NCBI RefSeq assembly: GCF_006345805.1
Contig: NC_043016.1
Span: 29,760,001 to 29,824,000 of the forward strand
Reading direction: 5' to 3'
Source of the DNA: Octopus sinensis
Taxonomy: Eukaryota
DNA: 64,000 nt
Both the position numbers and the translations under genes were made by a program. Shown in pieces: positions 1 to 64,000 of the stretch (the first letter of the stretch is position 1; each line of letters starts with the position of its first letter). The notes beneath the pieces are model-generated. The model saw only the letters and a program-made list of their open reading frames with translations. It searched no databases and was not told where the DNA came from.

Positions 1-99
1 AGAGAAGTAATAGAATTTTTGATATATGAACACGAGCCTCCATCGCATGGTCTCAGGAAACACCCAAGCATAGAATGTATTGATTAGATGATAAGCACA

Positions 100-320
100 C
101 AAGAGCCTCTGTCACACAGACTCAAGAGACGATGTACCATTTCAATTCAAATGACTTCAATTTCCGGCAAGTCTCTGTTTTGCCATGGCCTCAACAAATC
201 GCAAGGACAAACATTTTTGGTTACCTATTTACACTTTGAAGAACTCTGCTTCACCCGTGGTCAGCTTTGTGTTGAATGGTCAAGAGTAGGTAGTAAAAAA
301 AAATAAATGTGGTGCTACTT
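100..320 (+). mobile_element. Decayed Helitron (PIF1-like) helicase C-terminal fragment
   Basis: Translates across a stop and a frameshift as DVPFQFK*LQFPASLCFAM / NKSQGQT..LHFEELCFTRGQLCVEWSRVGSKK, matching the Helitron helicase end motif FP(V/I)RLxFAMTINKSQGQT..CFSHGQLYVAxSRV. Confidence 0.7.
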
Positions 321-1039
321 TGGTGTGTGATCTACAAAGGAGATTACTTTAGCTTACTTTTTAGTTTACTCTTCAATTTCAAAAACTCGTAAAATGTTGG
401 CCGAAGACTTTTTACAATGTGATCAGCAGTGAGACGAAGGCAGTTGCATTTTTACAAGAAACCAGCACTAAATTCACATCATTTCTTTAAAAAAACCCAG
501 AAAGGTGCCATTTTGGCATGTGATCTACAATTTAAAGGGAAATTACTTTAGGTTACGTTTTAGTTTACTTTGTGTTGATGCTACTTTCCTTGTGATCCAC
601 GTGAGAAAATTTACTTTGGTAGGTGATCTACATGCTTTTTTAAAATTATTTTATGGTTTTCTTATTATTAAAATAGTAAGAATTTTGAAAAAATATATTC
701 ACAATGCTAAATATCCACCAAATATTTTTAAAAGTAGCTTAAAGTAATCTCCCTTGTAGATTACATGCCAAAATAACACTGAAAAGTCTTTACATCTATA
801 AACCAAGGGGGAAAAGAAATTGTGTCTGGATCAAGAGACTTATCAGTCGGGGAACACATGGTCTGATATGAAGAAAAAGAGAGAAGAAAGAAAAAGAAAA
901 AGTAAATTTGAAATAAAGGAATTCTGTTGTGAAAATTGCCTGGTAATGACGGACTACTCACCTAATATTTATATAATCATTACAATTGATATATGTAGTG
1001 GTACATCATCATCATATTCATCATTTAACATCTGCGTTG

Positions 1040-1215
1040 AAAATACATAGAGTATAAGAAGATTTGTTTGTTTGTTTGTTTGTCTGTGGACAAGATATCT
1101 CAAGAACCGTTGGATGGATTCAGACAAGACTTTCAGGGTTAATCCTGAAAACTTTATCCAGAAAGCCTCACAGTGTACCTTTTGTTGTGTCTGTATTAAA
1201 AGATAGGCGCGCATC
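1040..1215 (+). mobile_element. Partial copy of a DINE/Helentron-like non-autonomous element
   Basis: Shares gtttgtttgtttgtc(t/c)gtggacaagatatctcaagaacc..ggatggattc..gaaactttcaggg with the fuller copies at 11921 and 26991. Confidence 0.45.
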
Positions 1216-1564
1216 TGCTTTTCACTGATTGAAAAGTGAAGGAAATGATTACTTAATGCACTTTGTATACTTTATGCAAAATTTTATAGACTTAATGCAC
1301 AGCACTCATAAAATAAATATTCACTTTTATTTTTCCATTTTTTTCTTCCATAAACAGAAAAAAATTACATTTTCAAATTTACATGGTCACAATTTTATAC
1401 CTAGAAAACAAAAATTTTATAGTAAAAAAATTATTTTATATGTAAAATATAGGAGGTCACAATTTCACGGGGTTAAAAATTGAATGCAGCATGGTATACT
1501 CTGAAAACCACATCGTTGGTAACTTATTAGCCAAGATGATGGGTCAGAGCCAATACACATTGCA

Positions 1565-1892
1565 GTTAGCATACACCTTTCAATCCAATACTTCTTTGCC
1601 GACTATGTTCTTCATGTAAGCTCTCCCTCTTCTTTTCCCTTGTTTGTCAGTGTTGATAACTTTAAACATCAGATAATTTGCGAACCCTTGAGAATGCAAC
1701 ATGTAGCTGACCAGGCAAGAGCAGCCCCACTTTATCAAATGTCTGCCCTTGTGATTTAGTGATAGTCATTGCATATGACAGGTGAATGGGAAACTGGTTT
1801 CTTTCTAAAGTGAATGGCAAGTTTGGGTTGCTTGGTACCAACTTCATTCTGGGAATGAGAACATGTTTCCCGACCAGTGTGCTTGGTACTTA
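1565..1892 (-). mobile_element. Helitron helicase C-terminal fragment (second, different family)
   Basis: VPSTLVGKHVLIPRMKLVPSNPNLPFTLERNQFPIHLSYAMTITKSQGQTFDKVGLLLPGQLHVAFSRV, then VINTDKQGKRRGRAYMKNIVGKEVLD*. Contains the PIF1/Helitron terminal helicase motifs; truncated upstream at about 1892. Confidence 0.8.
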
Positions 1893-2546
1893 TTGTGTTA
1901 ATAGAAAGAGACTTGATAAAAGTGTTTCTAGATAGCATGAGATAACGACATTGAATTTGGTCTATACTGCTAGCACACGTGGAAGAAGAATGTTCTTGTG
2001 TGAGAGAGGCCAGCGTTAACGCGATAGAGCAAAACTGCATGCCAGGAGTCCCTTAGAGAAGCGACTCAAGGAACTCGAGCAAGGAATGTTTGCTATATTA
2101 ATTTAAAGGTTCTGAGGTCACCAGCGTGGTGGTTTGTTGATACCACCACCTTAACGTCGTCCGTTGGTTATTAACTTAACAACTCGCTTTAAGATTATAA
2201 AGTTTTATTCACAGCAGTGTGGGTTACACATGAATTTATCTTATACAAGAGTTCTGTATAGAGATGTGTAGCATTTAATAGCGACGTCTCTAGTGTGTTA
2301 GCAGTAAACGAATGAAAGTGTGAAGACATTAGTTGTGCTTTGTGTTAATAGAAAGAGACTTGATAAAAGTGTTTCTAGTTAGCATGAGATAACGACATTG
2401 AGTTTGGTCTATACTGCTAGCACACGTGGAAGAAGAATGTTCTTGTGTGAGAGAGGCCAGCGTTAACGCGATAGAGCAAAACTGCATGCCAGGAGTCCCT
2501 TAGAGAAGCGACTCAAGGAACTCGATTGACCGTGGCTGCGGCTACA
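1893..2546 (-). mobile_element. LTR-like unit (2087-2546, TG...CA ends) with an adjacent 186-bp partial direct duplication (1893-2078 = 2340-2525)
   Basis: On the minus strand it starts TGTAGC and ends GCAAACA, has an internal AATAAA and is CpG-rich. The two 186-bp copies differ at 2 positions. No TSD or PBS seen. Confidence 0.4.
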
Positions 2547-2691
2547 TTATATAAGTGACAATCGAACGTAACAGAGTGCTTGTTCAAGGGAGCTAGTTAA
2601 TTCAGCCAATCACAGACTGAAAACTTACGGTGTCGTCTGAGCCTACTTGCGATCCAAAAATGCATGTTTTAAACAACTGTAAGTACAGACA

Positions 2692-4705
2692 TACCTTCTG
2701 ATTGACAGATTTAAAAAATAATTTTTTGTAACTAAACACTTTCAAATTTCGTATACTAGTAGAATGTGTCACATAAAACATCTTTTTCTCTTGGCGTTGT
2801 TGAGAAAATTCTGTATTTTGGAAGTTATTTCTTGTTAAAGTTGTCGTATTTCGGTAATTTCAACCAATTAATGACCCTAACCCTAAAACCTTAAAGCTAA
2901 AACCAGTACAAATGCACGAACGATGTCATAAATAAAGTGTCAAACGAAAAATACACAGCCGATAGCTGTTAAAATAATAATAATAATAATAATTGTGTAC
3001 AGTGCTCAGGTGCACTACAACTCATCTAAAGTGTATATATAATCAGGTGTAGTTTCGGCGGATTTCGGAAAGCATGAGGGCCTTAAAGGATGCAGTGTCA
3101 TGGCAGTCAACAACTGACGCAGGCAGTTTATTCCATGCTTCAGCAACTCTGAGCGTGAAAAAAATGTTTCCGAAAGTCGTGGGAGCTGTGTTGTTTTCTG
3201 ACTTTGTAGGCATGTCCACGTGTGTTAGACACATGGAGATCAAAAAGGTGTTCAGTGTTGTTGTTGGTAAGGTGGTTGATAACTTTGAAGCCGGAGCTTC
3301 AGTGAATCCATGCCCAGGGAAACAAGGTGCTCAGAATATGGTAGGTGTCTGATGTGTTTGGTTGCACGTCTCTGGACAGATTCCAGGAGGTCAATGTTCT
3401 GAACAAGATAGGGGTTCCAAACTGATGATGTGAATTCCAAGTGTGGTCGTACCATAGCTGTATACAGTTTTAAATAGATGGCTGGAGAGCGGCTAACAAA
3501 AGTCTTGCTGAGTGATGCCAAGACACCCTCGGCCTTCTTGACAATTTTAGAGATATGCTTTGTCCAACGCAAATCACTGCTGACAGTGATGCCTAGGTCA
3601 CGCTCGCAAGAGGATTTCTTGATATCAGTGTTGTGGAGGGAGTATGTGGACGCAGGGTTTTTTCTCCCAAAATGCATGGTGGTACACTTGTCCACAGCCA
3701 GTTTCAGTTGCCAGTCTGTGATCCATTGCTGTATTGTGTCTAGGTCTGATTGCAGGAAAGAGTTGTAGACATCAGGATCTGTCCTCTTGATTTCAAGGTA
3801 CAGCTTGATGTCATCTGTATATTTCAATACTGTGGCATTCTTTAAATTGGCATCTATGTCATTAATGTATGCCACAAACAAGAGGGGACCAAGGACAGAT
3901 CCCTGTGGTACACCCGATGACATCTCATATGGTGTAGAATGCTGTCCTAGAACTGTGACTACCTCCTTTCGGCTGAGAATGAAGGATTTCAACCAGTTAA
4001 AAAGGTCATCCCTCACACCCATTGCAGAGAGTTTCACCATAAGCCTTTTGTGTGGCACAGAGTTGAAAGCCTTAGCAAAATCAAGGTAAACAACATCCAC
4101 CCATGAGCCACTGTCAGTGATCTGAGTAATGTCCTCAAGGAACTCGACAAGCTGATCACTGCAGCTGGAGTTAGGGACAAATCCATATTGTGAGGGTCGG
4201 ATGAGACTGTGAGAGCTCCAGAAGTTCCAGAGTGTTTCTCTGACACACGATTCCATCAGTTTTGCAATACAGCTAGTGAGACTGACTGGGCGATAGTTGA
4301 CAGGTGATGTGCGGTCGCCCTTTTTGAACAGAGGAATGACACTGGCAGTTTTCCACTGCTCCGGAGTAGCACCATTGTTGAGACAGTACTGGAAGAAAAT
4401 AGAAAGCTGGTGTAAAAGGAAGTACCTGCCACGTTTGAGAAGCAGGTATGTAACTCCATTGAGACCAGGGGAGGCATAGTTGCGCTTAAACAACGGCAGT
4501 AATTTTATTCAGCTGAATACATGTCATTGATTGGTTTAAATTACCGAAATTTGACAACTTTAACAAGAAATAACTTCCAAAATACAGAATTTTCTCAACA
4601 ACGCCAAAAGTAAAAGATGTTTTATGTGACACATTCTACCAGTATACGAAGTTTAAAAGTGTTTAGTTGCAAAAAATTATTTTAAAACCTGTCGGTCAAA
4701 AGGTA
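2692..4705. mobile_element. TA-flanked element with ~182-bp terminal inverted repeats (2694-2875 and 4523-4703), interrupted by a CR1 LINE
   Basis: Left TA|ccttctgattgacagattt... is the reverse complement of right ...acctgtcggtcaaaagg|TA, and similarity runs the whole arm. A TA duplication is typical of Tc1/mariner-derived MITEs. Confidence 0.6.
2973..4493 (-). mobile_element. 5'-truncated CR1-type LINE with an open reverse-transcriptase domain and (ATT)n tail
   Basis: 413-aa ORF 3252-4493 with NYRPVSLTS, QYGF, VYLDFAKAFNSVPH, GVPQGSVLGPLLF and KYTDD. After a frameshift it continues as FFTLRVAEAWNKLPASVV (3043-3243). Short 3'UTR ends in an (ATT)n tail at 2973-2993. Confidence 0.92.
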
Positions 4706-5389
4706 AAGATACCAGACATGTTATAGTCGTTTTGCTGAACCGCTAGTTACGGAAAAACAAAGTTGGCCCCAGCTTCAGCGGAACTAAAACCCAGCACATA
4801 AGGACAGATGGAATGCCGCTAAGTATTTCGGCCATCATGCGAACGTTCCTGGCAGCTCGCTGCCTTAAAAAATAATTTTAAAAAATTAACTGTAAAGTTA
4901 TGTTAATAGTCCAAGGGCCACGAGTTTTATACAATGGATTTAAACTAATATATACGAAGGGGCATAAACAAACCAACACTGTCAGTGATAGTGGACAAAC
5001 GCAAAAACACAGACAGATAGATATAGATAATAGGCTTTCGGTTTCCATCCTCCTAATCCACTCAAAGTGCCGCGCTATGTGACTGACCCCGATCCCATGT
5101 TTTTAGCAGGCAAACTTACACAGCTACTCCCGAACCTATAATATTTTTTGACTATTTGTTGTTTTACATTTTCACTCCGCTCACTTACTTCTGTAAATTG
5201 TAGGATTTTTTAATTGATAAAGGACGAGTTATTATTTTTGTTTCTCTTAATTATGCCACTTCCTCAATGTTTAAAACGTTCAAATATATTGAAATTTTCT
5301 GATCTCTTAAAAACACCCTAGTAGAAAAAAACACGGCCTTCTTTGTGTGTAAAGAGTGATCTCCCTTGCAGCATAAACCATGACAATTT

Positions 5390-5616
5390 AGAAAAAATCG
5401 ATTTAGGCAGCATTTCAGGTCAATATACAATTTAAGATCCGGTCATGAGAAAAACAAAAAGTAAAACAAAACAAGAAAAAAAACCAGCCTACCAGGTGAA
5501 AAAAATTGGCAGAAAATGAATACAGAAACAAAAATTTGCGCAAAAGAACGGGATGAGGAGAGGACTTTCGGAAAATTCACAAGAACCGATTTTTCCCTCG
5601 TAACTTTAACGAAAAT

Positions 5617-5655
<39 letters not shown>

Positions 5656-7745
5656 AATGAAAGTTTATAGAAATACTATTCAAATGGCACAGATTACGAA
5701 TATAAAGAAATTTCAGGGGAAAATGTTTTCTGAAGGGGATTTCGAAAAATTCACATGATCCGGCTTTTTCCCTCATGACTTTCAGGAAAATGGATATCTT
5801 TTAATGAAATTTTACAGAAACACATTTCAAGTATCATAGATTACGATTATAAAGAAATTTGTGGGGAAAATGTTTTTCTGAAGGGGTGGGGAGAGGACTG
5901 TCCGAAAGTTCACACGATGTTTTTTTTCTTTCATAACTTTCAGGATCTAGTTTCGCTCCCGGTCACCAAAACGACACACACACACACAAGTGTAATAGGT
6001 GTACAAAAACATGTAGAAAAGAATATGAAAACAAAATTTTCCCCAACCGAACGGGGGTGGGGTGGGGAGAAGACTTTCGGAAAACACACGATCCGATTTT
6101 TTTCTCTCGTAACTTTCAGGAAAGCATTTCCCCCACATCTCTCTTTATAGTCGTAATCTATGCCGTTTGAAAGGTATTTCTGTAAAATTTCGTTAAAAGC
6201 AATCCATTTTCCTAAAAGTTATGAGGGAAAAAAATTGGATTGGGTGAATTTTCCGAAAGTCCTCTCACCCCCCACCCCGTTCATTTGCGTAAATATATGT
6301 TTTCATATTCGTTTTCTACACGTTTTTTTACACCCAATAGACTGGGTTTTTTCCTTTTGGTGACCGGGAGTGAAACTAGATCTTGAAATTATGAGGGGGA
6401 AAAAATGGATCGTGTGAACTTTCCGACAGTCCTCTTCCTACTCCTTCGGAAAACATTTTCTCCCACAAATTTCTTTATAATCTTAATCTATGATGTTTGA
6501 AAGGTGTTTCTGTAAAAATTCATTAAAAGATACCGATTTTCCTAAAAGTTATGAGGGAAAAAATTGGATTGTGTGAATTTTCCCCACCCCTTCGGAAAAC
6601 ATTTTCCCCTGAAATTTCTTTATAATTGTAATCTGTGCCATTTGAAAGGTATTTCTATAAAGTTTCATTAATATATATCCATTTTCCTTAAAGTTGTGAG
6701 GGAAAAATTGGATCTTGTGAATTTTCCGAAAGTCCTCTCCCCCCATCCCGTTCGTTTGCGAAAATTTCTGTTGCTTTCGTGACCGGGTTTTAAACTGTAC
6801 ATTGACCGAAATTTCTGGGGAAAATGTTTTCTGAAGGAGTAGGGAGAAGATTTTGGAAAATTCACACGATCCAGTTTTTTCCCTCATAACTTTCAGGAAA
6901 ATGGATATCTTTTGATGAAATTTTACAGAAACACCTTTCAAACATCATAGATTATGGGGGAAATGTTTTCCGAATGGATGGGGAGAGGACTGTCGGGATG
7001 TTTGCATGATCCGTTTTTTCTTTCATAAATTTCAGGATCTAGTTTAGCATCCGGTCATCAAAACGAAAAACACCCAGTCTATTAGGTGTAAAAAAAAAAC
7101 ATGTAGAATATGAGTATGAAAACAAAAATTTGCGCAAATATACATGTACACAGCTTCATCTTGGTTGATAATTATTTAACAGCAAAGATTCAAGAGAGGA
7201 AGGTATAACTTGGCTGCTTCTATGAAGAACCTGTGCAACAGACTTTCTTCAAGTTGAGAAGTTATAATTAAATATCTTGCAGATGTAAAATTCTATTAAA
7301 AGATATCCATTTTCCTGAAAGTTATGAGGTAAAAGAATCGGATCGTGTAAATTTTCCGAAATTCCTCTCCACTCACCCACTCCTCATTCAATTGCCCAAA
7401 TTTTTGTCTCATTTGTTTTCTACACGTTATTTTTTTTTTTATTTTTTTTGTCAGACCTGTTAGACTGTTTCTTTTTTTTCTTTATTGTTTTGGTGACTGG
7501 GCACTAAACTAGATCCTGAAAGATATGAGGGGAAAAAAACACGGATTGTGAAAACTTTCCGACAGTCCTCTTCCACCCCTTCAGAAAAAAATTTTCCCCA
7601 CAAATTTCTTTATGATCATAATCTATGCTGTTTGAAAGGTGTTTCTGCAAAATTTCATTAAAGGATATCCATCTTCCTGAAAATTATGATGGGAAAAAAA
7701 AAACAAACCAGATTGTGTTGTAGCATAGACTCTGAAATTCCTCTC
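5390..7745. repeat. Foldback-like modular repeat: ~150-bp units arranged in +/-/+/- blocks forming two large imperfect palindromes
   Basis: The unit ggaaaattcacacgatcc..tttccctcataactttcaggaaaatggatatc..gaaattttacagaaacacctttcaa..gattataaagaaattt..ggggaaaatgttttc recurs at 5560-6120 (+), 6130-6775 (-), 6795-7140 (+) and 7285-7740 (-). ORFs 5516+ and 6549- give near-identical translations. Confidence 0.75.
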
Positions 7746-7761
7746 TCCCATTTATTATATA

Positions 7762-8133
7762 CTAGCAGTATCGCCCGGCGTTGCTCGGGTTTGTAAGGGA
7801 AACAACTATAAAGCATTTTTAGAGAGTTATAGCCAAAAAATGGGAAAAAAATGATGGTAAATTTTTTTTTTAGTTAAAAAGGTCGACTTGCGTCCCCTAG
7901 ACAGTCTGTGGTTTGTGTTTCTGATTCTCGACCCCATGTCGAATTTATCGGTTTTTTTCAGAACTGGGGGAACTTTTCAAAATTTTCGCTGCGTTAGTTT
8001 TGAATTATGACATTGGGCTATGTGTGTGTCAAGTTTCATCAGAATCGGTTGAAAGCCGTGGTCAGGGTGAGGGTACGAGAAAACAGACACACAGAAACAC
8101 ACACAGACAAACTGCCGTTTATATATAGAGAGA
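7762..8133 (-). mobile_element. Complete non-autonomous Helitron
   Basis: 5' end A^TCTCTCTATATATAAAC, 3' hairpin CCCGAGCAACGCCGGG then CTAG^T; inserted in an AT target with no TSD. Confidence 0.8.
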
Positions 8134-8570
8134 TACATGCATTCGAGCATAGCAGGGAACAGCTAACCTTTGGCCGCTATTTGGATCCCGTTGTGTTCAC
8201 TACTCTAATTGGTTGGTATTGGTGCAATTTGTCTCTTACTTGCTGTGTTTAACCAGTCGGAGGCTCTAAATAGGATCACGTGGGACAACCTGTTTACTAC
8301 CCTGTTTGAACCTACAGCTCCTTATAAAAACTCAACTTTTCCTTGTTCCGAGGTCTTTGGTTCAGATCTAGTTGTTGCAATCATTCTGTTCTAGAGCAAC
8401 TTATAATTACATCGTTAACTGCAAAGTTTGTTTTTGAATTTGCTGCCAGCTTACAGGATTTGCTTATTTTATTTGCTGTGGTTTCCCACAAGGAAAACGT
8501 TGTTGAACATTTGTGTATTGAGAGAAAAAAAAAACAATAAGAAACATTAGGAAACTGTTATCCTCCCCTA

Positions 8571-8973
8571 AGGGCTGTGTGGTAAGTAGCTTGTTTACCA
8601 ACCACATGGTTCCGGGTTCAGTCCCACTGCCTGGCATCTTGGGCAAGTGTCTTCTACTATAGCCTCGGGCCAACTAAAGCCTTGTGAGTGGATTTGGTAG
8701 ACGGAAACTGAAAGAAGCCCGTCGTATATATATATATATATATATATGTGTGTATGTTTGTGTGTCTGTGTTTATCCCCCTAGCATTGCTTGACAACCGA
8801 TGCTGGTGTGTTTACATCCCCGTCACTTAGCGGTTCGGCAAAAGAGACCGATAGAATAAGTACTGGGCTTACAAAGAATAAGTCCCGGGGTCGATTTGTT
8901 CGACTAAAGGCGGTGCTCCAGCATGGTCGTAGTCAAATGACTGAAACAAGTAAAAGAGTAAAGAGTAGAGAGT
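8571..8973 (+). mobile_element. tRNA-derived SINE, family A, flanked by a 29-bp direct repeat
   Basis: Head ggctgtgtggtaag..ggttccgggttcagtccc, (TA)n/(TG)n middle, tail ..gactgaaacaagtaaaagagta. Flanks 8542-8570 and 8974-9002 differ at 2 positions. Confidence 0.85.
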
Positions 8974-9717
8974 AAACACTAGGAAACTGGTATCCTCCCC
9001 TAAAGGGGAAGGATTTGTGAACTTTTTGTTAATTTTTGAATAGTGTATCTGTTTGTTTTGGACTGTGTTCCTGTGTCAAAACATTTTGAAGCATTTGCTT
9101 TTGTTTAAATATATATATAATTATAATTAAGGGCACTGGAGGTACAATGCCAATATGCTAGAAGTAGATGTTGAATGTCTTCAAACCATGCTAAATTTGT
9201 TCTCCTTTTAGCACAGGACTGAATGCAAGGAAATGGGCAAGAAGGTTTATAAAATTTTGGACAGCTCTATATCTTAAGATTTCGTAATAAAAATTAATTT
9301 ATATTCATCAGCAGAATATACCAACCATATATAAGTAAAAAATATATATACATACCTATACCAATATATACATACACTTCCCACATATATATTAAGAGAT
9401 CTAATTGCCCATCTCAGCCATATGCTTATTGTCAGAATAGTACCGGAGTAAATATAATGACATGTATAAATTGAAGATATAATAATTAAATCATTTTAAT
9501 GATTATATCCTAATTTATACATACACACATTATATATATATGTGTGTGTCTGTGTTTGTCCCCCTAGCATTGCTTGACAACCGATGCTGGTATGTTTACG
9601 TCCCCGTCACTTAGCGGTTCGGCAAGAGACCGATAGAATAAGTCCTGGGGTCGATTTGCTCGACTAAAGGCGGTGCTCCAGCATGGCCACAGTCAAATGA
9701 CTGAAACGAGTAAAAGA

Positions 9718-9753
<36 letters not shown>

Positions 9754-9844
9754 CTCAGCAAAAGTATCAGGTTTTAAAAAAAGTACTGGGGTCAATTTTT
9801 TTGACTAAAATTCTTCAAGGCAGTGCCCCAGCATGGCCATGGAA

Positions 9845-10147
9845 TAACCATGGGATTGTACCAAAAAAATTACCCTTCAAGGTACAAGTTTGGACAAGGT
9901 TAGTTATGGAAGACCAGCAGTCACCCATGTATACTATCCTTCCACCTCCATGCCACCAATGTTATCCAAGGGAAAGGCAAAGGCTGATACCAGTTACATC
10001 ACAATTCATTTCTACAAATGAGTGAACTGGAGCAACGTGAAATAAAGTGTCTTGCTCAAGAACACAACACACAGCCCGGTCCGGGAATCGAACTCACTAC
10101 CTGGTGATTGTAAACCCAAAGTTCTAACCACTGAGCCATGCACCTTC
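9845..10147 (-). mobile_element. tRNA-derived SINE, family G
   Basis: Minus-strand head gaaggtgcatggctcagtggttagaac..gagttcgattcccggaccggg; the same family is at 32990-33325. Confidence 0.7.
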
Positions 10148-10324
10148 TGCATCGTCATATATATTATTTAACTGTAAAGTTACATCACTGGTCTAAGAAC
10201 TGCAAGTTTCATGTAATGAATTTAAGCTTATATATTGACATTCTTCCAGCAGGACTATACAAGAAAAGTCAATGAGTAATGACACCAAAATTATATCTTA
10301 GGGTGAAAAGTTACCTTAAAAGTA

Positions 10325-10680
10325 GAAATATGTGTGGCTGTATGGTAAGAAACTTATATCCCAATCACATGGTTTGGGGTTCAGTCCCACTGTGTGGCAC
10401 CTTGGGCAAGTGTCTTCTGCTTTAGCTTCAGGCTGATCAAAGCCTTGTGAGTGGTAGATGGAAACTGAAAGAAGCCCGTCATATATATATATATCTTCAT
10501 GTGTGTGTGTCTGTGTTGTCCCCACCGCCGTCACCTGACAAATGATGGTGTGTTTACATCCCTGAAACTTAGCGGATCGGCAAAAGAGGCTGATAGAATA
10601 AGTCCTGGAGATGATGTCTTCGACTAAAGATGGTGCTCCATCATGGCTCCAGCCAAATGACTGAAACAAGTAAAAGAATA
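10325..10680 (+). mobile_element. SINE family A (diverged)
   Basis: Same head, body and tail as 8571-8973. Confidence 0.75.
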
Positions 10681-11487
10681 AAATAATAATAAATGGAAGA
10701 TAGTCAGAATTAATATGGGAATAAGGCAGCAAGTCTCAGCACTTGTCAAACTCTGTATTCCATGTTCAGAATCCCGTCATGGCCAACATTGTCTCTCATA
10801 GTTTTGGAGTCAACAAAAAGTGAAACAATCAATGATTGTGAAATGGCAGAACTACTTGAGTGTCAGAAGAGATGCCCTGCGGTATTTGTTTCGGGTCTGT
10901 TTATTTTGACAGTAATGTCTGCAGCGACACTGGTGCCAAGGTATAACAGACTTTCATTGAAATAACATTGATGTGCTGCTGAGAGAGAAAACTTGAATGT
11001 ATGGGCAACTGCATATCTTCCTAACGAAAATCCTGCCTGGGCTTGTACACACATTGTAAGCAATGCCTGACAGGCCCCAAAATTACAATAATTGACTCAA
11101 TAAACCTCAAGAGGTTTTACACATAGGTGTTATTTTTTTCTTTTTCAGTCATGAAAGGAAGAGGGGAATAACCTTGACTTTTCTACATCATACTTTCAGA
11201 CTATTGTTTAGGTTCTATTACTGAAGGTTGATGTCTTTTGGAGGAAAATGTTGGTAGATGGGACACTCTACAAAACCACAGTTCTGAAGAAGAAGAATTG
11301 GATCAGATGCTCAGTGTCTAAGGCTTATGAAATGGCGATTTTAAAATAGTAAATGTTGTAACAAGTGATAACATACAATGTGCTTGTAACCCATTGCCAG
11401 CTAAATGTTTCTTAGATGTGGTCTGAGATTTTTGTATAAATAACAATAGCACTATCATATGTGTGATTGCAATATTACTATGTGGGG

Positions 11488-11920
11488 AAGGTGGTGAACT
11501 GACAGAAATGTTAGCATGCCGGGTGAAATGCGTAGCCGTATTTCGTTTGTCTTTACATTCCACCAAGGTTGGCTTTGCCTTTCATCCTTTCGGGTTAGAT
11601 AAATTAAGTACCAGTTGCATACTAGGGATGATCTAATTGACTGGTCCCTTCCTCCAAAATTTTGGGCCTTGTGCTTAGAGTAGAAAAGATTACTGTGTGG
11701 GTTTAAGGTAGTGAGCTGGCAGAATAATTAGCATGCCGGGCAAAATGCTTACCAGTGTTTTGTCTGTCATTACATTCAGAGTTCAAATTCAGCCAAGGTT
11801 GACTTTGCCTTTTATCACTTTTGGGGGTGATAAAATAAGTACCAATTGAATATTGGGGTCGATGTAATCTACTTACCCCACTCCCCAAAGTTGCAGCCCT
11901 TGTGGCAAAATTTGAAACCA
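11488..11920 (+). mobile_element. Two tandem SINE family B copies
   Basis: Head ggtgagctggcagaa..gttagca..ccggg..aaatgcttag, B-box gagttcaaattc, body gactttgcctttcatcctttcgggg..gataaattaagtaccag. Confidence 0.75.
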
Positions 11921-12250
11921 TTATTACCTCCGCCTTCGCCAAGGTGGAGGTATTGTTTTCAGTCATGTTTGTTTGTTTGTCCGTGTACAAGATATCTCAG
12001 AAACTGCTTGATGGGTTCGGATGAAACATTCAGAGATTTTTGGCCTTGTGGCTTGAACTGATTAGATTTTGGGATCGATCGAGTACCAGACAAGGATTCT
12101 GGATTATTTTTCCTAATTTTTTTACCTAATTCTTGAGAGCAGTCGAGTTTATTTCAAATATTCTCATTTTAAAAATCATTTCTGGCTAATTGTTGAAAGG
12201 AACATTGGTGTTGCTTTGGCAGAGGTTTGCACTCTCTGAGTGCTCTTGTT
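11921..12250 (+). mobile_element. DINE/Helentron-like non-autonomous element
   Basis: Starts with the hairpin ttacctccgccttcgccaaggtggaggta, has a (GTTT)n, and ends ggcagaggtttgcactctctgagtgctcttg; homologous to 26991-27315. Confidence 0.55.
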
Positions 12251-12254
12251 GTTA

Positions 12255-12620
12255 TCATAAAGTGGTGAGTTGGCAGAATTGTTAGTATGCCAGGCAAAAT
12301 GATTACCAGCATTTCGTCTGTCATCAAATTCCAAGTTCAAATCTTGCTGAAGTTGACTTTGCCTTTCGTTACTTCTGGGGGTCGATAAATTAAGTACCTA
12401 TTTCTTTATTACCCACAAGGGGCTAAACATAGAGGAGACAAACATGGACAGACATAGGTATTAAGTCGATTATATCGACCCCAGTACTTAACTGGTACTT
12501 AATTTATCGACCCCGAAAGGATGAAAAGCAAAGTCGACCTCGGCGGAATTTGAACTCACAATGTAACGGCAGACAAAATACTGCTAAGCATTTCGCCCGA
12601 TGTGCTAACGATTCTGCTAG
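12255..12620. mobile_element. Inverted (tail-to-tail) pair of SINE family B copies
   Basis: Plus-strand head at about 12260-12400, followed by a minus-strand copy at about 12400-12620. Confidence 0.65.
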
Positions 12621-12984
12621 ATAAATTAAGTACCGGCTGAGCATTGGAGTCAATGTAATTAATTTACCTCCTTCCCTGGAGATGCTGGCTTTGTGCCAAA
12701 ATTTGAAACCAATATCTAGAATGTGGATTGTACTTGAGTATTCATAAATTTGTAACAGCAACACTGCCTCATGCAAGAGTAAGATTACAACACAAGTTAT
12801 ACTTAGAAAGACTCAGCAGCAGTATAGCCAGTAACATAAATTTGAGAGCAATTCTCACATCAATTCAGATTTTATTTCGATTTGTAAATGGTCAGAACTT
12901 AAGTATTTTCTGTGATGGAAGATGAAACTCAATCTCCGAAATACTGTTTTTACAATTCTATATGTTAAGGTTACCATCACCTCT

Positions 12985-14416
12985 CTTCTTTCCACCTACC
13001 CTACAATGTCATTCTAAAAATATAGAACCATTGAAATCTCAAAGGTATGTGATAATGTATGATTAATTCAAAGCAATGTGGATAAATAGGCATTACATTT
13101 GACAGAGTAATCTGAATGCTAAAGGGTTAAACCAGCTAAATCCAGCTTAAATATTCTGTTTTAATTTGAAACTAGCAAGATCTGGCCTCTCACACTTATC
13201 CTACAATGTCATTCTAAAAATAGACAATCCCATCATTGAAATCTCAAATCTATGAAATAATGTTTCATTAATTCAAAACAATGTGAATAAATAAGTATTA
13301 CATTTGAGAGCAGAGTAATTTGAATGTTGAAGTGTTAAGCCAGCCATATCTAGCCCAAATATTATACCTTTTTTTATGTTCAAACTGGCTAGAACCAGCC
13401 CCTCATACCTACCCTACAATGTCATTCTAAAAATAGACAATCCCATCATTGAAATCTCAAATCTATGAAATAATGTTTCACTAATTCAAAACAATGTGAA
13501 TAAATAAGTATTACATTTGAGAGCAGAGTAATCTGAATGCTAAAGTGTTAAGTCAGCCATATCTTGCCTAAATATTCTAACTGTTTAATGTTCAAACTGG
13601 CCAGATCCAGCACCTCACACCTACGCCACAATGTCATTCTAAAAAATAAACAATGACATCATTGAAATTTTGAAGCTTTGAGATAATACTCGATTAATTG
13701 AATATATGATTAATTGAAAACAACGATAATACATGATTAATTCAAAGCAGTGTAAATAAATAATAAGTATTATGTTCAATACAGTAATCCGAATGCTAAA
13801 GAGTTAAGCCAGCTAAATCCAGCTCAAATATTCTGCCCATTTTATGTTAAAACTGGCCAGATGTAGCTTCTCACACTTACCCTACAATGCCATTCTAAAA
13901 CTAAAGGCGCAGGAGTGGCTGTGTGGTAAGTAGCTTGCTAACCAACCACATGGTTCCGGGTTCAGTCCCACTGCATGGCATCTTGGGCAAGTGTCTTCTG
14001 CTATAGCCCCGGGCCGACCAATGTCTTGTGAGTGGATTTGGTAGACAGAAACTGAAAGAAGCCTGTCGTATATATGTATATATATATATATGTGTTTGTA
14101 TGTGTATGTGTCTGTGTTTGTCCCCCTAGCATTGCTTGACAACCAATGCTGGTGTGTTTACGTCCCTGTCAATTAGCGGTTCGGCAAAAGAGACCGATAG
14201 AATAAGTACTGGGCTTACAAAGAATAAGTCCCGGGGTCGATTTGCTCAACTAAAGGCGGTGCTCCAGCATGGCCGCAATCAAATGACTGAAACAAGTAGA
14301 AGAGTAAATCACATCACTGAAGTCTCAAAGATAGGAGATAATGCATGATTGACTCAAAACAATGGGAACAACCAAGCATTGCATTTGACAGAGAGATCTG
14401 AATGCTAAAGGGTTAA
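12985..14416 (+). repeat. Head-to-tail array of five ~210-bp piggyBac-type MITE bodies; last unit split by a SINE
   Basis: ctacaatgtcattctaaaaa recurs at about 13001, 13201, 13414, 13627 and 13882. Each unit ends in aatgctaaag(g/t)gttaa, the right TIR of the dispersed MITE at 29460, 38037, 42931 and 51036. Confidence 0.85.
13906..14305 (+). mobile_element. Full-length SINE family A inserted in the MITE array
   Basis: Complete head ggcgcaggagtggctgtgtggtaag; the MITE sequence resumes directly after the tail. Shares diagnostic variants with the copy at 24710. Confidence 0.85.
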
Positions 14417-14672
14417 ATCCATATATTTGGAAGAAGATAGAACAAAACAATGATTAGTGCAGATTAATGCCCCAAAGAAGGGCACAAATGTCAGGCTTCA
14501 CGTTAAAAGTCCATTTCAGCTTAGACAGAAACCACTGTACTAGATATTTTATGTTAATCTGACCACTGTAAATTAAATGACATAATGCAAGCTGATTATT
14601 GGTTGACCTTTCAATAAAATCAATAATGTTCAGATGTTCGGATCATAAATCCATCTTAAAACTCTGACTTAC

Positions 14673-14875
14673 ATACTTCAAGCATGAAATTTGTATATAA
14701 ATTGCACGATAATCTATACTGAGCGTGTGGTATGCGTATATAGAGACCAAGTAATGTCAACAAGTAGTTTCTTTTGTTGTCTGTGTGAATAATTGAAGAA
14801 TTAATTACCGACAAAACCTTACTTGTTGATGGGTTATCTTTCAAGATGTTAAATAGATAACCAATTATGCTAAAC
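14673..14875 (-). CDS. Candidate internal exon of an unidentified minus-strand gene downstream of OSBP
   Basis: Acceptor (T)13CAG|G, donor TAT|GTAAGT, 203 nt with one open frame (xFSIIGYLFNILKDNPSTSKVLSVINSSIIHTDNKRNYLLTLLGLYIRIPHAQYRLSCNLYTNFMLEV). No homology recognised. Confidence 0.35.
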
Positions 14876-15849
14876 CTGAAAAAAAAAAAAATCACAATGA
14901 AATATTCAGTAAATATTTTGAGACACTGTCTTGAATGAACTCCTTAATTTTCTACTTGTTTCAGTCATTTGTCTGTGGCCATGCTGGGGCAGCATCTTCA
15001 AAACTTTTTAGTTGACCGAATCAACTCCAGCACTTATTTTTTTTTAAAGCTTGGTACTTGTTCTACCAGTCTTTTTTGCCAAACCGTTGGGTTACGGGGT
15101 CATAAATACATCAGCACTGGTTGACAACTAGTGGTGGTGGGAGAGACACGAACACACTAAAAGCACCCACTACACTCCTGGAGTGGTTGGCGGTAGGAAG
15201 GGCATCCAGCTATAGAAACCATGCCAAATCAGATTGTAACCTGATGCAGCTACTTGGCTTACCAGTTCTGTCAAACCGTCCAACCCATACAAGCATGGAA
15301 AGCAGACATTAAACAATGATGATGATCACACACACACATATACAATGAGCTTCTTTCAGTTTCCATCTACCAAATCCACTCACAAGGCTTTAGCTGGCCC
15401 GAGGCTATAGTAGAAGACACTTGCCCAAGGTGCCATGCAGTGGGACTGAACCCAGAACCATGTGGTTGGGAAGCAAGTTTCTTACCACATAGTTACACCT
15501 GTGTTTACAAAACAACTTTTGATAAGCACATTGTACCAAACACACAATTCTTCAGTAGTGAAAAAAAAAAAAAAAAAATCAAAATTAAGGGACATTTTAC
15601 TGGTTTACCTATCATTAGACTAACACCCACCCACTAATAACTTATGTGTTTTCTATATAAATGTGTTGATATATTCCTAAATGTCTGGACACATTAAGAT
15701 ATATTGATTAAAACAAAGTACTAAGTCCAAGCAACATATCATGTACTTCAAACACCTGATATAGATTTTTTCATATTAATTTGTTTCTAACATTAAAGAG
15801 AAGAAACGTGTATGTTAATTGGGGATTTCATCAATTCTCGTTAGCAGTC

Positions 15850-16130
15850 TCTCTTACTCTTTTTACTTGTTTCAGTCATTTGACTGTGGCCATGCTGGAG
15901 CACTGCCTTTTAGTCGAGCAAATTGACCCCAGGACTTATTCTTTGTAAGCCTAGTACTTATTCTATCGTTCCTTTTACCGAACCAGCAAGAGAGACCGAT
16001 AGAATAAGTACTAGGCTTAGAAAGAATAAGTCCTGGGGGTCGATTTGCTCAACTAAAGGCGATGCTCCAGCTCAACAGCCGATGCTGGTGTGCTTACGTC
16101 CCCGTAACTTAGCGGTTCGGCAAAAGGGAA
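15850..16130. mobile_element. SINE family A tails joined in inverted orientation
   Basis: Minus-strand tail at 15850-15985 is directly followed by a plus-strand copy of the same segment at 15990-16070. Confidence 0.65.
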
Positions 16131-16199
16131 CAGACGAAATACCACTAAGCATTTCACCTGGCGTGCTAACGTTTGCCAGCTCGTTGCCTAAGTGAAATA

Positions 16200-16450
16200 T
16201 AGTCATCATCATCATCATCATCATTTAACATTCGTTTTCCATTTTTATGTGGCACCAGCATCTACAAGCCCACAAGATTAGGGATGCTCAGCTAGAGAGG
16301 GTTGCAGGGGATGAGCCTGTATGCAAGGGCAACCACACTTTTACTTAGCTTGGCGTGTCTTTTCAAACACAGCAAATAGCCAGAAGTCTCGGTCTCCTGT
16401 CATCCCCTTTGTGAGTCCCAACGTCTAGATCCTTTCTCACCACTTCCTCT
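16200..16450 (-). mobile_element. 3' end of an RTE LINE
   Basis: Minus strand reads ..LTKGMTGDRDFWLFAVFEKTRQAK*, then a shortened 3'UTR ending in (GAT)n. Confidence 0.6.
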
Positions 16451-17303
16451 TCTTTGTATTGTGCTGTAGCATGAAAAAAAAAAAAAGCACCCCGTACATA
16501 CTGTAAAGTGGTTGGCATTAGAAAGGGCATCCAGCTATAGAAAACATGTCAAAACTGACATGAAGCATGATGCTTACCGGATACTGTCAAACAGTTCAGC
16601 TCACCCCAGTATGGAACATGGATGTTAAATAATTCAATGACGATGCCTTTAAGGAGTTGTAGACTTCATGATAATAATAAAAGTGAAATTTTTTCATTTC
16701 ATCTGGGGCCCCTGTTTTTCAGCCTGTTATACCTTTTTGGAATCAGGTTGATCATGGGATTGAAAATCTGCCCTTCATTTGGTTCTTGAGCATCCAGCAT
16801 TGGGATCTGATTTAAAAGCATTCAGGTTGCTATTTCTAGCAGGTAAAGTTTAGCTGATTCACACCATCTTGGTTGGTGTTTATCAGATGATGTCAGAGAC
16901 CAAGGGGGAGATAAATGATATTCACTTTGTTAATTTCATGTCAAGAAAAGAACTTTGGAACAAATTGGCCAACAGTTGGAATTCAACTTCGGACTGGAAC
17001 AATAGAATGATTGCATTACAGAATTAATTCTCATCCATCTTTAACCTCTGATCAAACACCACCAGGGCATTTAGATGTATTATAGTCATGCTTATTAGCT
17101 CTCCTTAGTTTTGGGTCACAGGCCCAATTAGCCCTCCGCAAGAGCTAGCCTAAAAGTTCACATGGAGTGCAGCTTTTAAGTTAGTTATGAATATAGTCTC
17201 AAGAGATAAAGTCAAAACATGTAATTTTACAAATAACTCCTTCTCTCAGACATTAGAAATATCTTGAGACATAGTTTTCTTTTCTTTATATCTCATATAC
17301 AAA

Positions 17304-17336
<33 letters not shown>

Positions 17337-17338
17337 GA

Positions 17339-17382
<44 letters not shown>

Positions 17383-18194
17383 AAGAAATTCTGAAATTTT
17401 AAAGCTACACTAAATATTCTATTTGGTTAGAAGTTTTTTTTTTGTTTTTTTTTTTTCAAAGATCTAAACATGTACCTCTTGTAGTGAAGAAGAAATTTCA
17501 ATAAAATTGCAACAAATTCAGTTGTTAGAAAAGATTAAAGGTTATTTTTATTTCAAACAGTTTCCATATTTACCTCAAAGTCTTGTATCCAGTTCAGAGA
17601 GAATGCAATTAATAGCTATAAAAACATCACTTAAATTATTACATATTGATACATTATTCAGCAATATTTCACACTGTTGAAACTCTCCAAGTCTCCAGAC
17701 ACTTTATCCAATCTTTTATAATATATGTTACATAGCTTTTTTTTTTCTTTTATTAATTTATTTATTTTCTAATGTCCGCAAGGCATTACAATCCAAGCCA
17801 TTCCTAAGTATATAGAAATGATTTATCAAATATGAATACACATATATATATATATATATATACTAAGACACACACACACTCACACGCATGCATGCATGCA
17901 GAGACACATAGCCATGCATGCCTACACACACCCACATATACAGACTGTTTTGATATTAATGGACTATACACACATATATATATATATGTATACATGATGA
18001 ATTAATCCAACTTCCATAATGGTGGTTGTGTGTACATCCTATGCTCAGAGTAGCAGAATTACTTTAATAAAAAAACCCAAAAAACAACTATAATTAATAT
18101 AGTCATATTTTAAAATTTTAGTAAAGCCAAAGCCTACATGTACATGTATGTGAGTGTGTGCGTATATATATATATATATGTATATATATATGTA

Positions 18195-18468
18195 CAGAGG
18201 TGGACTGGCCAGGTTGCCCAATGGCAAGTGGGCTCTGCGCCATTAGAATCTATATATGGGGGCCCATCCCCTCAAGTTTGAGAATATCTTATTCACTTCT
18301 GGAAGAATGCATTATTTCAGACAGACTGTGTTTGTAGACAGTTGAAAAGAATACTTTTAACAAAAAAAAAAAGAAAAGAAAATAAAAAGGGAGGGGGGTA
18401 GCATTGTAGTTGCGGGTGGGCCCCCTTAATCTTCTGGCAACCAATATTTTAGACCCAGTCCGCCACTG
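18195..18468. mobile_element. hAT-type MITE
   Basis: TIRs CAGAGGTGGACTGG / CCAGTCCGCCACTG; 8-bp flanks TATATGTA / AATATGTA (7 of 8 match). Confidence 0.75.
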
Positions 18469-21019
18469 AATATGTATATAACAAAATGATCAATAGATGT
18501 GTAGGGAGTGGGGAAATGTTGGAAAAAGCCTTCACTAGCAGACTAGCACATATATATTATATATATATATCATCTAAGCTGTTGAAGAGTTTTAACTACT
18601 TTGCTACATTATTCTCAAATACAATTCAGTATCAACCAACTTTTCATTATTCTTTCATAACTGTCCCTTCATTCAAATATGTTTTAATGAAACTCCCATT
18701 ATCCGATTTTTTTTTTCCTTCCTAATTATTAATCTAAAGTAGTAAAATAATTGTTGACCTGAATCAAAATTCATCTTTTTTGATTTAATATTTCATTTTC
18801 AAATGAAGTTACAAATGCTGGCTATGAAAACAAGGACAAAGAAACAGTTACAAAAGGAAGTTCGGAGGTCAGCAGAAGTAGTTACCTGAGACCAATTCTT
18901 TCAAAACTTCGTGTTTGCAAACTTTGCAATTTCATTAGCTAAACATAAATTATCAAAAATTAATAAGATGATAATAATAATAATAATCATTTCAAATTTT
19001 GCCACAAGAGCAGCAATTTTGGGGTGAAGGGATGAGTTGATTACATTGACTTCAGTGTTCAACTGGTACTTATTATACTGACCCCGAAAGGAAGAAAGGC
19101 AAAGTTGACCTCGGCGGAATTTGAACTCAGAATGTAGCGTTGAGTGAAATACTAAAGCATTTAGCCGAGAGTGCTAATGATTCTGCCAGCTCACTGCCAT
19201 AATAATAATAATGATAATGCTTGATGACTGAATGAAAATATCAAGCTTTACTTACATATTAGGATAGAATGCTTTTTTTTCATTTATTTAAAAAGCATTT
19301 TAAAATTAAAGTTAATGAGAAGAAAGTAAAGGGAACATGAATGTGTGTGTGTGTGTGTGTGTGTGTATGCATGTTTAGCATGTGAGTGTGTTATTGCCTA
19401 TGTATGTTTGTATGATCATTTGTAGAACAGTCAGTTAATGAAACTGCTAATATCATTTGCCTGTTTAAGTAAATATGTGCATATGTGAATATATGTATGT
19501 AAATCTACCTGCATAACATGTATGTGTATATATATGCTTAAGAGTGTATATATGTGAAGAATTGTTATGCTGACAGATGAAATTGCAAATCATTGAAATA
19601 ACTTACTATTTCAAATTTAATTAAAAAAAAAAAAAAAAAAGAAAAAAAAAATCCTCACAACTTTCTCAGAAAGTATTTGCATTCTGCAATAGTTTAACGA
19701 CCATTCTTTAGAATATTTCTTTTAACAACTAAAATATCAAGAATGGTTTCAATGTTAAAAATTTACAGCAGGTGTATATATAATTTATTGGCTTATATTC
19801 TTCATTAAACAAGAACTCTCTTAATTTGACCATTCCATTCCAGAAATTAAAACAAATCAGTGGAATGATGCTATAAACCAAGGTCAAAGACAAATAATAA
19901 TAATAATGGTTTCTAACCTAAGTGGAATGGTATATAATAGTGAGAGATATAATCAATTAGACTCATTGCCCAATACATGACTGGTACAATGCCATATGTT
20001 TGAGGAAGATATATCAATACCCAAGTACATGACTGGGTACTTTAGGGAGAAATACAGTCGATTAGATCATTCCCCTTGGCACTTTGCCTTTCATTAACCA
20101 TGAATGGATGAAAAACAAAGTCAACTTCGGCTGGATTTGAACTCTGAACGTTTAGAAGTGCAACTGGGTACTTCAACATATTTTGTACAACTGGCAATCA
20201 TTTGACCTCCGCACTGTGTGCGCAAGTGCATATACATACATTACAAGTATGTATGTGAGTGTGTATATATATATATATATTATATATATATATATATATA
20301 TCGAGAGAATACTAGGTGACTGAAGGAAAAAAAGAAAGCCACAAAAATATCAAGGGAGGAGCAGTTTCTGATGAAAGAATCTCAAGGAGTGTTTTATTTC
20401 TAATTAGTTAGCTTTAATTTAGTACTCTTCGCTACACAAACTATTCTGGTATTGATTTTGGCAAATATAACACGTGATTTTGACATAATTAATAGAAAAA
20501 CGATGTTGCTAATATTATCGTATGCTATTTTGATACTTTTATGTACAGGAAGATTTTAATCACAGGGTGGACTTAAACTCAGACATTAAGAAGTATCTTT
20601 AAGCCGCTTCAATGTACGTCTGAATTTATATAATTATGAAATAAGATTGATGTCGCAGGAGGATAAAAAAAAAAAAAAAAAAAAGGCGTAGAGGGGTTTT
20701 CGCAAAAACTTAGTCGGTCTCAATGTCTTCCACTTTTTTTTTCGTTAAACAAGGGAAGTAACTCTCAAGAGCTCAGAACTAAAACAAGGGAAATAACATC
20801 AAAAACCGCAAATGAGCTATCTTTTGGACAGTTTTCACAGAAAATGATTTTCATGAAATGTGCAACTTATAAACACAAAGTTCATTACTTTTGCAATCTC
20901 TTTTGTTTTCTTTTTACAAAGCAACAAACTTTTACTAGAAGTCTCAATTGCATAGAATTACATTTATTAAGTTAATAGAAAGATCCAGAATGAAATTAAT
21001 ATGGGATTTGAAAACAGCA

Positions 21020-22200
21020 GAAAAATAAAAATCTTTATTTCAATCCTGTGTAATTTAACTCTTAAAAAAAAAAAAAAAGGAAAAGCAAAAAAAAAAAACA
21101 ACAACAAAAACTTAAATAAAAAAAGAATGAAATAATTGGGGATTTTTTTTTTTTTTATTTATTTGCGAATTCTTATTCCAAACATTTTTGTATAAGTGAT
21201 TCTAGTATTAGTAAGTATACATAACATTTGCTGCAGCTGTTGTCTCTCTCTTTCTTCCAGAGTTTTAAACACTTCCAACTTTGACTGAATATGGCTCTGA
21301 AGAATAATGGCTAAGAGGTTTGAACAGTGATCAACAAGGAGGGGGTGAAATCCATCGAATAAAACACACACACACACACACACGCTCGCTTGCACACGTG
21401 CGCGCACACACACATACACACACACAACCATCTTACAAATTGGCAAGAACTGTTTCTTTAAAAAAGAGAAACGGTTATTTCCATATCATTTTGTTGTGAT
21501 AACACCAAAGCCTCTTCAGATTACACATTTGTAACTGGTTGCATAGAAATAGTCTGACACTGTCCAGTTATTTAAATGAAATCCAAAGTAATGCAAGTAA
21601 AATGTTTGGCACTGAGTTTGGCAACAGGTGGCACCAAGAATTGTTACCCCGTTAATGGTGGTCTTTGTCTAATGATGAATCACTCATCACAAATCATTGT
21701 TAATGGTGGTTTTTGTCTAATGATGAATCACTCATCAATTAATTTCCTACTGATCCTCCGATAAGATCCGACCATTCTCAGCTTCACATTTCCAAAAGTT
21801 TATTTTAGTGTCACAGATCAAAGAGATTGGGTAAATCAGCTGTTAGTCTTACTGAAATATTAATTAGGTTTCAGTCTAGTTTAACCTTTCATTACAACAA
21901 CACTGACCAGCCTCCCCTACCCTGTCTCTGACTCTCTATCTCTCTTTCACACACACATGCACACACTACATTCCTTAGGTTGTTTGAAGTGTTCAATTTG
22001 TGTATGTCAGGCATGCTCAACAAATTTAGTAGCAGCAAAAACAAAGCTATACTCACATATCACAGGTTGATTTAGTAACTGAAAGGTGATCAATAGAAGG
22101 AGGGCAAGAGAAAGAAAAATCCCGACTGTTTCTGATATATACATACACACACACAATCCTCACGTGCACACACACAAACACCAACATATGCACACATACA

Positions 22201-22244
<44 letters not shown>

Positions 22245-22695
22245 ACTAGATGTAATTCTTTTGTTACCAATTATTTTGTAGATATTTTCTCATTTGGAAT
22301 TTAAAACAGCATCATGTTCCATGCCACATAGAACTTTGTGTGTGCGTGCGTGTATGTGTGTGTGTGTGTACATGCATGTGCGTATGTATGTAGGTGGATG
22401 TTTGTTGAAATGAAACAACTTACTATATAATAGGATTATCTTGATAAATGTTAAGAATTATGTGAGTATTGTAGATGTAGGACAGAGATTAAAAGGAATC
22501 CTTATAAATAGCAAATGTTTTTTTTTTGTTTTTTTTTTGTTGTTATGCTTTGTTAAAAACATTCCTATATTTTGTTTGCAGTAAAAATATCAGGTTTGGA
22601 TTTTTCTTGTCACAGTTGTAGGCTAAAAAAAAAGACCTCCCAAACACAAAAGGGAAGAATAAAATAAAATAAAAAATAATAATAATTATTATAAT

Positions 22696-22729
<34 letters not shown>

Positions 22730-23202
22730 TTTTGAAAGGATTCAATCTTAACAAAATAATTAGGAGGGTAAAAAATTATTAAGGTTTTTACATTTCAGGA
22801 CCTTTTTTAACAGCTCTGGTAATTTTAACAAGTCAGTAAAGGGGGGTATGGCAAAGAAGAGAGAGAAAAGAGAAAAAAAAAAAAAAAAAAGAAAAAGAAA
22901 GAAAAGAAAAAAAAAACCTGCCCAATGTTTTTCGCTTGAAGAAACTGTATACATCTGAGTATTTGTTCTCTATATCGCTGTTTTAGTCACCAAAATTATT
23001 GTCGAACAAAAAAAGTAGGAGGAAGGGGAGGGTACCAGAAAAAAATATTATTAATGTTATATTAATTATTGTTTTATTTAGTCCATTCACTCAGCCATGA
23101 CGCTTCCTTCTCATTCACTCCTTCTATAATAGCTTTAATAGAAGTCATCTTTGTTAGACACAAATGTTTGATCGGGCAGTTTGTAGTGGTCACTCTAAAA
23201 AT
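21020..23202 (-). other. OSBP: Probable OSBP 3'UTR (~2.2 kb)
   Basis: Follows the stop codon; U-rich on the minus strand, nearly free of SINEs and CpG-depleted. AATAAA at 21034-21039 is one of several possible signals; the true end is unknown. Confidence 0.45.
21034..21039 (-). promoter_or_regulatory. Candidate polyadenylation signal AATAAA
   Basis: TTTATT on the plus strand, followed on the minus strand by U-rich sequence. Other AATAAA hexamers exist upstream. Confidence 0.3.
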
Positions 23203-23381
23203 TTAAGAGATTTTAAATGCTGCCAACTCCTCTGAGGACAAATAAATGTCTGGACACATAGACCAATCTTGTTTATCTTTATATTCCCAATAATTTCCTT
23301 TATACATGTGGATCAGGTTACCGGTTATCTTGTCAGTTTCTTTTTTAAACCAAATTGGTTCATAACCAACATATTCTCGAC
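23203..23381 (-). CDS. OSBP: OSBP last coding exon (ORD C-terminus)
   Basis: Acceptor ctttttcag|GT, phase 1; GREYVGYEPIWFKKETDKITGNLIHMYKGNYWEYKDKQDWSMCPDIYLSSEELAAFKIS*. Matches the OSBP YKGxYWE..QDW..CPDI terminus. Confidence 0.93.
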
Positions 23382-23819
23382 CTGAAAAAGCAAAAGAGCG
23401 GACAAAAAAAAAAAAAAAAGACAAAGATTAATAAGATTTGTAATAAATTAAGAAAATATAAAAAAAACATACAATTATTTTGTAAATGACTGATTAGAAA
23501 TAAAAATCAAACAACAGGCAACTTGGCTTTTGTCTCTGTATTTTATACCTTGTCGAAATTGAGAGTTTGGTTTCTGCTAACTGAATTATATGAATAAAGA
23601 TAACAAATAGTGAAAAAGGGATCAGTTATTCCCCCACCCTCACTATTTATCCATCTTCATTAAAAGCAGAAGCATTTATTTAAGGCCTGAATTAATTGTA
23701 TAAGATGTCTTTGCGAACACTTAAACAGAGTAATTAGTCCTTGGAATTCCAACAAACAACTGAAATAATACCCGTTGATCTTTCCCACCCCCACTCTCTT
23801 GGTTTCAACAAAGATGTAC

Positions 23820-24147
23820 ATATAGTCAAGGTATGTGTGTGTGTGTGTGCAAATATATACATGCACATATATGAACATACATATATACATACATATGCAT
23901 ATATGTATGTGTATATACACACACACGCATCAATATATGTAAATACACATACACATATATATACACACACGCATACATACATATGTAGTGTTCATTAAAA
24001 GTCTGCAGATATATCCTGTTGAACAGTATATAACTTTGAAACATGCAGTATCTAATTTATTCACACACAGACATGTGCATGAGTATGTGTGTGCATATAC
24101 ACTCATATATTTGTACATAATGCATGTTTGTGTGTGTATTTATGTAT

Positions 24148-24227
<80 letters not shown>

Positions 24228-24305
24228 TACACACATAAACTCACAAACGTGCATTAATATGTACAAATATATGAGTATATGTATATGCACATACACACAC
24301 ACACA
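23820..24305. repeat. Compound (TA)n/(CA)n/(TG)n microsatellite with an internal inverted repeat
   Basis: About 480 bp of mostly alternating purine-pyrimidine sequence; ~80-bp arms flank the central (TA)n. Confidence 0.85.
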
Positions 24306-24709
24306 CTATATTCAAATTTAAACTTTTTCATTAACGATCTTTTGTTTTTCATTATTTTTAAACTCATTAATTCATTAACAATTTGAATTTAGTAACAATA
24401 ATGTTTTAAATCCAACATAAAAAAACTAATATAAAAAAAAAATGAAAAGTCTTTTAAAAAACAGTCAGATTTGTACTTTTAATACAACACAATTGAATTT
24501 AAAATATCTGTTCCTCTTTCCACAAATTTATATATATATACAAACACACAAAGTTTATTATGAGGTATACCCAAATATTTCAGCTATTATTGCATTCATA
24601 AATTACATAAAATAAAATTAAAGTGTACCAGATACTTCTTTTACTTCTTTTATAGCAAGAATGTAAAACAAACACAGCAGATATTTATGATTGTCTCTAG
24701 TATTTAGCA

Positions 24710-25129
24710 TACTCTTTTACTTGTTTCAGTCATTTGACTGCGGCCATGCTGGAGCACTGCCTTTAGTCGAGCAAATCGACCCCGGGACTTATTCTTTGTA
24801 AGCCCAGTACTTATTCTATCGGTCTCTTTTGCCGAACCGCTAAGTGACGGGGATGAAAACACACCAGCATCGGTTGTCAAGCAATGCTAGGGGGACAAAC
24901 ACAGACACACAAACATATACACACACACTTATATATATATATATACATATATACGACAGGCTTCTTTCAGTTTCCGTCTACCAAATCCACTCACAAGGCA
25001 TTGGTCGGCCCGGGGCTATAGCAGAAGACACTTGCCCAAGATGCCCAAGATGCCCAAGATGCAGTGGGACTGAACCCGGAACCATGTGGTTGGTTAGCAA
25101 GCTACTTACCACACAGCCACTCCTGCGCC
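24710..25129 (-). mobile_element. Full-length young SINE family A
   Basis: Reverse complement of the 13906 copy, with a local TGCCCAAGA slippage repeat. Confidence 0.88.
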
Positions 25130-26094
25130 TATGTTTAATTTGTTTAATTTACAAATGCAGTGACTGTTGCAGTCTTTTGGTGTACCTCTTAGTAAACTTT
25201 AGAATGAATAATAAATACTGTTGACAATTTGAATATGCAGGTTTCTTTTTCAGGGTTATAAAATCACTATATTTGGTTGAACTTATCTACAGTGCAAGAT
25301 GCTGAGCGACTACTAAGTGAAGGACTAGCTACGTGTTTGGGTAGGGTGTTGTTTTTCTGTAGCCATCACAGCAAAAACCACGCTGAAAAACAGTCACTGC
25401 AGTTCAATGTCCTATTGTCATTTGTGTTATCACTATATCTAGGGAATCGATGTTTCTGTTGGATTCTGCCAATGAACATGACAGAGGGTATTTACAAATT
25501 AAGGAGACTGCTGCAGTTTGGCTGCAGCCTGATGCACAAAAGACAAAGTCTACCTCAGTGGAATTGTAACTCAGAATGTTAAGCTGGGAAAAAATCCTTT
25601 TTGCACAGGGCCTGAAATTACGGCAGAAGGGGTTAGTCAGTCACAGCAACCCCCAGTGCTCAACTGGTATTTATTTTATTTTATCTCCCACCCGCCACTC
25701 ACCCCTGAAAGAATGAATTACCTTTTGTACTGATGTTAGCAATTACATAACTGTGGTGAATACATTGCATTGAATTCCTCATCACACACACAAACACACA
25801 TACACATTGAACTGTAAATATTAAGATCTGCAAGATAAATAAACCACTGAAACTTCTCCACAGTTTCCTGCAGGGCCTTTAAAGATCTAACAGGAAAAAT
25901 TAGTAATGTTTAATCAACATTTCTTGCAATTAATATCAATAAAATTAGAGAAATTGTGTTGAGATTGCTCTTTGGTCAAATTCTCGTGTTATGTTACTTT
26001 GCTGGCTAAAAACTTAGCAAAGTCTATAACTTAACCCTGCTGGGTAAAACTTAGCAATTTTGTTGCTTCTTTCTCGACAGCAAAATCATACGCA

Positions 26095-26285
26095 TCACCA
26101 TCATCATCGTTTAACGTCCACTTTCCAAGCTAGCATGGGTTGGACGATTTTGACTGAGGACTGGCGAACCAGGTGGCTGCACCAGACTCCAATCTGATCT
26201 GGAAGAGTTTCTACAGCTGGATGCCCTTCCTAATGCCAACCACTCCAAGGGTGTAGTGGGTGCTTTTTATGTGCCACCAGCACGT
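26095..26285 (-). mobile_element. RTE LINE 3'UTR fragment
   Basis: catcatcatcgtttaacgtcc..ctggatgcccttcctaatgccaaccactcc..gtagtgggtgc, the reverse complement of the tails at 33660, 47640 and 60745. Confidence 0.7.
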
Positions 26286-26990
26286 TAAAATAAAATAAAA
26301 TAAATACCAGTTGAGCACTTGGGGTTTGATGTAACTGACTAACTGCCATAATTTCTGGCCCTGTGCAGAAAGGATTATTTTTCCAGCTTTACATTCTGTG
26401 TTAAAATTTCACTGAGGTAGACTTTGTCTTTTGTCCTCTTGGGGTTGATTAAATAAGGACTAACCAAGCACTGTGCTGATGTAATTGACTAAACCCCACC
26501 TCTCTCTTGAAATTTCAGGCTTTATGATTACAATACAAATGATTTTCAACCACTTATTGCCTATGGACTCCTCTGATTTCTCTTTTACTCTACTGGACAC
26601 CCTTAACAATTCAATGTATTTAAAAAATGTTCTACTGTAACAAGCAAATTAGCAAGTTAGAAAAATCTCTATAAGAGATGCAAGTAGTAACAATACAGAG
26701 GAGAGGTAATGTTTGTTGTCACTTCAATATGGCTGTTTTGTATGAACCAACATTACTACCGTTTTTAAGAAGGTTTCCACTTGGGGTTAAAAATGGTAGT
26801 AACGTCGATTCTACTGCTATTTAAAAAGTTTTTTTTTCATAATTAAATATTATTGAGAATTGTATAGAAAATTTAAAATATTTTGTGTATTGTAGAAATG
26901 TAACATAGATTTTAACAACAAACTCTTATATGGATGGACCCTGGTTGAGAACTACTATTATAGTAGAAAGGAATGTTTTTTTTAATTATT

Positions 26991-27315
26991 TATTACCTCC
27001 GCCTAAGCGAAGATGGAAGTATTATTTTCAATTGTGTTTCTTTGTTTGTCCATGAACAAGATATCTCAAGAACCACTGGATGGATTCAGATGAAACTTTC
27101 AGGGATGTTTGGCCTCATAACTGGCATGAACTGATTAGATTTTGAGATCGATCTGGTACCGGATGAGGATTCTGGATTATTTTTACTTAATTTTTGAGAG
27201 CAGTCGGGTTCATTTTTAGTATTCTTATTTGTGAGAAGAGTCGAATTTATTTCAGACTTTCTCCTTTTAAAAACCACCTCTGCCTTGGTGAAGGTTTGCC
27301 TCTCTGTTTATCTTG
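26991..27315 (+). mobile_element. DINE/Helentron-like non-autonomous element
   Basis: Homologous along its length to 11921-12250. Confidence 0.55.
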
Positions 27316-29459
27316 TTTTTTTTTTTCAAAGTTATTTTTGACAACACCAGACTTTTAGTGTTATACTTGTATTAGTCAAGTGATCTGATATGAAAGAATG
27401 TGTTGAAACCGAGACAATTAGATTGCAAAAGAGTCATGTTAGCCATTCAAAACACACACGATTATACTGACTTTTGTTTTATTTTTCTATAGTATATTAC
27501 AGGTTACATGCAGTAGAGTTATAACAACCATCCAAAATACAACACACACACAGCATTATATTTACTGTTTTATTTTACAATAGTAGAAAGTTTGTTGTTC
27601 ACCTTGACACCAATACAATTCTACTGGAACACGGTAATATATATATATATATATATATATTTTTGTTATTTGGAAAATAAAATTATCCTTACAAATTATA
27701 TAACCCATGAGAAATAATTAGTTTGGCACTCTCATCCAAGACCTCTCATTCATTCACACACACACACATACAGATGTTTTGAATTGCAAGCAGAAAACCT
27801 GTAAGATAAACAAACCACTGAAAAAATTTGCGTAAATTTTCAAGATATAGGTTTTTTTTTCTTTTTAAACAGGCAAAAAAAAAAAAAGGAAGATTAATGT
27901 AAATGGCATATTTATAGCAGAGACTAAAACTACAGATTAATAGACACTATAACAACTACAACAACGCAGTTAGATTGTATAAAACACGATATGGAAATTA
28001 TATATATATATGTATATAAAGGCAAATTCTGTAGAGAGGAATTTCTAAAAAGTACAAAGAAAACCATACAGGCTGGCAATGAACAATGAAAGGAGTGGCA
28101 AAATGAAATGACTACATAAAAACAAAAACTACTGTCCCAGCAAAAATATTTGTAAAGCTACAGAAGTTGTTCATCATACCTGGCAACTAGTGACTTATAT
28201 TCACAAATGACTAACTGTTAAGCAAATAGTTACAACAACAACAACAACAATAACAACAACAAAGGATATGGGGCTTGTTTTGCAAATACATTTTCATTTC
28301 CATGCAAGATTTTTTTTTTTTCAAATGAATTTATGGTGGTGGTAGCGGTGGCAGTGGTAGGGAGATAGAGATATAAAAACGAACGCATACATACACACGT
28401 GTGCATGCACGCACACACACACACACACACACAAAACAAAACAAAAACTTTTATTTTAAGCATAATGTCATAAGTATAGGAAAATGATGAAAACAATGTT
28501 GGTAATACAGAGATGAGTTAGTTTACCCAGTGTTTCTGTTTTAACAAAATTATAATGGAAAATACACATTCGTGTGTGTGCATGTGTGTGTGTGTGTGTG
28601 TATAAGCTGATCTTAAAATGTATAGAAATTTTAATACACTTTCTAACACAATTTAGATTTTGCATATTATTTCATAAGTGGTTTCTGATTTCTTTAAATT
28701 TAAAGCTCTACATATGTGTGTGTCGTTTACTCAAACACACACAGACACTTCCATGAGGTGCGGGCATGGCGATGTGGTTTGCAGCTGTGCAGTTTTGGGT
28801 TCAGTCCCACTGTATGACACTTTGGGCAACTGTCTTTGTGTGGTGTGTGTATATACATACAAACAAACAAACGTGTGCGTGTATGAGTGAATATATATTT
28901 ATAATGCCTGCTTGCAATATATAAATCGGGTGCAGATTGCATTGATAACTAGCTGGAGGATGTTCTTCCTGGGGTTAAAAACAGTAGTAACTTTGATTCC
29001 TATGGAACAGCCATATTGATATGGTAATAAAATACATTACTTCTCAGTATAGTTGCTCTTATCATCTCTTATAAAGATTTTCTAACTAGCTACTTTGTTA
29101 TATATATATGAATAAGTAAATGTGTTCACACTGATAGTATTCACTTAGCGATGATGATAATGACATGATATTTATGTCACACATAGAGTGTGACATACAT
29201 AGAGTGTGATGACTCAGTGGGTCATATGAAATCTTGGTGGTATAAAATTCATTGCTTGAAAAGCAAGTTGTAATGCTTTGGCACCAGTGATGGCAGCTGG
29301 CAGCATGGAAAATGCACACTTAAAAATGATAAGAAGTGTGTACAGGAAGTTAAAATATGGCTTACAGTCTACCCTAAAACATTATTAGATTACTTTTCAA
29401 CAGCTGATTCAGAAGTTAGAAAATTAAAATTTTTTTCCAAATTGATTCCATTATAAAGT

Positions 29460-29691
29460 TTAAACCCTTTAGCATTCAGATTACTCTGTCAAATCTAATG
29501 TTTATTTATCCACTTTATTTTGAAGTAATTATGTATTATCTCATATCTTCAAGATTTTGATGATGTGATTGCTTATTTTTTAGACTGACATTGCATAGGG
29601 TAAGTGTGAGAGGCTAAATCTGGCCTGTTTGAACATAAAACAGATAGAATATTTGGGTTTGGTATGGCCAGTTTGAATGCTAAAAGGTTAA
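29460..29691. mobile_element. piggyBac-type MITE
   Basis: TIR (ttaa)accctttagcattc ... gaatgctaaaagg(ttaa). Confidence 0.75.
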
Positions 29692-30574
29692 ACGAAAATA
29701 TCATTTCTGTAGAAGACCTTATAATCTAATCACAGTTTCAAATTAATTTTCATTTTTCTCACATGTTTAGTTCTTCAGATCAGAAAATGTACAAAGAATT
29801 TCATACCAGTGCCACAACTGGAGATGATTTTTCTCAGTCCTACTTGCTAATTAGTACAAATTACTGTTGCCAATTTTACCTTATTAAATAAGATAAAAAT
29901 GTCAAATAATTTCATATTGCAGCATTTAGAAAAGTTTTGATCTTGGTTTTTTTTTTTTCTCAAAACACAGGTATGATGAAAGTTTCATTTCTGATGTGAT
30001 TTGGGAAATAATCTCACTGAAAGTGTAAAACACATTCCTATAAATGATATAAAGACACCTAAATTTCTATAAACCCATTCCTATGAATAGTAATACACAG
30101 ACCTACATTAAAAGAACAGCTTCCAAGTGATGGAGTGAATAAAGAAAATCCCTATGAGTAGATATGGCCACATAGTTAAAGACCATTTTAAAAACAAGTA
30201 AGTTCCATGGTTCAATCCTACAGAGCAGTACCATGAGTAAATTTCTTCTACTTTATGTGCAGTTGGACCAAAGCTAAATAAGTGAAATTAGGAAGATTGT
30301 GTAGAAGCACAACCACGTGTGTGTGCGTGTGTGGGAAGTGAGTAATAAATCATTGTGATTATCAAAACTACCTTGTATCATTTTGTTGCAAGGTGGACTC
30401 AGCAATTTGATGAATAGGGGTCAATTGAATAAGTATTAAACAAAGTAAATGGGTTGATATAACCAACTAAAATTATTGGTGGTGAAGAGAGAGCAAAAAG
30501 GATATGTTGAAGGAGCAATAATAATTTGGAGAAGCGTGTGTATGTATGTAGGTGCTTGTGTATATATGTGTGTG

Positions 30575-30870
30575 TATCATCATCATCATCATCGTTTAAC
30601 GTACGTTTTCCATGCTAGCATGGATTGGACAGTTTGACCAGGCTCTGGGAAGCCAGGAGGCTGCACCAGGCTCCAGTCTGATCTGGCAGTGTTTCTACAG
30701 CTGGATGCCCTTCGTAAAACCAACCACACCATGAGTGTAGTGGGTGCTTTTTATGTGCCACCGGCACAGGGGCCAGAGGAGGCTGGCAACAGCCATGATT
30801 GGTTGGTACTTTTTACGTGCCACCAGCACAGACGCCAGTCAAGACGGTGCTTTTTACGTGCCACTGATAC
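30575..30870 (-). mobile_element. RTE LINE 3'UTR fragment
   Basis: Same (CAT)n-gtttaacgt tail and tttttacgtgccacc repeats as the other copies. Confidence 0.7.
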
Positions 30871-32029
30871 ATATAGATACACACAAAGTATGGAAGTTTA
30901 GTTCATAGGTGATCTAAATAATTAGGTCTGTTAGATAAGTGCTGTAATGGATTACTAGGGCTCCAAGGTTGTATCCAAGACAGTAGTCATGGAGCCATTG
31001 CAGATTTCCAATGTAGCGAATGTATGTATATATATATATATATATACATATATATATAAAACTAATATTGCTGCATGGTTAAATGAGAAAGTTAAGTAAA
31101 ATGGAGCCTGAAGAAAACGGGTAAATAAAAGAAGACAATTGACACCAATAGAACAATTGTAGATGGGATTGTGGCTATTTGTTACAAGTTTGTAGCAACA
31201 CAAAGAAACCTAGTAAAAGAATCTTCTGGAATCATTACAATTCCATCGGATATCACAACATGGAAAGACAGTGTAAGTATGCGAAAACTAACTGTGTGCA
31301 ATTAATAATATAGCCATAATTTGCTTATTTCTTCCGTTTCAAACAATAATATTTAATGTGAAAGAGGGCAGAGTTACTTCAAACCGTAACAGAAATCACC
31401 ATAAGTATTATTTCAGATTCTATTTGTGATTATATGGAACAAAATAAGTGCTTCATTTCAAAAATAGATATAATTGTACTAACTGAATGTTTACATAAAT
31501 AATGTCTATACAAGAACAAGTCCACCTAGACATATAGAGTAGCTTTATGCTGCCTTAATTTTATCTAGATGATGAGTCAAACAACTTTTATAGCACAGAT
31601 TATCAAAACAGTTGGATTGGATAATTAGCGTTGACTGTTATATTTTCAAAAATTTTAATTATAAATTTTTGCATCATATTTACATAGAAATTAAAGTCAG
31701 ACACGTCAACCTCATAATGTCTTAGATTCTAACGAAACCTAAATGAGTAAACCCTAACAATGACTTGATTTTATATATATATATACACACACACACACAC
31801 ATACATATATTAAATTCCATTACTATTAATCTGTTGTATTATTCAAAACTCACTGGAACATTCTTGTCAAGCAAGACAGAAAAGAAAAATCATAGCAGAA
31901 AAGCAGACACCGATTTAGTCAATCACATGTTTACTTACTATTCACCACACAAACCAATTGTTACAGCAGAAATTGTTTAATATTCATATGAAGTAAAGTT
32001 TCAAGTGAGATACCTGTTTAAATATTTAA

Positions 32030-32720
32030 ATACCTGAGCTAATCCTGGTCAACAAGTTTGAGTACCTAGACTCCATTACTGACCAAACAGTGGATTGCAG
32101 CCAGAAATTTAAAGCAAGACTAAATGTAGGGAAGGTCAGCCTTGAAGACAATTAGTAGAATACAGAGACACAGCACGGTCAGAAAATGCATTAAGCTGAA
32201 ACTTCTACAAATCCTACTCTGGCCAGCAGTGTTGGGTAGGTGTGAAAGTAAGGACCTTATGGGTGGTTGACACCATGTTACCGAGTGTGTTGGAGATGTG
32301 CTACAAATGTATGTGGTGACTGCTGAACAAAGAATCTGGTCCTTGAGTAGATGGGAGTGGATCAAACATTGGCAATGATGATGATCAGGTAGTGAACTTG
32401 TAATATTTCGACCATGGTAGCATGGCCTAGAACCTCTTTGTCAGTATACTTGGAAGCTGGAGGGGCAGAAAATGGGTACATGAGAAATAATGATAAAGAT
32501 GGAATGATGAAATCAAGAACTGGACAGGGAGGATCCTGGTGGAATGTACAGTGGAACGTGGCATGAGATTAAGGTGTGTGGTGAGGAGTGGGGTGGGGTT
32601 GTGTTTGAGGCTCAAGGGAGGGCCCTGGTGGAATGTAAGCTTTGATGGGAAATCACAATGTGGTGAGGATTGGGGGTTGTGTTTGAGATCCCTAATCCTC
32701 AAGATGGCTATACTCATTCA
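32030..32720 (+). mobile_element. Decayed RTE LINE ORF C-terminal region
   Basis: VNKFEYLDSI..DCSQKFKARL, KLKLLQILLWPAVLGRCES and GWNDEIKNWTGRILVECT resemble RTE motifs (F.YLGS, KLRL..ALVWP..LYGCE, RW.D.IK.WTG). Many stops and frameshifts. Confidence 0.6.
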
Positions 32721-32989
32721 TGTGATATATCTAAATATTTAGATACCATATATTTACATGTGTGGTATCTGAATGCAGTAACATAGTGCTCTAAATTAGG
32801 TATCACATTATGTTTGATATATGTAGAATATACTGAACCCGATTACAACAAAGAACTTTTATTTCTAGTCCAGTCCTGGTACAAGATGCAATTCCAGAAA
32901 TGATACACTGTTTGACAACTGGAGGTCCAACTGATTGAAATGTAAATTTAGTTGTAAATAGTAAATGTCTGTCTTAGTAAAGAGCCCCC

Positions 32990-33325
32990 TTCGCTCATGA
33001 ATGACCATGGGGTTGCACCTAGAAAGTTCCTCTCTAAGGCACAAGTCCGGGCAAGGTTGTTTATGGAAGACCAGCAGTCACCCATGCATACCAGCCTCTC
33101 CTCACCATGCCACCGATGTTGTCCAAGGGAAAAGCAAAGGCTGATACAGTTAGGCACCAATGACATCACAACTCATTTCTACAGCTGAATGAACTGGAGC
33201 AATGTGGAATAAAGTGTTTTGCTCAAGAACTCAACACACAGCCGGGCCTGGGAATTAAACTCACAACCTCATGATTGTAAACTCAATGCTCTAACCACTG
33301 AGCTATGAGCTATGCACCTTCACAA
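32990..33325 (-). mobile_element. SINE family G
   Basis: Homologous to 9845-10147. Confidence 0.7.
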
Positions 33326-33659
33326 AGTTGTAAATATCATGCTTTTGATCTTGCAAAATGAAAGTAATACTTTGCAACATTATAATTTGTATGACAGCTA
33401 CGTTTCTCCTCTCGTTATGTTTAATATCTAACAACAAATATTCCATCTGCTTCTCATTCAATGATATTCCTCTTCATCTTCAGACTGGCATCATTCTCAA
33501 TAACTAGCTTTACCAACAAAAATTCTAGAAATAATTAATAAAAAAAAATTTAAAAAAATGAGAGGTTGTTAGTTGAAAGCTATAAAAGGTAAAGTTCACT
33601 TCAGCAGCATTGGAACTCAGAATGTAAAGAAATTTCTCCAATACTCAAAGTCAGTGTTT

Positions 33660-33950
33660 TCCAACCATTTTTTACCAGCGCCGCCTCGACTGGCTTCCAT
33701 GCCGGTGGCACGTAAATTGCACCAATCCGACCGTGGTCGTTGCCAGCCTCGCCTGGCACCAGTGCAGGTGGCACGTAAAAAGCACCCACTACACTCAAGG
33801 AGTGGTTGGCGTTAGGAAGGGCATCCAGCTGTAGAAACATTGCCAGATAAGACTGGAGCCTGGTGCAGCCTTCTGGCTTCCCAGATCCCCGGTCAAACCG
33901 TCCAACCCATGCTAGCATGGAAAACGGACGTTAAACGATGATGATGATGA
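33660..33950 (+). mobile_element. RTE LINE 3'UTR fragment with (GAT)n tail
   Basis: ggcacgtaaaaagcacccactacact..ggcgttaggaagggcatccagctgtag..ggacgttaaacgatgatgatg. Confidence 0.75.
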
Positions 33951-34971
33951 TGTCTAACCCTTAAAATAAATCATATGTCTCAAGGAACCTCTGCACAAAG
34001 AAAATTATATACCATATCTTTCTCATATTTTTTTATCATAGTTCACATGGAAAATATCATATATATATGGTTGTTATATTTTTTTGATAATATAATAGGT
34101 TAGATAGGATGATGTCTATATTATAATAACCAATATGTTGTGTATGTATAGTAATATTACGATCATAAAATTAGAATTAAATTATCTCACTCTTTCTCAA
34201 AGAACCCTTAAGAATGACTTGGTTGAGAATTAAAGCAGGTATTATCTTCTTCATCATTCATATCATCGTTATTATTATTCTCTGTATAAATATCACAAAT
34301 ATACTAAAATATACTAATTTGTTTTCAATTTTCTTATACTATGAAACAGTAATTTTTAAAATAAAAAAGCATTTTTATAAAAAAAATGCCAGAACAAAAG
34401 GAAAAGAATGAATGTAACAATCTGCTAAGATATTTGAATATAATATCATTAATGGTAATGAAAATTAAAATGAATATGATAGGGGATAATGACAAAGGAA
34501 AAAAAAACCCAGCATATGTGTGTATGTATAATATATATATAAATAAATATGTTTATAAGTGTGTGTGGGAATGTGTAAGATGGCACATCATCATGATTTT
34601 ATCCACCATAGCTAAAACAATAGAAAAAAACCAAACATATCTAGAAGATTAACAAAGCACGTTAGAATTACACCAAAATTAATTGAGTAGAAACAAAAAA
34701 AAAGAAAAGAAAAAGAAAACAAATCTTATTAATCTAAACTATCAACTAAATTACATAAGGATAAAAAAAAAAAAGAAATAACTTGATTGTAAAAGACAAG
34801 AAAATGAAAAGGGACAGACAAGTAAAAGGCTGTTAGTTATGTCAGTGCTATATTAGTTAAAGACTACATGGCACGAGCAGTAGTTATGAGGCAGTGGCTT
34901 TTATACAGTGGTGGCAGCAATGGTGACAATGCTAAGGTGTAATATATATATATATATGTGTGTTTATATAT

Positions 34972-35004
<33 letters not shown>

Positions 35005-35044
35005 CACAATACAGTGAACAAAACACAGAAGAAGTTGCTCTTAC

Positions 35045-35062
35045 CAGAATTTTCCCCCTCAT
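35045..35062 (-). CDS. OSBP: Putative 18-nt alternative microexon of OSBP (DEGENS)
   Basis: Pyrimidine tract tttttctctttcactcttttctctc..acatttag|ATGAGGGGGAAAATTCTG|gtaagag. Phase 1-1 matches the host intron and adds no stop. Confidence 0.6.
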
Positions 35063-36455
35063 CTAAATGTCACCACGAGAGAAAAGAGTGAAAGAGAAAA
35101 ACATCAATTTTAAAAAACACGGCCAATAAAACTGAGGAAATAGAAAATGTTATGTTGGAGAATAAAGGGAATCACCATAAATATGCATAAAGCAGAAAGT
35201 CTTATTGCAATAAACACACACACACACATTCATGTGTGCTGTGAATATATATATATATATATATACATACATACATACATACACACTTTGTGGATTAAGA
35301 AGGCAACCAATGGTTTCATGTGTGAGCAATCTGCACAATTATTCAAGCAAACCACTTGTGAATGCTGGTACACATCTCTGTTTTTGTAATATTATCCAAA
35401 ATGGAGACGAGTGTCAACATTTCCAAGTGGTTCACTTAATTGTGGAAATCACTTACACATGAAACCACTGGTAGCCTTGTTAACCCATAAATGAAGAATA
35501 TTTATCCACCAATGCGGTCATCAGTACTCATACTCACTATTCAATTCTAGCATGTGCATGTATGTGTAAATATATATATATAGGTATCAAGCACATACAC
35601 ATATCATCATCACATCAACATTTTAATATCTACAATCCTATAATTCCATGCTTGCATGGGCATCAAACAAGAGTATGGTTGGAGCAGAATTTTCAAAGGC
35701 CAGAAGCCCTGTCTGTCACCAACCCCCATCACTTGTTTTCCAAACTGCTCAGACACATTTACGTTCAAAACCTGAAACAAATAACACCTTATAAACGAGC
35801 CTTTTGTCTTCAAAGATTGCACACGTCAAGACCTGTCATAGATGTGCTTTCATAGCGGACTGCATAGTAAGCAAACTACAATTGTTAGCAAAGCCATTGT
35901 TTTACAATTAAGAAATAATCACATGTGTAGACAAGGAAAATACAAACTCACCCTCTCTCCCATATAAACACACACACACACACACAAGGGGCTTAATCAC
36001 AGTTTCACTCACAAGGACTTGGTTGGCCTGGTGATTAGTAGAAAACACTTGTCCAAGGTGCCATGCCGTGAAACTGAACTTGATACCACATGATTAGGAA
36101 GTGAACTTCTTAACCATGTAGCCATGCCTGCACCTCTTGTCCATGCAACCTCCTATCCATCCATGTGTGTGTGTGTTTCTGAGTGCATGTGTGTGTATGT
36201 ATATGTGTGTACACAAACACATGCATGTGTTCTCAAGCTGATGATTTGATCAATTGCAACTCAGAGTTTCTCATTTGGTGTACATTTTCTGCAGGAACAA
36301 AGAGATGAGTGGCTGCTGAATGGACCATTAGCTCCAAATAAATAAACTCCATTACAAAAGTCTTGAGTATTTTTTTCTTCTGTTTATTCACACAAGACAA
36401 CATGGATGTTTGTCTTGAGTATAAGAAGGAAATTAAAATTACGTACAAGACTAAA

Positions 36456-36725
36456 TGGCCCAGTGGTTAGGGCAACGGACTCGCAGTTGGAGGATTGCGG
36501 TTTCAATTCCCAGACCGGGCATTGTGTGTGTTTATTGAGCGAAAATACCTAAAGCTCCACGAGGCTCCAGCAGGGGGTGGTGGCGACCCCTGTTGTACTC
36601 TTTCGCCCCAACTTTCTCTCACTCTTTCTTCCTGTTTCCATCTGGGGTGGGGACACACATATGCCACTGAAACCGGGCCCATGAGCCTGGCTAGGCTTGA
36701 AAAGGGCGCATAAATAAAAATAAAA
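36456..36725 (+). mobile_element. tRNA-derived SINE (distinct family) with A-rich tail and 11-bp TSD
   Basis: Head tggcccagtggttagggcaacggactc..ggtttcaattccc; ACAAGACTAAA duplicated at 36445-36455 and 36726-36736. Confidence 0.85.
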
Positions 36726-38036
36726 ACAAGACTAAAATGTTCAATGGAGGAAAGGAGCAGGGGGTGAATTTAATTTTCTCAAAGTCAGCAACATTTAGAT
36801 TGAAAACTTCAAGTAAAAACTACTTCAGGTAATTAAAAACAGGTCACAGATTTGATTCTTCACATAAGAATATGTAACAGAAATATAAATATGCCCAGAA
36901 ATATAAATGCTTTTGACAGCAGCTGTACAGGATATAGACTCATTCACTAAATGATCTTTTATAAAGTTACAGATGTAATTCAGTCATAATTGAACCTGAT
37001 TAGACAAAAACTGAGATGTAACAGTGTTTGTGATAATTTACCCTTAATGTCAAATGAAATACCTACTAAAGACATCCTGAATTATAATACTCTGGGTACA
37101 TTGGCATGATGATATTCAGCGGTACTTTATGGTCAAAAGCACTGAATACTTCAACATTGTCAATCAGTATTCATTATCATCATCATTTAACATCCATTTT
37201 CCATACTGGCATGGGTTAGATAGTTTGACTAGAGACGGTAAGCTGGAAAGCTGTACCGGGCTCCTGTTTGCGCTGGCTTGGTTTCTATGACTGCGCAAAC
37301 ACTGTCCAACCACTCCACAGAGTTTACTAAGTGCCCTTTACATGTCACCAGCACGGGTGCCTTTTATGTGTCACTGGCACAGGTACCATTTACATGTCAC
37401 TAGCACTAGGTCAGGTACTCTATGATTGAAGTTATCTTTAATTAATGTTATGAAGACTGATCTACATTCTGACTCGACAACCTATGCTGTTTCCTGTATG
37501 ACTGACTATGGAAACTACATAACATAATTTAGTTGTATTGATGGACCAGTAACTATCTGGGTAAGTTGTAAGGACAACACTTGGAATATAAATACTAAAT
37601 CAGGGGTTGGGAAACTTTTTTTAACCAATTATCCCAAATATATATATTTGCACTGATGTTACCCACTTGATTTGAAAGGAAGAAAATCATAGATCCTTTG
37701 AATTCAAAAGGTTTATTGAATCTATTAATGTGAATTTGTTTACATGTTCATTCCATCAGACAGATGCAATGTAGCATCAAGGAAAATTTCTGTCATAACA
37801 AAGAACACGTTTTTATATACTTTTTACTTATGTCTGATGAGTCCTCGATACCTCTAAGAATTTCATTTTCACCCCACTTTGTTGACCCTTGCACTAAACA
37901 AAGAATCTGACAAAACCGCTGTAAAAATAGTGTCATCACTTAAACCAGAGGCTTCCAAACTGCATGTTGCAACACTTTGACTTGAGGAATGAAGCTAAAT
38001 CTAATTACTTGTGTTGAAAAAATCTGGCCATGAGAT

Positions 38037-38260
38037 TTAACCCTTTAGCATTCAAACTAGCCATATCTGGCCAAAATATCCTACCCATTTTATTATCAAA
38101 CTGGCCATATCCAGCCTCTCATACATACCCTACAGTGTCATTGTAAAAATGAACCACATCATTTAATTCTCAAAGCTACAAGACAATGCATGATTAATTC
38201 AAAATGATACCAATAAAAAGGCCTAACATTTGACAGAGTAATGTGAATGCTAAAGGGTTG
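38037..38260. mobile_element. piggyBac-type MITE
   Basis: ttaaccctttagcattc ... gaatgctaaagggtt. Confidence 0.75.
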
Positions 38261-38509
38261 AGTGAGATCTAATGACCTTGTGTATAAATGGTTGCATCTC
38301 TAGTGACATGGCGATGTAATTATTAAATTACAGACAAAATTTAATAAATTTATTATGCAAAAAATTTATTTTTGTAATTTGTGTTACCAAAGTGGTAAGT
38401 TTGGAAAGCTGTGGTTTAAATGGTGCTATTCAACATGAGAGAGAGAGAGAGAGATTTAGAAAATATTATAAAAGAAGAATCATTCTCATGAAAGGTCAAA
38501 GACATATAC

Positions 38510-38846
38510 TCTTTTACATGTTTCAGTCATTTGACTGCGGCCATGCTGGAGCACTGCCTTTAGTCGAGCAAATTGACCCCAGGACTTATTCTTTGTAAGC
38601 CTAGTACTTATTCTATCGGTCTCTTTTGCCGAAACGCTAAGTTACGGGGACACAAACACACAAACATACACACACACATATATATATATGACAGGCTTCT
38701 TTCAGTTTCTGCCTACGAAATCCACTCACAAGGCTTTGGACGGTCCGAGGCTATAATAGAAGACACTTGCCCAAGGTGCCACGCAGTGGGAATGAACCCG
38801 GAACCATGTGGTTGGTAAGCAAGCTACTTACCACACAGCCACTCCT
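38510..38846 (-). mobile_element. SINE family A
   Basis: Reverse complement of the family A consensus, ending about 70 bp from an OSBP exon donor. Confidence 0.8.
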
Positions 38847-38914
38847 ACCTGCAAACTCTGAGGAAATCTTGACCATTTTAAAAAAAAGAGAGAAAGATTT
38901 AAATGGTAAAATAC

Positions 38915-39135
38915 CTTGAGATAAAGACGCTTCTGCTTCCGCTTCTCTCCGTCGTCGAGCCATACGCTGTTTATCTTCTAACATAACTTTTACTTTATTG
39001 GCCTCTTCCCACCGACCATCTTCCATCAAACGTTGGTCAGGTCGATTTCGGGAATCTGTAGATGCTACATTCTCTTCGGGTTCATTTAATTCAAGAGCCA
39101 ATTGTGTAAAGTAATACATACGCTCTGACCCATTT
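38915..39135 (-). CDS. OSBP: OSBP coding exon (ORD)
   Basis: ttggcag|A ... CAAG|gtattt, phase 2-1; NGSERMYYFTQLALELNEPEENVASTDSRNRPDQRLMEDGRWEEANKVKVMLEDKQRMARRRREAEAEASLSQ (conserved DSRxRPDQR..ME.G and EEKQR-like motifs). Confidence 0.96.
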
Positions 39136-39166
39136 CTGCCAAGTGGAAAGAAATATATCATGTTGC

Positions 39167-39231
<65 letters not shown>

Positions 39232-39906
39232 GAGGAGGGTGGGGTGGGGGAACAAAATATCTAAATGTGAAAAAAATGATACTTTAAATTTAAGCAAGAG
39301 AAAACAGAACCACTTCTTTGAATAGCGAATGTACTGCTATTTGTACAGAGCATCTTGCATATATTTGAGTCAATGATTAATTCAACATAATGACAATGTT
39401 ATTACCAAAATTAAAACAAATTTATACTAAGGTAATGTAATTAAAAAACGTTATTCAACAGCTTACAATAGAATTTGGCCCAAGTTAGTGCTGGATGCAT
39501 ATGAATTCATATATGATGACCTGGTCCTGCAAAGTAAAGTCACTTTGGTGGCATCTCTAATATGCTTAAATCTTCACTTCACCAATTAAATTTTTGCAGG
39601 TGATTTAACATGCTGATCGTATGCAATTCACTTTTCATAGTCTCAGCCAGTAAAAATAAGATGTGTGTACTATTTAATACGAAATGTGGAGTATTCCAAA
39701 AGTACCCCACTATCAAAAATCTGTTAGCTTGGACAATGTGCCTCAGTTGCACATGCATAGAACCAAGATATATTCAGTTCCCATTCAGTGGGGATTAAAG
39801 TTTATTAATTCAGTGGTTAGGAGTACAAATCAACTTTCTCAAAATTGGAGTGTTAAGCAACCAGAAATAAAAAAGCTATTTTACATGATTAGAAGAAGAT
39901 ACTTAC

Positions 39907-40073
39907 GGAGGAGGCCGGCGTTTCCATACATATCTATGAGGGCCAGTCTCAAAAACAGGTTTTCCTTTTGACTCATCAACATTAATAACCTGAGCTCCTT
40001 CCATTTTATCGTCCCAAGTTCCTGTTAAAACCCACTGAGCTTTCCCTGAGCTATTTGTAACCACTCCAGTAAC
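39907..40073 (-). CDS. OSBP: OSBP coding exon (ORD)
   Basis: ttcttgtag|GTT ... CC|gtaagt, phase 0-2; VTGVVTNSSGKAQWVLTGTWDDKMEGAQVINVDESKGKPVFETGPHRYVWKRRPP. Not in the ORF track; read manually. Confidence 0.95.
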
Positions 40074-40280
40074 CTACAAGAAATCACAAAATCGCCTTCA
40101 GTAACACATACAGTATATCAAAGAATTTTCATGAATGGAAATAAATTACAAATTCTTAGAGACAAAATCAATTAACTAAGTGTCGATAAGGTATGTGGTA
40201 AAACAGATACTGACTGACAAATCAACTAAATCTATTTTAAGATTTAAGGTAAATATCAGAAAAGCCTCTGTCCAAGAAAT

Positions 40281-40785
40281 TTAAGCCCTTTTGATACCAA
40301 TCCAGCTAAAATTACCCCTGGTTCTTTGATATAAATTTCTTGTTTTAAAGTGATCTACATAAAAATCATTTATCAAAATTTCATGTTAATTTATGTTCCA
40401 AACACCAACTTAATAATGCCTAAGTTATTTTATAAAATTCTTCATTATTTTCAAAATTAATCAAAATGTGACAAAAAGGATTAAGGTGATCTAAATCAAA
40501 GTCTCCAATCAAAATTTCATGTTAATTTATTTATGTTCCAGACACCAGATTAATAACAACAAAGTTATTTTACTAAATTCTGCATTCTTTCAGAGGTTAA
40601 TTGGAACAGAGGTGATCTAAATCAAAATCTTCAATCGAAATTTTCATATAAATTTATATTCCAGATGTCAGCTTAATAATGACCAAGTTTTTTTTTTTGT
40701 TTTTTTTTAAATTTTGCATTATTTACGAGATTAATTGAAACAAAAGCTTTGTATTTCAGCAGAAATATGGCAACAAAAGGGTTTA
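40281..40785. mobile_element. piggyBac-type MITE (second family) with an internal triplication
   Basis: Ends ttaagcccttttgatacc / ggcaacaaaagggttt; three ~130-bp internal units; a single-unit relative lies at 63258-63485. Confidence 0.65.
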
Positions 40786-41329
40786 CATCAAATTATAAAT
40801 ATACCATGACTATAAATTCATTCTAATTACTAACACGCTATTCATAAGGTGAATAACTATAATTTGGAGGTCTGGCAGCTGAAATAGGTATTATTTTAGA
40901 TTCTTAACCTGAAAAAAATTAATGATCTGACGAAGATAGGAGAGATTCAAGTAGCAAGCAAGGGTTTTATTCCATGCTGTTATACACATGTTAATTTGAT
41001 ATTGATTTTGTGGATTCTTCACCACCACAACTATGGCAATAATGATTTCTTACAAGCTATAATAAGAACAGTTTCACTTTATTATCAACAAAAAGGGACT
41101 AATGTTCATTGATCTTCAATAAAGCTTGCAGAATATCAGAACAAGGGAATTCTAATACTGAAGGCAGGTCTTTTGTCAGACAAGAAAATAAAGAAAATTC
41201 TTCTCTAATGAAGGGTCTGGCTGGAAATTACAGAATATATTATAGAATGTAAATTTCCCCCACCTTCTTTCTATAGTGGTAGTAGTATCAGCAGCAGCAG
41301 CAACAACTATTTACAATTTAGGACAAAGT

Positions 41330-42430
41330 CTGAGATTTGGATGAGGGCAGTGTCAGTCAATTACACTGACCCCAGTATTTGACTGGTACTCTAATTTTAA
41401 TGACCCTTGGAAGGATGAAAACCAAAGTTAACCTATACAGTATTTGAACTTAGAACAGAGTACCACAACTAAAATCTGCAACACATTTTGTCCACTGCTC
41501 TAACAATTCTGCTATTCCATAACTCTTATAATGCCAATAATTATTTGTAATGTAGGCAGAAAGTCATGAATTTGAGGGGAATGAGTTGAAGTGATATCAT
41601 GAAGCCTAGTACTTTATGGTACTTTATTTTACTGCCTCCCCCCTCTGCCCCATCCCTTCCAAAAGATGATTGGTTAAGCTGACCTTGATAGGGTTTCAAT
41701 TCAGAATGTAAAGAGCTAGAAGAAAAACTGCAAAATCATTTTGTTCAACAATCCAACGGTTCATATTGTGATACAAATAATAATAATAATAATAATCCTT
41801 TCTTCTTAAGGCACAAGGCCCGAAATTTGGGGATAGGGACTAGTTGATCACATCAACCCCAGTGTTTCACTGGTACTTATTTCATTTAACTCCGAAAGGA
41901 TGAAAGGCAAAGTTGACCCTGGCAGAATTTGAACTCGCAACATAGTGAAAGGCGAAATACTGCAAGGCATTTTGTCCAGTGTGCTAACGATTCTGCCAGC
42001 TCGCTGCCTTAAAAATAATAATAATAAGGGTAATAATGGTCTCTGATTTAAGCACAAAGCCAGCAGTTTTTAGGGGATGGGGGAAAGTCAATTACGCTGA
42101 TCCTATTATTTGGCTGGTGCTTATTTATTAACCCCGAAAGGATTAAAGGCAAAGTTGAGCTTGGCAGAACTGGGACTCAGAATGCAAAATTGAATGAAAT
42201 GCTGTTAAGCATTTTGTCTGGTGTGCTAATGGTTCTGCCAGCTTGCTGTTGCTGCTGCAGCAGCAACAACAAACCTTTCTGAAATTTTGGGGGAAGGGGC
42301 TACTCGAATACAATGACCCCCAAAAGGAAGAAAGGCAAAGTTGGCTATGGCAGAATTTGATCTCAGAATGTAAAGACAAATGAAATGCCTTGCAACAGTT
42401 TGTCTGGTGTGCTAACAATTCTGCCAGCTC
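41330..42430 (-). mobile_element. Cluster of about four SINE family B copies
   Basis: Repeated gaaaggatgaaaggcaaagttgacc..gaatttgaactc..gctaacgattctgccagctc. Confidence 0.7.
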
Positions 42431-42582
42431 AACACCTTAATAATAATAATAATAATAATAATAGATTTTTGACAATAACTAGCAAATACATAGATAAAAG
42501 AAAATATAATAGTTTTTGACCAACTGATGATGATGATGATGATGACGAACCATTTACATTTTTAAGTAATAAGGCTAAATAC

Positions 42583-42782
42583 CTTGCGTGGTGTCTCCCT
42601 GCTAAAGTAACTATAGGCTGAATATTTCAAGTGACACTTATCACCAGTGGTATGATTGGTGATGTCCATTTCTCCATGGTTGTCTACCCACAGACGACCA
42701 ACAATGATATTATGTACTGTTGTGGTTACCTTTCGCCATGTGTAGTGGTCACCAGTCTTAGTGAACTCAAGATGGCTGATAC
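42583..42782 (-). CDS. OSBP: OSBP coding exon (ORD)
   Basis: ctcattacag|GT ... AAG|gtattt, phase 1-0; GISHLEFTKTGDHYTWRKVTTTVHNIIVGRLWVDNHGEMDITNHTTGDKCHLKYSAYSYFSRETPRK. Confidence 0.97.
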
Positions 42783-42930
42783 CTGTAATGAGAAAATTTA
42801 CAACTTTTGTAAATGACTTCATGGCATTTAATTATTATCATTTATTACTATAAAGGACAATCATTTGTACACTCTAGAACCCACCCACCTGCCCCACTAT
42901 CTTTTCTCCAGACACAACTACAGTTAACTC

Positions 42931-43142
42931 TTAATCCTTTAGCATTTAAACATTAATAGTCTGCCTGTTTTATAGTCAAACTGGTCAGACCCGGCCTCTA
43001 ACAACCACCCTATAAAGTCATTGTAAAAAATAAACAATCACATTGTTGACATTTTAAAGCTATGAGATAATGCATGATTAATTCAGAATGTGAATAAATA
43101 AAAATTACACTTGACAGAGTAATCTGAATGCTAAAGGGTTAA
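42931..43142. mobile_element. piggyBac-type MITE
   Basis: ttaatcctttagcatt ... aatgctaaagggttaa with TTAA at both ends. Confidence 0.8.
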
Positions 43143-43460
43143 TGTCCATTTTCTATGTTTTTATATTTATAGCAGGGATTTTTCTGAAGCAATTTTTAAC
43201 ACTTCTGATACCAACCCATCTGAAACGACCACCTCTGATTTCAGGATTCAAGATCAATCAATTCTAAAGTGTTCATATTCGAATTAAAATTATAACATCA
43301 TAATTTTATGTAGGAAAATTACTGTTTTACAAATTGGTTTAATGTACCAATTAACATAATATAAAAGTTGGTTAAATCTCTCAAAAATTCATTATCATTT
43401 TCAGAATTCTGATTACACAGTTATGTTCATACAATTCTATATTTAAGAGATGAGAAAATA

Positions 43461-43916
43461 TGTACATTATTTACATTTGACAGATATTTGTCCTCATCTT
43501 GTTAACACAACGTTTTGGCTGATATATCCTCCAGCCTTTATCAGGTGTCTTGGGGAAATTTCGAACCTGGGTTCTCATTCTTAAGGTATTTTTTGATGTT
43601 GTTGTTGTTATTGTTATTATTATTATTATTAGTAGTAGTAGTAGTAGTAGAATTCAGGTCACTGCCTAGAATTGAACTCAGAATCTTGGGGTCGGTAGCT
43701 ACTAACCCCAAGAATCTGAGTTCGATTCCAGGCAGTGACTGGAATAAAAATAATAATGATAATAATAACAACAACATCAAAAAATACCTTAGGAATGAGA
43801 ACCCAGGTTCAAAACTTCCCCAAGACACCTGATGAAATCTGGAGGGTATATCAGCCGAAACGTGTTAACAACAAACAAAATGAGGACAAATATCCATCAA
43901 ATGTAAATAATGTACA
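43461..43916. mobile_element. 456-bp palindrome of two head-to-head SINE-like arms with hammerhead-like tails
   Basis: Centre gtag|ctac at 43698/43699 with no spacer. Each arm has a B-box-like gagttc(g/a)att, an (AAT)n stretch, and a tail containing acacCTGATGA..GAAACGT (degenerate in each copy). Confidence 0.85.
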
Positions 43917-44544
43917 GTTATGTTCCTCCCAAGGATTAGCACTAACTGTTACCCCATTCCCCTTAATGGTGTTTGAAACTTGCCGAACAGTTGGATCTGA
44001 CCCCAATGTTTTGCCACATAGTAAACACAAGTTGATCATGTGAGCAAACCCACTTTCAGTCCAACCAATGGCATTTGTCCATGTGATAATCCGGTTGCAT
44101 GACTAGAACCTTCTGCCTACAAATGCAGTTCATTTGAGCGTGTAAACTTTAGAGTGATCCGATTCATGGTAGGTTTTACTCTCGACACACAGCTGTTTTC
44201 GCACCCACGTATTTAACCTTATGCAACACACCATAGCATCTCAGCAACAAGAATATGCACTGATATGTAAAAACTAGCCCGAATGTTGAATTTCTGAAAA
44301 AAGATTATCTGAACTTGTAACTGATGTCATTTCATCTGAATATTCCTCTTCTTGTACTGCATGAACAATTTTTATACTAATATAGCAATAGATAATGTTC
44401 ATATAAATTAAAACAAGTCTTCTCCCTGGCTACACTATATTTGCATTAGTCTAAGATTAGAAGATGGCTACTTCAAAGTGGAAGCGTCCTACCAACAACA
44501 ATGAAATATACCAGATATATAAGGTTTTGGAAAAAAAGACTTAC

Positions 44545-44662
44545 CCATGGGTATAATCTGAAGATATTTGCCACGGAATTTGCTCATCATTGTGAACTCC
44601 TGCCACAAGCGCCAACCCCTTCCTTCTGTATACTGTGCACACATTGGAGGATGGTGACTTAC
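44545..44662 (-). CDS. OSBP: OSBP coding exon (ORD signature EQVSHHPP)
   Basis: tttttatttag|GTAAGTCAC ... ATGG|gtaagt, phase 0-1; VSHHPPMCAQYTEGRGWRLWQEFTMMSKFRGKYLQIIPM. Not in the ORF track; read manually. Confidence 0.96.
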
Positions 44663-45339
44663 CTAAATAAAAAGATCGTCAGTGTTATTGCTAATCTCTT
44701 GAGAAACAACTGTTAGTCAACAACAATGTAGTAAAATGCCCCTCCCTCCCTTCTTTCCTGACACTTTGGCTGGAATAAAATAGTTATATTATCGGTTCAT
44801 GGAATGAAAGTATTAGAAAGGCTGTTAAAGAGAATAAAAAGGAAAGCAAAGATAGATGAAACACAGTGTGTATTTACATCAGAAAGAGACCTGAGTAACA
44901 AATTGGGTTTGTAGTTTTTTATATTTTTACTGCTTAGTCACAGGACAGGGACAGTGCAACACTCATGATACTTTATTCTTTTTTAGGGTCTTCAAGACTG
45001 GTTGAGTGAAGGGAAGACTTAAACCAAAGACCTGGCCCAAAGCCCAGGTAGTGATGTTAAACTGGTTAATGGATAAAATTTATCAACCAAGGAGACAGAG
45101 CACTGGCTTTAGCAAGTACTTTATGGTATTTGTTTCCAATCTTCTAACAATTCCAGCAATGCATTATTGCAGAATGGTGCTTTATTTTACCGAATTCCAA
45201 AAGGATAATAAATGGCAAAGTTGATCTTGGGGTGCAGAATAAATACCAGAAGGCATTTTGTCCTACACTTAAATGACTCTACCAATTCATTGCTTGTTGA
45301 TCTGGAAAAAGACTCACCTTGATTGGTGACATGAGCACT

Positions 45340-45550
45340 GAGAGAGTTAGGAGAGAGAGCACACATAGTTGTAACAGCAAAAAAACGGGGACATGGATGA
45401 GTTTGGAATGAAGGCTGAGATGCATTAGGGCTCAGCATTAAGCTCACTACAATTTGTAATTGTAATGGAGGTGCTAGCAATAGACATTAAAAGAAGGTTC
45501 ACCATGGGAGCTGTCACACGTAGATGGTCTGACATTAATAGCAGAGAATA
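45340..45550 (+). mobile_element. Decayed RTE reverse-transcriptase fragment
   Basis: DEFGMKAEMH*GSALSSLQFVIVMEVLA..PWELSHVDGLTLIAE resembles VGVHQGSVLSPLLFIIVME..PWELLYADDLVLIAE. Confidence 0.6.
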
Positions 45551-46204
45551 TGGATAGACTCATCCTCATCATCATTATTTAATGTGTTTTCCATGCTGGC
45601 ATGGGTTGGACAGTTTGATTGAAAATTGGTAAGTCTGGGAGCTACACTAGGTTCCATCCAATCTGGTTTCAGCATGATTGCTACAGCTGGATGCCCTTCC
45701 TAATGCCAATCACTCTAGGAGCGTAGCGAGTGCGTTTTATATGCCACTAGCATGGGTGCCATTGACATGATACTGACATTGGCCATACACTTAAATGGTG
45801 GTTTTTATGTGTCACTGGCACAGGTGCCAGTCAACCGGCACTAATATCAGCTATAGCTTCAATTCACTTGGCCTGACAAGTCTTCCAAACGTTTGAGGGG
45901 TGATTTTTGTGTGTCAGTTACATGACATTGAAAAGGGAAAATTAACAAAAACTTTAAAAAATAGTTGAGATAATGTTGTAATCCAATGTTGGACTGTTAT
46001 ACGACCACTCCAGTATAGTTGAATAGTTAGTTAGGCAGGTATGACATAACTATCTATGACCGACTTCTTGACATCACAGTATTTGCAATGTCTAGCACAT
46101 ACCACTTGTGAGGGAGAGGTGTTCCATTATTATTATTATTATTCCCATAACATATAACCCCACCACTCCAAAAAAAAAATACATGCATGTGTGAGTACAT
46201 ATAT

Positions 46205-46265
<61 letters not shown>

Positions 46266-46287
46266 AATAAATAAATATAAATACAAC

Positions 46288-46533
46288 CTGCTCTGCAAGT
46301 GCTCTCCATCCATAATCATCAGTGCGATCACACTCATAAGTCTCTCCAAGCAATGGGTTGAAAGGCTTGCTGGTACGGTTGGTAGTAGTGGAATAAGAAG
46401 AGATGGTAAAAGCGGCCACATATGCCATCTGTTCAGCAGATAATTCACAGCGTGCTGCCTGGTCAAGGCACTCAGAATATTCAAAGTCTTCAGTAAGTCG
46501 TTGTAACATTGAAAGCGGCTCATTAAAATTAAC
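46288..46533 (-). CDS. OSBP: OSBP coding exon (ORD)
   Basis: ctcttggtag|GTT ... CAG|gttgta, phase 0-0; VNFNEPLSMLQRLTEDFEY...RTSKPFNPLLGETYECDRTDDYGWRALAEQ. Confidence 0.97.
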
Positions 46534-46678
46534 CTACCAAGAGAAAATTTAAATTAAACTTAATTACAATCAAACAGGCTCTATATTTTTGTTTTCAGTC
46601 TTTTTTCAGGTATAGTAACAAATAAAAAGAATGTGTAAGAGAAAACAGAAGATATGAAACAGTGGTAGCACAACTTAC

Positions 46679-46876
46679 AGGCATGGGGATTTTAGAAAGC
46701 TCTTTGCCAATACAATTTTTCATAATGCTCCATAAATTCAGACTATAGTTTGGTCGTTCCAATATAGCTTTCCGACGAACCCTTGGGCGTTGTCCTATAC
46801 TACTTTCACTGATAGAGCTTTGCCTGTTTTTGTCTTGACTGGCATTTCTTCGGTGTGAACATTTAGCACCATCTTT
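46679..46876 (-). CDS. OSBP: OSBP coding exon (linker and start of ORD)
   Basis: gtcttacag|AAA ... CCT|gtaagt, phase 0-0; ends RPNYSLNLWSIMKNCIGKELSKIPMP, essentially the vertebrate OSBP sequence. Confidence 0.97.
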
Positions 46877-47639
46877 CTGTAAGACAAAATGTACAGATTG
46901 AGAGAGAGAGAAAGAAAGAGAGAGAGAGAGAGAGAGTGAGTGAGAGAGAGCTATAACCACAAGGTTGATTACTACAACATGTAATCATCATCACAACATT
47001 CTTTCATGAGCTCTATAAAAGTTTACAGAAAACATCATCAACAACACCTAACATCGGGTTTTTGGTAGCATAGGTTGGATGTCTTAACAGGAACTGGCAA
47101 GGCCAGAAACCGCACCAGGTTCCAGTCTGTTTTGTCTTGGTTTTTATGGCTGGATGCCCTTCCTAATGCCAACCACTTTACAGAGAGAACTGGGTGCTTT
47201 TTACGTGGCACCAACAACCACATCAAAGCTTTTAACATGGTGCCTTGGGTTTAGGCCACATGGTAGGAAGGTCTTCTTGAGTACAGCAATTCACTGTATA
47301 TCTCACCACATACACACATGCATAAACAAAACTCTCAAAAGTTTATTTCATATTTCAAGTATCATACTGTGTTTTGCTCTTAGTTTCTCAGAGTAACCTT
47401 TAGATCACGATAAAAAATTTTTTTTTAATCTGTACTCTCCATTTACGTAATTCTTTGAAATCAGTCAGTATTGTCACTTACGTTGCACTGGCACATATAC
47501 ACTTTCATGGCACCAGTACAAGTGCAATTTATGTGGAACCAACACGAATGCATTTTACGGGGAACCAGAAAGTGCATCTTATTGGCACAAATGCAATGTT
47601 ACACAATGTCATTTTTTCTTCTTCCTTTTTTTAATGTGA

Positions 47640-48100
47640 CTGGCATTCATGTCAGCAGGGTGCAAAGAGCACCATACGAGTATGATCGTTACCAGCGTCG
47701 CTTTACTGGCACTTATGCCTATGCTAGTAGGGTGCCAAGAGCACCATCCGAGCGTGATCGTTGCCAGAGCAGCCAACTGGCTTCCGTACCCGTGGCACGT
47801 AAAAGGGCACCATTCGAGTGTGATCGTTACCAACGTTGTGCCGGTGGCACGTGTAAAAAGATTCGAGCGAGGTCGTTGCCAGTACCGCCTGACTGGCCCC
47901 CGTGCAGGTGGCACGTAAAAGGCACCCACTACACTCTCGGAGTGGATGGCGTTAGGAAGGGCATCCAGCTGTAGAAACTCTGCCAGATCAAGATTGGAGC
48001 CTGGTGCAGCCATCTGGCTTGCCAGCCCTCAGTCAAAATCGTCCAACCCATGCTAGCATTGAAAGCGGACGTTAAACGATGATGATGATGATGATGATGA
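47640..48100 (+). mobile_element. RTE LINE 3'UTR with four internal ~55-70-bp repeats and (GAT)n tail
   Basis: gcaccat.cgag.gtgatcgtt.ccag units followed by the standard tail. Confidence 0.75.
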
Positions 48101-48227
48101 TATCAATTTTTATAACCTTCCAACAGACATAAATGTAGCAAAGAAAGATGTTTACAGTTCTTGTAGAATCTTTCTGACTTGGACTTAATATTCTGCAGAA
48201 AATATCAGAAAAATGGTCAATACTTAC

Positions 48228-48372
48228 TGAAGTTGTCCTCTTAGGTGAAGATTCTGATTTAGCACAAACAACTCTAGCCTCTTTGGTATTATCTTCCCCA
48301 TCTGATTCTGATGAACTTTGTGGCTCAAGGACTTGATCCAAACTGTCAATGCTAACACCACTGCCAGTTCTC
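48228..48372 (-). CDS. OSBP: OSBP coding exon (Ser-rich linker)
   Basis: gtttccag|G ... TCA|gtaagt, phase 2-0; (R)RTGSGVSIDSLDQVLEPQSSSESDGEDNTKEARVVCAKSESSPKRTTS. RTGS matches the OSBP phospho-cluster. Confidence 0.9.
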
Positions 48373-49395
48373 CTGGAAACAACAGACATGATAATAAATA
48401 GAAAGGTTTTAATATATCTTACCTCATGCTCTATACCAGTGCTCCGCAACCAGTATGCCGCAGAACAATGGTGTGCCACAGTGTAACCTGAATATAATTT
48501 TTCCCCTTATACTTTTAGTTATATTTTTAGTTCAGGTGTGCCACCAAATTTTGAAAAGAATATAAGTGTTCCACAAGTGAAAAAAGGCTGCAAAGGTCAA
48601 TCTCCATCAAGCAACACTTAAAATCAAAGCTGTTGCAATCATGATCAATCTTCTGAGTTTTTGTACAGTGAGAATTACATTGCCAAATGTGTCTGAGGAT
48701 GACAGAAGTGGGGAGGGGGTAGGATTTTAGCTGCTATATTTAGAAAATCAAGCAACCACATAGAGGTTTCTTCATAAGAGATGTTTCAATAATGTTGCAC
48801 AGTTTTGCAGGCAGAACTGCCACTAATTGAAATTTTTCTTTTGTTTTTTCAATAAATTTATTTCTTTACAGTGTCTTGTGAAACAACAACTGTTGTTATT
48901 ACTATTATTATAAACACCACCATTACCAACAACATCAACAACAATAATACCACAAGCACCTACAACATCTTGTACAAGTATTACGATTACTAAAAATAAT
49001 GAGTTCCAAGTTTGGCAGCAGGCCACAAATTTCGAGGAGTGGTGTAAGTCAATTTAAACAACTCCCAGAAGCCAACCCCAGCAGGATTTCAACTGACAAG
49101 AAATGTAATACTACTAGGAGGCATTTACTCCACCACATTACTGTTTCTGACAACTACTAAATGATAATAACAATAATAATAATAACAATAATATTGTTAA
49201 CAATAAATATATCACTTTTAAACTCTCTTCATATTCAAAAAAATCCAATTTTGTTTGCTAAACATTGCTAACGTAAACTTCCGGTAACACATTTGTTTGT
49301 GTCATTCCAGAAAAAGCATGTCTTCAATATTGTGTAGTGATGGTCGTGGTCGTGGTGGTGAGAAGAATAGAAGAGAGAGAAAGCTGGTTACAAAC

Positions 49396-49489
49396 CTATG
49401 AGTTTTGTCATATGGAAGCGCCACACTGAATTCTTCAACTTGATGTTCAACTGCTTCAAAGAATTCATCTTCATCAGAAGACTGGGGAA
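49396..49489 (-). CDS. OSBP: OSBP coding exon with FFAT motif
   Basis: ctgttattag|TT ... AG|gtttgt, phase 1-2; xPQSSDEDEFFEAVEHQVEEFSVALPYDKTH. Confidence 0.92.
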
Positions 49490-49524
49490 CTAATAACAGA
49501 TATAAAAAAAACAAAACAAAACAA

Positions 49525-49563
49525 ATTATAAATATAATAATAATAATGATGATAATAATAATA

Positions 49564-49595
<32 letters not shown>

Positions 49596-49615
49596 TAATA
49601 ATAATAATAATAATC
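49525..49615. repeat. (AAT)n microsatellite
   Basis: About 90 bp of imperfect (AAT)n next to SINE B tails. Confidence 0.9.
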
Positions 49616-49619
49616 ATGG

Positions 49620-50070
49620 TTTCAAATTTTGGCATAAAAACCAATAATCTTTAAGGTAGGTGGGTTTGAGTCAATTACATTGACCCCAGTGTTCAATGTA
49701 CTTATTAAATAGATCCTGAAAGGATAAAAGACAAAGTCGACCTTGGTGGAATTTGAGATCAGAACAAAAGATGGACAAAATGCTGCTAAGCATTTTGCCT
49801 GGCATGCTAACAATTCTGCCAGCTTGCCTTCTTAATAATAATAATAATAATAATGGTTTCAAATTTTGCCACAAGGGCAGCCATTTTGGGAGAGGGGATA
49901 AGTTGATTATGTTGATCCCACCAGTGTTTCACTGCTATTTAATTATCGACCCAGAAAGGATGAAAGGCAAAGTCGATCTTGGCGTTATTTGAACTCGGAA
50001 TGTAGCGGTGGGTGAAATACTGTTAAGCATTTTGTCCAGCATGCTAATGATTCTGCCAGTTCTCTACCTT
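49620..50070 (-). mobile_element. Two tandem SINE family B copies
   Basis: Family B motifs on the minus strand, separated by (AAT)n. Confidence 0.7.
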
Positions 50071-50273
50071 AATAATAATAACAATAGTAATTTATTTGCT
50101 GCAAAGGCAATAGCTGGGAATGCATTAAAATCAATGAGAAAAAAAATGACATGAAAAACAAGCGTGCCACAGGAATGGAACAAGGGGCTTGAAATATGGG
50201 TACCCCATAAGTCCCCGATTACCTTAACTTCTAAAGGTAAATACTTGTGTCTTCTGCAACGAATATATATATA

Positions 50274-50325
<52 letters not shown>

Positions 50326-51035
50326 TGGAAGTAGAACCATTTACACGGGCCCACCTTTCAGTAAATTTACTGGAAAGCAGGACCTCCTCCTCCAACTTCA
50401 TTTTCTTCTCGTAAGAAGTTGATAAGGGCTTGACCAAAGAGTGAAGTCACCAGACAGTGGACAACTGTCTTTCTCTTCAGGCCAAAGGAAAACTGTTTTA
50501 TGTCAGATTTTCCACACTAGCATGGGTTAGATTAATACGTGTTATTGAAGTAATGTTTTTATATGTGGAAGTTTTCATTCCATTTGTCTTTGAAAGACCA
50601 AGTATATCAGATTTGTTGAAAGTGTAACTCAACAAACACCGTTACTTATAGCTCAGTAATTTTCAGTGAAGTGCAGAATGTAAACATTTACACACACGAT
50701 GGGCTTTGTACAGTTTCTGTCAATTGAATTCACTCTCAAGGCATTAGTTGGCCCAGAATTATGGCAGAAGACACTTTTGTCCAGGGTGCCACACAATGGG
50801 ACAATATGTCAGGAGTGTGCTGCCAAATTCATTTCATACTAGACTGGGATTTATTACATCAACTCCATAATAGGGTAAAATTCAAAACCAGCTTCTGTGT
50901 TTTTTCAACCAAGAATGTCTTCCTCTATGATTAAATAGAGGAAGACATTGTCTATCAATCTGCCAACAGCAACAACTACCATTATCAATATTTTCTAGAA
51001 CAGGAACACAAAATTTGGGGGTGGGGAATAATAGA

Positions 51036-51235
51036 TTAAACCTTTAACATTTAAACCAGCCATATCCAGCCTCTCACACTAACCCTACAATGTCATTCTT
51101 AAAATAAACAATTATATAATGAAAATCTCGAGGCTATGAGATAATGCATAGTTAATTCAAAACAATATGAATAAAAAAGGATTACTCTACCAAACATAAG
51201 GTTTGGTAGAGGAATCTGACATGCTAAAGAGTTAA
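51036..51235. mobile_element. piggyBac-type MITE
   Basis: ttaaacctttaacattt ... atgctaaagagttaa. Confidence 0.7.
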
Positions 51236-52098
51236 ATCAAGCCCAGTACTTGTCTGGTATTTTATTGAACCTAAGGGACAAGAGGCAATGTTGACTTTTG
51301 TGGGATTTGAACTCGGAATGTAAACAGCTGGAAGAAATGCTGCAGGCCTTTTTTTGCCTGATATTCCAATGATTCTTCCAAAATGACCAGGTGTGTGACA
51401 CTAATTTAATCAATGCCTGAATCACTTATTTTAAAGAGTTCCTCTTAACTTAGCTAAATCTTCAACTGTACCACCTCGGCCCTCCCAAAACTCCTAACTC
51501 TTTTACTTGTTTCAGTCATTTGATTGTGACCATGCTGGAGCACCACATTTAGATGAACGAATCAACCCCAGGACTTATTCTTTGTAAGCTTACTACTTAT
51601 TTTATGTTTTTTTTTTTTTGCTGAACTACTAAGTTACAGGAATGTAAACACACCAACACTAATCATCAGGCGATGGTAGGGGGACAAACAGAGACACACA
51701 CACATACACACATAAATACGTTCATACATACATATACACATCTGCACTGCTAGATGCTCCTGAACCAATTGTTGAGCGTCCCAGCCATAAGAGACCAATG
51801 CTAGATGTGTTAAAACAATTGTCGTGATTAATAATGAATTCTTGTATATATACCATCCTCCATTTTTCATTTGCCATATATATATATGTACACACACAAT
51901 GGGCCTCTTTCAGTTTCTGTCTTCCAAATCCACTCACAAAGCTTTTGTTGACCCGAGGCTATAGTAGAAGACACTTGTCCAAGGTACCATGCAGTAGGAT
52001 TGAACCAGGAACCATGTGGCTGGGAAGCAAGCTTCTTACCATACAGTCACTCCTGCATCCGTTTAATTTATTTATTTTTAAATTTCCTTTGAAAGTAA

Positions 52099-52611
52099 TC
52101 TATATATATAAAACTGTAGTTGTGTGAGTGTCTGTCCCCTTCGATTTAGATTCCTAACTCCTCCCACATTTTGCGGTGCAGTTTAACCAAATTCGGGTAT
52201 CTTATAGTCGTGATTCATATCGAGCCCGTCTGGCTATTAGCGCACGTCTACGATGAGTCTACGATTTTAAAAATAATTTAACATAATTTTTTATTCCATT
52301 TTAATGCATAATTTTTCGTGTGTCGATGGCGGCGGAGTTGGCGTCCATGGTCACACCTGCACCTGTTTGCTTCTCCCCCTTCTTCCCTCCCTCGTGAAGC
52401 TGTGGGGAAGGGAGTGTAAGGAAATCAACGTCTTAAAGTGTTGTCAAGGAGACCAGCGTTCTTTTAGAACAACGACTTCATGGCTTGAAGACACCAAAAC
52501 AGAAATGGCTAAGTAAGCCCGAATTGGCATCTATAAGGGAAGTAACTCTCTAAAAATGCTTATATAGTTATTTCCCTTACAAACCCGAGCAACGCCGGGT
52601 GATACTGCTAG
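52099..52611 (+). mobile_element. Complete non-autonomous Helitron
   Basis: A^TCTATATATATAAAAC 5' end, hairpin CCCGAGCAACGCCGGG, CTAG^T 3' end; CpG-rich, so probably young. Confidence 0.85.
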
Positions 52612-55600
52612 TTTCTTATAAAATATGAGCTACTGTGAAGTTTTACAATAACTTGGAAGCAATGATTGGTAAACTAACACCTGATAGAATTTAATACCAA
52701 AACTAAACAGATCGCTATAGCAGAAGCAGCAGAGGCTGTGTTTCTGCAATGAAGAGTATCAAGATTGAAGTAATACTGTTAAAGCACAGAGATATGTATC
52801 CCACAGGCATGGCTGTGAAGCACCTTCTGCTATAGCCCTGGGTCAATCAAAGCCTTGTAAGTGGATTTGGTAGACAAAATGAGGAAAAAAGTCTGTTGTA
52901 TGTATGTATGTGTGTGTGTCCTTGCCTTGACATCACATAATAGTCGTAAATGAGTGTCCCTGTCATACATGCAGTATTGCTCATTTCTAATATCCTGCAT
53001 GAACATGTCTAACCATTGTGAAATATCATCTTGCTTGGAAACCAGATGCATATCCTGTCTCGTGACAGGATGGGCATCTGGTTGTATAAAACTTGTCTCA
53101 AATTTTGTCAGACCCATACAAACATACAAAAAAAACGGTCATGTGATGATGATGATGAGGCTTTGTATAATGAAATCACTTGAACTTCAAGGGGACTATA
53201 GTACCTAAATGTATTATCATAAAGCATATGAACCTTCCGGTGTTGCCGGGTCATAGTGCTAATAAATAAATAAATACTAGGGTTAATTTATTCAACTAAT
53301 TACTTCAAGGATGTGTCCCAGCATGGCCACAGTCCAATGACTGAAACAAGTAAAAGACAAAAGTGCCTTCTACGAAACCCTTGAGTTAGCTAAACCTGTG
53401 TGAATGGAATTTGATAGAAACCATACTGAAACTATACACACACTTGACACTCCATCAGTTATGATGACGAGTGTTCCAGTTGATTCAATCAATGCAACAG
53501 CCTACTCGTGAAATTAATGTGCAAGCAGCTGAGCACTCCACAGTCGTGCAGTAACTCTAACGCAGTTCTCAGAGAAATTCAATGTGACACAATGGCCTTT
53601 TGAAATACAGGTACACTGCACTTTTGATAGCTCAGTGAACTGGAGCACACGACAAAACAGTGCCCCTGCATCAAAGAGACAAATAATCATAAAGGCTGAT
53701 AATTTAAGGTGTTGGAAAACTAACTATACAGCCAACAGCTCAAACTTTATTGCAGCTACTGGGCAAGACACAACGATACTGTTTGCCACAATCTGTCTGA
53801 CTGACAAAACAGGTTCCACTTCTATGTCCCAAGAATAGTAAAATATGAGGAGTAAAAAATGGCATAGGCTGGTGAGAGACAACTAAAACAATATATATAC
53901 ACACACATATATGTCAGCACATATGTATGTATACACACACACATACATACATATATTTATGACAACAAAAACCTACCCAAACAAAAGATATTAAATACAT
54001 TGTTTTGATAATTTTTTTTTTTTCCTGATTTGGTTTTTGAAGGTGGGCAGATTAGGTATTTAGAAATAACAAACTGGTCTAACTACATTCTCACAACAAT
54101 GCTATTTCTTTAAGAGCTATTTTTGTACCTGAGTAGGAAAAAAAAAACAAACAAAAAATTGTCTATAAAGCAAATAATCCTAAAACCATGTGCAATATTA
54201 TATTATTAACCACATTCGAAGTGTGTGTAGTGTGTGTGTATATAAAAAGAATGAATGGAAAAGAAATGTGTATTTGAAGGGAGGGTGAAAAATAATGGTT
54301 TACATAGCAGAAGTCGCAAAATTATATATGTATGAGTGTATATATAAATATATATAATTTTATATAATTATATATAAAGCTGCGATTTCTGCTTGCAAAC
54401 CTTAATATATAATACATAATATATATATATACATACATACACACACACATATATATGCAAGCTATAGTAAACTATGTAGCAGTCAAAATTAGCCCTGTTG
54501 CATTAGACTGGCAAACAGCCAACGTCACAAACTAATTGGTTGGATGACTTTACAGAGAGATTCTTTGAGTGCCATAACACTGAACAGCAAAATTAGTCCA
54601 ATGAGGCAAAACCATAAACAATATCATAAATAAGCAGCCAGTGGTAACAAATCTTAAAACTTACAAAAAAACACTTTGCAAAATATGGCAATATTTGCCT
54701 GGCCAAGCAGAGGAAAAAAGGTGCATACAAAAGTTGTACATATGTGCTTTGAAGAAGTTCATTTTACGACTACATGGTCGCAAGTCTGACTTCAGTGCAA
54801 GACAAATTGGGAAACCTTATACTAATAGTTATGGATTAGACAATAACTTTTGAGTGGGGTTTGGTAGGTGAAAACTACACATGCATGCGAGCACATGCAT
54901 CTATGTGTGCATGTGCACACATACATGCATGTCCATGGCTATGGTTTTTGTTTCCTGAAGAGTTTACCTTCGTGTCCTGATAGGTTCCATGAATTATTGG
55001 TTAATAATATAAATATGAACACACTGACATTAAGTATTGGGCGGGGGGGGGGGGCGATACAATGGATTAAACTCTTGAAGGTCGTGCCTTAAATGCTGCA
55101 GTTCAGTGACATACTAATAAAAGAATACATACATACACACACCTGTGGGTATGTATGTGTATATATATATGTGTGTGTGCGTGAATGCCTGCACATGTTA
55201 TTTTAATGCCAACTGTTCCGTGCTTGGACAGGTCAGAGTTTTCTATGGCCTGATGCCCTCTCTGACACCAACCTTCACCCATTTCCAAGTAAGGTGATAA
55301 CCACCACCACTTTCTGGCAGACAAAAAAAGAACTGGCCTGGATATGTTTATGTAGAGAACTGGAAACAAACGGTGTTTGAATCAGCCTTTTGTTTGCCAT
55401 CAGAGAACACATGTGAAGATAAGAAAAAATTACAAACACACACACATAAATATATACATATGTTTTCACACACATATATACAACCTGCATCAAAGCACAA
55501 TGGGGCAGAGGTTGGATTGTTGGGACCATGATAAGGCCATTGGTTCAATTTAATTCACGAGTGCAGCTCTCCCACGCCACGACCTGAAGCTACAAAAGAC

Positions 55601-56191
55601 AAAACTCCTAGTGCTATGTAGGGACAATGATCCCTGAACCATGTAGTTACATAGTGAATGTTTTAATTGTACAGCCATGTGTGTGCCTGTCCATACACAC
55701 CGTCTCTCTCTCACTCTCTCTATCTCTCATGTATGTTTAATGTCTATTCAGATCCCCTATCAAGATGTCCCACTGCAGTAACTTGCAGATGTGTTGCTCC
55801 CATCTGACTTCAAGAACCTATCTGATCTTTTGACTCTCAAATTTAGAGAGACTGAGATGTTTCTGAAGAAGAGGAGACCCAAAAGTGGGCCCTATGCAAC
55901 AGTGATACCTCATTCGAAATTTACAAACACAGCCCTGGTATCTCCAGAGTGCCAGTGAGTGTAGTACAGTAAACAGGGAAAAAAGAAACTAGATTGCATG
56001 CGTACACACACACACACAAGCCACCCTTATCAGTCATAAGATAAGTGCTTTATCATGACTAAGAGTTGTTTTGACACTCTTATTTCTAGCAATGTTGGTG
56101 CTAACTAGTACCCCAATCACTTTAGTAACATATATAGTTCTGCCTTTTGGTTGTAAATTGCAAATAAGCCACCTTTATCATATATATATAT

Positions 56192-56235
<44 letters not shown>

Positions 56236-57139
56236 ATATAAGATAAGAAAATGGAGAAATACATCTAAATCAAATATCAATTACCAGATAATACTCAATC
56301 ACATACTTTATTAAACCACCACATAAGAGACATATATATATATATTATATATATATATATAAACAGTGTAAAAGCTGAAGACTACTTGTCCCAGGGGCAG
56401 CCTTTTGCTATCAAAGAAGATTTTTCAACCCAGTATTTACATGTTTTTATTTATAACTTTATATGCTTCGAGATCCACTCTTCCAAAAGCCAATTATCTC
56501 ATGTTCTCTTGAACGATTATCAATTCTTATGACAACCATGCATGCATGCATACACACACACACAGTGTACTTTTCTGTGATGGTAAAAATCAAGAAAAAG
56601 TACTCCATCTGGTGAGAGATAAATATTATTAAATAAATACAATGGGTAGCACATAAAAACCATATATTGTGTTTATTTAAGAACTTCTTTCCTTACATAA
56701 AATACACCATAACATGAAAGAATGATTACGACAGGCATCTTCGGAAAGATTGCTGGTTTAATGTTGTCTGTGATTGATTACATTACTGAAGAACAACAAG
56801 CACAAAGTGAAACTCCTCTCAACTTTCGGGACATTAAATGCTCAACTGTAGTATAATTGTAATAACCATTTGTCAAGAGATGAGAGGAACAGAAATTAAT
56901 TGAAATGATAACAGGCAAACAAAACAGCCTACTACTTTTAAGGAAAATAAAAGTACAAGGCACTTAGGAAAACATTGGATAGCTCAATAGGTCACCCATC
57001 AGCGATGACTTTGAGAGATTATCCTAACTGCAAATGAGTGACACTCAAACATAAACAAAATTCCCTGAAATATGAATTTTGAGGGATAAATCAGAAGCTT
57101 TGTCATTGTCAAAAAATAATAAAAAAAACAATGGATTAT

Positions 57140-57831
57140 CAACACTGGTTTCAAATTTTAGCACAAGGCCAGCAATTTTGGGGGCTGGGAGTAAGTCGAT
57201 TAAATCAACCCCAGTGTTCAACTGATATTTGTTTTATTGACCCTGAAAGGACGAAAGGTAAAACTGACCTCAGTGGAATTTGAACTCAGAACATGAAGAC
57301 GGATGAAATGCCACTAGGCATTTTGCCCAGTGTGCTACCTTCATCAACATTAACTTAGTTTGCATTATATGCACCAATTGTACATTGTAGAAGGCAGCGA
57401 GCTGGCAGAAACGTTAGCACACTGGGTGAAATGCTTAGCGTTATTTCGTCTGCAGCTGTATTCTAAGTTCAAATTCTGCTGAGGTTGACTTTGCCTTTCA
57501 TCCTTTCGGGGTCGATTAAATAAGTACCAGTTATGCACTGGGATCTATATAATCGACTTAATCTGTTTGTCTGTCCTTGTTTGTCCCCTGTGTGTAGGCC
57601 CTTGTGGGTAGTAAAGAAATAAGAAACATTAGCATGCCAGGCGAAATGTTTAGCAGTATTTCATCTGTCTTTACGTTCTGAGTTCAAATTCCACCAAGGT
57701 CGACTTTGCCTTTCATCCTTTCTGGGCTGATAAATTAAGTACCAGTTGTGCACTGGGGTCAATCTAATCAACTGGCCCCTTTCCCCCAAATTTTGGGCCT
57801 TGTGCCTAGAGTAGAAAAGATTATTATTATT
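57140..57831. mobile_element. SINE B minus copy (57140-57340) followed by a plus-strand dimeric SINE B (57391-57831) with 10-bp TSD
   Basis: TACATTGTAG at 57381-57390 and 57832-57841 brackets two fused monomers. Confidence 0.75.
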
Positions 57832-58474
57832 TACATTGTAGCATCAAAAGCCATACTATCAAGGTTATTGATGTTTTCCCCCAGGATGGTTTAAAGTCAT
57901 TCTAGAATGGAAGAATATAAAATGTAAATAAGCAGCTTAACAGTGACGCAGTACACTTAAATGAACTTGAAGTGAGTACTATGCAAAGATCTCTTTGATA
58001 TCACCAGAGACTCTCTTATCATTTGTTATTAAAAAATTGGGGGGGGGGGAAAAGAAATATTATTATTTCTAAATCTCTCAACAAGAGACATTCAGTAACA
58101 GTACTTTTAAGTAAAGATCATTTGCCAATATAATGTGGCAGTCCCAGTTGATACAAATATTACTGTTGTTTAATCCCTGGAAACATCGTTGTCTCCAGCT
58201 GGCTATACAACACAATATCTGTGATTTGGTCTCTCCTAGATGTCATCTTCCAGAAGAGGAAGTTGATGTTTTACAGAGTAGCTTTTGGTATTCTGCTGCA
58301 GAAAGGGGACAGAAGGCGAGGGAAAAATATGTACCAGATTGAGTGCAGTAATGAGTAACACTTGTCCCTAAAAACGAGAAATGTGTGTGGCAAAAAAAAA
58401 CCACAAAAAAACTGCCATTCCCCTAGTATACTTAACCCATTAGCATTTAAACCAGCCAAATTTGACCCAAACAT

Positions 58475-58720
58475 TATCATCATCAATCATCATCATCGTT
58501 TAACGTCCGTTTTCTGCGCTAGCACGGGTTGGACGGTTCGACTGGGGTCTGGGGAGCCAGGGGCTGCTCCAGGCTCCAGTCTGATCTGGCAGTGTTTCTA
58601 CAGCTGGATGCCCTTCCTAACGCCAACCACTCCGCGAGTGTAGTGGGTGCTTTTTACGTGCCACCTGCACAGGTGCCAGAGGGGTCTGGCATCAGCCACG
58701 ATCAGTTGGTGCTTTTTTTT
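58475..58720 (-). mobile_element. RTE LINE 3'UTR inserted in a piggyBac-type MITE (58432-58850)
   Basis: MITE left end ttaacccattagcatt and right end aatgctaaggg flank a near-consensus RTE tail. Confidence 0.7.
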
Positions 58721-58854
58721 TTTTTTTTTTTCATTCTAAAAATATACAGTTGCATCATTGAAATCTCAAAGCTATGAGAAAATGCACAGTTAATTTCCAA
58801 AAAATGGAAAAAAATAAAATTACATTTGACAGAGTAATCTCAATGCTAAGGGAA

Positions 58855-60400
58855 TTCAATGTGCTTCTCCAGAAATACTGTGAAAGAAATGATGTGGTGA
58901 ATGATGAACAAGCAGGAAGGAAAAAGAAATGAGTTTCGATCTGTGTCAAATAACTTCATTAACAGTGCTGCCCTTAAGGAAGCAAACAACATTGCTAGAC
59001 TATAAGATATTTGATGCTGTTCTTTGCTCATGTATAGTGCAGCCACTATGCCTTGCTGTAGTCCATGCAGGTATCGCAAAAAACTGAAGCAACTTGCTAT
59101 AGGCAAAAACAGAAGCAGGCTATGAATGGGAATATTCCAGGACAGTTTGTCCATAAAGCTGTTTATCTTAGAATTGAACTCCTTGTCAAGCCAACTGAGG
59201 AAATGCAAAGTGCTACCTAAATGGTTGTACAAAGAAGAGGAAAATTCATGTCACCTACATCATTTCCATGGATTCTAGTTAATAGTTGCAACACCAAGAG
59301 AGAACTGGTCACATTCTCAGAGGACATAAGAAGTGAATTTCATCTGGATAAATGTTCGTATTTGGTAGCCAATGTAGGCTAAGAATATGGGTATCAATGA
59401 TCTCTCAATCTCCCCTGTCTCCAGCAGAAATGCTATAAATATCTGATAATTGAAGTTAATATTGTGTAAGTTTGTGTTTTGAATAAAGCTAGACCAGTGG
59501 TTCTCAACTGGGGTCCTTATGGTTTTTGGGGTCCATATATAAGATTTTGCTGTTAGAATTTATCTCCAATAAATTGGTTGAGCTGGCAGAATCGTTAGCA
59601 CGCCGGGTGAAATGCTTAGCAGTATTTCGTCTGCCGCTACGTTCTGAGTTCAAATTCCGCCTTTCATCCTTTCGGGGTCGATAAATTAAGTACCAGTTAC
59701 GCACTGGAGTCGATGTAATCGACTTAATCCCTTTGTCTGTCCTTGTTTGTCCCCTCTGTGTTTGGCCCCTTGTGGGTAGTAAAGAAATAGGTATACTTCT
59801 ACAATACACAAAATATTTAATTCTAAAAACGGGTTTTTTTTTTAAAAACAGTTAATGGTTAAGAGGGTCCATCTGAATCAAAAGGATCCAGAGGTAGAAA
59901 GAAAAACGACTGAGAAAAATTGAGCTAGTGTAAGGAAAAAAAAAAATCAGAAGACTACAGAAATAAGAGCTGGCAGTATTCAATAAGACCATATTCCTAA
60001 AGCTTTCACAGTGCCAGTGCCAACATTTGCAAGAGACCCACACCCTGGACAATTACTGGTAATTTGCACATTAACAGTGATGCAAACAAGATCTGTTTAA
60101 TGGAAGCAGTGGCACAAGGTTAATATAGAAAGCTTTTGGATATCGCATCATATCACACAGAAAACATCTACTGAACAGTACAGGGAGAAATAAGTTATAC
60201 CATATATATGTACATAACAGTGAAGGTAATAATATCATGTTATCAGGTGAAAAACTCTTGAACAGATGCTCTCAGTGTATAGCTATTCCATGTGAACTAA
60301 AAGGACGACTTGATTGACCAACTTGAACAGAAAATTTAAGAAGTAATCATCATACCAGCAGAAAGTCGTGCATGGCTGCATATTTTGCAAGCTAGAAAAT
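58855..60400 (+). mobile_element. Highly decayed R4/Dong-like (R2-superfamily) non-LTR retrotransposon, interrupted by a MITE/SINE at ~59495-59790
   Basis: ERNDVVNDEQAG, MGIFQDSLSIKLFILELNSLVK and TFSEDIRSEFHLDKCS resemble EEQAG, GIFQGDSLSPLLF and FS.DIGMEFGLDKCA. The distal part is only weakly assignable. Confidence 0.5.
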
Positions 60401-60744
60401 AACACTATTAACAGGAATAGTAGTCTCTCCTGGACCTGAGATACATAAATAACATGGCTCCATTAGAAATAAGGATGCTTCCAAATGGGTGGAAAATGGC
60501 GAGCTGGTAGAATCATTACTGCACTGGACAAAAAGTTTAACAAAATTTCTCCTGGTTCTTTTAATTCTGAGTCTGAATTCCATCGAGATCAACTTTGCCT
60601 TTCATTCATTCAGGGTCAATAAAGTAAGTACCAGTTGAGCACTGGGAGGCAATGTACAGCAATCTCCATCTTAAGTACGCAACTTAAACCTAACTGCTTG
60701 TGCATACTTAGCTGGTAGGTGCATACATAGCAACAGCAAATCAG

Positions 60745-61318
60745 CTGCGCTCATGTAAAAAGCACCATCCAAACGTGGTCGAAGCCAGTGGCCCCTGACT
60801 GGCTCCCGTGCTGGTGACATGTAAAAAGCATCATCCGAATGTGGTTGATATCAGTGCCCCCGACTGGCTCCCATGCTGGTAGTATGTAAAAAGCACCATC
60901 CAAACATGGTCAATGCCAGTGCCCCCAGACTGGTTCCCGTGCTGGTGGCATGTAAAAAGCATCATCCGAATGTTGTTGATGTCAGTGCCCCCGACTGGGC
61001 CCCATGCTTTTGGCGTGTAAAAAGCACCATTTGAACATGGTTGATGCCAGCGCCACCTGGCTGGCTCCCATGCTGGTGGCATGTAAAAAGAACCATCTGA
61101 ATGTGGTTGGTGTCAGTGCCCCCTGACTAGCTCCTGTGCTGGTGGCACATAAAAAGTACCCACTATATTCTTGGAGTGGTTGGTGCTAGGAAGAGCATCC
61201 AGCTCTAGAAAAATTGCCAGATCAGATTGGAGACTGGTGTAGCCCACTGGCTTGCCAGATTTCAGTCAAACCATCCAACCCATGGAAAGTGGACGTTAAA
61301 CAATGATGATGATGATGA
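60745..61318 (+). mobile_element. RTE LINE 3'UTR with six 65/66-bp tandem units
   Basis: tgtaaaaag starts at 60754, 60820, 60885, 60951, 61016 and 61082, followed by the standard tail and (GAT)n. Confidence 0.8.
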
Positions 61319-61554
61319 ATGTATGTGTGCAGCCAATCACAGCAAGGCTCATGCATGCACACAGTTTTAGATCATATTTGTTATCTTTCCCCTCAGTTTC
61401 ACAAGATATCACATTACCTTGAGCTGTTTATTACCTATTTAGATGTTCGTCAATGTTGCTGTAGAATAAATTGTTAATAAACTTGAAATTCTTGAAGATT
61501 TTGCATGCACCTATCTGGCATGCGTACAGTAATCAACTAGATCCTTCTCTAAAA

Positions 61555-62010
61555 CTTATACAGGTGGGTGACCATCAAGACTCAGTTCTCAACCTCCTTA
61601 TTTATCACAGTTCTCTAGGTCATAATAGAAGGGCTGAAGTCCATCGCCTGATGACCCAATCCTCATAGATAAATTTGTCAAAGAGATTAGAGAGGAAATT
61701 CCAAATGTGAAAGCAAAGACTGAAATCAAGAAGTACTAGAGTAAACCTAGTTAACAGGAAAGAATTCAGGATAAGTACTGTCTAGGAAGTGGCCAGGTTT
61801 GACTGGCAGGGAAGAAATAGGTAAGAATGGCATATTGTGTAACCATTTCGCAATACTGGCACACAAGCGATCTAGGGAGGTCACAAGAGAAAAAGGATAT
61901 GTTGAAGTAATAAATATGAATAGCTTGTAGAAAGAGCAGTGCTGAATTAACCATTAAGCAAACTAAGCATGTGCTTAGGGCATCAAAGGAAGTGGTGGGG
62001 ACACACCACA
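61555..62010 (+). mobile_element. Decayed RTE reverse-transcriptase fragment
   Basis: QVGDHQDSVLNLL.., PDDPILID.. and LERKFQM*KQRLKSRSTRVNLV resemble VGVHQGSVLSPLL, ADDLVLIA and LE.K...WK..LE.KGLRVN. Confidence 0.55.
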
Positions 62011-62537
62011 AAAATGGTAAATGGTTTATGGTACATATGTTTCAAAGCATGTGTATGTGAACATATGTATACACACACTCTTCACACAGGTTTGTATAGT
62101 TAGTAATTCTACTTTGCAACCACATTTCCATGTTCAGTCCTGCCGAGTGGAACCTTGGGTAAGTGCTGTCTCTTTTAGCCCTCAGGTTGACCAATACTTG
62201 GTGAGTGGAATTTGGTAGATGGAAACGGAACAGAGTCTGTGAAACATCCTCTTTTATCACCACCATTGCAATAGTTCTAACATCTACTTTTATATGCTTG
62301 CATAGGGATGATGGAATTCCTTCAGGTACATTATCTATGGGTGGATGTCCTTCTTGTCGTCAATCCACATCCGCTTCCAAAAACAGTAATATTTCCTTAT
62401 GATCAGAGATCTTTTCACAGATGATTGCAAACAAGGGCTGTCAATTGTATGACAGCTATGCTTGTTATAACTATCATGCAAGCACACAATTATACATACA
62501 TGTATGTATAAACAGGCTTCTTTCATCTTCCATGTAC

Positions 62538-62588
<51 letters not shown>

Positions 62589-62689
62589 GTATATACATGA
62601 AGAAACATTCAATACATAATGAGTGTATCTCTTTAGGTAATGGGGGTTGATGCCTATGAACATCCCTGAACAGAAAATATTACAGTATT

Positions 62690-63920
62690 GAAGGTGGTGA
62701 GCTGGCAGAAACGTTAGCATGCCGGGCAAAATGCTTAGCAGTATTTCGTCTGCTGTTACGTTCTGAGTTCAAATTCCACCGAGGTAGACTTTGCCTTTCA
62801 TCCTTTCGGGGTCGATAAATTAAGTACCAGTTACGCACTGGGGTCGATGTAATCGACTTAATCCCTTTGTCTGTCCTTGTTTGTCCCCTGTGTGTAGCCC
62901 CTTGTGGGCAATAAAGAAATAAGAAAACATTACAGTTCTCCCTTCATATCATATAGTAGTATAAGGAGAGATTTGGTTACTATTTCAAGCTTCTTCAATA
63001 GCGTTGTTCGTACAACATATCTGCAGAATAAAGCAGCAAACTGGCAGAATCGTTAGCGGGCTGGACAAAATGCTAAGCAGTATTTCATCTGCTGCTACAT
63101 TCTGAGTTCAAATTCTGCCAAGGTCGACTTTGCCTTTCATCCTTTTGGGGTTGATAAATTAAGTACCAGTTGAACATGGTTCGATCTAATCAACTACCCA
63201 CTCCCTCCCAAAAAATTTTGGGCCTTGTGCCTAGAGTAAAAATTATTATTATTATTATTAACCCTTTCGTTACTGTATTTATCTTGAAATGCTCTGTGTT
63301 TCTTTAAATTACTTTAAATATAACAAAGAATTTAGTAAAATAACTTGGTTATCATTAAGCTAGTGCTAGGAACATAAAATGTGACTAAGGTTTGGTGGAA
63401 GATTTTAATTCAAAACTTATGGAAACAAAACATTTGTACTCAGAACCAGAGCCGGTTTCAGCCGGGTTGGTAACGAAAGGGTTAAGGTAGCAACCTGGCA
63501 AGATGCTTAACAGCATTTCATCTGTCTTTATGTTCTGAGTTCAAATTCCACTGAGACTGATTTTGCCTTTCATCCTTTCGAGGTCGATAAATTTAGTACC
63601 AGTTACGTACTGGGGTTGATATAATCGACTGCCCCCCCCCTCCCCAAATATTTCAGGCCTTGTGCCTAGAGTAGAAAAGATTATTATTATTATTATGATT
63701 ATCATTATTATTATTAAGGTAGCAACCTGGCAAGATGCTTAAAAGCATTTCATCTGTCTTTATGTTCTGAGTTCAAATTCCACTGAGATCAACTTTGCCT
63801 TTCATCCTTTTGGGATCGATAAAGTACCAGTTGAGCACTGGCAGTCAATGTAATCGACCAGCCAGCCCACTCTCTCAAACTTGCTGGCCTCGTTCCTAAA
63901 TTTGAAACCAATATATCTGC
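62690..63920 (+). mobile_element. Cluster of SINE family B copies; young copy 62690-62923 has a 14-bp imperfect TSD
   Basis: GAAAATATTACAGT / GAAAACATTACAGT flank the first copy; further copies at about 63035, 63485 and 63715. Confidence 0.75.
63258..63485. mobile_element. piggyBac-type MITE (second family) with perfect TIRs
   Basis: TTAAccctttcgttac ... gtaacgaaagggTTAA. Confidence 0.85.
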
Positions 63921-64000
63921 AGAATGTCACCTCAGGTCACATTCTGCTTCTAGAAAAGGCAACTTTATATCACTCACAGCTAAAAACAACTCACAGAGAA

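Follow-up and report, generated by a model that had tools for sequence, protein, structure and literature searches.

Neural microexons that depend on SRRM3/4 (the eMIC class) are symmetric exons of 3-27 nt, for which a UGC motif and conservation of the flanking introns are typical. Their described architecture joins a strong donor to a weak proximal 3' splice site, with UCUCUC and a strong block of pyrimidines and branch point displaced from the AG, and the UGC motif, present in 74-79% of the SRRM3/4-dependent microexons, is a frequent feature of the class, not an obligatory one (bioRxiv 10.1101/2024.09.17.613571). A 2026 survey whose species set includes O. bimaculoides reports that, across bilaterians, the same genes have evolved neural exons repeatedly; only two neural exons, those of APBB and MADD, are confidently inferred to be ancestral to bilaterians, and OSBP is unmentioned in the survey's main text (bioRxiv 10.64898/2026.09.05.749416).

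Among the oxysterol-binding proteins themselves, a short exon is found in the teleost paralogue OSBP2. A search with the C-terminal 138 aa retrieved two eel isoforms that differ by six residues, X1 reading ...ALEE-ECDYDS-GREYEGY and X2 ...ALEE-GREYEGY, and catfish OSBP2 proteins (Pangasianodon, Ictalurus) carry ECELDS at the same junction. In Anguilla anguilla the residues are encoded by an 18-nt exon of their own, of phase 1-1, within the homologous intron (ctcctcttctctccattggttgtctgacactAG/AGTGCGATTATGACTCTG/GTGAGTtt, locus L002, 3802-3819; slashes mark exon borders), and Pangasianodon hypophthalmus OSBP2 likewise has an 18-nt exon (tctctcttttttcctcccggttctcAG/AGTGTGAGCTTGACTCTG/GTGAGTtc, locus L006, 5940-5957). 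A literature search for microexons in OSBP or OSBP2 found nothing relevant, and the teleost exon was not found discussed in the literature searched. We consider this teleost microexon, a by-product of the present analysis, to be more solid than the octopus candidate to which it is compared below.

The host gene and its last intron

The window, by which we mean the whole 64,000-nt stretch of Octopus sinensis DNA that was analysed, contains nine exons of OSBP, the first being the FFAT exon (~49.4 kb) and the ninth the last exon of the gene (23.4 kb); together they cover residues ~257 to the end of the protein. The identity of the host gene follows from its 448-aa conceptual product, which is 90% identical to the OSBP of Acanthosepion pharaonis and 89% identical to an OSBP1-like protein of Argonauta hians. 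No OSBP coding exon was found within the window upstream of the FFAT exon (49490-64000). The part of the gene for residues 1 to ~256, which include the PH domain and the coiled coil, must be separated from that exon by an intron longer than 14.5 kb with many SINE-like repeats. One of the exons in the window, exon C (46679-46876), lengthens the Ser-rich linker by ~12 residues (…NRQSSISESSIG…), which Sepia-type proteins also have and Argonauta does not.

The penultimate exon (38915..39135, minus strand) encodes …NGSERMYYF…LEDKQRMARRRREAEAEASLSQ plus a G, and ends ...TCT CAA G/gtatttta at position 38915, with the donor CAAG/gtatttta. The last exon begins cag/GT CGA GAA TAT at 23381 behind a very strong acceptor (score 10.0); its coding part (23203..23381, minus strand) encodes (G)REYVGYEPIWF…FKIS and closes with a TAA at 23205..23203. 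From these two exon ends, at 38915 and 23381, the last intron is therefore 38914..23382, 15,533 nt long and of phase 1, which agrees with the gene, the intron and the phase named by an earlier sequence-only reading of the window.

The candidate exon and its splice signals

That reading had singled out a candidate 18-nt exon in this intron, and its pyrimidine tract, acceptor, 18-mer and donor all proved to lie where it had placed them, as did an open frame through the insert. The candidate cassette microexon, ATGAGGGGGAAAATTCTG, occupies 35062..35045 on the minus strand, in the context ...aaaattgatg-tttttctctttcactcttttctctc-gtggtgacatttAG/ATGAGGGGGAAAATTCTG/GTAAGAGcaac.... It has the form of a microexon, being 18 nt long, a multiple of three, free of stop codons and of phase 1-1 as its host intron dictates, and splicing it in turns the junction SLSQ-GREY into ...EASLSQ-DEGENS-GREYVGY..., with the Gly codon rebuilt (G/GT). 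The predicted inclusion junction is TCTTTATCTCAAG/ATGAGGGGGAAAATTCTG/GTCGAGAATATG, and the predicted mRNA strings are GCGTCTTTATCTCAAGATGAGGGGGAAAATTCTGGTCGAGAATATGTTGG with the exon included and GCGTCTTTATCTCAAGGTCGAGAATATGTTGG with it skipped.

Upstream of the exon, the tract tttttctctttcactcttttctctc (35101..35077, minus strand) has pyrimidines at 24/25 positions, contains UCUCUC and lies at -15..-39 from the exon; its best 20-nt stretch is 19/20 pyrimidine. The spacer between the tract and the acceptor AG, gtggtgacattt, also given as GUGGUGACAUUUAG, is AG-free, and the AG-exclusion zone that results speaks for the exon. The acceptor AG itself (35064..35063, minus strand) stands in a weak, purine-rich proximal context, gtggtgacatttAG. 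A putative branch point, TTGAT (35103..35107, minus strand, with its A at 35104, 41 nt from the AG), is located just upstream of the tract, as read from the yUnAy consensus only. On the other side, the donor CTG/GTAAGAG occupies 35044..35038 (minus strand). By approximate metazoan weight matrices, which give rough values, the donor CTG/GTAAGA scores 5.06, higher than all eight authentic OSBP donors in the window (-3.1 to 4.85), and the acceptor (-20..-3) scores -0.97, which equals the weakest real acceptor of the gene, the others ranging from 1.1 to 10.0. The acceptor scores weakly because the pyrimidine tract sits at -15..-39, behind a purine-containing spacer.

In its symmetric length, strong 5' splice site, displaced pyrimidine and branch-point block and UCUCUC, the candidate is thus like the SRRM3/4 class, whereas UGC, typical of that class, is absent both between the tract and the AG and in the 45 nt upstream of the exon, which counts against it, and its flanks are unconserved relative to Argonauta. 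The QKI-type motifs to which the sequence-only reading had drawn attention are indeed present, as a bipartite and also branch-point-like ACTAAT-N14-ACTAAC (34857..34852 and 34837..34832, minus strand, 188-213 nt downstream of the donor), but they are no better than chance in the window, which holds 21 bipartite elements of the form ACUAAY-N1-20-UAAY against 25 expected by chance. The single motif ACTAAY is depleted in the window, with 58 occurrences on both strands against 98 ± 9.5, all 100 of 100 dinucleotide-preserving shuffles holding at least 58.

The DNA around the candidate is AT-rich (GC 0.30) and has microsatellites on both sides, (AT)n/(TATG)n at 34942..35004, starting 41 nt downstream of the donor, and (AC)n at 35214-35228 with (ATAC)n at 35247-35283, ~150 nt away upstream of the exon; these flanks form a neutral-looking context. 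The ~2 kb around the site had been described as poor in repeats, and 34001..36000 is in fact without an intra-window repeat, but the segment 31001..33000 is equally clean. Dispersed-repeat copies of the candidate site were found neither elsewhere in the window nor in the orthologous locus of Argonauta hians (L001), and an origin as part of a repetitive element was rejected on this single-copy status. An Rfam search of the window gave no match. Further upstream, 225-430 nt from the candidate, lies a palindromic inverted repeat of ~205 nt (35287-35491, 74% self-complementary), possibly a MITE-like element or a hairpin.

The reading that we favour, although we put it at just short of an even chance, is that the candidate is a young, convergent cassette microexon confined to the window species' lineage, with minority or tissue-restricted inclusion. 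U2AF and U2 would then be recruited by the strong distal branch point and the UCUCUC-containing pyrimidine block 15-45 nt upstream, and U1 by the near-consensus CTG/GTAAGA donor, whose strength would allow an exon of 18 nt to be defined despite the weak proximal acceptor. Inclusion would preserve the frame. The sequence signals, the frame, the position in the fold and the existence of the fish counterpart are shown, whereas it is inferred that the candidate is spliced at all, that its use is regulated and that lipid exchange is affected.

One could also speculate that the same donor or acceptor is occasionally spliced in other combinations, as a longer poison exon or with intron retention, and that the outcome is non-productive. 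Recursive or stepwise splicing is common in long introns, and a donor that outscores every authentic OSBP donor in the window would suit such cryptic use, but nothing specific points there and no alternative partner site is singled out; we regard it as improbable.

Chance expectation for splice-site pairs

Long introns contain more decoy splice-site pairs than real exons, and an exon below 30 nt depends on special enhancers. The candidate may accordingly be a pseudo-exon, a chance combination of a tract with its acceptor and a good GT, never or negligibly spliced and without function, the acidic translation and the agreement in length with the fish exon being coincidental and aided by a reader who picks the best-looking candidate. 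We give this explanation somewhat less than an even chance. In the last intron of OSBP, 19 AGs are acceptor-like, with a tract of 17/20 Y or more, and 19 donors reach a score of 3 or higher; an analytic null predicts ~0.14 in-frame pairs of 3-30 nt for the intron and ~0.8 per window strand. Since ~0.8 pairs are expected per window strand, the splice signals of the candidate alone are not beyond chance in a scan of 64 kb, where one pair is unremarkable. By summed weight-matrix score, moreover, a stretch of 15.5 kb has in each phase 2-4 decoys that match or exceed the candidate. The null was built on the counts of real acceptor-like and donor-like sites; dinucleotide shuffles were not used for this purpose because shuffling destroys pyrimidine tracts. 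The setting in microsatellite-rich, AT-rich DNA, the missing UGC enhancer and the chance level of the QKI motifs also fit a pseudo-exon, as do the missing conservation in Argonauta and the lack of a separate-exon insert among the cephalopod and other mollusc proteins retrieved. With intronic pseudo-exons in general the candidate shares its lack of conservation, its location in a long, repeat- and microsatellite-rich intron and a chance number that is not negligible.

Against this explanation stand the quality of the signals and the nature of the peptide. A signal scan (tract of at least 17/20 Y and AG-free to the acceptor, donor of at least 3, length 3-30 nt, open frame) run on both strands over 388 kb of mollusc sequence, from the window, the Argonauta locus and a Lymnaea locus, returned two matches, both in the last intron of OSBP, namely the candidate (pyrimidine count 19, donor 5.1) and a 9-nt pair at 31862; in the ~370 kb of other mollusc sequence there was no comparable pair. 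The same scan of the fish loci gave the two OSBP2 microexons as the top-scoring matches (tract 19/20, donor 7.2), so that, in contrast to intronic pseudo-exons, the candidate has the same signal profile as the two microexons verified at the homologous site, and its peptide class and length match those of real inserts at the same place in the protein. Its coding content is unusual against random decoys of 18 nt. Among 1,066 random open 18-nt AG..GT segments, 6.9% encode a net charge of -2 or lower, 1.3% reach the level of the candidate (-3 or lower), and 0.47% give peptides that are both acidic and hydrophilic throughout. Multiplying signals by peptide class (~0.14 x 0.013-0.069) gives a joint rarity of 0.002-0.01 for the intron, a figure that is post hoc, as the scan thresholds and the acidity criterion were picked after the candidate had been seen.

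Between a young microexon and a decoy we therefore see a coin flip, with roughly even odds for what is a well-formed candidate. A rough estimate of the probability that the exon is genuinely used runs from three to six chances in ten, varying with the prior, which is a few percent for the birth of a lineage-specific exon in the last intron of OSBP, and with the discount for post hoc choice. If the candidate turns out to be a decoy, it illustrates how persuasively a chance pairing of splice sites can mimic an exon in a long AT-rich intron.

Conservation and transcripts in molluscs

In the orthologous locus of Argonauta hians (L001) the last OSBP intron is 20.9 kb long. A blastn comparison of the 15.5-kb window intron with this intron returned dispersed SINE and LINE repeats only, a search of the Argonauta intron for the 18-mer with its flanks gave no match, and a relaxed signal scan of it revealed no analogous acidic exon. 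The coding exons are ~90% identical at the protein level, and a constrained microexon should have stood out in this comparison as the sole conserved island of the intron. The sequence-only reading had staked its proposal partly on conservation of the 18-mer and its splice sites in related species, and in Argonauta, the one related octopod whose intron was compared, both are absent. A 15/18 match at L001:44080, at approximately the right distance, was considered as the Argonauta orthologue and rejected: it lies in a LINE endonuclease reading frame (…GDWN…), has no AG/GT borders and its flanks are unalignable.

Two other features of the Argonauta intron may be recorded. A LINE endonuclease-like reading frame extends over L001 ~43.9-44.3 kb (…LLLLGDWNGILD…), and a tandem duplication with a period of ~5.85 kb (L001 50.7-54.4 kb and 56.5-60.3 kb) causes decoy exons to recur 5,851 nt apart.

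The insert was not found in the cephalopod proteins and transcripts that were compared, where two sequences of Argonauta, that of Acanthosepion and three Sepia-type proteins derived from Logan transcripts (seen on 11+9+1 contigs) all read SLSQ-G(R/W)EY. Nor was an insert encoded by a separate exon present in the listed members of ten mollusc and brachiopod clusters (Mytilus, Patella, Babylonia, Crassostrea, Haliotis, scallop, Biomphalaria, Ostrea, Ruditapes and Lingula), the insert of Lymnaea, in the Biomphalaria cluster, being an exon extension. A nearer relative is represented by one Logan contig (SRR11869384), limited to the last exon and ~780 nt of the intron, of which the alignable part is ~85% identical. 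A bait search with 580 aa of concatenated open reading frames around the candidate site gave no match, and neither did an exact-pattern DNA scan of metagenome contigs for the candidate. Among the transcript-derived proteins searched, none from octopus reaches across the junction. The OSBP gene of Sepia spans 126 kb.

Position of the insert in the protein

We located the insertion point in an AlphaFold2 model of a Sepia-type OSBP orthologue without the insert, built with 29 sequences, in which the C-terminal region has a pLDDT of 79-90. In this model a long helix (691-722) ends at ...SLSQ and is followed by a loop (723-733) and a strand (734-738, PIWFK), at a pLDDT of 84-90, so that the earlier placement of the insert in the loop after the EEKQR-like helix was right. 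The helix carries the invariant E-x-x-Q-R of LEDKQR (702-706; E702/Q705/R706), and the modelled insertion point is on a surface loop, 16 residues or ~4.5 helical turns past this motif. The solved OSBP ORD structure 7v62 aligns through the region with a clean gap of six residues opposite DEGENS.

The E-x-x-Q-R motif contacts the PI4P phosphate in Osh4/ORP structures. It had been suggested that the insert could tune lipid exchange; at ~4.5 turns from the PI4P-contacting motif, 16 residues beyond it on the surface, this is conjecture. What inclusion would do, by the model, is to place the acidic and disorder-prone DEGENS at the end of the long C-terminal helix of the ORD, before the loop that leads to the terminal beta strands, and so to lengthen a surface loop. 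Judged by the consensus S-x-x-E, it would also create two CK2-type motifs, SQDE and SGRE, the second of which is created by the teleost OSBP2 exon as well. Should the candidate be used, the helix-end loop of the lipid-binding domain of OSBP would be a regulated surface, possibly with CK2-type phosphosites.

Recurrent inserts at the helix end

The candidate and the teleost OSBP2 exon share more than their place. Both lie in the intron between the exon of the LE[ED]KQR helix and the last exon, both are of phase 1-1 and 18 nt long, both are acidic (DEGENS compared with ECDYDS and ECELDS), and both end TCTG/GT, leading to ...S-G-R-E-Y. The teleost exon resembles the candidate further in its pyrimidine tract of 19/20 and its strong donor, with the tract set back 16 nt from the AG in eel and nearly adjacent to it in catfish. 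The two differ in that the teleost exon is kept between eel and catfish and belongs to an annotated isoform, whereas the octopus candidate is unannotated and unconserved in Argonauta.

These likenesses could be due to common descent, the candidate being orthologous to the teleost exon and inherited from the bilaterian ancestor. The shared intron, phase and length, the common ending TCTG/GT with [DE]-x-x-x-[DN]-S encoded before GRE(Y), and an order of pyrimidine tract, purine-containing spacer of 14-16 nt and AG that is common to octopus and fish (the catfish tract being nearly adjacent to the AG) would all agree with this. Only 8 of the 18 bases are identical between the candidate and the eel exon, however, and the insert is absent from Argonauta and from those proteins of cephalopods, molluscs and brachiopods that were examined; the spacing is unchanged in 200 of ~240 OSBP C-termini, bird fragments show no clean insert of 6 aa, and the survey of neural exons infers only APBB and MADD as ancestral, with recurrent evolution widespread (bioRxiv 10.64898/2026.09.05.749416). 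Judged from these sequences, ancient homology appears close to refuted, and we hold it to be very improbable. As the paralogue and the phylum differ, any relation between the two exons is one of convergence, and a young octopus exon, which we favour, would function in the manner of the 18-nt exon that teleosts have there, while having originated independently. If used, it would provide a cephalopod case of the recurrent evolution of microexons in the same genes of bilaterians, and its position in the protein would coincide to the residue with that of a vertebrate exon.

The same point of the protein has received other short inserts. In 200 of the ~240 OSBP C-termini the distance from the E(E/D)KQR motif to P-x-W-F is the standard one. 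Inserts occur in a crustacean-like transcript with +6 aa (GTQHDD), the damselfly Hetaerina with +8 aa, an insect-like transcript with +5 aa (SLQSD) and Lymnaea stagnalis with +5 aa (EGDNG); the bird OSBP and OSBP2 fragments retrieved had no clean insert of 6 aa. Like the candidate, these inserts follow the helix and are short, and most are acidic or rich in Gly, Ser and Asn. Their presence in fishes, arthropod-like transcripts, the damselfly and Lymnaea marks the site as a recurrent target of short, mostly acidic inserts. It is a bolder and rather doubtful proposition that the helix-end loop of OSBP is a hot spot of microexon birth, reached independently in an octopod lineage and in teleost OSBP2, with other inserts in arthropods; if true, one structural position of a lipid-transfer protein would give a clean example of microexons evolving recurrently and convergently.

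In Lymnaea stagnalis (L003 ~55702-55971) the penultimate exon of OSBP is 15 nt longer than that of Biomphalaria, reading …RARSEG-EGDNG/, apparently through a tandem donor further downstream and not through a microexon. The resulting GEGDNGRE had been considered as a mollusc homologue of DEGENSGRE and was rejected, since it arises from this 15-nt extension of the penultimate exon.

A second microexon-like pair in the same intron

The other match of the mollusc scan, of 9 nt, lies at 31854-31862 of the window on the minus strand (tttttcttttctgtcttGCttgacaAG/AATGTTCCA/GTGAGTtt) and has no counterpart in Argonauta. With a tract of 18/20, a donor of 4.0 and a UGC at -11..-9 from the AG, its layout is the classic SRRM4-type one, unlike that of the 18-nt candidate. 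In phase 1 it would give SLSQ-ECS-S(REY), changing the Gly to Ser, with the predicted junction ...CTCAAG/AATGTTCCA/GTCGAG....
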